A stretch of 64,000 nucleotides of DNA, taken from NCBI GenBank assembly GCA_963514005.1, contig OY740785.1, positions 10,912,001-10,976,000 on the forward strand. Reading direction: 5' to 3'. Both the position numbers and the translations under genes were made by a program. The notes below the pieces were generated by a model. The model did no database searches. It saw only the letters and a list, made by a program, of their open reading frames with translations, and was not told where the DNA came from. Shown here piece by piece: positions 1 through 64,000 of the stretch (position 1 is the first letter of the stretch; every line of letters starts with the position of its first letter). This stretch comes from Raja brachyura. Taxonomy: Eukaryota.

Positions 1-1848
1 AGACATTTTGGTTTCACCATATAGAAATTATAGCAGTGTTTATACATAGTCCCCCCCATTTAAGGGCACCATAATGTTTGGGACACAGCAATGTCATGTA
101 AATGAAAGTAGTCCTGTTTAGTATTTTGTTGCATGCAATGACTGCTTGAAGTCTGCGATTCATGGACATCGCTATTTGCTGGGTGTCTTCTCTGGTGATG
201 CTCTGCCAGGCCTGCCATTTGTTTGAACTTGAGCAGATAGGATGTGTCTATACACTCCATGTATGTTTTGCAACAATTTGGTTTGCCATATAGTCATATT
301 ACTAGAAAGCAACAGAACACACAAAATACATTTTAACATGAACATCCACCACAGTGACTGCTCATTCCTCACTATGATGGAAGGTGAAAAAAAAAGTTCA
401 ATCTCTTCCCTTTATTATTCACCCGTGGTCGAGGGCCTTGAGCCTTCCATTGACGGGACCATCTTGACTCCCGTAGCCAGCGGTCGGGCATCCTCGTCGG
501 GGCGATCAAGCTCCCGCATCGGGGGGGTCTCGGCTCCCCCGCGCCAGGCGATCGACCCCGTGTCGGGGCTTTTCGAACCTTCTGCGTCGTTAGAGCTCCC
601 AACTCGGCCTCTCCCGAGACTGCGAGCTCTTGATGTTGAATGTCCGCAAGCCGCAGTTGGAGCATCGATCTCAGGCAAGGGATCGGCTCCGATGTTAAGT
701 CCACACTTGGGCCTCAAAGTCAGTCCCGAGCAAGGCCTCCAGCTCCATGATGTTAGGCCGCAGAGCGACTGGAGGTATGACCTGGAAACCAATCGCATCT
801 CCGGCAAGGTAAGAGATTGAAAAATGTTTCCCCCATATCCCATCCCCCCCCCCCCACACCCCCCCCCCAATAAAACAAACCAGAGAACATTAACACAAAC
901 TTTTAAAACACACTAAAAATAATTTAAAAAAGGACGAAAGAACAGACTGTTGGCAAGGCTGCCATCGCGGGGCTACCAGGTGATGAGGTGGTATGCTTTG
1001 GATCTTGGGCAGTTCCTTCTCTTCTGCATACTTTACTCTTGCCATCACTCTGATATAAGTTAATCTTCGTCTCTTCTGTCCACAACACCTTTTTCGAGAA
1101 CTGTGGTTGCTCTTTTAAGTACTTCTTGGCAAACTGTAACCTGGCCATCCTATTTTTGCGGCTAACCAGTGGTTTGCATCTTGCAGTGTAGCCTCTGTAT
1201 TTCTGTTCATGAAGTCTTCCGCAGACAGTGGTCATTGACAAATCCACACCTGACTCCTGAAGAGTGTGTCTGATCTGTTGGACAGGTGTTTGGGGATTTT
1301 TCTTTATATTCGAGAGAATTGTTCTGTCGTCAGCTGTGGAGGTTTTCCTTGGCCTGCCAGTCCCTTTGTGATTAGTGCTCTCTTTCTTCTTAGTGATGTT
1401 CCACACGGTTGATTTTGCTAAGCCTAATGTTTGGCTGATGTCTCTAACAGTTGTATTCTTGTTTCCCAGTCTCATGATGGCTTCTTTGACTTTCATTGGC
1501 ACAACTTTGATCCTCATGTTGATAAACAGCAATAAAAGTTTCCAAAGGTGATGGAAAGACTGGAGGAAAGACTAGGTGCTGAGACCTGCATTAAGGAGGC
1601 AATTAAACATACCTGAGCAATTACAAATACCTGTGAAGCCATGTGACCTGAAACGGGGGGACTATGTATAAACATAGTTGTAATTTCTACATGGTGAAAC
1701 CAAAATGTGTAAAAATGGCCTTTAGTAAAATCTGACAACGTGCACTTTAACTACATGTGATTTTTTCTTTTACAAATCTCAAATTGCGGAGTACAGAGGC
1801 AAATGAATAAATGATGGGTCTTTGTCCCAAACATTATGGAGGGCACTG
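1..1848 (-). mobile_element. Tc1-family DNA transposon, defective; its other end lies before the window start
   Basis: Minus ORF 924..1532 is the Tc1 N-terminus (paired-like HTH, GRPRKT, KVLWTEETKINLY). The C-terminus QAWQSITREDT..MNRRLQAVI is at ~120-215. Right TIR ends ...gggcactg|TA at 1848. Bases 1-58 are the reverse complement of ~1654-1710. Confidence 0.92.
250..975 (-). mobile_element. GC-rich non-LTR retroposon fragment inside the Tc1 element (family unassigned)
   Basis: Its 3' tail matches + strand copies at ~20115-20290 and ~34800-34920 (gtcactgtggtggatgtt..gttgcaaaacatacttgg..aataaag). Confidence 0.6.
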
Positions 1849-3142
1849 TAAATTCAAATTTGAATTGCTTATCACTATAATTCTGCACTCCCACTTTGTT
1901 CTCTATTTTTTGTCTAGTACGTGTTTCCAATGAAGCTCCTAGGAAGCTTGAACACCAGTCTCCCAGGTGCTGATGCGGCATATCATTCTTCCAGACTTTA
2001 TGTTAAATTCCATATTTTCAGATTATCTAATATCTCATCCTAGAATTTTACATTTCCAATATTAAATATTTTCCTAATCTTACCATTCCATTGCCCTATT
2101 AAAACTCACCCAGATGTAACTTCACTGATCTGTACCGCTCATTTTCAATCACCATATTGCCATTTGCCTGTTTCTTGTCAATATTCTTTCGAATTTTCCT
2201 TCTTTATTCCCCGTCCCCTCCCCAGATTATAGATTGTGAAACATTTCTTAACCTAATTATCTCAACTTGAATTGTTTCCTTTTGTCTGCACTTACCCAGC
2301 TATGTTATTTTCACCACTTTTCAAATTTTCTGTGATGCAGTTTTTTGCATTTCTTCATAGCCCATAACCACATCTGCTGAATAAGCTGTAATAAGTATGC
2401 TCTCTTCATCAACCACGATAGCCGTAAGGCTTATAAGAAGTACATCTGGAGCCTATTTCTCAAGGAAATAGCATGGATCAAATTGGTCCAAAATGTTAAA
2501 TGTGTACTAATGCTTAACAGGATATAAAGCTGTATGGTTCATACTAGTCGTATTTTTTTACCAGTTGCTGTGGGAAAGGGAAAATAAGCTTAGGCTGTAA
2601 TTGTGTGGACACTTTGTCCAATAGGATTGTCAAGTTGGTGCCATAGTGATAAAAGAGAATCGAATGGCAAATTGCATATTACAAACAAGGGGGGAAGATT
2701 AGATCAGAACATAAAATTATAAGCAGGAATAAGGCACTCAATTCTTAAATCCAGCCTTGCTATATGGTAAGATTATGGGTAGTCTGTTACCTCACTTCCT
2801 ATTTTCCTGCACTTAAACTGTTTCTCTTGTTTCCCACAATAAATTAAAATTGCATATATGTCTTGAATATGCTGTCTACTGCTCTCTTGGATAGAGAATT
2901 GCAAAGATATACCATTCTCTGAGTGGAGAACTTTATGACCTCAACCATACTGCACAATCCTAAACACATCCCTACCTGAGCAGCAAACTACTATGGATGT
3001 TGTACACATACTTCAGCTTGCATTACTACAGTCTGGCTACATCATAAATACTGAGAATTCATTGTATTATTGTATATTTGTGTTCCGTTGTGTATTAATG
3101 TGCCTGTAAAACTGCAGCGAGAAAATATTTCATTGTTCCGTT

Positions 3143-3366
3143 TGTAGCGGCAGATTTTTATATCGTTCAAGAGATTACTTGCTCTATCCGCTAAGTGGAC
3201 TACATGGTTAAGGGGAATGTCGTTGTACGCATGCGAGCTCTCCGTCGGGGACCTTCAGAGCCCTGAAATACGTCATAAATCCCACCCACAATATAACAGG
3301 CAGTCTAAAATTTAAAGACACATGCCATCATTAATGACACACAAAACAAGCCAAATGGCCACTACA
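3143..3366 (-). mobile_element. Solo LTR (224 bp)
   Basis: TG...CA termini with inverted ends tgtagcggc / gccactaca; 5 bp flanks ccgtt / ctgtt (TSD with one CpG-type change); splits an older LINE tail. Confidence 0.7.
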
Positions 3367-4279
3367 CTGTTCCAGGTGCATATGACAACCCTTTTAACGT
3401 GACTCTTGACTTGAGCTGACCTCATGGAGACACTGATTTCTCTGGACGTTAACACCCCTGCCAGAGAACTCCTGTCAAATTATGTAACTACTTTGTATGT
3501 TTTAACAATAACGCCCCTCATTTTTCTAAACTTAAATGAATATAAGCCCAGTCTCTTCATCACAAGACAAACTTTTATCATTGGCAAGACTTTATCTTGC
3601 ACCAAATGTAATACCCTTTATACAATACACACTGTCTGATTGTAATCATGTATAATCTTTTTGCTGACTAGATAGCACGCAGCAAAACAAGCTTTTCACT
3701 GTACCTCGGTACATGTGACAATAATAAACTAAACCTGTTGTCCCAAGAATCAATATGGTGAATGTTTAAAGTAATTTTATTTCTCTATTTATTCTCAAGG
3801 CTAGCAAGATGTGTTAACGTAATCATTATTATGAAATAGAAGGAAGAAAGATATAACTGAAAAAGAACACAGAAACTCACTGATGCTCATTACATGTTTA
3901 TGTTAAGTTACAAAAGGTCTTGTGGACAAACCAAAGTGCTGGATGAATTCAGCTGGTGGGGCAGCATTTGTAGAGGGAAATGGACAGATGACATTTTGGG
4001 CCGGAACCCTTCTTCAGACTGATGGAGTTGAGGGGAGCAAGCTGGTAAAGAGAGGGGATGGGAAGAATAGGGACAAAAACTGTAAAGTGATGTAGGTGAG
4101 AGGGGGTGATTGGAAGATGGGTGCAGATAATAACATAGGCTGGAGGTGAAATAGAGACAAAAAGTGTGAGATAAGGAAAGACGAGAAGTGAGAAGCCAGA
4201 GGGAAGGATAGTGAGTGGAAGGGGTACAGGGTGTCGGGGAAAGAAGGGGCATAAAATGAAAAGAGGGAACTTGGAGTGG

Positions 4280-4940
4280 AGAGAGGTGGGAACTTCCAGG
4301 AATGTTAAGTTTTTGACTCTCTCCAATACTGTCCTGTCAATGAAGACAGGTTGTAGATCGTAGGCCTTCCTGTTCTAAAGTCAACAATCAGGTCCTTGGT
4401 TTCACTGACTTTGCGAGCAAGGTTGTTGTTCCGGCACCATTTGGTCAGGCGATCGATCTCCCTCCAATACTCTGATTCTACATCATCGGTAATTTGTCCA
4501 ACAATGGTGGTGCCTTTGGCGAATTTGAAGATGGAGATGGAACTGTGTTCGGCTACACAGTCATGGGTATAGAGTGAGTAGAGGTCTGGCCACACAAACT
4601 GGAGGTACTCCTGTGCTGCTGATTATTGAGCAGGAAATTACAGTTTTCAAGCTCCTATTCCTTCTTCCCGATGGCAGGAGTGAAAAGAGAGTGTGGCCAG
4701 GGTAGTGAGGGTGTTGATGCTGGCTGCCTTTTTGAGGCGGCGACTTTGTAAATCTCTTCAATGGTGGGGAAGTCAGTCCCATGATGGACTGGGCAGTACA
4801 GTGCTCATCACCCATTGCAACCTTCTTTGTTCCTGGGCATTTGAGTTGCTGAAATGCAATCCATGATGCAATCAGTCAAAATGCTTTCTACTGTATAGAC
4901 GTTCAAGAGAGTATTTGTCGACATGCCGAATCTCTTCAAA
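4280..4940 (-). mobile_element. Rex1/Babar-like LINE RT fragment
   Basis: LYSLYTHDCVA...IFKFAKGTTIVGQI...WCRNNNL..KTKDLIVDFR; similar pieces at ~60690-61010 and ~62290-62720. Confidence 0.75.
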
Positions 4941-5759
4941 CTTCAACTAAACACTGCTAATAACTTAATTGCTGAATGGAAAATCCAGGCTGATTAACCC
5001 ATTTCTTAAAACCCTCTGTATTTTTTTCCCAACCGGTTTCTAACTTTCTCATAGCACTAAAATGCCCCAAACCAAATTTTTGAATGACATTATTTGATTA
5101 TGTTGCTAGTGCATTATCTCAACACTGGCAATTCATCATGGTTGACCAGATCAAAAATGTTCAGTTGACTACTTACCATGATTGTTCTTGTTTAGCTCCA
5201 TTTTTACTTGGTGGACTCCAACTATAGTCTCTAAGGTTGTTCCCTCATAGTTATCTGAGTATTTTACGAATTGGTTCTTCGTCTTTTGTCTTTTCCTCAT
5301 CTGCAGGCTGAGCTTTGATATGGTAATTTTCTACAACTCCACATGACTAGCAAGAACCCTTCTAAGATCTCATTCGTGTTCAGCACTGTTTTGGATTTGA
5401 CATTTGTTTTCAAATCAAACATTGAGGAGACTAAATTACGCATGTTCTAATGTTTTCCCAATTACGTTTTAATCTCTCTCATCAGTTACCCCCGAATATC
5501 CACATCAAATCCTATCACCACCATTCATCCTTGACCATCATACTTTAGCATTAAAAACTAGATAAATGTGCTATGCCTGTAGTTTAGTTTGCAAGCTTTT
5601 AAGCATAGTAATATGTAAGTGCAGCAAATCAAAGTGTTGAAAGAGCTGCTTTAGCTTAAAAATCCTCCTTAACTGAACTTGCTTTTATTGCCATTCATGA
5701 GGTAAAGTTTCCTTCCTGAAATTGAAAGGAAATTTTTGAAAGACTATACTTTATTCCTG

Positions 5760-6060
5760 GAATGTTCAAATATGCAGTACAATGAAATGTTTCTGTTCAC
5801 AGTGAAATAACATTGGCATGACATCAATTTTTCTTTAACGTAGATTCCATGAGCAATAAGTCCAAGAGTGTTCTTGTACTCGATGTGCAAGCATGGGCGA
5901 GTCTTCACCTTTCCTTGTCGGCTTTTTGAGGCAGCTATACAAAGCTTAAGTGTGTTTCTTAGCTTGTATTTCTGGATCTTGGAAAGGAGGAGTTCCCACC
6001 TTTTTTTTAAACTCTGGGCAGCTCCTTGCACTGGAAGACCAAAGTGCATCTTTCACAGAG
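5760..6060 (-). mobile_element. Degenerate 3' end of a Tx1/L1-clade LINE
   Basis: Minus strand gives SVKDALWS followed by SKIQKYKLRNTLKL..ASK..GK, homologous to the copy at 56806-57290. Confidence 0.6.
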
Positions 6061-8487
6061 CCAGGCTCTATCAGATGGGGGGGCAACGAGTACCATTTTG
6101 TATGGGCCTCATGCTTCAAAGGGATCTTGATTTGGGGGCCTCTAAAATTGAGGGGCCTCTGCTTGATCTTGGTTTGGGGGCCTCTGAAATTGAAGTTGGC
6201 CTGGGCCTCTGTTCATCTATGAGAGGGCCTGCACAGAGCTGATCATTTCTTCAGCAGACCAGGCAACATCTGTGACTGTGAACATCTGTGAAAGAACTGA
6301 CGATGTTTCTGGTCAGGATTGCAGCATCTGCAACCATAGCGTCTGAAGAAGGGTCCCAACCCAAAGGCTCACCTGTTCTTTTCCTACACATATGCTGCCT
6401 GACCTACTGAGCTCCTCCAACAGTTTTTTTTCTGCAGTAGGTACCCATCTTCTAGTCCTGCACAAAGTCAATTATGTCTCTTCGCAATAGTCTTCCAGAA
6501 GAATAGCTCAATTGAATGTAGGATCAATGCAGCTTGAGTGGCACAAAAATCTTAATTAAATCCTAACGCATTTTAGTGATGGTTATTTACAATGCTCTAT
6601 GCTGTAGACGCCCAACCTCTCTTCCCCAAAGTAACTTGTATATTTCCTCCATCTTGACCGTTTTGGCATCAACAGCCAACGATTTAGCAAATATGGTGAC
6701 ATGAGAGATTACAGATGCTGGAATTGAGCAAAAAACTAGGTGCTGGGGAACTCGACGGGTCCGTTTGCATCTGTGGAGGGAATGGACAGCTGATGATTTG
6801 GGTTACAATCCTCCTTCAGTCTGAAGAGGAGTCCTGACCCAAAATGTCCTGTCCTTTCCCTCCATAGATGTTGCCTGAACTGCTGAGTTCCTCCAACACT
6901 TTGCTTTTTTTTAATATAGTAAATGTTTTGGCCAGAGATTTAAAAAAACGTGTGTGGAATTCAAAAATTCCTGAGACAATCCTCCTCTAAATCTTGTGTA
7001 CTTGTTTTTTCTGCATCTTTTGTTTGGTTTCCAGGTGAGAGGAAGCTGCTCATATTACATTGCCCCTTTGTCACACTAATAATCTGACATCTTCATTAAT
7101 TTAAGAATGATAATCTTAAAGCAATAAAAACAGATTTCTTTGTAAGGAAAAAAAGCAGCAGAAATTATCTAAGACTTAAACTATCTTGTGTTTAAAAAAA
7201 CATTGTCTATTTGAACATAACTGAGATCCGAGTCACTTTAAGGTGATCTCCGAAGCACCTTATGCCTCTGGTATATTTACAATGGTTATTTAAAATTTCA
7301 AGCATGGTAGGAACATGACTACATGGGGAGAAACTTAGAGCAGATAACAAACATTGTTTTCTAAAATCAATTTCTACTGTGATCAAGCTCCCTGTTCTGT
7401 CAGATGAGCTGGGTGGTCGGTCACTAGTTGTATTAACAACTCGGGTTTTGACAATCACAACTTTCCTGCTGACCCTGTTTTTGGGTTTGTTTTGTACGTT
7501 TGTCTGTCTCGCAGGAGACTACGAGAGGCATTTCCCTTATGGCAGTAGTTCCCATTGTAGCTTTAATTGACACAGGATGTTAAGTTGTGGTGGGAATGGA
7601 GCTTGTTTAAAGCCAATCTCAAGCCAGTGTATATTCTGTCATTGTCCTCCTGGATGAGAGGTTCCTTAATGAGCGAAGGAGCAATTAGGAACAAGTGCTG
7701 GTTCATGGTGGTTAATTCACTAAGCACTAATTGAATGGGAAATGAGGTGTCTTTGAAAATGAGTGCAGTGTGGTATGTCCTGTTAACTCTGTGTTTTGTA
7801 CTGTGAAATTAAGTGCCTATTGGTGCTACTGTTTTTTATAAATGACTCGGTCTTATGTGTGGGTTACGCAAAAAGCTGGAGAAACTCAGCAGGTGCAACA
7901 GCATCTAAGGAGCGAAGGAGATAGGCTACGTTTCGGGTCGAGACCCTTCTTCATACTCAGTCTTAAGCGTCTCCAGGCATTGATATATTTTATCAAGCAT
8001 TGTGTACAATGTAATTTGAAGGTGTTTGAATAAATTGTTTAATAAGCCACCGTTATCACTATTTTGATGTAATTCTTTAAATATCTTCACTGTAATATTT
8101 GTGCCATCTGCCAAGACACCTTGTACATTCTCATCCAATAGCTCTTTCAACATTTCCTGCTACCTTCTGAATTTTAAAATTCTATTTCAGCAACAACATT
8201 AAAAAGGCACGTTATTTTATGTTGCCTTCTTCTTGTGACCAAAATATATTGCTTCATACTTACTTGCGTTAAATTTTGTCTGCCTAGTTCACAGATTGTA
8301 TCCTTTTATATTCTGTGGTATTCATAAGCAGTGAAAGGCAGGGCCAATTCTGATTACGGGGAAACAAAACTGTACTTTACAGTCTGGAGAGAAAAAAAAA
8401 TCACTCACCATCTCTCTGCTTTTTATCCATCAGCAAATTTCATGAACACACTACCACTACCTTTTTAATGAGGAATTGAAGTCCAAT

Positions 8488-8752
8488 GAGCCTGTCCCAC
8501 TTACGCGATTTTTTCCGGCGACTTGCCGGCACCCGTCATAGTCGTAGCAGGTCAACGAAAATTTTCATCACTACTCACGACCACACAGGCTTCACCCCGC
8601 GACATGTCGCCAGGGTGTCGTCTGTATGGTCGTGAGTAGTCTCCTCAGCCGCCCAAAGAGTCGATAGTGTCTTTCTGGTCGCCGCTAAATTTTCAACATG
8701 TTGAAAATTTTCGCCGACCTGCAACGACCTATGACGGGTGCCGGCAGTCGCA
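8488..8752. mobile_element. PIF/Harbinger-type palindromic MITE (right end eroded)
   Basis: Begins gagcctgtcccactt; long internal inverted arms gccggcacccgtcatagtcgtagcaggtc / gacctgcaacgacctatgacgggtgccggc. Confidence 0.7.
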
Positions 8753-9889
8753 CACCAATGAAAAGATACAGCTTACAGTGCCGCAATACTTTGTCGCCAG
8801 AACTAGAAGAGAGCAGATAACTGAAAATGTTGGAGCTGAAGGAGTTTAACGAGAAGTGGATACAGACAGCATAATTTTGGATGGTCTCCATTTTGTGGAG
8901 AATAGAATAAGTCGACAGGATGTAAATGAATGTTTCAGCAGCAGATTTGCTGAGGCAGGAACTAAGTTAGGTGAAAGGTGAAATATGTGGTTTGATGTTG
9001 ATCTTTATGTCAAAAATGACAATATGTTTTGACCACCGACTGTACTCGGAAGGAGGCCAGTCATGGGAAATCAAGTTTGGTGGAAATTGTATATTCCATA
9101 TTTTCTTATGACATGTGGCCAGTTATTCTCTACTAGCCATGTGGCCGATTATTCAATACTAGCGTTCAGAGTATTCTCATTAGTCCCTTTCCCCCACTTA
9201 TTTACCTGTAACTTATTCTCCCTTGCATGCTCATCAATTTAATTTGGTTTTCCTGGCACCTACCTATACTAGCATCTGTTTACATGTAGTTAACATTGTG
9301 TCTGCTATCCAATATAGATAGCAGTCTGGCAATGTTAAAGGTATTGATAGGGGAACCCCAGAATTATTTCATGTCTCTTTGCCTTATGAACATGATGAAA
9401 TTTTGGTTCAATGAACGAGAAAAGGGAGGAATATCTATCTATTTTGGGTAAGATAGTCGATACTTTGGGATTAGGGGGCTCTAACTCAAGATCTGGTTAG
9501 TTGGGAGATCATTAGTATAGAATGCTACAGTATGTCAGTCACAATAGGCTTACTCCATTTGGATTCTGCACACTAATTTAAGCAAAAAGTGCACCAGAGG
9601 AGTGATTTTCAAATTGCAGATGATATGCCACAGGCAGAATTTGGTTTTATCAGCAAACCAGAGCTCTATCCTGTGCTTTCTGCTTTAAAAAGGAAACTTT
9701 TGTTTCTTTTGTTATTTGGCTGAGTTTGATCTTATTGTGATGCAGTGAGACAACATCCTGGTTATCATGCATGCACATCACTGCTGCGGTTCACCACACC
9801 AGTGGATGCCCATGCTGCCCATCAGTTTATGCAAATGGTGAATGTAGGTTAAAAGCAGAATGCTAGAAATTCAGCAGTTAAAGCAGGGA

Positions 9890-10490
9890 AGCCACGCACG
9901 CGGCGGTCGTGTCCTGGGGAACCGCGCGGGCCCGATCCACCTGCCGAACAATTGCGCCGCCGACAACCAGAATGACGACAGAAGACCGGAACGCGCCCTG
10001 GTAGGCCTGATGCCCCACAGGCCTCCCAGGGGACTGCGGTGAAGCCGGGTGGCGAGGCCGGTCTGGGCCGAAAGAGCCTCAGTGGTGGTGGCGATGGGAG
10101 CCTCGGCGGCAGCGGGGGTCGATAAGAGTGATGGGGGAGGGAAAGACAATGGGGACCCGGTGTGGGAGGACCATCGTGAAGAACAATGGGGACCCGGCAT
10201 GGGGGGACCGCCATGAGGGATGGTGGGAGAACAAAGGGGGGCCCGATATGGGGGAGGGGGGGCACTCTAGTTTAGAAACCACTGCCCAGGGGATAAGCCT
10301 GCATTCGTTTGTTTGTTTGTTCATTTGTTCCGGTGAAGGCACTGTGCACACAGCAGACAGCCAACAGTTGCTTGTCTTTTTCTTTTTGTTTTCACTTTTA
10401 ATTTCAAGTTTTTGCGTACCGTGTCTGTTGCGACCGTCAGCAGACCAATTTCACTCCGGGGATGAATAAAGCTTTATCGTATTGTAGCAT
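9890..10490 (+). mobile_element. GC-rich non-autonomous retroposon with an AATAAA and short-repeat tail (family unassigned)
   Basis: CpG-rich body, purine-rich repeats (aacaatggggaccc) and ending ggggatgaataaagctttatcgtattgt. Confidence 0.5.
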
Positions 10491-10964
10491 AAGTTGATGA
10501 ATAATAGTTGGTGCAGTGACTGATGGTTTACACAGACTTGCACAATTGTTCCATATGTCATTGCTGAAGTGGGATGGGAAGCAGATGTATGCTTATGCTG
10601 AGGTTTTATTCCCCATTGGCAGCTGCTGATTGTATGCAGTCACAGGCATTGTGTATAAGTGAATACATGTCCTGTGATAAGTGAGTTGGAGAGAGAAGAA
10701 TGGATTCACAAGAAATCATGACAATTCATAATGACATAGCTGCCAACAAAGGGTCATAAGTTAAACCTCTGCACCGTATTTAGTTACCCAATACCTAAGT
10801 CGAGCAGGTGTTTAAGAGTAACATGGTTCATGCAAATATTGCATTTCTTGCAAACTGGGAGGGGGAGGGGATGGAGATAGAGGGAAAGCAAGGTCTATTT
10901 GAAGTCAGAGAAGTCAATGTTCATACCGCTGGGGTGTAAGTTACCCAAGCAAAATATTTAAGAA

Positions 10965-11266
10965 TTAAAGAATACTTTAAGAATAAGGGATAAGCCATTT
11001 ACAACGGAGATTTAGGAAAAACGTTTTCACACAGAGGTTTGTGAATCTCTGGAATTCTCTGCCTCAGAAGGCAGTGGAGGCCAATTCTCTGGATGCTTTC
11101 AAGAGAGAGTTAGATAGAGATCTTAAAAACAGCAGAGTCAGAGGATATGGGGAGAAGGCAGGAACGGGGTACTGATTGTGGATGATCAGCCATGATTACA
11201 GTGAATGGTGGTGCTGGTTCGTAGGGCTGAATGGCCTAGTCCTGCACCTATTGTCTATTGTCTATT
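10965..11266 (+). mobile_element. CR1 LINE 3' end with (ctattgt)n tail; followed by a minus-strand CR1 internal fragment to ~11765
   Basis: Near-identical to the reverse complement of 28230-28500 and 38250-38530. Confidence 0.85.
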
Positions 11267-13523
11267 AACAATCGACTCAAGCATCTTCCCCACTACCGAT
11301 GTAAGGCTAACTGGTCTATAATTCCCCGTTTTCTCTCTCGCTCCTTTCTTAAAAAGTCAGGTTACATTGGCTACCCTCTAGTCCACAGGAGCTGATCCAG
11401 AGTCGAGAGAACATTGGAAAATGATCACCAATGTATTCATGATTTCTAGGGCCACCTCCTTGAGTACTCTAGGATGCTGACCATCAGGCCCTGGGGATTT
11501 ATCTGCCTTCAGTCCCAATAGTTTAGCTATCATCATTTCCTAACTAATGTGGATTCCCTTCAGTTCATCCCTCCAACTAGATCCTTGGTCCCCTACTATT
11601 TCTGGGGACAGAATCAAAGTACTCGTTTAGCTGTTCAGCTATTTCTTTGTTTCCCATTTTAAATTCTCCTGTCTCTGATTGTAAGGGTCCCACATTTGTC
11701 TTCACTAATCTTTTCCTTTTTACATATCTAAAGAAGCTTTTAGAGCCCGTTTTTATATTCCCCGCAAGGGGAATTGCATTACATGGGTTCTAACTTTATA
11801 GTTCAGAACTCCTTCAAGTAGTTGGGCACTTTACGATAAAAGTTAGTTACCTATATCATTCTGATCCTAAATTGATTCTATTAAAGGCAGCTATTAAAGT
11901 AGCATAAAGTCTTGTCTTTGCATCAGTTCTTCTAAAGACTAAGTTGGCCTTTCCCCAGGAGATTTAGGTTTAACTTGCCTTTTATATAATTATCTATCAA
12001 GTTTGGTTGGTTGTTGCATACAAAGCAAATCTAAATGTGCGTGTGCCATTGCTTTAAATAGAAACAGAAAATGATGGAAACACTCAGCGGATCAGGCAGC
12101 ACCCATGGAAATGAATGTCGGAACTGAGATTAGTGGCTTTTAGATGGCTAAGGATTTTGAAGGTTATTGAACAAAGACAGGTAGATGTGTTAAGTTGTTT
12201 TTCAGCCTTAATCTGAAGAGGCTCCTGGCTGGATGAACAATTGCATAGAAATTGCTTAAATTTAAAGTTAAACCACCAAAGAAAAGACTAGCAAACTATT
12301 TTTAATAACTGATGCAATCTAGACAAGGCTTTAGGCTACTTCAATGTTGTTCTTTGAGTCTGAACTGCTTTTCATGATCTTATTGCTACTACTTCACCTT
12401 CACCTCCGCCCACAGCACCAAGATCATTTAGTTCAACTTTTTTAAATTTCATCAATTTCTGCCCTAACACTTAAATTGTTCTTTTTGCTACAACCAAATT
12501 TTGCTGTGCCAGTTATCCTAGCCGTTCTCCCACCGCTACTCCGCATAAGTTTGTGCTTCCATAAAACACTACCCTGTTTTAACTGGCTTCAAGTTTCGTA
12601 ACACTTAAACTCCTCACATTATCTCATTCGCAATTAAATGTGTGGATGAGGACGCTCACTATGGTGGCAAATCAGTTTTAAGATTGTTCCTCTGATTCTC
12701 AGCTTTCTTCTTTACCACCCAATCCTGCCAGAAACATCCTTTGTTTTCTGTGGTTCTCCATTTGTGGTCTCTAATGATTTCTTTTTAGATTCTACCCAAG
12801 TGGTTCACCAGCAGATTCACCTGCCATGGCTCAAAACTCTTGAATTTTCTTCCATTGAAACTCCTCTCCTGCTTGAAAATGCTCCTTAATTTTACTTTAT
12901 GACTAAACTTTCAGTTTTCTGTTCTTTGATCTCTTTCTCTGCTTAACGTCAAAAGTGATTGAAGTTTGAATTCTGGAAACCGTCACTCTGTCTGCCAACA
13001 TTCCTGGAAGGGATGTAAAATTGACGTGAATAAAATAGAAAAACTGCAGATCTTTTGTCTGGTAATGTTGCTGTTATGTATAATGGGATATTCCATTATC
13101 TGTACTATGAGCAATGACTACTAGTATTTATAAAGTGTGGAATGCAACCCACTTCATCTCTGAAAATTTAGTTTTGAATACTATAAAATTGAAGTATGCA
13201 AGAGTGGTTAAAGATTCATTGATGAAACCTTTAAGCTGTCATAGTTCAGATGCAATATTGATTAGATGTCACAGTAAGCTGCTTAAATAGGAGTGACTTT
13301 TTTCTGTCCTTCGACCTGAATTTGAGAATAAGCTGTCAGGGTAGAGAGGAGTGTTCATTCTCAGATTCATCGTGATACCCACTCATTTTGGACAAACCCT
13401 TAAATAGCAAAAAGATCAATGACTTGAATATGAACTTTCCCCCACAGATGCTAACTGACCAGCTACATATTTTCTGTTTGGATTGGGACAGTTGGCTAAT
13501 AAATAATATCTGTCTTTTTCCAG

Positions 13524-13817
13524 TGTGCGCGTTACAGGCGCTAATTCACTTCACCAAGGAGCCCTATTCCCAGGATGCTTTGCACGGGCGAAGTGCAATT
13601 CTTCGCTGTGAAGTTCAATTTCCAACAAATATAGTGTTTGAGTGGCTCCTAAATGGCAAGCCTGTAAGGACGTCTGAGAGGCGCTTCATTGAAGGCAGCA
13701 ATCTACAGTTCACAGCAGTAGATCGGACGGAGGACAGTGGCGACTTTCAGTGCATCGCTCGGAATACAGTCACTGGCGAGGACGCTAAAACGGCAGTGGC
13801 ATCTTTCAATATCAAAT
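13524..13817 (+). CDS. PTK7: PTK7 exon 2 (Ig1)
   Basis: tctttttccAG acceptor, GTGAGT donor; IHFTKEPYSQDALHGRSAILRCEV...GDFQCIARN...ASFNIK; phase 1 to 1. Confidence 0.95.
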
Positions 13818-13913
13818 GTGAGTACCACTACTTTCTGAATAGAAAAGTCCCATGCCATAATGGGCTCCAAGTTCACCAACAGAGCTGCTAAATAGTAGTC
13901 AGAAATACATCTA

Positions 13914-14350
13914 TCTCTATAATTATAAAACCCTGATCGTGGATGTTTGTGCGCGTGTGTGTGTGTGTATATATAATCACATCTTCTCGAAAAAACGATG
14001 TGCTAACGATAAAATGTTTACATATTCCGGTAGTGATTTATCCCGTCAACTCTGAAATCGTCTAATATGAAAAATTCATGCATTATTTCTCGAGTTATTA
14101 ATCTCCCCCCCACTCTCTCCCCCTTCCCCCCCTCTCTCCACCCTTTCTCCCCCCTCTCTCTCCCCTCCCCCCCCGTGAGTTGGGGGCTATGCGTGAGTAG
14201 ATATGGCGGGGGATGGGGTAAAAGGAGCGAATTAATAATATTAATATAATATCAAGGGGGTGGTTAGTGTGTGTGTGTGTGGGGGGTGATTAGTGTGTGT
14301 GACGCCGCAGGACCCCCCCCCCCCCCCGCAACGGGTCCCACTTGGTCTAG
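13914..14350 (+). mobile_element. Non-autonomous Helitron (inner element)
   Basis: A|TC 5' end and CTAG|T 3' end, no TSD; 3' end gggtcccacttggtctag shared with 39994-40940. Confidence 0.8.
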
Positions 14351-15020
14351 TATAGTACTAAAACACTCTCTTCGTCTTCTTTGTGGCTGTCTGTGTCAAT
14401 CAGCCTTCCCATTTTCACACATCCTAATCACATTTTATCCCTCGACGCGATAAACATATTCCTGTCGCATTCCAACTTATATTTCCAAAGTTTTTAAAGT
14501 TTTAATCGTTTAAAGTTTTTAAAACAGACCAAACTCATCCTTTTTCCGACCGAATGACGTCACAATGCACTCTCCAGCATTCGAAAAGCTTTTCAGATTT
14601 TCAAAAATCTCTGGGAGGGAGCGGTACTCCAGCACTCCAATGACAGTTCGCAAAGCAGGACAGGCCACTCTGGCCGAGTGACGTCACAATGCACTGTGGA
14701 GATGCCCCCTCCCTATCTACCCTCACTCCCACCCTCTGTACCCCCCTTCCTCTCTGCCCCTCTTCCTACCTCCCTCCCTCTACCCTCCCTCTCTAATCCC
14801 TTCCCCTCACTCTCCCTCTCTACCCCCTCCCACTCCCTCTCTACCCCCTCCACTCCCTCTCTACCCCCCTCCACTCCCTCTCTACCCCCCTCCTCTCTCT
14901 CTCTACCCCCTTCTCTCTCTCTACCCCCTCCCTCTCTCTCTATCCCATCCCTCTCTCTCTCTACCCCCTCCCTCTCTAGGGATTGAAGAGGGAGGGTGAA
15001 GAGGAGGAGGAGGGAGTGCC
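14351..15020 (+). mobile_element. Second non-autonomous Helitron (outer element, 3' end not found) with a CT-rich low-complexity tract at ~14705-14978
   Basis: tactaaaacactc...ccattttcacacat...ccctcga.gcgataaa matches the 5' part of the Helitron at 39994-40940. Confidence 0.7.
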
Positions 15021-15214
15021 TATTTCAGTGCTGTACAATTCTTATTCTAGGATCTGGTTGTCACTGCCAAGACTAGCACTTATTGTCTCTCCTTGCGAGG
15101 TGGTGATGAGGTATCAATTTGGTATATCCCCAAGCTCTTTGGCCCCAGGTAAAATGAACCTAGACGTATCTGTTCTTTCTCCACATGTGAAACTCTTCAT
15201 CCTATGCATCATTT

Positions 15215-16070
15215 TGATGAATTACCTCTGCACCCTCTCCAGTGCAATCACAGCTGCCTTGTAGCCTGGCGATCAGAACTGCACACAATACCCGAGCCAT
15301 ACATTTGTTTATATCGATGTACCATTACCTCCCTGTTTTTGTATTCTTGCTGGCCAATGAAAGCAATGCATTCTTAATTATCTCTGCTTCATGTATCCTT
15401 GGACTTGTACACTGAGGTCCTTCTGTTCTCAAACATTCCCTCTGGTTATACCATTCATTGTGTATGTCCTAACCTTGCTCATCCTCCCAAAGTGTATCAC
15501 ATCACACTTAACTGGAATAAATTCTGTCTGGCATTGCTCGGTTTGATTTATCAATTCATCATTATGATCCTGTTGACACACTATACCCCTCCATGATAAC
15601 AACCACCAATGTTTGTCATTTGGAAGTTGATCATAACTTCTACACTGACATCTAAATATTTTCTGTACACAACTAACAATAATGATCTGAGCATTGATCC
15701 CTGTGGTAGACTTCTAGTTACAGGTTTCCAATGACAAAAGCAACCCTTCACCTCATCAGCCTCACCCTCTTATTACCAAAACAATGTTGCCAACCTGCTA
15801 CAGTTCACATGGCTTCTAACCCTTTCCATGAGGGACCTTGTCAAAGAGGCCTTATTGAAGTCTGTGCAGGCTACATCAATCACACTGACATCCATATGTT
15901 TTGGCCAGACAGGATCTCCACAAAAATGAAGCTCACGGTCTTTGATCTATTCTTTTCCAAGTGTAAATTAACCTGATTTGCCAGAACATTTCCCAATAAC
16001 TTCACTGCCCATGACATCACACTCACTGGCATCTAATTACCCGGCTGAGTCCTGCTGCCATTCTTGAATA
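15215..16070 (-). mobile_element. Old CR1 LINE fragment
   Basis: Degenerate RT region motifs (cagaactgcacacaatac, ttccatgagggaccttgtcaaa). Confidence 0.65.
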
Positions 16071-16725
16071 TCTCCTAATTTTGTGCGGGGTTGGAATGCT
16101 GTCGGGGTGGAGGCACTTTGCCATTTTGCGCCAGCTTCCAGCATCTACAGTCTGTTTTATTATTTGGCTTTTCTGGATGAATATGGTTGTGAATACTCCA
16201 GCCTTTTCTCCGGCAGCCTTGCATTGCTAAGGATGTGTATGCACATGGAGTCTCTTTCTCCCTTGAGCAGTTTAATTATCCACCGTCATCCTCAACTAGG
16301 ATAAGATTAGGATTGAAGGTTCAAACTGATCAGCTGGTTGTCAGATTATTTAGTTCAGCCTATTGCAAGCTATTTTTGCTGTTGATCATGCATGCAAGTC
16401 CGGTATTGTGGATCAACTAGGCTGACATTTTATCATTTCTTGGTCAGCCTTTTGCAGTTTCAGCATGCTCTTCTGCACTCATTGAACCAGTGTTGATCTG
16501 CTGACTTGATAATGAGTCAGTGAAGGCCATGAGGTGAAAATGTTGTGATGGTATAGTTTATGTCAATGGTTCATAGCACCTCCTGCATGCCCAGATATCA
16601 AAATATTGTGAATCTTATCCTATATACTCAATTGTAGTGTTAGGTGGGGGAGGGCTTGGAGGAAGTTTGCTTTTAAGTGGTGGCTGCTATGCTCTCTAAA
16701 ACAAATGTTATCTTGTTTATTACAG

Positions 16726-16828
16726 GGATAGAGACTGGAGGAGTGGTTTTGAAAGATCCACACAGTTTGTCTGAAATACAAACTTCAGCTCCAATCTCGC
16801 TGCAGTGTCACATTAATGGACACCCCCG
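16726..16828 (+). CDS. PTK7: PTK7 exon 3 (Ig2 N-half)
   Basis: ttattacAG / GTATGC; (W)IETGGVVLKDP...ISLQCHINGHPR; 103 nt, phase 1 to 2. Confidence 0.95.
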
Positions 16829-17444
16829 GTATGCTGCTCATTGCTATACTGAATTACTCCAGCATTTGTAAAAATTAGGTGGTTTCAACAGTTTATTTGT
16901 GATGCAAGGCTGTATTCAGTGAGGGACAGCCTCATAAAGTCAGTTAGCCATAGTGAAGTCACTTCTAGATAAAAAATAATCTACATTGATAAATTATTTT
17001 AACAATCTAAACATTTTCCAAGTGAATAACCTCTGCATTTAACCACCATTTACACACTGGTTGATGGTATTATCTCTTTTGAGTTCCTTGATGATCTCGG
17101 CTTGCATGTCACATAATGCTTGTCATGTAGCAGCTGCAGATTTTTCAGTTTCATCTTTTTGTTAATTCATGGCAGCAATATTGTAACATAAGTTAAATGC
17201 CACTCATTTGCAGCGCTTTTGGCCTAGTGGTATGAGTAAGATTTTTTTTTATTGTATTGACCAACTTTAGTTTTGTCAATTCTGTGGGTGCAATTGTTGG
17301 TATGAAACTAGAACATTTGCTTTGAGAATAATCCAAATTGCAAAATGACAATTTTTTTTGTATGTTTAACTTGAGACTTTATTACAGTCTTAAAAACTCA
17401 TCTAGCTCGATCTGGTCAAAAGTTTTATGCAAACTCGTGACTAT

Positions 17445-17745
17445 GGTGGCACAATGGCGTAGCAGTACAGTTGCTGCCTTACAGCACCAGAGACCCAGGT
17501 TCAATCCTGACTACGGTTGCTGTCTGTATGGAGTTTGTACGTTCTCCCTGTGATCACATGGATTTTCTCCGGTTTTCTCCCACACTCCAAAGATGTACTA
17601 GTTTGTAGGTTAATTGGCTTTGGTAAAATTGTAAATTGTCCCTAGTGTGTAGGATAATGCTAGTATATGGAGTGATTGTTAGTTGGCGTCAATGGGCCAA
17701 AGGGCCTGTTTCTGCGCTGTAACTCTAAAGTTTAAAGTAAAGTCT
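17445..17745 (+). mobile_element. HE1-like V-SINE (tRNA-derived)
   Basis: A box ggtggcacaatggcgtagc, B box ggttcaatcc, V core gtctgtatggagtttgtacgttctccc, CR1-like tail gggcctgtttctgcgctgt. Confidence 0.85.
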
Positions 17746-17908
17746 AAGATAAACCCGATTGGTTAACATTCTACCCTCTACATCAATGAAATACGAGATA
17801 ACCTTACAGTATGTCCATTGCGAATCACAAATGGTTCCACACCATCTCTCACACATAATCCAGAGCTTTGGACTAATGATCTGGAGAGAACAAGTTGAAT
17901 CTCTTCTT

Positions 17909-18088
17909 GTGTAGGAAGGAACTGCAGATGCTGGTTTAAACCGAAGATGGACACAAAAAGTTGGAGTAACTCAGTGGGACAGGCAGCATCTCTGGAGAGA
18001 AGGAATGTGTGATGTTTTGCACCCTAAACATCACCCATTCCTTCTCTCCAGAGATGCTGCCTGTCCTGTTGAGTTACTCCAGCTTTCT
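17909..18088. repeat. Penelope-type terminal repeat arranged as an inverted pair
   Basis: aactgcagatgctgg..ggagtaactcag..ggcagcatctctggagagaagg followed by its reverse complement. Same family at ~6705-6905, 7865-7955, 27605-27745, 30985-31170, 34680-34780, 43545-43665 and 45575-45795. Confidence 0.7.
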
Positions 18089-20299
18089 CAATCTCTTCTT
18101 GACAGCTGAGGAACTTAAATGCAGCCAATTACGTCATAAGTGAATAAAATCTGATTTTTGTATAACAAACTACCAGTTTGTTATACAAATAACCTCCGGA
18201 TCACATGATTTTAGAGCGAGAAATGCTACCATTGTTAGCTATTATAGCAAACGTTCAAATCCAGGCCACCATCACTAATTCCACCTCAAAATCTCAAATT
18301 ACTTCATCAAAATAGGACGTACGGACCCCTTGCACCAGCTGTGGCATCAGATTAGAACACAACAAAAACATTCTCAGCACAATTGATCTTGAAATGTCTA
18401 TTAAGTTAAATTATATTTTTGGTTTCTGACAAGTTTTATGTCCAATGTTTATTTACATTGTAGTCCAGCTGCACATTTGCCATGTAGCAATCTTCATTTT
18501 CCTAGCCAGGCATTTAGTGTCAATATTTCGATTACATTTAAGCTACGGAAACCTGTAATACAGTTATATATTTGTAACCTGGAGCTGAGAAGAATTATTT
18601 TGAACCTCCCCATCCAATTGAACAGCATTAATTATAACTCTTTGATCAAGCTTTAATATAACAACTATTCCAAGTTGCCGCACTGACATAACTCCATCGG
18701 AAATAGTAGAGATAGTTTAAAGTAGCTGGAGTAGAACTTGAGATTAAACAGGAATTGCAAAGGTGACTTTGTTCAAAAAGAGTTAACGGTGAAACCAACA
18801 GAAGGAAAAATAAGAACAATTGGGGAAAAAAGTGGTTCCTTGAGTCTGCCCTATTATTTAACAATATCATGATCTGATTTGTCGTCTCAACTCTACCATG
18901 TCAACTCATTCCAGTCTACCATGGTAAACTTAATGACCCACTTTATTACCAAGAATTTAGTCAACTATGCCTTAGACAGTCAATTTTTATATAATCTACA
19001 TCCTTCCATCTTTCTTTGATGTTTGAATAAAAATTAATACATGCCATTTAAAAAAAAACTAAGCACCAGAAATTAGTCCTGTAGTACCCAACTGGTAAAC
19101 AGGCTAGGAGTCATAAAATCACCCTTCAACAGTTTTCTTCTTTTCAGGACCAACTGGATTTAATCTGCCATGCTCCTGGGTCTTTGGCCGTTTACTTGCA
19201 TGACTAACCTGCCCTGTGGAATTTGTCAAAAGCTTTGATTAAAATCCCCTGTACATTACATCAGACTCACCCCACTAGGTAGAAACAATATTATATCTGT
19301 GGTTTGTGCACAAGCACACTGACTGTGTATGAGTTGTCAATGGTGCAACTTGAGTATAGAATAGAATTGAAGGAAGCACAGGATGGAACCATGGGTCATT
19401 CGCGCAGGCAGGACTGCAGGAGAAGCCATTGACGACAAGTATAAAATACAATATGATAGGAAAAAATACACAATGAAGAACAATCTAGTTAACTGAGCTG
19501 AGCATGTTGAGAAATCGAGACCTTGGATATTACGCACTGCCCTTTGATCAAAGTTGGCAATATCTTCCGTAATGAGTAAAATGGGTAGATGGAAATGGTT
19601 GGAGAAGGCCAACAGGTTGAACCTCAATATTGTGAGAGGATTATTTCTCACACTGCGCTAGGTAAAGCTTTGCGTCTTCAGTTGGATTGGATCAGTAAAA
19701 CTATTCCCAGAATATTAAGTTTCACGCCATAAAATTAGATGAAAAAATTAACTACAGAAAAGTAAAATAGACTCTGTTGATTATAGAGTAAAAGGAGTAC
19801 AAGTTAAAACTGGTAAGCCAAATTTAGGAATATAGCCAAAGAGTTCCTTGCAGAGTGATTAACATATAGAATACGCCTCCATATAAAGTAACACCCAGCC
19901 ATTGTTGGGGAAGAAAAAAACAGTTTGGTTGCTTTGTTGAGTAACTGAGGTGCTAGTGAGGCATCAAAATAACGACAGGTTTTGGTGAGGTAAATAGAAA
20001 GAGGCCATTGGCCGAAGAATAGCTTCTCAGTCGTCAAGCACAAAAACAGGCACCGGCCCACTAGGTCCATGTCAACTCAAGTAATTAACTGTATTCATCC
20101 TGTTTGCCAACACTTTTATTTTGCCTTCCATCACAGTGAGGAATGTGGAGGCGTCACTGTGGTGGATGTTAATGTTAAAATGTATTTTGTATGTTCCGTT
20201 GCTTTTTATTTGTATGACTGACTTGGCAAATTAAATTCCTCGTATGTTGCAAAACATACTTGGCTAATAAAGTATCATTGTGATTATGGGGATTGTGAT

Positions 20300-21410
20300 A
20301 ATCTGTGACCACGTATGCCTTAATGATTTAAGTGTTTATCTCAAAGCTAAAATGTAATGAGTACCTGCCCACACCACTTCCTTGTGTAGTGAAGAGTACC
20401 TGCTTCCATCCTCCTTTGGGAAGTGCGTGCAGATTCCAATCACCCGCTTGAATGAAATGTTATTCTTTGGCTTCCCTATATATCTCTCTTTACCCTATAT
20501 CTATGCCTTCTCATTTTAGCTACCCCTGCAAGGGTGAAAATTTAATATATTCACCCTTTCAGTGCATTTCATCTTACAATACGACTATCGGGTCCCCCCC
20601 TTAGCCTCTTCCCCTCCATGAAATCTACCCAATCCCATAACTGAAACACTATCCCAGGCAACATCCTGTGTTGGGTAAATTTCCTGTGCACCCTCTCCAA
20701 TGCAATCATGTGGCAACCATACATGCACAGTGTTCTATCTGTGGCATAAGCAATGTTTTATAACGTTATATCATAACCTTCCTGCATTGTATTCAATTTT
20801 CTGACTAATGAGTGCTTATATTCCACATGCGTTCTGCACCACACTGTAGACCTGTGCTGCCATCTTTAGATTCTTGGGCTCGTGCGCCAAGGACCCGTGT
20901 TTCTTAAGACTCCCTGGATTTATTTTATAATTCAATGATAAGGAAGGGAATTGCAAAACTTTTGAATTGATTATGGTCCATGGTGTTAAACAAGTTACCT
21001 GGGGCACACCCTTTGGGTGTCTAAGTGCAGTCAAGAACCAACATGCTTTCCATTTTACTACTCATCTATATTAATTTCCAATGTCAAACATTCAAAATCA
21101 AGAACTTAAAAACAACAGTACCGTGTTGAGTTATGAATGATCGTATCATCAAATAACCATTCCTGTACTGGGGGAGGTGTAGCTGTGAATTGACAATGAA
21201 ACATAGCATCTTCCTCCTTATTCACAATCTGGTCACCATTCACTAACTCTGGCCTAACATTATTAGTCCCACCATCGTGCACTGACTTGCTCTTATCAGG
21301 ATTAAGTTCCATCTGACATTGTTCTGTCCATTTTACCAAATCCTCCTAACGATAAAGTGCAGCACCAACTTGGGGCCTTGTGGAACCTTGTCAAGGACCT
21401 TTGTGAACAC
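20300..21410 (-). mobile_element. Old CR1 LINE fragment split by the exon-5 inverted copy
   Basis: CR1 sequence runs to ..aagactccctgga (20918) and resumes at accattcact..ggattaagttccatctgaca (21235), encoding KWTEQCQMELNPDK. Confidence 0.75.
20921..21234 (-). pseudogene. Inverted partial duplicate of PTK7 exon 5 plus the start of intron 5, lying in intron 3
   Basis: Reverse complement aligns by hand to 26930-27244 with about 14 substitutions and 2 single-base indels; minus ORF 21106..21339 contains DQIVNKEEDAMFHCQFTATPPPVQEWLFDD. Confidence 0.95.
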
Positions 21411-22022
21411 CTTGTAATTAATTTTTCATCTACAACTAATTAGTTATATAATGGAGAGAAAGAGTTATGGGTGCAGATTGATTTGAGAATTTTTCAAGAA
21501 ATTGGATCAATACTCAAAAGTAATCAAAACCTCCGGGAAGAGCAGGAGACTGGGACTCACTGGATTGCCTCACCACAAGTGAATACAAACTCTGGTCCAA
21601 ATGACTGCATCTGTGCCATAATAATTCCAATTGTTATTCTAAATATTATTATGGCCTCAGATTGGTAGTAGTTCCTAAACCAACATTTCATTTTTATATG
21701 GTGGTTCACAGTGACAGTAGGGAATGTACGGTGTCACTAACTCTTGATATCAAGTATCCGGCTTTCTCTACAAGTTCCAGGCGACTCTCATCTTCAAACA
21801 GAAATTTGTAATTGCCTACTATCAAGAAAAATCTCCTTCATAGTGTTTATCTTAAATGCATTTCTTTTCTGCAGTTGGCGTGTTACTATGTTGATTATTT
21901 ATTTAAACCAACTGAAATAGTTCAGGAGCATGTTGTAACGTGATATTTTTCTAGCACCATTCTGATCCAAATCTTGTTTTTCATATATTCCTTGTCTTGT
22001 TTTATTCCTCCCCGCATTTTAG

Positions 22023-22210
22023 TCCAAGCTGGCAGTGGTTCAGAGATGGCAGTCATTTGACAGATACAAATCATTATACATTTAACACCAGAGAGCACAG
22101 TTTGACCATAAAAAGTGCCAGTCCTGATGATAATGGTGTCTACTACTGCTGTGCAAAGAACGCAGTTGGAAATGTTTGCAGCAATGATAACTTCACACTA
22201 ATGATAATTG
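22023..22210 (+). CDS. PTK7: PTK7 exon 4 (Ig2 C-half)
   Basis: cattttAG / GTAAGT; PSWQWFRDG...SASPDDNGVYYCCAKNAVGNVCSNDNFTLMII; 188 nt, phase 2 to 1. Confidence 0.95.
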
Positions 22211-23289
22211 GTAAGTAGTGAACCTTGAACCAGATAACTGCTGTGAATCAATTTTAGTTGCAGGATATGTTATTAATATCTATATATAAACTGACAAAAA
22301 CACCAATAGCTTTCACCATTATGTTGAAAATAATAAGAGCTTACCATTTGGTTAATGGACATAAATGCAGATAAGAACATTGAATAAGGCAAATCAAATG
22401 GTTGATTAATTTGCAGAGATAATGGGATAAATCTTCACGGAAAACCAATTAGAAGTATGGTAGTGATAAAGCAGCTAAATACCAGTGTCTTGGATAAATA
22501 ATGGAATTTAGACTGTTAACAATGTGGAATTTGGAACAACAAAAACTAGTCTTAATAAAGATGACCACAGAAACCATTAAATAGTTGAAATAAATCTGGT
22601 TTACTCTTGTCCTTCATAGGAGGATATCTATGAGAATGTCATCTTTATCCAGTTTGTCCAATATGTCGTTCCACAAGGTACCCTCGTATGTCACCAGACT
22701 ATTTTTTAGTCAATTAGGTATTCTGAAAATCTGGGGCTTCATAATCAGCTTTCTTTATGCCAGGTGTTTTTTCCAGGTTTTCAAAACTGAATTCAGTGTT
22801 GGGTAAAATTTGACCATGTTTTATGTATTCTCTCTCCAGCCCTCTATATTAGCTTAATTGCCAAAACACTGCACTATCGTACCTTTTGTGAGCCTATTTG
22901 TTTCTCCTGCTGTAGTCCTGGAAGAGGTCTGCTTACAAATTCCCCATTTTGCCACCCCCTCCATTATAGTTGACTTTGTTGGCTCAATATCCACTTATGT
23001 CCCTTTACATTTTGTTGAAGTATCTTGGAACTCAGTTTCTACATAAGCAGACTCACCACAAAGTACTATTGCTAAAGCTATTTCATGAAAAAGGCCAAAA
23101 GCGATACAATTCAAAGGGGCTCTTTGTATCTCCCATTATACCTGTAACAAATATAATTTGTTTCCCTCTGTGTCACTGAAATTAAGTCAGACTTTGTTGT
23201 GTATGAACTGTGAGCAACCATTGTTTCATAATATAGGCACAATAGATGGCCAGGGGACTGCTACCTGGATATTGCATGTTCTAACCATC

Positions 23290-24780
23290 TCCTAGGAAAA
23301 GTCATAATTATAGAGGACAGAAACATGAACCTGTTCAATGTATTTTAAACATTATTATTGTATCCTCTCCCTGCCACTCCTTCTGGCAGCTCATTCCATA
23401 TATTTACCACATTTGGTATGCAAACCTTGCCCCTTGGGGCCACTTTAAATCTATCCTTCTCACCTTAAACCAGTGTCCTCTTGTTTTCTTCTCCCCTGCC
23501 CATATGACCATCCGCTCATCATGATTTTATAAATCTCTATAAAGTTACTCTTCAGCCACCCACACTTGAGGGAATGTGTAGGAAAGAACTGCAGACACTG
23601 GTTGAAATTGAAGATAGACACAAAATGCTGGAGTAACTCAGCAAGGCAGCATCTCTGGAGAGAAGGAATGGGTGACATTTTGGGACAAGACCCTTCTTCA
23701 GACTGAAGTCATGGGAGTGTAAGCTGAACTCTCGTCAGAGAGAGGAGGAGAACTTCTTCAAAGTAGACACACCTTGAGGAGATCTCGCAGTGAAGCAGAC
23801 ATAAAGTGTAGGAAAGAATTGTAGATGCTGGTTTAAATCGAAGATAGACACAAAATGCTGGAGCAACTCAGCGGGACAGGCAGCATCTCTGGAGAGAAGT
23901 AATGGGTGATGATTTGGGTCGAGACCCTTCTTCAGACAGGGGAGTGTCTCAGCCTATGCAGTCCATCCAGTTAATCCTTATAACACAAGTCCACCCGTTA
24001 TGGCAATATTCTTGTGAATCTTTTCTGTGCCCTGTCTAGCTGAATCGCATCCTTCCTCTTGTGTGTTGAAGAAAGCTGCACATAATATTCCACGCGTGCT
24101 TTCACCAATATTGTGTCCTGACTCTTGTACTCAATGCCCCATCTGATGAAGGCAAACATCCCAAATGTCTTCCCAAATTTGTGTATCTGTGTCACTTGGT
24201 CTCTCTGTTTTACAATGCTCTCCAGGGCCCTGTTATTTTCTGCGCATTATTTGGCTTGATTTAACTTCCAAAATGCAACACGGTGCACTTTTCACAGCTG
24301 CCTTTTCTTTCCCAGTTAATCTAGATCATGTTGTAATCTTAAAGCAACCTTATTCACTGTCCAGCATACCACCAATTTTGATGTTGTGAGCTTACTTACT
24401 AATCATATCACCGACAATCGCATCTAGATCGTTAATATGTATGACAAACAACATGGGACTCGGCACCAAATCTTGCAGCACATCACGAGTCACAGGCCTC
24501 CAATCTGTAAGACATCCCTATAAAACCTCCCTCTCATTCCATCCACAGAGCAATTTTGTATCTAATTGGCTAGCTCGTCATGGATCCCATGTGATATCAC
24601 CTTCCGGACCAGCCTAACCATATGATATATTGTCAAAAACCTTGTTAAAGTCCATGCAGACAAAATCTTCTGCCTTGTTCTCATCAATCTTCTTGGTCGC
24701 CTCTTTAAAAAAAAACACATTCAAATTCGCAGACGTGATTTCCCACGCACAAAGCCATGCTGACTATCCCTCCTTAGTCC
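23290..24780 (-). mobile_element. CR1 LINE fragment with a Penelope-type partial tandem repeat inserted at ~23576-23937
   Basis: ORF remnants FIRWGIEYKSQD, LDRAQKRFTRILP; two direct copies of gtgtaggaaagaa..gacccttcttcagac about 230 bp apart. Confidence 0.8.
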
Positions 24781-25029
24781 AAAAGTTACAATAATACGCA
24801 TAATAATTTAGGAGACTAACTTATGTCTGTGACCTTATATGATTGAGATAGCTTAAGTTGTGATGCGTACCTGTATTGACCCTTTCACGATTGTTAGACC
24901 TAGATCACGTCACATTACAGCCTTTTCAAACGATAAGCTTATGCACCCATTTACTGAAGTTTAATTCTTGGTCCTAATTCAATTGTCCCACTTCCTACAG
25001 CCCATTGAGCCTCTGCTGGTTCTCAGACA

Positions 25030-25505
25030 TACTGTCCATCAGTGGATATTCTGTCCCTTGTGATGGAGAGATCAAGAAAAAGGGGGGAGAGGTGTCAGAG
25101 ATGGTCCAAGTGTATTTGAGGGCAGAATGGAAGTCAGTTAATGAAATCAACGAGTTCTGCACGGATGCAGGAAGCAGCCCCAATACAGTTGTCAATGTAG
25201 CAGAGAAAGAGTTGGGGGATGGTACCAGTGTACATTTGTAATGAGGACTCTTCGACGTAACCAACAAAAATAGCTGGGGCCCAAGTAGCCCATGGCTACA
25301 CCTGTAACTTGGAGAAAGTGAGAGGAGTCGAGGAGGAGTTGAGGGTGAGCACAAGTTCCACCAGGAGGAGGAAAGTGTTAAATTGAATGGGTCTCTGTTC
25401 AAGGAGGAACCAGAGGGTTTTGTGACCCTTGAGTCTGAAGAAGGGTCTTGGCCCGAAACATCGCCTATCCTTTTTCTCCAGAGATGCTGCCTGACCCGCT
25501 AAGTT
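25030..25505 (-). mobile_element. Penelope-like element RT fragment with an inverted terminal piece
   Basis: LTDFHSALKYTWTISDTSPPF resembles the Penelope RT motif FHPALKFTWTISDTSLPFLD; abuts a + strand hammerhead-bearing repeat at 25431-25505. Confidence 0.75.
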
Positions 25506-26203
25506 ACACCTTTCCTGCTAAGTATTCAAGAGGTTAGGGTTTATTTAGCTGTGATAATTCTGAAATTGAAAATCAACAGAGGCTGGGTTTTAAGTACAGG
25601 CAGAAACATTCTTGCTTATCAAGAATTTATTTATCTGCCTTAAAAATATTCAAAGAATCTACTTTGATTGCACTTTGAGGGAGAAAGTTGCAAGTCCTTA
25701 CAGCTACCTTCAATAAGTTTAGATTAATCTTCCCATTAAATGGGAATCCTTTATTTTTAAACAGTGTCCCCCTTTTCTAGATTTTTGAAAGGAACTATCC
25801 TCTCGATTCTACCCCCTCCCTAATTTATCTGCTGTCGGGGCTTTTTTTTTGCCTGCCCACCTTATCTCTTGTTGCCTTAAACACTTTTTCAAATCATCAC
25901 TTTCTATCTTGTACTATGTCATCCAGGTTTTCAATATGGTTCAATTGCTCCATCTCAGGTGTAACTCCAGTTAAAACAAAACAGAACAAAACAAAGTTGT
26001 GCCTGAAACTGATTCCATTATTCCACATAACGTCTAACAACAGTTGTATATAATCATAATTGTGTTTGCATTCTGCATCTCTCATGGTTACATTCTGCCT
26101 CATTTTATTTGAAACTGTGAGGAAACTTTTAATGTCTTTTCTACACTGGAATCCCTAAGTACCTTCACTTGCACCATATTGTGCTGGCATATATTCTGTA
26201 GAC

Positions 26204-26700
26204 CAAGGGTCAGCATCCTTGTTCTGCATAGGGGCTAGGACGCATGACTGTGAGTGGATGGCGGGCCACATCTACCACGTGTACACATGGATCCCGCCCC
26301 GGATGGCAGGCATCAAATCACATGTTCAAATAGATCCCGCCCCTTCGAGGACGCCAGCCGGAGCACTGACCCCGAGTTACTCATTGTCCCCGACCTATTG
26401 ACAGCCCCGATCACAACAGTGAAGCCCAGACACAGAAGGTGCGCGGCCGTGCCGGCGGCTTTGCGCAGGATGAGGTACGACCAGCACTCACCGCTGCTCG
26501 CCGGCTCCACCATTGTGGCCGCCAATACAGGCCTCCTTTCGCCACTGTGCCTGGGCACCGCAGCCTCGGGCCAGGGTGGTACCGGAGATGATGGAAGTCT
26601 GCGGGCCAGATGATTACAGAGAAAGAAATATGCCTGCGGGCTGGATGATTTTGGATTACGGGCCGCATTCGGCCCAGGGGCCGTAGGTTGCCGACCCCTG
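26204..26700. mobile_element. Non-autonomous hAT (Charlie-like) transposon
   Basis: TIRs caagggtcagcatcct / aggttgccgacccctg; 8 bp TSD ctgtagac (26196-26203) / ctgcagac (26701-26708). Confidence 0.85.
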
Positions 26701-26894
26701 CTGCAGACCCATCTGTAATTCATGCAGCTAAGTACATTTTTATGAAAATTCACATATTGTGAATGTCTCTACGTATATGTTTAATCTCAAAATCTGGTTT
26801 TTGGCAGTTCAAGTAAATGAACACTAGTCATGGATTAACCATGATGTTTTACTGTGCACAGCAAAATGTAAGATTGCACAATAATGTTTTTCAG

Positions 26895-27042
26895 ATGCAA
26901 GTTTTCCACAGCCTTTGATCCGTCCCCAGGACCAGATTGTAAATAAGAAGGAAGATGCCATGTTTCATTGTCAATTCACAGCTACACCTCCCCCAGTACA
27001 GGAATGGTTATTTGATGATACGATCATTCAGAACTCAACACG
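26895..27042 (+). CDS. PTK7: PTK7 exon 5 (Ig3 N-half)
   Basis: gtttttcAG / GTACTG; DASFPQPLIRPQDQIVNKKEDAMFHCQFTATPPPVQEWLFDDTIIQNSTR; 148 nt, phase 1 to 2; not in the ORF track. Confidence 0.95.
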
Positions 27043-28229
27043 GTACTGTTGTTTTTAAGTTGTTGATTTTGAATGTTTGACATTGGAAAATAATATAGTT
27101 GAGTAGTAAAATGGAAAGCATGTTGATTCTTAACTGCACTTGGACACCCAAAGGGTGTGCCACCAGGTAACCTGTTTAACACCATGGACCATAATCAATT
27201 CAAAAGGTTTGCAATTCCCTTCCTTATCATTAAATTCTAAAATATATAGCATGGAAACAGGCCATTTGGCCCAAGTAAACACTGACAGCAATTGATTTCG
27301 ATATGAGATCCTGAATCTTTCCTCATCCAATTATCATCTCTCATGTCTAAATTTCCCTTAAATTGATCTCGACTGTTCGCTCCACGCTCTGGTAAAGAAG
27401 TGTCTACGGAATTCATATTGATATCTTGAAGGGGTCTAGTTTTCCCGACGATGTCCGTCTATCATTTTGATATATCTCAATCAGATTATCTTGGTATTTT
27501 GTCATGAACAGAGATTCAGAGCATCCTTTCCTGATTGCTATAGCCTTGCAATTCTAATATGCTTCTTGTAAACAATGCACACACACTTTGCAGCACTTCA
27601 TTTGTAAGAAAGAACTGCAGATGCTGCTTTAAATTGAAGGTGGATTCAAAACGTTGGAGTAACTCAGCGGGTGAGGCAGCATCTCTGGTGAGAAGGAATT
27701 CCTTCTATCCAGAGATGCTGGTACTCCAGCTGTTTGTGTCTACCTTTGCAGCACTTCATTCTCTTCATAATAAAGTGAGAAAAGTGAAATCAAATACTAC
27801 AAATGTAGTTGATCTCCTCCAAAAGCCAACCTCTTCTACTCATAATTTAATGTAATATTCCATGCTTATTCACGTGAAAACATTTGATAAATGTGTGCTT
27901 AATTTGCAAGTTTATAGATGCTATCTTGAATCGTCGTTGTATAACTCCAGGCTTGATGTAATTGGCAATTTTTGAAGTTATGTGGGCTAAATTGTGAAAA
28001 TTAATTGTGAAAGAGTGTGATCTTAATAATAATGCTTGTTTCTCTCCCCCACCCCCCCCCAACACCTTCCCATCCTACAATTCCCCACTCTATGCCACAT
28101 TCGATAGCCACCCCATAATCTTAGTTCTGCATTCTCAGCCAATGAACTGTGCAAGTTGCAGTATGTTCCGTATTGACACCATGATCTGCCCACATTATAA
28201 GGTAGCTGATCCAAAGTCTTTTGAAATTT

Positions 28230-29510
28230 GGACAATAGGTGCAGGAGTAGCCCATTCGGCCCTTCGAGCCAGCACCGCCATTCAACGTGATCATGGCTGA
28301 TCATCCCCATCAGTACCCCATTCTCCCTATATCCCCTGACTCCGCTATCTTTAAGAGCTCTATCTAACTCTCTCTTGAAAGTATCCAAAGAACCGGCCTC
28401 CACTGCCCTCTGAGGCAGAGAATTCCACGGATACACAACTCTCTGTGTGAAAATGTTTTTTCCTCAACTCCGTTCTAAATGGCTTACCCCTTATTCTTAA
28501 ACTGTGGCCCCTGGTTCTGGACTTCTCCAACATCGGGAACACGTTTCCTGCTCTACTGTGTCCAAACCCTTAATAATCTTATATGTTTCAATAAGATACC
28601 CTCTCATCCTTCTAAATTCCAGCGTATACAAGTCCAGCCGCTCCATTCTCTCAGCATATGATAGTCCCACCATCCCGGGAATTAACCTTGTGAACCTACG
28701 CTGCACTCCCTCAATAGCATGAATGTCCTTCCTCAGATTTGGAGACCAAAACTGCACACAATACTCCAGGTGTGGTCTCACTAGGGCCCTGTACAACTGC
28801 AGAAGGACCTCTTTGCTCCTATACTCAACTCCTCTTGTTATGAAGGCCATTCGCTTTCTTCACTGCTTGCTGTACCTGCAGGCTTACTTTCTGTGACTGA
28901 TGAACAAGGACCCCCAGATCCCATTGTACTTCCCCTTTTCCCAATTTTTCCCATTTAGATAATAATCTGCCTTCCTGCTTTTGCTACCTAAATGGATAAT
29001 CTCCCATTTAAGCACATTAAACTGCATCTGCCATGCACCTGCCCACTCACCCAACGTGTCCAAGTCACCCTGCATTCTCATAGCATCCTCCTCACAGTTC
29101 ACACTGCCACCCAGCTTTGTGTCATCTGCAAATTTGCTAATGTTACTTTGAATCCCTTCATCAAAATCATTGATGTATATTGTAAATAGCTGTGGCCCCA
29201 GCACCAACCCTTGCGATACCCCACTAGTCACTGCCTGCTATTCTGAAAGGGACCCGTTAATCCCTACTCTTTGTTTCCCGTCTGCCAACCAATTTTCTAT
29301 CCATGTCAGCACTCTACCCCCAATACCATGTGCCCTAATTTTGCCCACTAATCTCCTATGTGAGACCTTATCAAATGCTTTCTGAAAGTCCAGGTACACT
29401 ACATCCACTGTCTCTCCCTTGTCCATTTTCCTAGTTACATCCTTCCAGAAAAAATTCCAGATTAGTCGAGCATGATTTCCCCTTCGTAAATCCATGCTGA
29501 CTCAGACCGA
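28230..29510 (-). mobile_element. Relatively young CR1 LINE, 5' truncated, frameshifted RT
   Basis: VDVVYLDFQKAFDKVSH, GVSQGLVLGPQLFTIYIND, SKFADDTKLGG, LYRALVRPHLEYCVQFWSP. Confidence 0.95.
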
Positions 29511-31046
29511 TCATGCATGGGCAAGTAACATGCTCTGCATTATCTATGCCTGTTCATGCCTTGGATTCTTCAGACTGATTAAATGTAAATTCACAATTCA
29601 AGTAATAAAGTTCTACAAATACCTGAAAGATTATTTGATAATGGTGCTTGTTTCAAAGGTACTGCCTGTCCTTTTAATACCTGATCTTAATGGCTTTCCC
29701 TGTATAAGCCTGAAAATATACAAAATGTAATTACTGCATAATTTCCCAATTCTTATCAAAGATCTTTGACCTGAAGTATTAACTCTATTTCATGGAAACG
29801 TATTCACGGAACGTATTCACGGAAACAGGCTCTCCAACCCATCTTGTCCACGCTGACCAAAATTCTTACCCAAGCTTGTTCCATTTGTTTGCAATTAGCA
29901 CATTATCCCTCTTTAACCTTTTTTGCCTATGAATAACTTTTGTTTGCAACAAATGCTACCTGACCTGTTGCATGCCTCCAGTACTTTCTATTTTCATTTT
30001 CTATTTCCAGCATTTGCAGTTTATTTAATTTTGGGTAGTGGTGATTTGACAAATTCAGCTCCACTTTGGGCAATACATTTCAGGACTTGCATTCGACTAT
30101 AGTGTGGGGAATTGTGAAGTAATCCATTTTAGTAGTGAAAACAAAAGAGTAGTACATTGTTCAAGTAAATTGCCTTCTGAATGTTGTTGTGAAGTTGGCA
30201 AATAAATGCTGCAATTAGGAAGCTAAATGAAATGTTGGTACTGTTTCCTAATTATCTGCGGCATCTATATTGCAAAAGGAATGGAGCGTAAAGTTAGGGA
30301 AAGTCTTGCTATAATTGTTTTGGGCTTCATTGACAATGCACCTGGAGTAGTGTGTACAGTTTAGGTCAGGGCTGATGTCATCACCCTTTTCCTGCCAATT
30401 GATTTTTCTGTAGATCAAAAATCTGTCTTGATCTGAATATATTCAAAAACCAATCCTTCACAGCACTCTGGGCCGGCGAATTCTAAAGATTCACAATCCT
30501 CGAGAAAGAGAAAATTACTCCATTTCCATTTTATGGGGCCAGTCATGCAGCACGTGAACAAGCCCTTCGGTCCAACTTGTCCATGCTAACCAAGAAGCCC
30601 CATCTAAGCTAGTCCCATTTGCTTGCGTTTGGCCCCTAAGCCTTTCCTTTCCATCAACCCATCCATGTGACGTTTAAATATTGTTAAAGTATCTGCCTCA
30701 ACTATGTCCACTGTATGCTCATTCCATATACCCAGCACCCTCTGAGTGGAAAAGCTGCCCCATGGTCGGCATGGGCAAGTTGGGCCAAAGGCCTATTTCC
30801 TTGCTGCATCACTCAGATTCGTATTAAATCTTGCCCCTATAACCTTAGGCCCATGAGCCCTTGTTTTTGATTACCACGGTAAAAAAACTGTGCATTTGCT
30901 CTATTACCCTCATGATTTTATACACCTCTATAAGATTATCCCTCAACTACCTGGTCTCCATACAATATATATATATATATATAGTAGACACAAAATGCTG
31001 GAGTAACTGAGCTGGTGAGGCAGCATCTCTGGAGGGAAGGAATGTG

Positions 31047-31075
31047 TGACGTTTCGGGTCGAGACCCTTCTTCAG
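31047..31075 (-). ncRNA. Minimal hammerhead ribozyme core in a Penelope-type repeat
   Basis: Minus strand CTGAAGA-a-GGGTC-tc-GACCC-GAAA-cGTC; a second intact core at 34746-34774 (-). Confidence 0.55.
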
Positions 31076-31934
31076 TCATTCCTTCTCTCCAGAGATGCTG
31101 CCTGACGCGCTGAGTTACTCCAGCATTTTGTGTTTACCTTCGATTCAAACCAGCAATTCTTTCTTACGCATGAAGTGCTGCAAATATTTGTGTGTGTGTG
31201 TGTGTATATAAACACACTCTCACTGTACTTTTTTTTCATTATGTTTAAAGTTTGCAAAAGGGCATTCTAAATTTTTGATTTAACTGCAAGCAGAAATATT
31301 TTCCTATTTTTGCTTGAACATGTGTTGGTTGTTGCCTTTTAAAGGATTAGTGGAGTTAAATGGGACAGGAAATAACGTCCATTTGTTGAAATCATGCAAA
31401 TCAATTACTTTTAATCTAGATTAATGTTTAAAAATTTGTATCTGTTTTTGGAACAGAGCAAGATAGCGTTTGGTGGGAGGTGTTGAAACATTGAACGGTT
31501 TAAAAATTCTTTGGTTTATCGCATCCTCGTAAATCCCCATTGCTAGCCTTGTCAACTTCCCCTAGCTATGTGTCCAGTAACATTTCAGTTTAAACATATT
31601 TACCTTCAATGGTAATGTCTTAATCTTACTGTAATCAAACTCTACATGCCAAGTCTGAAGTGGCCTTATTGCCTTTGGGATCCTTGGTTTTGCAGAGCTG
31701 CTTGGCTGGCTATACTGCTTTTAATATGCAACAGCTGGCTAAATCTACACAAGTGACCTCTTCCCGTTACAGTCCTTTAAACCTCAGACAGTTGGCATCA
31801 TCTCAGTTAATCAAGTGGGAAGGTATATTTTGAGATGGGGAAAATATGCTTTGATGAGAAAAGTGAAGATTATTCAGATCTATTGGTGTTGGAGCATTTG
31901 AAACTAATACATGGCATTAAGGTTGTGTGAAGAA

Positions 31935-32480
31935 AGGAAGCCATGCAGTAGCTATACTAAACCTTCGGTAAACCGCAAGAATATTGTGTACACACCAAAG
32001 GAAGGATGTGGTAGCAATAGAAAGAGTGCACAAAAGGTACTCCACAATGTTGCCTAGTATGGAGGACTGTAGTTACGAGGAGAGATTGACGAGCCTGGGG
32101 TTATTCTCACAAGAACGTAGGAGGCTGAGGGGAGACCTGGTGGAGGTTAAAAATATTGAGTATGTAGATAGGATAGCTGGATAGCAGAATCGTTTTCCCC
32201 CAGTGCGGGAGAGCCTAGAACTCGCAAGCATAAATTTAAATTGGGGGAAGGTATTTGAAGGTCTATTTTTCATAGAAGTTATCTGAACAAAGTTCCAGAG
32301 GAGATGTAAGAAGCAGGTACAATTACAATGTTTGAAAGACATTTGAAGCAGTACATGGATAGGAAAAGCATTGATGGATATGGGCCAATACCAATAATAG
32401 GATTAGTGATGGTAGGCATCATGATCTGCACAGTCAAGATGGGCCGAAAGGGCCTTTTGCTATGATGTACAATTCTATGA
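31935..32480 (+). mobile_element. CR1 LINE 3' fragment
   Basis: RKDVVAIERVHKR..YEERLTSLGLFSQERRRLRGDL. Confidence 0.85.
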
Positions 32481-35400
32481 ATGATGGTGGTCTGGATGTG
32501 AAATTTTCAACCTGAAACAGTTGGGCGAGTAGAAAACTAAATTGCTTTGAAAATGAAGTTGAATTAATGTATGAATTTAGGTGGCTTATTAAAAAGGGTG
32601 AAGGAATGCATTAAAATATCCAGTTCTTTAATGGGAAGGAGAAATGCGGACAAATAGCTCCTTTCTGAGGTGTGAAATATTTAGATTAGAAAAACCCTTT
32701 TTTCCCCCCATGCCTCTGTTGCCAAACAGTGTGGTTTCCTTCTGGAGGAAGTGGTTGAAATCAGAGGAGCTTGACATTGGGGCTATGTGCCTTCTGGAAC
32801 TCGAGAACTTCAAAGTCTAGAAACAAAACACTTAGCTGTCCTTGGAGAAAACAAAAATATGCCCCCAAAACAAAAGCAAAATAATTCATGCTTTTTTTGA
32901 GCAGTTTTATTTTTGATTTCCACAAACATAGGGAGTAATACATTGTTCAAGTAACTATCTTTTATTTAAATCTGAGCCTATGTTTAACATTCTACTATAT
33001 TGTACATGGCAATACCTAAACTGCTGGACATTTTATAATTATTGAACATTTAAATTAATGCTGACCAACCTTGCCATCCCTGTCTTTCATCTTTACAGGA
33101 ACATGCTGGTCCTGGATTCTAACCAGCTGGTCTTTAAAATACTCCCACATGTTAGATGTGGATTTTCCCAAGAACAGATGTTCCCCATCTACTCTCCACA
33201 TCTATTAGAATTAGTTCCTGTTTAATGCTAATATATGTAGCCCTCTCCCAATTTAGCAATTTATCACAGAATCCAGTCTTATTGCAACAAGTCTTAAACT
33301 TAAGGAGTTATGATCATTGTCCTCAAAATGCTCTCCCACTGAAACCTCAATCACTTGGCCAGGCTCATTAAACAAGGTTTAGCATGACCCCTTCCTTGTT
33401 TGGACTATCTGCATGCTGTTTCAAGAAACCAAACTGTGTACAGTTTTGATTTCCATATTTAAGGACACATTTGAAGAAGATTTATTGGAATGATCTCTAG
33501 AATCAAGGGGTTGAAAAATGAAGTAAAGATGAAAAATGATAGGTGAATTTACTGAAATGTACATGATTCGGAGGAGAATTTACAAGATAGGATCTGGGAG
33601 AATGTCTCTTCCCCCCCTCCCCTTCCCTGGTTTCAGAACAATGGGTCACCTATTTCAGATGGAGAGGAAGCAATTCCCTTTCTCAGACGTTTGTGATTCT
33701 GAACTTCATAAAGCTGTAGAGGTGCAGTTATTGAGATTGAGAGACATGTAAACTGCAAGGGACTGGGGGGCATGGGAGAAAATAGGGATGTGGTGGTGAG
33801 TCCAGAATTGAATCAGCCATGATCTGTTGCATGATCTGCCTTGAGCAGGCTCAAGGGACAGTTGCTATTAAGCTCTTTCTTATCTTAAATCTCTCCTGAG
33901 GCAAGACCTGTCAAACTGAACGAAGTCTGACATCTAGTGGAAAGTCATCTATGTATGTTTGTGATGGTGGAACCACTGGCATGTGTGCATGTGCCATTAT
34001 GTAACCATCTAAAGCCTGAGGAAATCTATGTATGCTACCAGTCAGCAACTTGATCTTTTTGAGAGAGGTAGTTGACAAGGGAATTATTTGGAAAGGGAGA
34101 AATGATAAGAATTTCAATGGAGGCACATTTTACACTATGGCAGTAAAATCATGAAGTCTAATAAATCTAAAGATTTCCCGCATTTCCAATACCCAAATTA
34201 GCATTGTTTCTTAAAATGAAGATTGGTAATGTGGAAAGGGAGCAACTGCTCCAACCGTTTCCCGGGTTGCTAGCTCTGATGTTTGTCCAGAGATATTGCC
34301 TCTAACATCAACGACACTATCGAGCTCAAGAGCCATTTTCCCCTCTTTGTTTCTCACTCATTGAAAACGTTCTAAAATGTCAACACTCCTTTTTGACCAT
34401 GAATTTACCATCCGCTCAGTGCCAGAAGTCCAGCTGTCAGATAATTTTTACAATTTGTAGAATAGAAAGACTTTGAAGCTTTTTGTGTTCTTCTCGTATG
34501 CTAGCCATCAGATCCCAGAGACAAGCTGCTAAAATGATTTGTACTGGTTCCCTGGTTTGAAATACTTGATGGACAAAAACTGTGTGGTTCATTGTTTTGG
34601 GATTAATGTTTGACTGCTGCTTTAGTGGAGGAGGGCAGAGCTCTTGGAATTTGGAGCAATGTCAACAAAGCATTATCAGAAGATAGACAGAAAAAGCTGG
34701 AGTAACTCAGCGGTACAGGCAGCATCTCTGGAGAGAAGGAATGGGTGACGTTTCGGGTCGAGGCCCTTCTTCAGGCTGGTTAGGGATAAGGGAAACAAGG
34801 ATGTTCATGTTAAAATGTATTTGGGTGTCTCGTTGCTCTTTATTGGTATGACTGTATGGCAAACATTCCTCGTGTGTTGCAAAACATACTTGGCTAATAA
34901 AGTACTATTATGATTATGAAACTTGCAGGATTCTTATTGACCTAAAAAATGTTGTTTGGGAAATGGCTGTACCCAAAACTTGTTCCTACACTACTAAGAT
35001 CTGTTTGTTGCATCTTTTAATGAGGGCACTGAAGATGAAACCTTTTGTCAATTATTCACCCTTCAGTTCCCTTTGATTAGAGACCTTCATACTCGTAAAC
35101 TCAGCTCTGATCCTCAAGACTATGTGATTCAAGAGATGCTGCTGAACATTTCTGCCTTAACATGGCCTTGATAATGGAGATGTGAAAAAACACAGGAACC
35201 CTTGCTGCTTTGATCTTAATGAAAGGAGAGAAACAAAGAAGCAAAAAGCATTGGCCACAAAAGGATAGCTATCACTTTGTCTTTCAACAGGATGTTAAAT
35301 GCATGTGCTAATTTCACAATGTCCACTGGAATTGGGTGATGTCAAAGCCCTAAACTAAGGAATTTCTTCCCTAAATTGGGCTAATTCAAAGAGCAGTACA

Positions 35401-37613
35401 ACACAGGAACAGGAGACACCAGAGACTGCAGAAACTGGAATCTGGAGCAACAAAATCAATCTGTTGGAGGAACTCAGTTGGTCGAGCAGCCTATGCAGGG
35501 GGAAAGGAATTTTTGACTTTTCGGGTCAAAACCCTGAGTCAGGCTTGACCCACTGAGCTTCCAATTTCCAGCTTGTGTTTCCAGCCAAAGAGGATGCTCT
35601 TTTTGAAACATAAGACAAATGCAGTGGATTCATAGTGGAGCCACCACTGCAAATACTCCTCCAGGGTGCACCATTCTAACTCTGGCTGTATTCCATTGTC
35701 AGAATACCTGCCAATTCTTTCATCACAGGCATTACATTCGCTCAGGAAAGTTATCCATAACTTGAGTAAGTAGGAATATGTATTAAATGTTTGCAAAGTC
35801 CAAATTACGTTAATAAATATTAAAAATACGTTAGTTTATTCGGGTCAGGAAAGTTTGTGGGAGCTCCAAAATTCAGAGCAATAAATATAAGGTAGTAATA
35901 AATCCGCTGAGGAATTTGGGAGAAAGTTCTTTATCCAAATGGTTGCAGAATGGACCTTGATAGAATATGTGCCTTTTTACAATACTGCATGTGACAAATA
36001 CTGTATTACCTTTATGTTACTGTATTTTTCCCCTAGTATAGATGAAGATATTTCCCTAGATCATTATCAAAACGTATATGTATGAGGGGCCATATGAAGT
36101 TTATTTATGAATTAAATATTCATGACTAAATGTGGCAGAGTTTTTAAATGTCACACTTTTGGTGTGACTTTTGGTCAAAATGGTGGGAAAATGATGAAAA
36201 TTTGTCTGTTATGACAATGTTTTTGACTTTTGGTCTTGAAGTTACCTAATTTATATCTGCTATTTATAAGGTTTCACATGATGGGTAGAGTTTTGTTAAG
36301 AACAGTGTATTGGTGTAAAAAAGTGAATACTAACCTTGTTCGTCAAAAATTCTCCAGTATTGTAAAAAGACACATATAGACTATTTGAGCTCAAAAGGCT
36401 GTTTCTGTGTTGTAGTTTCTGAATGTTTTTTTGTCAAACTGGTCCCTTGTTTCAAGCACTTTCCAAAATGTCAGATTCTGTCCTCTTGTTCCACTTTGCA
36501 TTGGCACTTGGTTGTGTACAGTGTGGATTTTAAACTTTTCAGTTGTCTCTGCTGCCACTGACTGGGACTCTAACAAACATTGTAAATGTAATTGTCTGCA
36601 CCATGCGTCTAGTCGTTTGGATTTCTGCCCATGATAGCTCACAATGCATTTAAAGCTTGAATTGCCACTTGATCGACTGATATTTTAATTTGTACTGCTG
36701 TTTAAAGAATCAGAGTTTGTACTAACTACTCGTTGATACATTTCAGTCTAAAATATATTCATGAACATTCACGTGATTGGTCTGCCAAGGTCTACTGGAC
36801 TCCGAGTTGCTAAGCATTCCTCTTCCCATATAGTCCTCTGCCCATATAGCTCAAGTGTGCACAATGCAATTATGAATTTATTTCAAATACTTTTATTTGT
36901 TGTTTGCATATGGATTTATTCAGTAAAAGTAGTGCTCATTGTTAATTGAAACCCCTTGAATGCAAGGGTTTGCTCAGCTATTTCAGGCAGCCGTTAAAAG
37001 TCAACTATATTATATTGATAGGGATTCCACAAATGTCAGACTCAGCAAGGATGACAAATTCCTTTCCTCTAAATGTATTTAAAAAACAGTTTTGTTTTAT
37101 TGTTTATTTTCATGTGTATCGAGATACAATGAAAAGCCTTTGTTGTATGCTAACCAGTCAGCGGAAAAGCAATACATGATTACAATCTTTCGTTTTGGTT
37201 CTTCCACATTTGGCAAACTTTGTACTGATGTAGTTGTTTTTTTAAATTATAGAGGCATAAGATTGTGTGAAAAAGACTTGAAAGATTGATTGCAGCTAGA
37301 CCACTTATCAGAGAAGAATCAAGAGGACTGCAAATGCTGGGATGGTGAATCTCAGGGATACTGGAGGATTGGGCAGGCCAGATAATTGGGTATATATAAT
37401 AAAGTAGGCATGTCAAGGAAGTGAGGGCTATGCAGAACTAGTGCAGGAGCCGATTCCTGAGGTGGATCAGTTATGATCATATTAAACAGTGGGGTAACCT
37501 TCAGTCGTTGGCTATTCTTACGTCCTTATGATCTTGCATGAATGGAGAAGACCGTGAAAAGAAATACATTTTAATTGGGTGAATACAGTTATTGGATAAA
37601 GCAAAACAAAAGT

Positions 37614-37950
37614 GGGTGGCACGGTGGCGCAGCGGTAGAGTTGCTGCCTTACAGCGCTTGCAGCGCCGGAGACCCAGGTTTGATTCCGACTATGGGTGCT
37701 GTCTTTACAGAGTTTGTATGTTCTCCCCGTGACCGCATGGGTTTTCTCCGAGATCTTCAGTTTCCTCCCACACTACAAAGATGTACAGGTTTGGAAATTA
37801 ATTGGCTTGGGTTTGTATACTTGGTATAAGTGTGAATTGTCCCTAGTGTGTGTAGGCTTATGTTAATGTGGAGATGTGTTAATATGCGGGGAGCACTGGT
37901 CATTGTGGACTCAGTGGGCCGAAGGGCCTGTTTCCGTGCTGTATCTCTAA
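37614..37950 (+). mobile_element. HE1-like V-SINE
   Basis: Same structure as 17445-17745. Confidence 0.85.
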
Positions 37951-38227
37951 AAATAAGGTCACCAATATAACATAGACATCTAAAAATCAAATTAGCAATT
38001 TGTGAAAATTCTTTACTGTGAATGGTGAAACATACTACAGAATGGTGAATTGATTATAATCACCTGGTAATTGTGTAGGAGGCATCACATTTAGCATGTA
38101 GTTTTGGTGTTATTATGTTCTTTGAGTCATAGTTAAACAAAATGAAAATATGCCCTTTGGCCCAACTTGTACCAAGGTGCCTTCCCGAGCGCACTCATTT
38201 GTCTCCATTTGGTCCCTATCCCTCTAA

Positions 38228-38545
38228 ACATAGAAACATAGAACATAGAAAATAGGTGCAGGAGTAGGCCATTCGGCCCTTCGAGCCTGCACCGCCATTC
38301 AATATGATCATGGCTGATCATCCAACTCAATATCCTGTACCTGCCTTCTCTCTATACCCCCTGATCCCTTTAGCCACAAGGGCCACATCTAACTCCCTCT
38401 TAAATATAGCTAATGAACTGGCCTCAACCACCTTCTGTGGCAGAGAATTCCACAGATTCACCACTCTCTGTGTGAAAAATGATTTTCTCATCTCGGTCCT
38501 AAAAGACTTCCCCCTTATCTTAAACTGCGACCCCTTGTTCTGGAT
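38228..38545 (-). mobile_element. CR1 LINE 3' end with (catagaaa)n tail
   Basis: Matches 28230-28520; inserted into an older CR1 tail. Confidence 0.85.
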
Positions 38546-38689
38546 TTTTCTTATCCATAAAACGATTCAGATGTATTTTAAACATTGTAATTCTACCAGC
38601 TACTGCCACTTCTTCTGGTAGCTAGTTCCACATTTGTACCATCCTCTGTGGAAAATCTTACCAAGCTGATCCCCATTATATCTCTAAGG

Positions 38690-39490
38690 CTACAATAGGT
38701 GATGTAGTAGGCAGTGAAGATGGTTATCAAGAATTACAGCAGGATCATGATCTGCTGGACAAGTGAGCCAAGGATTGGCAAACAAATTTAATTTGGGCAG
38801 TTGTGAACTCTTGCATTTCAGAAGTCAAACCAGGGCAAGACCATCACAGTGAATGGTGGGGCCTTGGGAGAGTGTTGTGGAGTAATCGTGTTGAGGAATA
38901 GTTTCCTGCAAGTAACGTCGCTGGTAGATATTGTGGTGAAGAAGGCTTTTGGCATGGTGGGATGTTATGTTGCAGTTATACAACGCATTGCTGAGGCTGC
39001 AGTTGGAGTATTGGTTGAGTTTTGTTTTCCCACAATAGAAAATATACCAATAAGCTGGAAAGAGCAGAGTTGTGAGGATGTTGCCAGCACTTGAGGGCTT
39101 GAGACAACGGAAGAGTTTGGGAAGGCTAGGACTTTACTCCTTGGAGCACAGGAGGCTGAGGGGTGATCTTATAGAGGTGTATAAAATCATGAGTGCAATG
39201 GATTGGATGTATGCACACAGCCTTTTTTCTAGGTTAGAAGAATCAAGAATTAGAGGGCATACATTAATGGTGAGAGGGGAAAGATTTAGTAGGAACCCAA
39301 AAGGCTTTTTACAGAGTAAGGTTGGAACATGCTGCCAAACGAAATAGCTAAGGCAGGTTTACGAAGAAAAGGCATTTGGACAGGAAATGTTTAGAAGGAT
39401 ATGGGCCAAATGTAGGCAAATTGAACTAGCTGGGATGGGGATCTTGGGCAGCAAGGAAGAGTTGGTGTCATGCTGTGTGACTCTGACTGT
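38690..39490 (+). mobile_element. CR1 LINE 3' fragment
   Basis: LGRLGLYSLEHRRLRGDLIEVYKIM; similar fragments at ~50020-50370, 52680-53170, 59880-60375 (+) and 61545-62260 (-). Confidence 0.85.
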
Positions 39491-39993
39491 AATCCAGGAG
39501 GACACCTAAAAACAGACTCTGAAAAGTTCTCTGGACATATAATGTGGCTTCTTTATACACTCACCAGGGAAATTATTTTGAGGAATAAGGAAACAAAGCG
39601 AGTATTTTGTGTCTGCCTTTACAAAAATCACAGAACACCTCTTAAAAACCATGGGGAACAACCGTGACTGAGGAGTTGAAAGAAATTACCATGAGATTTT
39701 AAAGTATTGCATAAAATTGTGAGACAGAAAGCTAATAAATCCACGGGACCTGATACCCTTAAAAGAGATGAGATGGCTTTCAAGATGATGGATACAACGG
39801 ATGTCGTCTTCACAAATACCTGGAATTCTAAGTTGGAAGAAGATAGTAAATGTAATTCATCAAAGAGAAACGGGAGAACTGTGGATCAGTTAGCCTGTTT
39901 TCGTTGGTATGGAAAGTCTGTTCTTCACAGAGTGGTGACAATGCAGGTACAAAATAATAGAGTTGGTCATAAGCAAGGTTTTATGAGAATATA

Positions 39994-40940
39994 CTAGACC
40001 AAGTGGGACCCATTGGGTCGCGTCCCCCGACGCGGGGGGGTGGGGGGTGGGGGGGGGGGGGGGCGTGCGCACGGAGTCACAGGGGAGGGCTGGTCCCCGA
40101 ATGCAATATTCCACCACTCACCCATAGGTCTCAATACTCACCACTTCTTAGAGAGGGAGGGGAAGGGGGGGCGAAAGGGAGGGGGGTAGAGACTCTACCC
40201 CATCTCCTTCCTCCTCATTTCCCTCATCCTCATCCTCCTCCCCTCACTCCCATTCCCTGCCCCAGGACCTACACAGGTCGTAGAGCAGCGCCAGGGCCTG
40301 GAACTCGGCCTGGTTTTCATACTCGACTCGGCCCTGGCTGTAGGCCCAGGCTGGGCCGCCACCTGGCTCCAGCCCCGGCCCAAGCTCGTCCTTGGTTCCA
40401 GCGACAGCCTCCAGCCATCAGCTCAGCCGCTGCCTGGGCTCCAGTGCAGGTTCCGACTTCACGGTCCCAGACCCTGGACACAGACTCGTCCTTAGTTCCA
40501 GCGGCGACTTCTGTATCGGCCCCAATCATGGCCCCATCCCAAGCCCCGGGCTCGGCTCTCACTCCAGCTCGAGCACCAGGCTCGGCTTCAAGCCAGGGCC
40601 TGCGGCACCACCCTCGCCACCAGGTGTTGGACGTCGGGCGCTGGCAGCTGCCGTACTAGCACTTTCGTCCCGGAGTGTCCCATCCTGCCATGCGAGTTCA
40701 TTGTGATGTCACTCGGGGGGCGTTTTAAAAACTTTAAACAATTAAAAAGTTGGGAAATATAGGTAAGAATGCAACGGGAAGATTTTTATCGCCTCGAGGG
40801 GAAAATGTGAGTGGAATGTGTGAAAATGGAAAGGCTGTGGCCTAGTGTTTGGAAGAAAATAGGAATTAACCAGATTGTGCCCAGATCTCTCTCTCTCACA
40901 CGCACGCACGCAAACAACATGAGTGTTTTAGTATAATAGA
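39994..40940 (-). mobile_element. Complete non-autonomous Helitron (947 bp) inserted into a CR1 fragment
   Basis: Minus strand A|TCTATTATAC...gacccaatgggtc hairpin..TTGGTCTAG|T; no TSD; flanks rejoin as CR1 sequence. Confidence 0.85.
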
Positions 40941-41416
40941 TACTGTAAATCTGTTCATTTTTTGAGGTTATAACAAGCAGCATAGTTCCAGGAGATGCAG
41001 TATATCTGTGCATTTGGATTTTGGAAAGGTTTTCGAGAAGGTGCTCCACAAGAGATTAAGCCAAGTTAAGATTTGTGAAATAAATCAGGATTTGTGAAAT
41101 AAAACAGAAAACTGGGAATAAAATGGCTATTGTTGAATTGGGAGACTGTTATTGTGGGATACTGCAGAGATGGGTTACCTTGGCTGTTCACTATCTTTAT
41201 CAGTGATTTAGTTGAATGGCAAGTGTAACATATGTACAGGTCTGGTGATGATAGAAGGCAGGGTGGCAGCGTGTGTTTGAATGAGAATGCAAATAAACCT
41301 TTGGGGACTGTCGATGTTAAATGGATGAGGATGGTGTTTTGAACTGGAAAATGCAACAAAAGGAGGTACAAACTAATGCTTACAGTTTTTAAAAACTTTT
41401 AATCTGCTCTCCTTAG

Positions 41417-41547
41417 GACTCTGGTATATGCTAATGGATCTCTGCTGCTTACCAATGTCAGACCTCGCAGTTTTGGTGTGTATAAATGTGTTGGTCGGGG
41501 CCCAAGAGGGAAGCCCACTGTGATGGAAGCTGCTCTCCGCATGGCAG
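41417..41547 (+). CDS. PTK7: PTK7 exon 6 (Ig3 C-half)
   Basis: ctctccttAG / GTATGG; TLVYANGSLLLTNVRPRSFGVYKCVGRGPRGKPTVMEAALRMA; 131 nt, phase 2 to 1. Confidence 0.95.
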
Positions 41548-43113
41548 GTATGGATAATGAACCATTCTCAATTGTCAAGAAGTAGGATTAAGTCAGTAAT
41601 ACATTAATTTCTACAAGGGTAGAAGTGTAATTACACATTGAAAAGATGAGGTAACCAGTCTTGCAGCACAGCTAAATATACATCATACACCCAACACATT
41701 TTGTGAAAATGACTTGACGAAGGAAGCCATTGGGAAGGTATCTTTCATGCCCTTGATATCTCTCATCTTCTGAGAAAATATCAACGTCTGAAATATTTCT
41801 GCACTCCTGCAAGTCCCTCACAGGTAGCGCTGCTATAATGTTGTAGCCGTGTTCCTAAGAAACCATGTATTGTAGAAAACTATGTTGTAAACATAATTAT
41901 GGCAATGGAGAAAAGGGGATTATTTTTCCCCTCAGGATTTTCAAAAGTAAATAGCATTTTTAAATAGCATATTTTTGTTACTACAAGCATAAAATTTGAA
42001 AGGCTTATGTTACATTGTTCAATATAGTATCATTGTACAAGTGTCAACAGAAGTGATCACACCGTTAATTTTAATGGCTACCCATGATGAAACTCGCAGC
42101 TCTTCTCAAGAGACAATGAATGGTATGTGATTACTGCTGGGAAGCTACATGGAAAGTTTTTTTTCCCCAAGACAGCTTATTTTTCCTGCTTATTATGCAA
42201 TTGCTATTGTATATAATAAACAGTAGAGCATTGATTCCTGGTCATACGCTTCCATCATTAAAACAACCTTCAGGCTCCTATAATCAGCAAATTAGGAATT
42301 CAATTAAGCAAATTTGCCAATTTACTTTGAGTCTTTTGGACTGCTACCTGTAAAACCAGTCTCCCATATGGAATGTAAACAGACTGTCCAAAACACTCAG
42401 CAGTTCGGGCAGCATCTATGGAAAGAGAAACAGCTAACAGTTCGGATCTGAGATACTTTTTATGGGACTTCATCAAAGACGTTACTGAAGTTTGTGTAGA
42501 CTTCATCAACAACACCCCCTTCATCAATAACTTTGTTAACTCTTTGAAAATGTTGGTTAAATTGGGCAGATAGGATCTTTTCCTAGCAAAGACATACTGA
42601 TACAGTTTAATTCATCTCAGACTTTGTAAATGTAGATTAATCCAGCCCCCTAAAAAAAATTCCTAGAAGATAAGAGATATCAAAGAAAGGCAAGAAAGAT
42701 ACCTTCTCAATGGCTTTCTTTGATGATAGATTCGATGATTTGTACTAACTGTTGTCCCTGCTATCCTTCTTGAATACATGTAGCAAATTTGTTGTCTTTC
42801 CGAAAGATTTGGCACCTCACTTTTGACAGTGAAGATTAAAAAATCTGCAGAGCCCCATCTTTTGGCCATGGAGAATGTATGTTAGTATTGAACACTGATC
42901 TCTGAAGTTGTGAGTCTCTGCTAGTTATGCCACTGTGCCCGCAACAAATTACTGAAAGCCTTTCTTGAGACTATTTTGTTTAGTTTTTGACAATTAGTTT
43001 CTGTAAGTAATAATGTTGTTCCTATCAGAATGATGCACAGAAATATAGGCTCACTACTAAGTAAAACTATTTCAACTACTATGTAATTATTTTATTTGTG
43101 TTTTAAAATTTAG

Positions 43114-43380
43114 AAATCCATGATATGCTTACGTTCAATCCAAGAATATTTATTGCAAATACCACACAAGACATTGAATGTTCACCACCAAGAGGACTGC
43201 CTCTGCCTGTTGTGGGATGGTACAGGGGCAGTGCACAAATTCCATCTGAAGGTCGTGTCTATCAGGCTGGCAATAAACTGGTTTTCAATGAAACATCACA
43301 GAAAGATTCAGGAATTTATACCTGTCATGCTAAAAACAAAGCTGGAGAGAAGACCAGTGAACTGAACATCACTGTGGCAA
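43114..43380 (+). CDS. PTK7: PTK7 exon 7 (Ig4)
   Basis: tttAG / GTAAGG; EIHDMLTFNPRIFIAN...CSPPRGLPLPVVGW...DSGIYTCHAKNKAGE...LNITVA; 267 nt. Confidence 0.95.
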
Positions 43381-46300
43381 GTAAGGAACCTTTAATTTTG
43401 TTTAATTTGTTGCATACTGAAGAAATCATTCATAGCCAATGAATTACTTTGATGGATGAGTAAATTACAGATAAAAGCAGCCAACTTACACAAAGATTCC
43501 ATAAGCAGTATTAAGATCAATTACCAAATGTATTTATGCACTAGGAACTGCAGATGCTGCTTGACAAAAAATGACACACAGTGCTGGGTTTAACCCTGCA
43601 GGTCAGGCAACATCTCTGGAGAGCAAGTATAGGTGACATTTTGGGTCGAGACCCTTCTTCAGACATCAAAATCTATTTGGTTTGTGGGGAGTTTTAGTTG
43701 AGGGAGAATTAATTGGCCAGAAGAATGGAAAAATCAACAAATATTTTCACATGAGATTAGGTGGTTTATCAATCTGAAGCCATGGTCTATGTTTCTCAAC
43801 TAAATAGAAACAGATAAATTCATATCTCATTCAGCAAATCACTTGGGCCTATACACAGCCAAAGTCTGAGAATTCTCCAACCTTAACTGTGATTGCACGT
43901 TGTAGGAAACATCACTCTTCGTTCAGTGCTCTGGGCTTAATGCCCCTTTCAAAATTGTTCGGTTTTGTTGATTTAAAGAATCATACCTCTTTGGCTGTTA
44001 AAGAGTGCTTTAAGATTGCCTCATCGCACAGAGCTATGTAGCAGCCAATTGGGGAGTGTATTCCATTATTAGTGGATAAAATAACTAGTCGTTTATCTCA
44101 TATAATCAGAAAATATTGGAAATAGTCAGCAGGTCTGTCCCCATCTGTGGGAAGAGAAATGGAGTCAAGGTTTCAGATCAAAGATCCTTTGTCAGCGCTG
44201 GGATGGAGACGAAAGAAACAATAGAAGCTTGTAAAGGAGTGTGAGGAGGGGGCTGTATCTGAGAGGGTAAAACCAGAGTTACCATGGGGATAAACTGTAA
44301 ACAAGGGTAAATTAGAGAATGGGAGCAGTTAAAGAGTGAGAACATGGACAAAATAATGCAGGAGTTGTGAAATACAGAGCAGGGAGACACGTCCGGCAGA
44401 TAAGGGTAGCATGTCCTCTACTCTCAGAGGAAAAAACCCAAAAGGAAGCTGAGGCAATATCATTTATATAGAGAGATACCAAGTTACTTGAAGTTGTGGT
44501 ATTCAGCATTTGTAGTCCAGAAGACTACAAAGTGTCCAGCCAGAAAATTAGGTGCTTTTCTTTAAGCTGGCATTGGGGCTCATTGGTGACCTCCTGTACT
44601 ATTACAATCGATTAGGTTGGAGTGAGATGGAAAGTTAAAGCAGGGACTGTGGTACTAAGAACTGTGGACTCCACCCCTGTGGACTATGCAGAAGTGAAAG
44701 CGTATATCTATCATTGTTAAGGTGAATGTTGGCCAGGGCTCAGTGAGAGATTTTTGGTGTTTATCAGATGCTCGTGTCCTCTTAAAAGGCAGACAGCAAA
44801 GTTATCATTTCATTACGTGGTCTTCTGACTTTTCAGTGCAATGTTGAAAGACAGCTGTTTTATGAGTCTTAGAATTTATACCTTCCAGTAGATTTAAGCC
44901 AGTGACTCTGATTTGATGATAGCACCTTTGTCTACATCAAAGCTAGCGTTACTACAATAACTAATTTTTGATTTTGAGGTTATGTGATTCATGAGCCCGA
45001 GGGGGGAAATCAGTTTGTTTCTAAAAACAATTGCTGTCCTGTGCCTCCTGGAGAAGTGTGCATTTACAAAAAACTGAATTGGGCAAGGGCATAATTGGGC
45101 CCAGATGTAATGGCTCAGTTTCAACAATGCTCATTTTATCTAGGCACTTACTTTAATTTTAAAATACTTGATAGCTCCTTGTGCCTGCAGGATTATAGCT
45201 AAGCAACTCATAACAAACTTGGCAAAAAAGAGATGAATCCCCTGGTGATTATTATTTGTAAACGTTAAAGCTGACCCTACATTATTACATTTTATCTTTG
45301 TTTCCAATGGGCAAATATAAGCTGGAACCTTTCCATTACTAATTGGTTTCCTTTCAGAATATTAAGAAGGTATGCTACCATTTTGTTCTTAATGCTAAAT
45401 GACAATGAGTCACATTTTCGGTTGACCTAAGTTTGATGAATAGCTTTCTTTACAGTGTATGTGCAGATTTTTCAGCAACCTCAGTTTAAAGATTGATGAA
45501 TATATGCAAATATCTGTATCTGACTAAAACAAAACTATCTCATCATTAGTATGCATCAAGTGTCATTAAGTTACGTGTAGGAAGGAACTGCAGGTGCTGG
45601 TTTAAATGCAAAGATAGACACAAAAAGCTGGAGCAACTCAGCGGGACAGACATCATCTCTGGAGAGAAGGAATAGGCGACTTTTCAGGTCAAAACGAGGG
45701 TTGGGTCTGAAGACGGGTCTCGACCCAAAACGTCACCCATTCCTTCTCTCCAGAGATGCTGCCTGTCTCGCTGAGTTACCCCAGCTTTTTGTGTCATTAA
45801 GTTATTGTGTTTACAATGCTCAGATCACGTACTTAATACTCATAACTCAAAGTCATTGTGTCCTTTTAGTGACCTGTTCAGTGTTATACTTGAAATCAAT
45901 TTCTCTGGCACCTAAAATTAACTATGGAATATGGACATAAATTCCATTGTTTTTTTTTTTAATGTTCTAGCTTTACCTTTATCTCTTCACTATCTTAATT
46001 CACCCAGTCTCTAGGCCCTGCAATTGTTGATTTGATACCATCATCAATCGTTTCACTTTTTATTTTTAAATCCTTCAATATTATTGGTGAAAGGTGTATT
46101 CTGTTTATTGCCCTTTGCAATCCAATCCCAGTAGCCCTATCTCATCTTTTGCACTGTCAACCTGCATTTAAGGGACAAATAAATTGAGCTGAAAGGTGCA
46201 GTGGTTCAAGTGTACGAGATACAATGGAAAAATGTTGTTTTCCATGCATTTCAGGCAGATCAAACTAGCCATGAGTACAATCAAACCGTACATAAGTAGC

Positions 46301-46674
46301 ACAGAGCAAAAGGAGAAGAGTACATAATATAGTGTTGCACTACAGAGAAAGTACAAATTAAAAAGGTGCAAGGCCACAATGAGGTAGATTTGGAATTGGG
46401 AAATACATCCTTGGCATAAGCGAGGTTCTTTCCAGAGTCTGATAAATTACAGGGATTCCCCATACAGCCTATGTGAAATGGAAGCAATTGTATTTAGATC
46501 CTTCTGTGCCACATTTTAGGGTACAATTAATCCTAGCCATCTCAAGACTGATATTTTGAAGACAATAGTAATTTACTCTTGTTAATGACCAGAAATCTTT
46601 ATTGAATTAGAGTGGAATAGGAATGTTGGGTTATGCTAAATCTACTCTTGTAAATGTTTCTTTCCCCCACATAG

Positions 46675-46808
46675 CAATACCAGAGTGGGTCATCAAGCCA
46701 TCAGACACCCAGCTCAATGAAGGGATGCCAGGATTTTTGCCCTGTAGCACCCGCGGTATCCCAACTCCCATGACTACCTGGTTCCGGAATAATGTGGACA
46801 TTTCTGGT
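46675..46808 (+). CDS. PTK7: PTK7 exon 8 (Ig5 N-half)
   Basis: cccccacatAG / GTAAGT; TIPEWVIKPSDTQLNEGMPGFLPCSTRGIPTPMTTWFRNNVDISG; 134 nt, phase 1 to 0. Confidence 0.95.
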
Positions 46809-47849
46809 GTAAGTATGCCACTCTTCTTCAGAAGCATGTGTGTGGTTTATGTCTGGCTTATATTGACAAAGAACAAATTACTAATTATTTGCTTCCTCTG
46901 AAGGAAGTAATTATTATACAGATGATGTGTTAGGTTGTTGGTTGAGGAATAAGTATTAGCTAAAGCCCATCTTCTATTCTGATACGACTGTGCATTCGTC
47001 CTTTGAATATTGTCAGGATAATTAACAGTGCAAATGAAAGATGACAGCTCTGATTAATATAATGCTTCCTCAGCACAATGTTGGTTTGAGAGTTTGATTT
47101 AATGCTCAAACACTTGAGATTGGTCACATAATCTTCTGATTCAACGGACAGGATGCTGCTAGTGAGCCAAGCTAGCAACTGTTATAAATGCCAAAATAAT
47201 TTCCAAAGCAGCTGAAGTAAATATTAACCTGATATGGGTTGCTCATAAGATAATTATTGCTGAATCATTCATTGGAATAGAATTGTTTAACTCTAAACAA
47301 TAGAAATAAGAGCTGCAAATATCTTAATCCACACTTATTATTTTTCCAACATCCCACACTAGCTCCAAGACCAATTAGTCACGCTGAATTTAGGAGTAAC
47401 AAAAGCATTTTCAATGATCAATGCGATGTGGTATTGCACTTACAGTAGTTTTGAAACATTTCCTTGTTTGTCACCAAGCTACTTGCTGGTATCGTTACAC
47501 ACAGTCTACGGAACTTAAATTGTCTGACAAATTGTTCAATATAATTTATGCATTTTTTGTTATTTCTGCCCCTCTCGGTACATTGCGCCCCCACCTTCCC
47601 TCATATATTCTTCATCTCTGACAAAGAATGTCAGCAGCTTACTGATGTTCACGTTGTGTTGCAGTCACACTGATTCCTGAGCAACCCCAGTCCCTAGCTG
47701 TTCAGTTGATTTTTAGCACCATCTGGTCACCAGCTAAATGTTTGTTTGTAAACTGATCAGTGCACATCCTAGATCTACATTATCATGAAACTTAACTTCA
47801 CACGTAGCTGCACTCCCTCCACCAGAGCATCTCTTGCATTACACCGCTT

Positions 47850-49430
47850 TGTGGCGCCACCCGGTGGTTAGGCCACTTACTATGCGAACCCTCGGCAGTC
47901 GGGGTTAGGGTCATGTGACTGGGTAATGGCGGGAAGGAGTTGTCACGAGGTATAGGAGTGTGCCCTAGTATAAACAACGAGCCCTGGGTCAACCTTCCCC
48001 CATTCGCGTGTGTGTTCTCTTTGTTTTGACAATGAAGATCTCTTTGATTGACCGCGCATGGCTTACTTATTCGCCCTCCATAATGGTGACCCCAACGATC
48101 CAAAACGGTCATTTTGGATTTAAATGATGTTTGCAGCCAACGATCAACCTCAACAGCCCGAGGTTGCTGACAATCCAGCCAACAGAATGCTGTCTCCCTG
48201 AAGCTGCCCGTGTTCCGGGCATCGCAGCCCCAGGTGTGGTTCCAACAAGCCGAGGCCCAGTGTCACATCCAATGCATCACGGCTGATGACACCCGGTACT
48301 ACTATGTGGTCAACGCATTGGATCAGGAGACGGCCGGTCACCTGGTCCCTTACCTGCACGTGCCGTCGGATCAGGACAAATACGAGGGCCTCAAAGTGCT
48401 GCTCTTGTGGACCTTTGGGCTCAGCCGCTGGGACCGCGCAGCGCGGCTCTTGCACATGGGCGGCCTCAGTGATCGCAAGCTGTCAGTGCTCATGAGCGAG
48501 ATGCTCACCATCATGGACGGTCATCAGCCCTGCCTGCTCTTCGAACATGCCTTCTTGGAACAGATGCCGGACGACATCTGCCTGCTTCTCACTGGTGAAG
48601 ATTTCACAGACCCCCTGCTGCTAGCGGAGCGTGTGGATGAGCTGTGGCAAGCCAAGCAGCAGGGCGGTGGCTCGATCGATCGAGTAGCAGCGGTGCCTTG
48701 GAGGGCCCAGAAACCAGGCCCTGCGTCCACCGGGTGTTCAGCTGCGCCGCCTGTCCAGAACCACCAGCGCTGGGGTCCCGCAGCCCGTCAGTGCCGCCCA
48801 CCATGCTCGTGTCTGGGAAATGCCTGAGCCGGCCGCCAGTAATCGCTGCGGCAGGCGGCCTGAAACATCGCCTCTACGCTTGGAATCGAAAGTCAGGATG
48901 ACGGTCCCTGGTTGATACAGGTGCGGAGGTTAGCGTTTTACCCCCGTCGGGGATCAACACTCGTTCTGGAAAGCGGGGGCCTTCTCCGACTGCAGTCAAC
49001 GGCAGCTCATACAGACCGGATGATCCCACTCATCTTTGGCCCCTGCCATTTTACCTGGACCTTTGCAGTGGCTGACTTTTCCAAACCGTTGCTGGGCGCA
49101 GATTTCCTCCGGGCCCAATCTCTGTTGGTGGATGTGCGGAGGCAACACCTCGTTCGTCTACACTTTCGGTTTCATGCCTCCAGTTCTGGAGGTTGGTCTT
49201 GTGGTGCCACCCGGTGGTTAGGCCACTTACTATGCAAACCCTTGGCAGTCGGGGTAGGGCCACGTGACTGGGTAATGGCGGGAAGGAGTTGTCACGAGTT
49301 ATAGGGGTGTTCCGAGTATAAACAACGAGCCCTGGGTCAACCTTCACCCATTCGCGTGTGTGTTCTCTTTGCTTTGACAATAAAGATCTCTTAGATTCAC
49401 CATGCGTAGCTTGCTTATTCACCCGCCATA
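47850..49430 (+). mobile_element. Internally deleted Gypsy LTR retrotransposon (CsRn1/Kabuki-like): LTR-PBS-gag-protease-LTR
   Basis: Two ~232 bp LTRs (47850-48082, 49200-49430); PBS tggtgacccc (tRNA-Trp type); gag LKLPVF..PQVWFQQAEAQ..TRYYYVVNALD; protease LVDTGAEVSVLP at ~48908; no RT, RNase H or integrase. Confidence 0.92.
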
Positions 49431-49574
49431 TCTTTTAATTCTGGGAAATAATCTAAAATGAAATTGTGTAGAAATAGAACAAACATATGTTGACAAATAT
49501 TGTAGCCGACTGCGTTTTCGAAGGCTACAGGTTGCTGTGAATTTCAGTGGCTCATGACTATGGTTAAATTACAG

Positions 49575-49710
49575 GACAGTCGGTTTGAGCAGCTGGCCAA
49601 TGGAACGCTGCGCATTAATAACGTGGAGGTATATGATGGAACTCTGTACAAATGTCAGAGCAGCACACCAGCAGGCTACATCGAGGGATATGCCCGTGTC
49701 CAAGTCCTAG
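49575..49710 (+). CDS. PTK7: PTK7 exon 9 (Ig5 C-half)
   Basis: ttacAG / GTAAGT; DSRFEQLANGTLRINNVEVYDGTLYKCQSSTPAGYIEGYARVQVL; 136 nt. Confidence 0.95.
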
Positions 49711-51850
49711 GTAAGTGCAGGTGGCCAGCTGAGATCATTTTAACTTTGAATTATGTCTAAATTCTGGAGTCAGCCGATTTGTCTGGGGTTTCAAATCAGT
49801 AGTACATAGTTTCAAGATGGCTCAACATAAAATCCTAATGATAGAGGTCATAGCACCGCTCATTTTAAAAATTCTTTATCCATGCTCTTCTGTAATACAT
49901 ATTCATTTATACTAATTATCAATTTTGGCAGAGGGGACAAACATATTTGAGACATTTGCTGCTGATACAAACTTATGTGAGATTATGAATAGTGTAGAAT
50001 GATAAGAGACCTCAAGGACTGAGAGTATAAAATCATGATGGGCATAGATACGGTGATTGCATGCAGCCGTTTACCCCAGGGTTGGAAAATTAAGAACTAG
50101 TGGGAATAGGTTTGCAGGGGGGAAGATTCAACAGGAATCTGAGGGGCAACCTTTTCACACAGAGGGTGGTGGGTATTTGAGAGAGCTGCCAGAGGAAGTA
50201 GTTGCGGCAGGCATAACAACATTTAAGTCATTTGGGGACATGCATGGATAAGAAATGTTTGGAGGAATATGAGCCAAATACGGACAAATGGGACCAGCTT
50301 TGATGGGGCATCTTGGTTAATATGGGCGATTTGAGCCAAGGGGCCTGTTTTCATGCTGTATGACTGATTCACTGATACTCTGTCTTTCTATTCCTTTGGT
50401 AATTTTGCATCTCTGGTTTATCTGGTAGATCTTAGCACATTGAAAATCAATATTGTCATGTGCTGATAGACAGTTAATTTGTTTTTGTTTTCCATGCAAT
50501 CCGTGCTGAGCATATTATACATGAGTACAACAGGTAATTCTAAAACAAAAATAAACAATGGAGAAATAGTATTACAGCTGTAGAGAAAGTGCAGATATAA
50601 AAATAGTGCAAGCCCTGTGCAAATAAGTGCAAGTGCAACAGTAGATTGGAAAATCGGGAATAAATCCTAAACACATGAGTATCCATACAAGAGTCTGATA
50701 ACAGCGGGGAAGAAACTGTTCTTGAATCTGGTGGTACGTGCACTTAAGCTTTTGTATCTTCAGCTGGAAGAGGGGAGAAAGGAGAATGACCAGGGTATGT
50801 GGTCCTTGATTATGTTGGCTGCTCCTCATGAGGCAACGTGACGTGTAGAAGTAGTTGACGGTGAGGGGAGGGATGGAGGGTTTGGGCTTGTATGATGCAT
50901 TATGCATGTCAGTTATACTGCTGCCATTTGCCCTCAAGTGCTTCTACAGCCCTGCCCAATTTGAGGAGTACTATAGTGTCGTGGTGAAGTTGCAGGACTA
51001 ACAGCCAGAGTTCTGGACACACAGACATGAGTTCAAACTAACTCAAGTGCGCTAGGGGAAATCCAAATACAGAAAAATAAAGTTTTTAGGTGCTATAACT
51101 ACTTTTAAAAGACATATGGGCTGGTGCATGGACAGGAAAGGTTGAGAGGATATGACCCAAATGCAGGCAGGTGGGGCTAGTGTACATGGGGTATCTTGGT
51201 CGGCAAAGGCAAGTTGTGCCGAAGGGTCTGTTTCTGTGCTGTATGACAACTTATGATGCTAATTATTACTTTAAACAACTGTCAAGTCGGTCAAACATGA
51301 TTTGCTTTGTTGGTTTTCATTTATTAGTGCATATTTTTTGAAGTGACAATTAATTTTGACCTGGATTAATGTGTCTAAAAGTTTCAATGGCATGATGTTA
51401 AGCTGAATGGACTTCAATTACCAGTTGTTCACTCTCCGGACAGGAGTGTACCATTTTGCAATCTTCCAGTCTTCTGGCACCAGTTTAATATCTGAACAAT
51501 ACTGGAATATTACCAACAGAGCCTCAGCAATTTTGTCCTCACTTCCCTTTGTGTTCAAAATTGTAGCATTTCAAATTGGGTTCCCTTTACTATAAACATA
51601 CCAGTTTTTAAAAAAAAATTATATCTTGTTAACTTTCTTGGTTATCTTCTTTACATACAGTATTTAGTTTGACTTTTGACTCTTAGATTTAAATCTTTAC
51701 AGATTTTTTTAAAATGTTAGCTTTAAATCTACCCTTGTAACTTCTTCGCAATACTGTGTTTTTTTAAATATATCCAACTAAAATTAAACTGAATATTTTT
51801 CTGTTTCACGTTAATCCCCCTCATGGAGTCTGTACCCATGCTATTGCTGC

Positions 51851-51896
51851 TTCAAAGGTCCCTTGTGGCTTATTTCAAAGGTCCCTTGTGGCTTAT
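51851..51896. repeat. Perfect 23 bp tandem duplication
   Basis: ttcaaaggtcccttgtggcttat x2. Confidence 0.9.
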
Positions 51897-53896
51897 TTAC
51901 AATTGTACATACCAAATGTTAAATCACATCCACCCAGGCTATACTGCTTTCAGACACAGAATTAGCCAACTTCCAGTTGAGAATTTCACTTTTTTTTTTG
52001 TTTTCATAACAATTCCAATATCTCTTGTCACATTCTGGATTTGCCCCATTTTATTCCGTAGAGTTGAACTGAATCCAGCACAGCGTTCCCTTGTTGAGCG
52101 GGAAACTCTGGTCACAAGGAAGTTCTCATTTACATATGTTGTACCACCTCTTCCATGCTCCTGGTCTAAGTTCCCCTTAAATCAATGCTCTAAAGTTCTT
52201 GCATCTTTCTGGAATTGAAAGTTTGCTCTCCATCTCTTTCCTGTTTTAATTATAATCAAATGGTTCTTGTATGCCATCCACTTCTATCCCTGTTGTAGTA
52301 CTTTTTGAGAACTCTAATGCCAGTAAAGGGTCTAAAACTCCGTGCAACACCCCCAGTTGTACCCTCACTGACACTCTGTGGGATAACACAGAACTAGTGT
52401 CAACGGGTGATAGATGGTTGGTGAGCCAAAACACCAGTCTCCATGCTGTATCTTTCAATCAATGATTTCCCACACACAAAGCCATGCTGACTATCCCCCA
52501 TCAGTTCTTGCATTTCCAATTGCAAATAAATCCCGTCTTTCATAATTCCCTCCAATAACTTTGCCAAAACTGAGGTAAGGCTCACCAGCCTATAGTCTTT
52601 TCTAGCTGCCCTTCATAAAGCGTGTTGGTAGTGTGGAAAGTAGTCATAAACTACAGAGAAAAAGCAACAATCTAGTGCAGTAGCTGAAAAATGGCAGGTG
52701 GAGTTTAATCCAGACACAGGTAAGATAATGCATTTTGGAAGTACTAATGAGGCTGGGACATAAACTGTGAATGGTAGGTTTTACGGACCATTGAGGGTGC
52801 AGAGGGACCTCAGAGTACAAGTCCACAGACCCTGGAAGGTGGCAATGCAGATGGGTAATGTGGTTAGAAAGGCATACAGGATACTGCCCCTTCTTAATCT
52901 GGGCATTGAATGCAGAAGGAGGGAGATGATGCTTCAAATTTATAAAATATTAGAACCAGTGGGGCAACGTTTTCACATAGTGGGTGGGTATATGGATGAG
53001 CTAATCAGATGGAGTAGTTTGAGACAATAACATTTAAAATACATTCAGACAGGTACATGGATAGGAAAGGTTTGAGGAATATGGCATAGGCAAATGGGAC
53101 TAGCTTGGATGGCATGGACCTCAGTCAGCATGGACGATTTGGACCAAAAGGCTGTTTCTCTGCTGGATAACTATTACTGATTTCCAGTACAAACTTGCTT
53201 GTGGTTTCCAAATGATTAACACTGCTACAAGCATTGTGTAATACAAACCAAACAATATCTTACTTTGTGCCAAAGCACTAGATAGAATCTGAAATAGATT
53301 TCTTATTTACATGTTGCCAGAATTATTGTTGGTTTCAACATTATTAACACATTTAATTGAAAACATATCCAAGATTGGCTTGTAACATCGATTGAAGCAA
53401 TCGTTTACGTTTTTTGCCTTGTGGTCTGAATTGGCTTTGTGATTATTCAGATGCCTCCCACTTCCAGACCCCAACTTGTTTCCCCCTTTCTTAGCAGCAT
53501 GAACCCTATGGCTACAGGGAGTCAAAAGTAGCCTAAACCATTTTGCTGACTGGCAGTTTAGTCATTGATTGTTGACATACAGACACTCTTCAAATCATAA
53601 GCAGGAACCCTGGCTTTTTCTGTCTTTTACCTTGCACTTTTAACATCCCTATCTCTAGCGTGGTTTTCATTGCCTAATTCAGCAGAAATCACAAGGTTTG
53701 GATCTATGTTAAGACTTCATCACCAAGCTGGTAGCGAGTAGTAGTTGCACTAACATGTGGGAATTAACTGATATGTAACTTTTTAAAATCTTGATTTCAG
53801 TACAAGTCTGTACAATTATTAATCTAATTTCTATCCCAGTGCCCAAAATGGCATGTGTTGAAGCACTGACTTGTGACTCTGTGTTCCTCATTGCAG

Positions 53897-54016
53897 AGAA
53901 GCTTAAGTTCACTCCAACTCCACAGCAACATCAGTGTATGGAGCTGAATAAGGATATTACAATCCAGTGCTCTGCCACTGGTCGTGAGAAACCACTCATC
54001 AGATGGAGCAAAAATG
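53897..54016 (+). CDS. PTK7: PTK7 exon 10 (Ig6 N-half)
   Basis: cattgcAG / GTGAGA; EKLKFTPTPQQHQCMELNKDITIQCSATGREKPLIRWSKN; 120 nt. Confidence 0.95.
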
Positions 54017-54224
54017 GTGAGAGTTCTTTTATGGATATATTAGCAATGTTACAAAATTTTGAGATTTTAAAAATCAAGTCTGCAATTTATCCCATCAGAT
54101 AAAGCATAAAAAGAAGTTTAATTTGACTCCTAATTCACTTTCATATCTTCAGTATTAAGAAAGTTATGGCCATGTTCATACTCGGAAATTAGCAACTTGT
54201 TCCTTTCTTTTTATTGCCTTTCAA

Positions 54225-55080
54225 TTGACTTAACTCAAAAGCTGTGATCTGGAACAGTTAAAAGCCCATAACTTTCTTAAAAATTAAGAGAACTCAATGA
54301 AATTTTCAGTTATTATAGATTGAAGCATTCTGAAACAAATATGAAACAATCTTACTTGGATGACCTGAAATTGAAGCATATAATTAGTTAGTTATCTAAT
54401 TGTAGCTAATTACAAAATTCAATGAGTAGATCTAAACATCTATCCATTTCTTAAGAAAATATAAACTTTTTTAAAATTGCCTAAGTGTCCAAATAACATT
54501 CACACAATAATCCACAATATAACATAATTTTTAAATCTAATTTTCATGAATTTCTAGGCCAAATGGAAGGACTTTAGTGTTTTATGCCTGTAAATTAATG
54601 GCCATTTAAATCAACTAGCCAGTGGGTTTTAGTGGAATGCGGTGGATTGGAACGTTGAGGTTAGCGGTGAAGTCGGGAGGAAAAATACTGTTTGTTCGTA
54701 CATTTTTTTGGACCCCATTTCGCAACGTGAAAATATTATTAAAGCCTCCCGAAAAAACAACTTTTAATATAAAAATAAACTATTTACCTTTTTTTCTCCC
54801 CTACGCAAAATCCTTCCGGTTGTTGGTGCTCACGGCTTTTGAAGGTGATTTTTAAATTACTCTAGTTAATAAGTAATTTAGAGTAATTTAAAAATACCTT
54901 CATTCATGAAATGTCGGAGCGATTTTTCTTCCGCAACGAAATCGCCCGACATTGATCGATTTGCCCAGTCTGTAGAAAATGGCACTTTAAGCCCACCCCC
55001 CTCTGAAAGGCGCCAAAGTCGCGCACAGGGGAGCGGCAGAACTGCAGCGTTGCTCAAGGTAAGTTTTGTAACATACCTAG
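54225..55080. repeat. Unclassified interspersed element, probably a non-autonomous DNA transposon
   Basis: Compositionally distinct block, AT-rich then CpG-retaining, interrupting decayed LINE-like sequence; termini not resolved. Confidence 0.35.
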
Positions 55081-56646
55081 ATATATACCCAGGGCACCGA
55101 TCAGTAAATTCCACTGTATTTTAAACCTTGTTTTCAATCTTGTTAGAATGGTATTAGTTACCTTACTACTATTAAAAACTATTAAATTGTCAACTGAGAA
55201 TTGTTCTTTACCTCATCACGATGTTGTAAATCCGAGAGTCTCAGATATTTTTGTGCCTTATAGGATAGGTTCTCTCAAAACCTCCTGCCTTTTTGCGCAG
55301 ATGTTCCTTTCGGACATTGAAGCAACTATATTTCTTAGACCTTTATCATTACTATTCTGTTCAGAAAAAATCCCAGGCTTTCAGCTCAATTTCTTCACTC
55401 CCTGAACATCCTTGTTCTCTGCTCACTCCGCAGAATGTTGTAGCTGAATTCATTTACTTGATCTTCAAGCCGAGTAAATTTGGAGTTTCAGATTTCTAGG
55501 ATTTGTACTTGGGCCTTTTTTCCTGCTGGAAAGGATATGTGTTTATAAAGGATGCAAGTGTGTTTACTATTTTAAATTTTCCATATTTTGTGCTCAAAAT
55601 GGCTTACCAATTGTCTACCTCATACATTTTCCTTCAGTGACTGATGATAATTCCTTTGTTTTGCTTGTTGGAAGGTTCTTGCTCCTCGCTCTACACTGTC
55701 CAAATTCTACTCCACTGTCCATTAACTAATCATTGACCTTCTATTGTGTGAGCCTGGAGACAGTCATCAGGTTGATTCAGCAGTTCCCCTGCACATGCAG
55801 TTTGCATTAAGTATGGTTTAGTGGTACAGTGTCAGTACTGCTTAATCATTCTCCAGCGATCTGGGTTCACAATCTCTAAGAGGGTGGCATGAGAATTGGA
55901 TCCAAGAACAGTTGAAGGGGGGGAAAAAATGGGGTGAGGGTGCTTGAAGGCCGGTGCGGAGGCAATGGGCTGAAGAGCCTATTTCGGTATGTCACAGTAT
56001 GACTATAATCCCATCGTCATCCAATGTTAATCAAAAGTCGTTCCCAAATCTTTGTTACAGTATTATTAGATTTTTAAGTAATACTGCTTTAGTAATACTC
56101 TCAAACAAATGTATGAAATATGTTTATATTTTTGAAAATTTCCCTCAGATTTTGGAGTTTTATTCATTGCTTTTTAAATGTTTTCCCTCTTATCTTGGGC
56201 ATGACAATGGAGTTCTGGGCCACTGTTATCATTAAGCACCTTTGCCTGTGATCAGCTGCTTAGTGGAGAAACGCAGTTGAGGATGAGGAAAATCTGGGAG
56301 AATTAAATACAGTCTATGATGATCTGACACAATTGCTTCTGACAAGAGTTACAGCCTAACAACTACCATAAATGCATCATAAAGAAGTATTCTCGATGTC
56401 CTTGTGTGTTTAAGTCGGCATTTACCAGACTATTTAACAGAATCACAGTAGACTTTTGTCCCATTGTGTCCTGGCTGGTGGAGAAACCTACTCTGTTTCA
56501 TCGAATCTGCAGGGATCTTGTGATTCGCCCACTCAAGGTGTCGATTTTGTTAGCTGTTCAGCATTTATTTGATGATGCAGTTTTGTAATGGGCCAGTGCC
56601 TTTCATTCAGCATCAGAATAACTTGTGCTATTTCTAATTGGTACAG

Positions 56647-56793
56647 ATGGCAGTCGTATATCCCCTCACATTAGGCAGGAAGGCGGATTATTACACTTCA
56701 CCAATGTGACCAAAGGTGATGCCGGACAATATGCCTGTGTTGCATCAAACAGTCAAGGGAAAATCAGGGCGTCTGTCCGCCTTATCGTTGCAG
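56647..56793 (+). CDS. PTK7: PTK7 exon 11 (Ig6 C-half)
   Basis: gtacAG / GTATGA; DGSRISPHIRQEGGLLHFTNVTKGDAGQYACVASNSQGKIRASVRLIVA; 147 nt. Confidence 0.95.
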
Positions 56794-56805
56794 GTATGAT
56801 GCCTT

Positions 56806-57295
56806 TATTTGCAAAGCGAGTCTGGAGAGGTTTGCAAGGGTCCCTGTCACGATTTATTCCGAACAGCTCTGTCACAGAGGTCTCTGTGATGTACAGACTG
56901 TTCCCAGGGACGCATTCAGAGACTGACATCGAGCAGTGCTGGAAGGTCATCAACTCAGTGAAAGACGCTCTTTGGTCTGCCTGAGTTTTGTTGACCTCCC
57001 AGCAGAGCGGGATGTCTGCCTGGGAAAGTTGCTGACTGGCCCACTGCAGACTGCAGGAGTACGTGCTGAGGGATGCACTGAAGCTTGGTGCAGCCAACGC
57101 CAAGGCTCGGTTGGGGAGGACCACAGTCTAAGGCCCTTCACGCCAGTGGGCCACTTGAGTGGCAAGGGCGGGGGGAATAAATTGGTGTAATTTGTATAAA
57201 CAGTATTGAATGTTTGTATAGCCTCAGAGAATGTCGGATTTTTTTTTGCATGGTTCCTGTATTGTATATATTACTTGAATAAAGTCTATATTGAT
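56806..57295 (+). mobile_element. Tx1/L1-clade LINE 3' end directly after the exon 11 donor
   Basis: FAKRVW...LFPGTHSETDI..CWKVINSVKDALWSA*..LQEYVLRDALKLGAANAKAR.GRTTV*, then AATAAA at 57176 and 57278. Confidence 0.8.
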
Positions 57296-57764
57296 TTTTT
57301 TTTAATTATCCACCTCAGCTGTCTGTTCACCTAGTTATCTAGACTAAACTAAACTATGTGGCTCACTTTAATTCCAGTTTGAAATCAAGGAAACTTCATG
57401 GTTTGGAACGATCTTGATCATTGTGTTCAGGATTGGGGTGAGAGGCTTTGGATCATAATGAGTCGGTGTTGGGAAAGATTGGGGGGGGGGGGGGGGGCAA
57501 GGGCAGAGGGCAGAGGATGGCCAAGGGCAGAGGATGACACAGTGAGTCAGAAGCAATGGAGCCAGGTTCAAGTCTCACTCTGTATCCAACCAAGATTCTA
57601 CCAGATCTGGAGGTACTTGCTGCTGGCTGTATTGGGAAATAGAAAATGGATTGTTATTTATTACTGAAATTTCTCCTAATGACTGACGGAAATAAATAAA
57701 GCGTGCCTCACAACCCATACCTCTCCCTATCATTTGTATGCCACACATCTGTGTCTTTCCTTAG

Positions 57765-57915
57765 TCTTGCCAAAGTTTAAGATGGAGCCTGAGAACACAA
57801 CCGTGTACCAAGGATTCATTGCAGTGCTGAACTGTCAAGCCACAGGAGAACCACACCCTAACATTCATTGGAAAGTGAAGGAGAAGATCTTGGAGTCCAG
57901 CAAGGGCTCACAAAG
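57765..57915 (+). CDS. PTK7: PTK7 exon 12 (Ig7 N-half)
   Basis: ctttccttAG / GTATGA; VLPKFKMEPENTTVYQGFIAVLNCQATGEPHPNIHWK; 151 nt. Confidence 0.95.
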
Positions 57916-58085
57916 GTATGACATACTCTGTTACTAATGCAGGCAATATGAGTAAACTCTCCAGTTTGGCACAAAAGCCCGCTGGTGCTCTTGTTAGCCG
58001 TCTGGAATATTGCCTTAAACATGAATCCCGTAACCAGCCATGACTGAATTTTTCTTATGGTTTGTTTCTGCATATTTGATCACAG

Positions 58086-58213
58086 AATACGGAAAATGGA
58101 AAATGGCTCATTGATAATCTATGATGTCAGTGCAGATGATACAGGGAAGTACACATGCATTGCTGGCAACAATTGCAACATTCAGCACCGAGATGCCTTT
58201 CTCTATGTTGTCG
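58086..58213 (+). CDS. PTK7: PTK7 exon 13 (Ig7 C-half)
   Basis: cacAG / GTCTGT; IRKMENGSLIIYDVSADDTGKYTCIAGNNCNIQHRDAFLYVV; 128 nt. Confidence 0.95.
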
Positions 58214-58322
58214 GTCTGTATTATTCTGCTCATCACCTTAGCCTTGCATGACAATTGCAAATTGATAGTAAGAAATAAGATCTTAACTTTGCTACATGAT
58301 CTTTCTTTGCATGTACCTTTAG

Positions 58323-58523
58323 AAAAACCAGCAGCTCATGGAGATGATGATAAGCAGCATACACCGTATAAGATGATTCAGACAATTGGCCTTTCTGTCG
58401 GCGCTGCTGTTGCTTATATTATCAATGTACTGGGTCTCATGTTCTATTGCAAAAAGCGACGAAAGGCAAAGCGGTTGCATAAAGGACCAGAGGGCGAAGA
58501 ACCTGAAATGGAGGTACTGAATG
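58323..58523 (+). CDS. PTK7: PTK7 exon 14 (transmembrane helix)
   Basis: ctttAG / GTAAGA; EKPAAHG...PYKMIQTIGLSVGAAVAYIINVLGLMFYCKKRRKAKRLHKGPEGEEPEMEVLN; 201 nt. Confidence 0.96.
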
Positions 58524-59691
58524 GTAAGATGAACTAATGCCAGGTACCTTCAACAAATAACATGCTGGTGAAAATGAAAAAAACTATAGATGCTGGAAAT
58601 CTGAAGTAAAAACAAAAGCGCTTCAGGTCGGGCAACATCTGTGAAAGAGCAACAGAGATAACCCTTTGTCAGAACTGAGAAAGGAAACAAATTAATTACT
58701 GGTGCAGAGATGGGGAATGGATTCCTGGGGAGGAGGAGAAGGATAAGTTGTGCTTTAAGGACTGATCTTATCAAATGTTGTGAAGCTGCAACATTAGCAG
58801 ATCAGTTTATTTTTTTTAGGTTCCTGTGCATTCTTGGCTCATGCACTGGTAGTTTATCCCCTTGAGCTTGCACATTCTGAGGTCTTCACTGCTGTGAACA
58901 AGCTCCGTAAGCCTATATTTACTCGACGTCCTCTTATCTCTTCACTCAGCAGAAGTGTTATATAAAATTAACTGTTGACATGTATACACAAGTGAATTAC
59001 AATTGTTCACCACCATTGTGCGTGGAAATACTATCTGAGTTGATTCAGAAAGAGACATTCTATTTTTTTGATTCCCATCAGAGAAGGAAGAGGATGCAAT
59101 TTTTACAACTTAATAATACCTTGGAATGCTTTACCTTTCTGATGGGAAAAAAACATTCTTGGAGATCAACACCATGGCACAAACACTTAATTCCACTAAG
59201 TCCATGCCATCCATTAAACACCCATTTTTTACCCCGAAATCCCACACATATCCCATTTTATATTCCCCACATTCTTCCCCGCCCCCTGACTCTACTGTTG
59301 ACCCACATACTAGAGGCTTTTTACAAAGGCCAATTAACCTACTAACCTTCACGATTTTGCGATGTTGGAGGAAACACATATGTTCTTGGGAAGAGCGTGC
59401 AAACTCCACACAAACAGCAATAGGAGTTTGGATTGAATCCAAATCTCTGGAGCGTGAGCCAGCGGTTCTACGAACCGTGCTATATTCATGAAGATCAACA
59501 CTCAGCTTTCATGCTGACATAAGGATAAAACTGGAAAGTAAAATATGTGAATAGAAAGTTATTCTATGCCAATAATTAATAATTGAATTATAATCTTGTG
59601 TACAAATGTGTGTGTGCATTGTAAGATTATAATAGTACAAATAACTGAATGAAATGTATATTTTAAATTGCCTTTTTCTTTTGGATGCCAG

Positions 59692-59847
59692 GTGGCACTG
59701 TGCAGCAGAATGGCCAACTAACAGCTGAGATTCAGGAGGAAGCATCCATTAACAACATTAGCATGACAGTGGTACCCAACAAGCGTCACAGTATGCATGA
59801 TAAACTGCATTTCCCTCGTGCAAACCTCCAGACGATCACAACCCTTG
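59692..59847 (+). CDS. PTK7: PTK7 exon 15 (juxtamembrane)
   Basis: gccAG / GTACGT; GGTVQQNGQLTAEIQEE...NKRHSMHDKLHFPRANLQTITTL; 156 nt; not in the ORF track. Confidence 0.95.
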
Positions 59848-61335
59848 GTACGTAACCCGACCTATGAAACACGATACGGGTAGTGCAGTGGTTGGTGTCT
59901 ACGTGGATTTTAGTAAGACATTTGATGAAAGTCCCTTGTTAAGATTAAGATGCATGGGATCCATGGCGACATGACCAGTTGATACAGCACTGGATTACTC
60001 ATTGAAGACAGAGGGTTGTGGTGGAATGGTTTTATTCTGACTGGCGGTCTGTGAACAGTGGAGTTCCGCACGGATCTGTGCAGGGACCTCTGTTGGTGAT
60101 ATGTGGACGTAAATGGACATGGGTTAGTTAACAAGTTTATAGATTACATCAAAATTGGTCAAGTTACTGACAGTGAGGAAGGTTGTCAAAGTACATAGCG
60201 GGATATAGATCGGCTACAAAAATCGGCAAAGAAATAGCAGATGGAATTTAATTTGAGCAAGTATGAGGTATTGCCCATTGAAACTTAGAATATATGTATA
60301 ATTAATGGCAAGATCCCTAACAGCGTTGATGTACAGTGGGATCTTGGCATCCAAATCCATAGCTCGCTGAAAGTGGAGGAAAAGTGTACAAAACTCTTTC
60401 ACTTCTTTTCTACAGCAACCATTTTCAAAAAAATAATGATAAATCCCTTTCTTAAAACAAAATTGCACAAGAAAATTAATATAATCATAGAAATGTAATA
60501 TGATTATGACCAATTTTGACAGCCACACCCCTTTTTCTGTGTCATTTCTTCATACTTGTCTATTCCTTCATTTATCAAATTTCCAATTTATCCAACTCCA
60601 CTGTAAATAGTTCTCATGATCCAACTTCCACCACCCGTTGGGGCAGAATTCCAAGATTTGCCAGGCTCTGACAGAAAAGATTTCTATGTATCTCAATTTT
60701 AAATCTCCACCATTGATCCTTACTGAGGCGTGTACACCACTGATTTTCCTGAAGTTAATAACTAGCTCCTTTGTCTTGCTAACATTGAAGGGGAGGTGAT
60801 GTTTTGTCACCATGTTACTAAGCCCTCTATCTCCTTCCTATACTCTCCAATGTCAATGTTCAAAATCTGTCCCACTACGCCAATGTCATCTGCAAACTTG
60901 TAAATGTAGTTAGAGCAAAATTTGGCTGCACAGTTGTGAGAATATAGGAAGAGTGGTAATGGACTGAGAACACGTCGACTCAGGCTCCAAGATTGTTGGT
61001 GATAAGGATATCTAAGAACTTGGAGCTGCTGACCATCTCTACAGCAGCTCCAGTGATCAGGACCAGATTGCATTCACTCCATTACCTCGTTAGGTCAACA
61101 ACAAACATTTTCTTCTTGCTGGTGGGCTAGGTTATCATCCCAACACCATGGCACAACATTTTCAATCTCGCCTTCTTCATCTCATCACTGTTGTTGATCG
61201 GCCAATTACAGTGATAGGACATTATAACAATTACATTTGCCTCGAATAAAATGAAAAGGCACATTATTTCAACATAGAACAGAATAGTCCAGGACTTTTG
61301 GCCTGTGCTGAACATGATGCCAGGACCAACTCTTA

Positions 61336-61540
61336 AGAGCCTATCCCACTTGGGCGACCTAATCTGTGAGTTCTGGCAAGTTTGCCCTCGACTCATACTC
61401 GCAGCACGGTTGACACAAGGTCGTAGGAGGTCTTTGTAACTCTCCTTCATGCCCGAGAGTGGTCTCCGCGTACTCGAGGCCTCAGCTAGGTCGCGGCGTT
61501 TTTTTCAATATGTTAAAAAATGCCCACGAGTAAAAAAAAG
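61336..61540. mobile_element. Half of a PIF/Harbinger-type MITE
   Basis: Starts (taa)gagcctatcccactt like the 8488 element and ends at the central tttttcaatatgttaaaaaa palindrome. Confidence 0.6.
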
Positions 61541-63676
61541 TGTGCCAGAGAAAACAATCCAAATCTATCCCAACCTCTCCTTGTAGTTCATACCCCTGAT
61601 CCAGGCCTCATTCCAGTAAACCTCTACACCCTTTTCCAATCCCTCCACATCCTTCCTTTAATAGAGCACCCAGAACTGTATGCAGTAATCCGTATGCGGC
61701 CTAACGAAAGTCATAAGAAGCTGCATCATGACTTCCTGACTCTTATACTCAATGCCCCGACCGATGAAAGCAACCATACCATATATGCTTTTGTTACTAT
61801 TCTATTTACTTATGTTGCTACTTGCAGGAGGTTATGAACTTGAACTCCAAAATCCCTCTGTGCATCAATGCTGTTAAGGGTCATGCTGTTAACTCTATAT
61901 TTTCCCTTTACATTTGACTTCCTGGATGCAACACCTCGCACTTGCTCGATTAAACTCTATCTGCCATTGTGCACCTATTTCCGTAGCTGATCTATATCCC
62001 GCTCTATACTTTCACAGCCTTCCTCACAATCGGCGACCACAGCAATCTTGGTGTCATCTGCAAACTTACTAACCAACTTGTCTATGTTTATATCCAGGTC
62101 ATTTATACATATCACAGACACAAATCTCTGCGGAATTCCACTAGTCATAGACCTCCAGCCTGAATATTGTCCTTCCATCGCAACCCTCTGCTTTCAATCA
62201 GGAAGACAGTTCTGAATTCCTACAACCATGTCATTGTTAATCGCATGTATCTTAATCTTCTTTATCAAATGCAAAAATTCAGGTAGACAACAACCATCGC
62301 CGTAACCTCATCAGCGAACTTAAAGATCAAGTTGGCATTGTACTTGGCTACACATCATGAGTGCACAGGAATAGAGCAAGGGACTGAGCACACAATCTTG
62401 AGAGGCACCAGGGTTGAGGGTCAGACTGGAGGAAATGTTATGACCTATTATAAGTAGCAGAGGTTTGTTGGCCATGGAGTCCAGAAGCAAGTTGCAAATG
62501 GAGGCCCTAAAGTCAAGGTCCAAATGTTGGGTTGTGCTGATCAGGTATTATAGTTTTGGAGGCTGAGCTGTAATCCATGTATAGCATCCTACCGTGGGTA
62601 TTCTTATTATTTGCACGATCCTAGGCTGAATCTATTGCAAGAGGGATGGCGCCCTTGGTAGATCTCTTTTCCTTTGAATTGCAGAGGGTCTAGATTGTCC
62701 AAAAGACTGACGCAGATGTGGGCTATTACCCCTTAAAACTCTGTGAGGGAGAGAAAATGCGATGTGGAACTTTAAATTCACATAGTATTTGTGGAAGGAA
62801 TTGCATTTTTTCTTTAGTGTCTAATTGATTCGTTTTTGGCGTCATTAGTTGTGGGGCTTCAAACCAACCGCACTTTAAAGCCAATGAGTCTCAGCTATTT
62901 CTTGTGTAAGGCATCCTTGCATTTGAACGTCAAATGCTGTTAGTACAAACTTAAAAGAATGCCATTTGAGCTTGAAATCAACAAGCTGTTAGAATTTATT
63001 TAAAAATTAGATGGTTTAGTGATGAAGAATTAAAAAAAAAAATAGTACTGCCCACCGTCACAGCAGTGTTGATGGGTATTTCATGCAATAGTGCAGAACA
63101 TTACAAACCAGGAAAGTTGCAGGTTCCATCCTGTTAGCTGCTGCGTTTGCTTCACATTATGGCAAGGATTGAAATCAGATGCAGTTGATTTCAAGAGTCA
63201 GAGAGAATGAGCCAGGATCATATTTCTATCTGTTATTCAATCGTAAACATGTGCATGAACATCACATGAGGCATAATCCGTCACAGCTGTGATGCCTGTT
63301 CGGGCCAGGAACATTAGGTAGTGGGGCCATTAATCCTCTGCACATGTATCAAGCTTGAATGAATATGTCAGGAGAAAAGGAGTGGGTGAAGGTTGCCTTC
63401 AGGGCACACAGTATCTGGCCTACAATTCTTTCTCCAAATTAAACACTCTCACCAGATTTACTCACTGTCCAGGAATCTGTTACTGCATGGCCTATCTCAA
63501 TAGAGCCCCCTACAAGGTGTGTTGTCCGTGGCTTGATGAGTTTAACTCCTATGCACGCAGAACGTAGAACATTGTTTAGTTGTGAGCAAATATTCAAGGA
63601 TCCCACTCACTGGATGGTGCTTTTGTTTTAAGCTGTGTACTGTTTTAAAGTTTGGATTTCATGTTTATAAATGCAG

Positions 63677-63909
63677 GAAAAGGAGAATATGGCGAGGTCT
63701 TCTTGGCCAAAGCCAAAGGGATTGACAAAAGTGAGCCCGAGACGGTTGTCCTGGTGAAGAGCCTGACCACGCGGGATGAGCAGCTGCAGCTGGAGTTTCG
63801 GCGGGAGTTTGAGATGTTCAGTAAAATGAATCACAGCCATGTAGTGAGACTTCTGGGCCTGTGCCGGGAAGTGGAACCACAATATATGATCACCGAATAT
63901 GTGGACCTG
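63677..63909 (+). CDS. PTK7: PTK7 exon 16 (pseudokinase N-lobe)
   Basis: atgcAG / GTAAGA; GKGEYGEVFLAKAKG...VLVKSL...EFRREFEMFSKMNHSHVVRLLGLCREVEPQYMITEYVDL; 233 nt. Confidence 0.96.
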
Positions 63910-64000
63910 GTAAGAGACCAGAGTGGAAGCTTTTCTACTAAACTGTTAGTTATCTCTATAAATAGTCTAAATATGAAATTAAAAGTCTTAATCTCGCACA

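Follow-up and report, generated by a model that had tools for sequence, protein, structure and literature searches.

PTK7 exons and an inverted copy in intron 3

The window, by which we mean the whole 64,000-nucleotide stretch of skate DNA analyzed here, holds part of PTK7, whose exon 1 lies ~76 kb before it. Exon 3 (16726..16828, + strand, 103 nt) ends in phase 2 and carries the first Cys of Ig2; taken alone, it had no match in Pfam. Exon 4 (22023..22210, +, 188 nt) encodes Ig2 from strand C on, and Ig3 is divided between exon 5 (26895..27042, +, 148 nt; first half) and exon 6 (41417..41547, +, 131 nt; second half). The donor of exon 4 is strong (8 of 11 U1 matches), and that of exon 5, ACG/GTACTG, is weak, with 5 of 11 matches, the lowest among PTK7 exons 2 to 7.

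Within intron 3 of the same gene, a 317-nt stretch (20918..21234, - strand) is the reverse complement of 26930..27247 (+ strand), with 94.97% identity over 318 columns in self-BLAST (E 2e-141) and 16 differences (15 substitutions and 1 gap). The source arm takes in the final 113 nt of exon 5 and continues through the GT donor at 27043 into intron 5, of which it includes 205 nt; the copy would form the left arm of a predicted RNA duplex, with exon 4 in the 5695-nt spacing between the arms. An earlier note, made by reading the sequence, had described just such an arrangement (~95% identity, ~200 nt of intron 5, arms ~5.7 kb apart around exon 4), and our alignment bears out both the relation and the coordinates, the best alignment being 3 nt longer at one end. 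It had also taken the arm for unique gene sequence. A genome search with the arm agrees, returning source and copy as its 2 matches, a count to be read as at least 2. In a census of inverted pairs (at least 150 nt, at least 85% identity, within 30 kb) over 1.064 Mb of the same genome, the PTK7 pair was the 1 of 54 made of two-copy sequence. The arms are thus not members of a dispersed repeat family, and an inverted transposon pair with Alu-like looping out was ruled out on this ground. Inverted pairs of this length are common in the same genome, given 22 others of at least 250 nt and at least 90% identity in 1.06 Mb.

Origin and age of the copy

An old dispersed repeat is split by the copy into a left part at 20400..20917 and a right part at 21235..21348. 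Other members of the family run across the insertion point with ~4-6 extra nt, pointing to a loss of ~4-6 nt at the site as judged from diverged copies (L005, L016, L018, L021 and L025) rather than from a true empty allele. The host repeat may be LINE-like; it does not match the RT fragments of the window. Judged against the same diverged copies, the ends of the insert show neither poly(A) nor a target-site duplication. No microhomology is seen at the left junction. Because the copy also crosses the exon/intron border unspliced, a retroposed (processed) gene fragment was ruled out. Antisense exonization of the copy was dropped as well: under crude scoring, its + strand has no pyrimidine-rich acceptor, nor any donor reaching 7 of 11 U1 matches. 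What remains is an inverted, unspliced copy of unique sequence from nearby in the same gene, with a small loss and neither hallmark of retroposition, which are features of the template-switch class. It seems likely that the exon 5/intron 5 stretch was pasted backwards into the repeat in intron 3 by local template switching while DNA was being replicated or a break repaired.

Two relatives bear on the age and reality of the copy. Relative C differs from the window by 1.5%, relative F by 5%. In relative C, a two-copy contig stands at depth 15, compared with 7 to 11.5 for single-copy contigs; three contigs meet at each of its ends, and a flank contig stops ~28 nt into the copy. This geometry indicates that relative C carries the copy with the same exon-side boundary. 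In relative F, an unbroken contig of single depth crosses 26698-27623, and the copy is likely absent. We infer from contig geometry that the copy arose once, after the split from the 5% skate and before the split from the 1.5% skate. The comparison covers 40 difference rows out of 1122, 15 joints out of 19504, 24 loose ends out of 20516 and 32 pieces, and is dominated by repeats; none of those 15 joints is a splice joint. The stretch compared spans neither exon 3 nor the copy, and an exon 3-exon 6 junction lies outside its direct view. Word shares of other relatives (0.76 for B, ~0.3 for D and E) are uninformative on the presence of the copy. Run X14, with the same organism label from a different sample, resembles low-coverage DNA; run X17, RNA by guess and 4.2% from the window, yields a contig with exons 4, 5 and 6 and is at most a non-carrier control.

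An assembly artifact is scarcely credible. The two DNA runs with the highest word share (0.97) may be the assembly's own sample, and in this species the arm pair is known from the assembly. However, the window holds no N, and the arms differ at 16 sites. The gene arm itself has departed from the copy at 5 sites; the copy keeps an ancestral His codon (a His/Gln site recognized by comparison of elasmobranch proteins) as well as three intronic bases that also occur in other skates. Misassembly is also unlikely because contig geometry indicates the two-copy state, with the same boundary, in the 1.5% relative and its likely absence from the 5% relative.

Pairing of the arms and its possible consequences

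The earlier note proposed that a ~315-bp duplex would bury the exon 5 donor. Such a duplex is very stable by prediction, at -506 kcal/mol for the sense RNA in this model (-528 for the antisense), with the donor fully paired. Even so, we favor, at a probability of about two in three, reading the copy as a template-switch inverted duplication that is tolerated and decaying and has no selected role, with the duplex forming rarely and exons 4 and 5 normally included. Intron 3, where the left arm lies, can be removed as soon as exon 4 has been made, 4.7 kb ahead of the appearance of the right arm. The copy is likely harmless because intron 3 would be removed before the second arm is transcribed; with the left arm gone, the duplex would rarely form, and therefore exons 4 and 5 would normally be included. 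That the donor under the duplex is the weakest among PTK7 exons 2 to 7 is a point against this reading.

The manner of decay speaks for a tolerated, decaying copy. Fifteen of the 16 differences break a pair, one gives G-U and none is compensatory; among eight transitions, seven produce an A-C mismatch and one a G-U (P = 0.035 one-sided, 0.07 two-sided). Of 400 random-decay runs, 96% left a stronger sense duplex than the one observed (P = 0.04, one-sided). Among the difference rows listed, ~9 of the 16 differences seem absent from the arms of relative C, compared with 4.7 expected (P of ~0.05); the two terminal 31-nt windows contain 6, compared with 0.9 expected. A point against our reading is that the arms are 5% apart in this species but look nearly identical in relative C, although the species differ by 1.5%, a contrast poorly explained by strict neutrality. 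Other aspects are ordinary under random decay: the longest stretch of unbroken identity (71 nt, P = 0.26), the split of differences between exon and intron (P = 0.43) and the intact donor (P = 0.57).

One can envision from these biases that a minority of transcripts form the duplex, to mildly harmful effect, through skipping of exon 5 or of exons 4 and 5, exon 4 circles or promiscuous A-to-I editing, and that selection in this lineage favors changes weakening it; 27 of the 38 paired exonic A's would recode if edited. We regard this as unlikely. The tests were all post hoc and based on only 16 differences, the contrast with relative C could equally reflect gene conversion in C or removal of an assembly bubble, and the donor itself has no mismatch.

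Editing could instead be the purpose of the copy, if it served as an editing-complementary sequence that guides ADAR to particular sites in exon 5, such as the Lys codon at 26948, which would be recoded to Glu. ADAR favors A-C mismatches and disfavors a 5' G. The exonic part of the duplex has two A-C mismatches, a silent one at 26941 and the recoding one at 26948, but A26948 is preceded by a 5' G, the Lys is kept in 18 of 18 elasmobranch proteins compared, and both mismatches seem absent from relative C among the rows listed. With the copy likely absent from relative F, neither duplex nor mismatch appears to be conserved across species. The G at 26941 in run X17 is also found in DNA runs X7 and X15, and thus is an ancestral allele rather than editing. 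Site-selective recoding is accordingly a very remote prospect.

The earlier note's main proposal was a possible built-in antisense splice switch. Its geometry, frame arithmetic and claim of a unique arm hold up, and the duplex predicted over the weak donor is very stable. Exons 4 and 5 sum to 336 nt and can be skipped together in frame (189 to 77 amino acids), and skipping either one alone leads to a stop codon, in line with the phases and the frameshift on loss of exon 5 that the note gave. The selected switch lacks support, with pairing eroding beyond random decay and the gene moving off the copy at several sites. We find highly improbable a switch under selection, whether toward an in-frame PTK7 lacking exons 4 and 5 or as an NMD off-switch. 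The copy is indicated in two species, and exon skipping has human precedents in CHM and MANBA, but decay is biased against pairing, and the in-frame product would be an Ig hybrid without strand C and its core Trp: all three Trp's of exons 4 and 5 are lost, and two Cys's stand 31 apart, compared with 46 to 51 in native domains. No such isoform occurs among the 9 matches to an exon 6 protein query or the 11 cluster-1 members reaching exon 3, sets in which no copy-bearing species is known. The exon 6 query gave 9 matches among 10 candidates and was not exhaustive (P0003 was missed); a query with exon 4 is inherently blind to forms lacking it. Heavy skipping is in any case unlikely to be tolerated, because defective splicing of PTK7 has severe effects in mouse (PMC2930600).

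A related reading, also improbable, is a dial gated by splice order. Late removal of intron 3, in certain tissues or in the cold, would let the 318-bp duplex bury the weak donor, giving NMD, a form lacking Ig2/3 or an ADAR-recoded protein; mismatches would tune its strength in each species. A skate lineage would thereby have fixed, in an essential planar-cell-polarity receptor, an exon-masking inverted duplication of the kind behind human disease.

The tolerated duplication that we prefer is probably an ordinary repair scar, and its value is that of a natural experiment. This type of lesion skips exons and causes disease in humans, whereas the skate version seems common to two species, in a gene in which missplicing is severe in mouse. 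With apparent carriers and noncarriers among close relatives, it becomes testable whether splice order, by taking out the upstream arm first, can shield a donor from an antisense arm of 300 bp, and whether such duplexes are worn down by selection. Should regulated skipping or editing prove true, the copy would amount to a young splice regulator built from the gene's own exon.

Relation to known systems

Editing-complementary sequences of the GRIA2 type are short, conserved and edited at demonstrated sites. Like them, the skate arms would pair exon with intron beside a donor and leave A-C mismatches. However, the predicted skate duplex is long, young and decaying. PODXL is a further case of this class (PMC9382340). 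Inverted Alu pairs, including that of TBXT (PMC13019944), share the long-range pre-mRNA duplex with an exon in the loop, exon 4 in the skate; in those pairs both arms are intronic repeats, whereas the skate arms are unique, one of them lying over coding sequence and a donor.

Closer in kind are two human lesions. In MANBA, a 13.1-kb intragenic inverted duplication of exons 8 to 11 was pathogenic, with skipping and microhomology demonstrated (PMC6549551). Like the skate copy, it is an inverted insertion in an old repeat with a small loss (67 nt, compared with ~4-6 nt), and multiexon skipping is the predicted outcome; unlike it, the MANBA lesion is far longer and new. In CHM, a 1,752-bp intragenic inverted duplication placed a copy of exon 12 in intron 12, with exon skipping demonstrated and disease in one family (PMC8756506). 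Here, too, unique gene sequence with an exon was copied backwards into a nearby intron, a template-switch origin was proposed and a hairpin is predicted over the exon. The CHM copy, however, holds a whole exon with both splice sites, compared with a partial exon and donor in the skate, and lies downstream across a loop of ~0.3 kb, whereas the skate copy lies upstream across 5.7 kb, in an intron whose removal can come first. The skate copy, known here from DNA alone, also seems common to two species and has decayed by 5%.

Inverted copy of exon 5 in PTK7

The Leucoraja erinacea PTK7 protein aligns exon by exon over the window (98% identical at exon 4, a similarity that marks the animal as a skate-like batoid), with exon 3 at 16726-16828, exon 4 at 22023-22210 (188 nt), exon 5 at 26895-27042 (148 nt) and exon 6 at 41417-41547. 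Upstream, exon 1 is about 76 kb from the window, and intron 1 spans about 89 kb (from position 10836248 of contig C5 of the same genome to window position 13546). A layout of 20 exons and seven Ig domains is described in PMC11518688.

The copy in intron 3 (20918-21234, minus strand) and its source (26930-27247, plus strand), which runs from the final 113 nt of exon 5 through the donor into intron 5 (205 nt), are 94.97% identical over 318 columns (E 2e-141), differing by 15 substitutions and one 1-nt gap. This was the single outstanding inverted pair in the self-comparison of the window, and with 26880-27260 as query, the skate's genome gave two matches, source and copy, as a lower bound. Across 1.064 Mb (464 kb around the window plus three 200-kb samples), 54 inverted pairs reached 150 nt and 85% identity within 30 kb; 53 were multi-copy repeats, and the PTK7 pair was the only two-copy one. 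The earlier note was therefore right that the arm is no ordinary transposon pair. Long inverted pairs as such are nevertheless common in this genome, given 22 others of at least 250 nt and at least 90% in the same sample. The copy is real, cleanly mapped and a known kind of lesion.

Other repeats occur in the window and elsewhere in the genome. The segment 10976-11255 forms repeat-family inverted pairs with 28231-28501 (85% over 281 nt, predicted -418 kcal/mol) and with 38238-38524 (76% over 290 nt), which would loop out PTK7 exons 2-5; an old inverted pair within one intron joins 59889-60374 and 61820-62296 (68% over 504 columns, predicted -433 kcal/mol). At 47849-49430, in a PTK7 intron, two 234-nt direct repeats (90%) flank a 218-aa frame with Pfam DUF7041, a short LTR-element-like insertion, and a similar direct pair lies at 10989639-10991315 of C5. 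A Tc1/mariner-type transposase fragment (HTH_Tnp_Tc3_2; 924-1571, minus strand) has inverted ends at 3-69 and 1643-1708. On contig C20 (10118876-10125609), a two-copy sequence is duplicated locally and directly, about 2.4 kb at 94%.

Origin and age of the insertion

The sequence on either side of the copy comes from a single old dispersed repeat, with 40 matches for one flank and 21 for the other. This repeat, perhaps a LINE, gave no match to the window's RT fragments. In three genomic copies of this repeat (L005, L016 and L018), both flanks match the same repeat copy in order, spaced about 6-10 nt wider than in the window with the insert subtracted; by eye, 4-5 nt between two flank motifs in several repeat copies are missing from the window. 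Neither a target-site duplication nor poly(A) was found at the copy, which runs unspliced across the exon/intron border. These features fit a templated insertion, copied from 6 kb away where DNA had broken or a fork had stalled, and speak against retroposition.

The region is present in public runs from several organisms, of which four runs, all as contigs, were compared over 21600-41599. The reading is an inference from contig ends and depths, since repeats dominated the tables, in which 40 of 1122 differences and 15 of 19504 joints were listed. Organism C (run X7) differs from the window at 115 of 7833 nt (1.5%). Its contig over the source arm has depth 15 versus 7-11.5 for single-copy contigs, three contigs meet at 26941 and likewise at 27232, end distances delimit the shared stretch as running from 26930 to about 27237, and the contig of intron 3 and exon 4 stops about 28 nt into the copy's position. 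We infer a collapsed two-copy repeat with its boundary as in the window; for this reason misassembly, the last of four rival explanations, is an unlikely source of the copy. Organism F (run X15, 5.3% away) likely lacks it, since a single unbroken contig covers 26698-27623 at single-copy depth and another extends 1039 nt left of 21600 without a break. This contig pattern does not account for one extra record at 27126 in X15, nor for extra records at 26941 and 27099 in X7. Run X14, from another sample under the label of the window's organism and apparently low-coverage DNA, covers 26960-27164 without a difference. By the pattern in organism C and the apparent absence in organism F, the insertion likely fell between the splits from F and from C.

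Decay of the predicted duplex

At 27029-27031, exon 5 carries a Gln codon and the copy a His codon; His occupies this residue in 14 of 18 elasmobranch proteins and Gln in none. The His-to-Gln change at 27031 breaks a pair 12 nt ahead of the donor. Since the copy's letter at 26941, 27099, 27126 and 27232 is also common to organisms C, F and H, the comparison points to the gene, not the copy, as what changed at these five sites.

No compensatory change occurs among the 16 differences. In the sense RNA, seven of eight transitions produce an A-C mismatch and the eighth a G-U pair (p 0.035 one-sided, 0.07 two-sided). The predicted duplex (-506 kcal/mol sense, -528 on the antisense strand, -581 if perfect) is weaker than 96% of the duplexes obtained in 400 simulations with equal numbers of changes; the longest perfect run (71 nt), the exon/intron split of differences and the intact donor are all at chance level in simulations. 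About nine differences appear to be missing from organism C's arms, versus 4.7 expected (p about 0.05). Taken together, these post hoc tests (simulations, A-C/G-U bias and the comparison with C) show no sign that pairing is selected for and hint weakly that it is selected against. The latter would be in keeping with the foremost rival, that the duplex does mild harm as a side effect and is being eroded.

Judged by contig ends, the arms look nearly identical in organism C (26930-27237, X7) versus 5% apart in the window. Decay may have been faster in the window's species, C may have undergone gene conversion, or the assembly may have smoothed differences away.

Splicing and comparison with known lesions

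The earlier note proposed a built-in antisense splice switch. Its reading-frame arithmetic held on computation: joint skipping of exons 4 and 5 stays in frame (189 to 77 aa), and skipping exon 5 alone breaks the frame and reaches a stop. Skipping exon 4 alone reaches a stop as well. The exon 5 donor (ACG/GTACTG) matches 5 of the 11 letters of the donor consensus, the lowest of exons 2-7 by this crude score; that of exon 4 matches 8 of 11. Intron 3 contains the left arm; transcription reaches the right arm 4.7 kb beyond the donor of exon 4, a strong one. Were intron 3 excised first, the left arm would go with the lariat; splice order reportedly tends to be fixed per gene (10.1101/2022.08.12.503515).

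On the 90-position Pfam I-set profile, the start of exon 4 falls at 30 and the end of exon 5 at 44, so the exon 3-exon 6 hybrid would lack the stretch between; it has no Trp and a Cys spacing of 31 versus 46-51 in the seven native domains, and likely would not fold as an Ig domain. A protein lacking exons 4 and 5 did not appear among nine hits to an exon 6 query, none of them known to be from a carrier. Elsewhere in the gene, exon 7 (43114-43380, Ig4) is skipped in frame in annotated isoforms of stingray (P0002) and basking shark (P0006).

Among the runs listed for the region, none was recorded as RNA; run X17, presumed to be RNA, comes from organism H (4.2% away, not known to carry the copy). 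A 1745-nt contig at depth 222.8 lies over exon 4, the same depth recurs in exons 5 and 6, and end distances fit the exon starts, which indicates normal exon 4-5-6 splicing in organism H; no splice joint for these exons was among the 15 of 19504 joints listed for the comparison. A third-ranked rival holds that the copy guides editing, but the G at 26941 in X17 is genomic, not edited, because organisms C and F carry G in their genomes.

We commit to the inverted copy being a tolerated scar. A function for it is somewhat argued against, and a selected switch ranks second among the rivals; we consider a working one very improbable.

No report of the inverted copy was found in the literature on PTK7 in skates and cartilaginous fishes or on PTK7 splicing, a survey of mostly non-subscription main texts. 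In mouse, a splice mutation of Ptk7 leads to severe neural tube defects (PMC2930600), inverted Alu pairs promote exon skipping, as in TBXT (PMC13019944), and PODXL offers a comparison for ADAR editing and complementary pairing (PMC9382340). In human CHM (PMC8756506) and MANBA (PMC6549551), part of the gene is duplicated in inverted orientation within it; template switching is given as the cause, skipped exons were seen in cDNA, and the lesions are linked with disease. Inverted intragenic duplication is common to CHM, MANBA and skate PTK7, with skipping observed in the two human genes.
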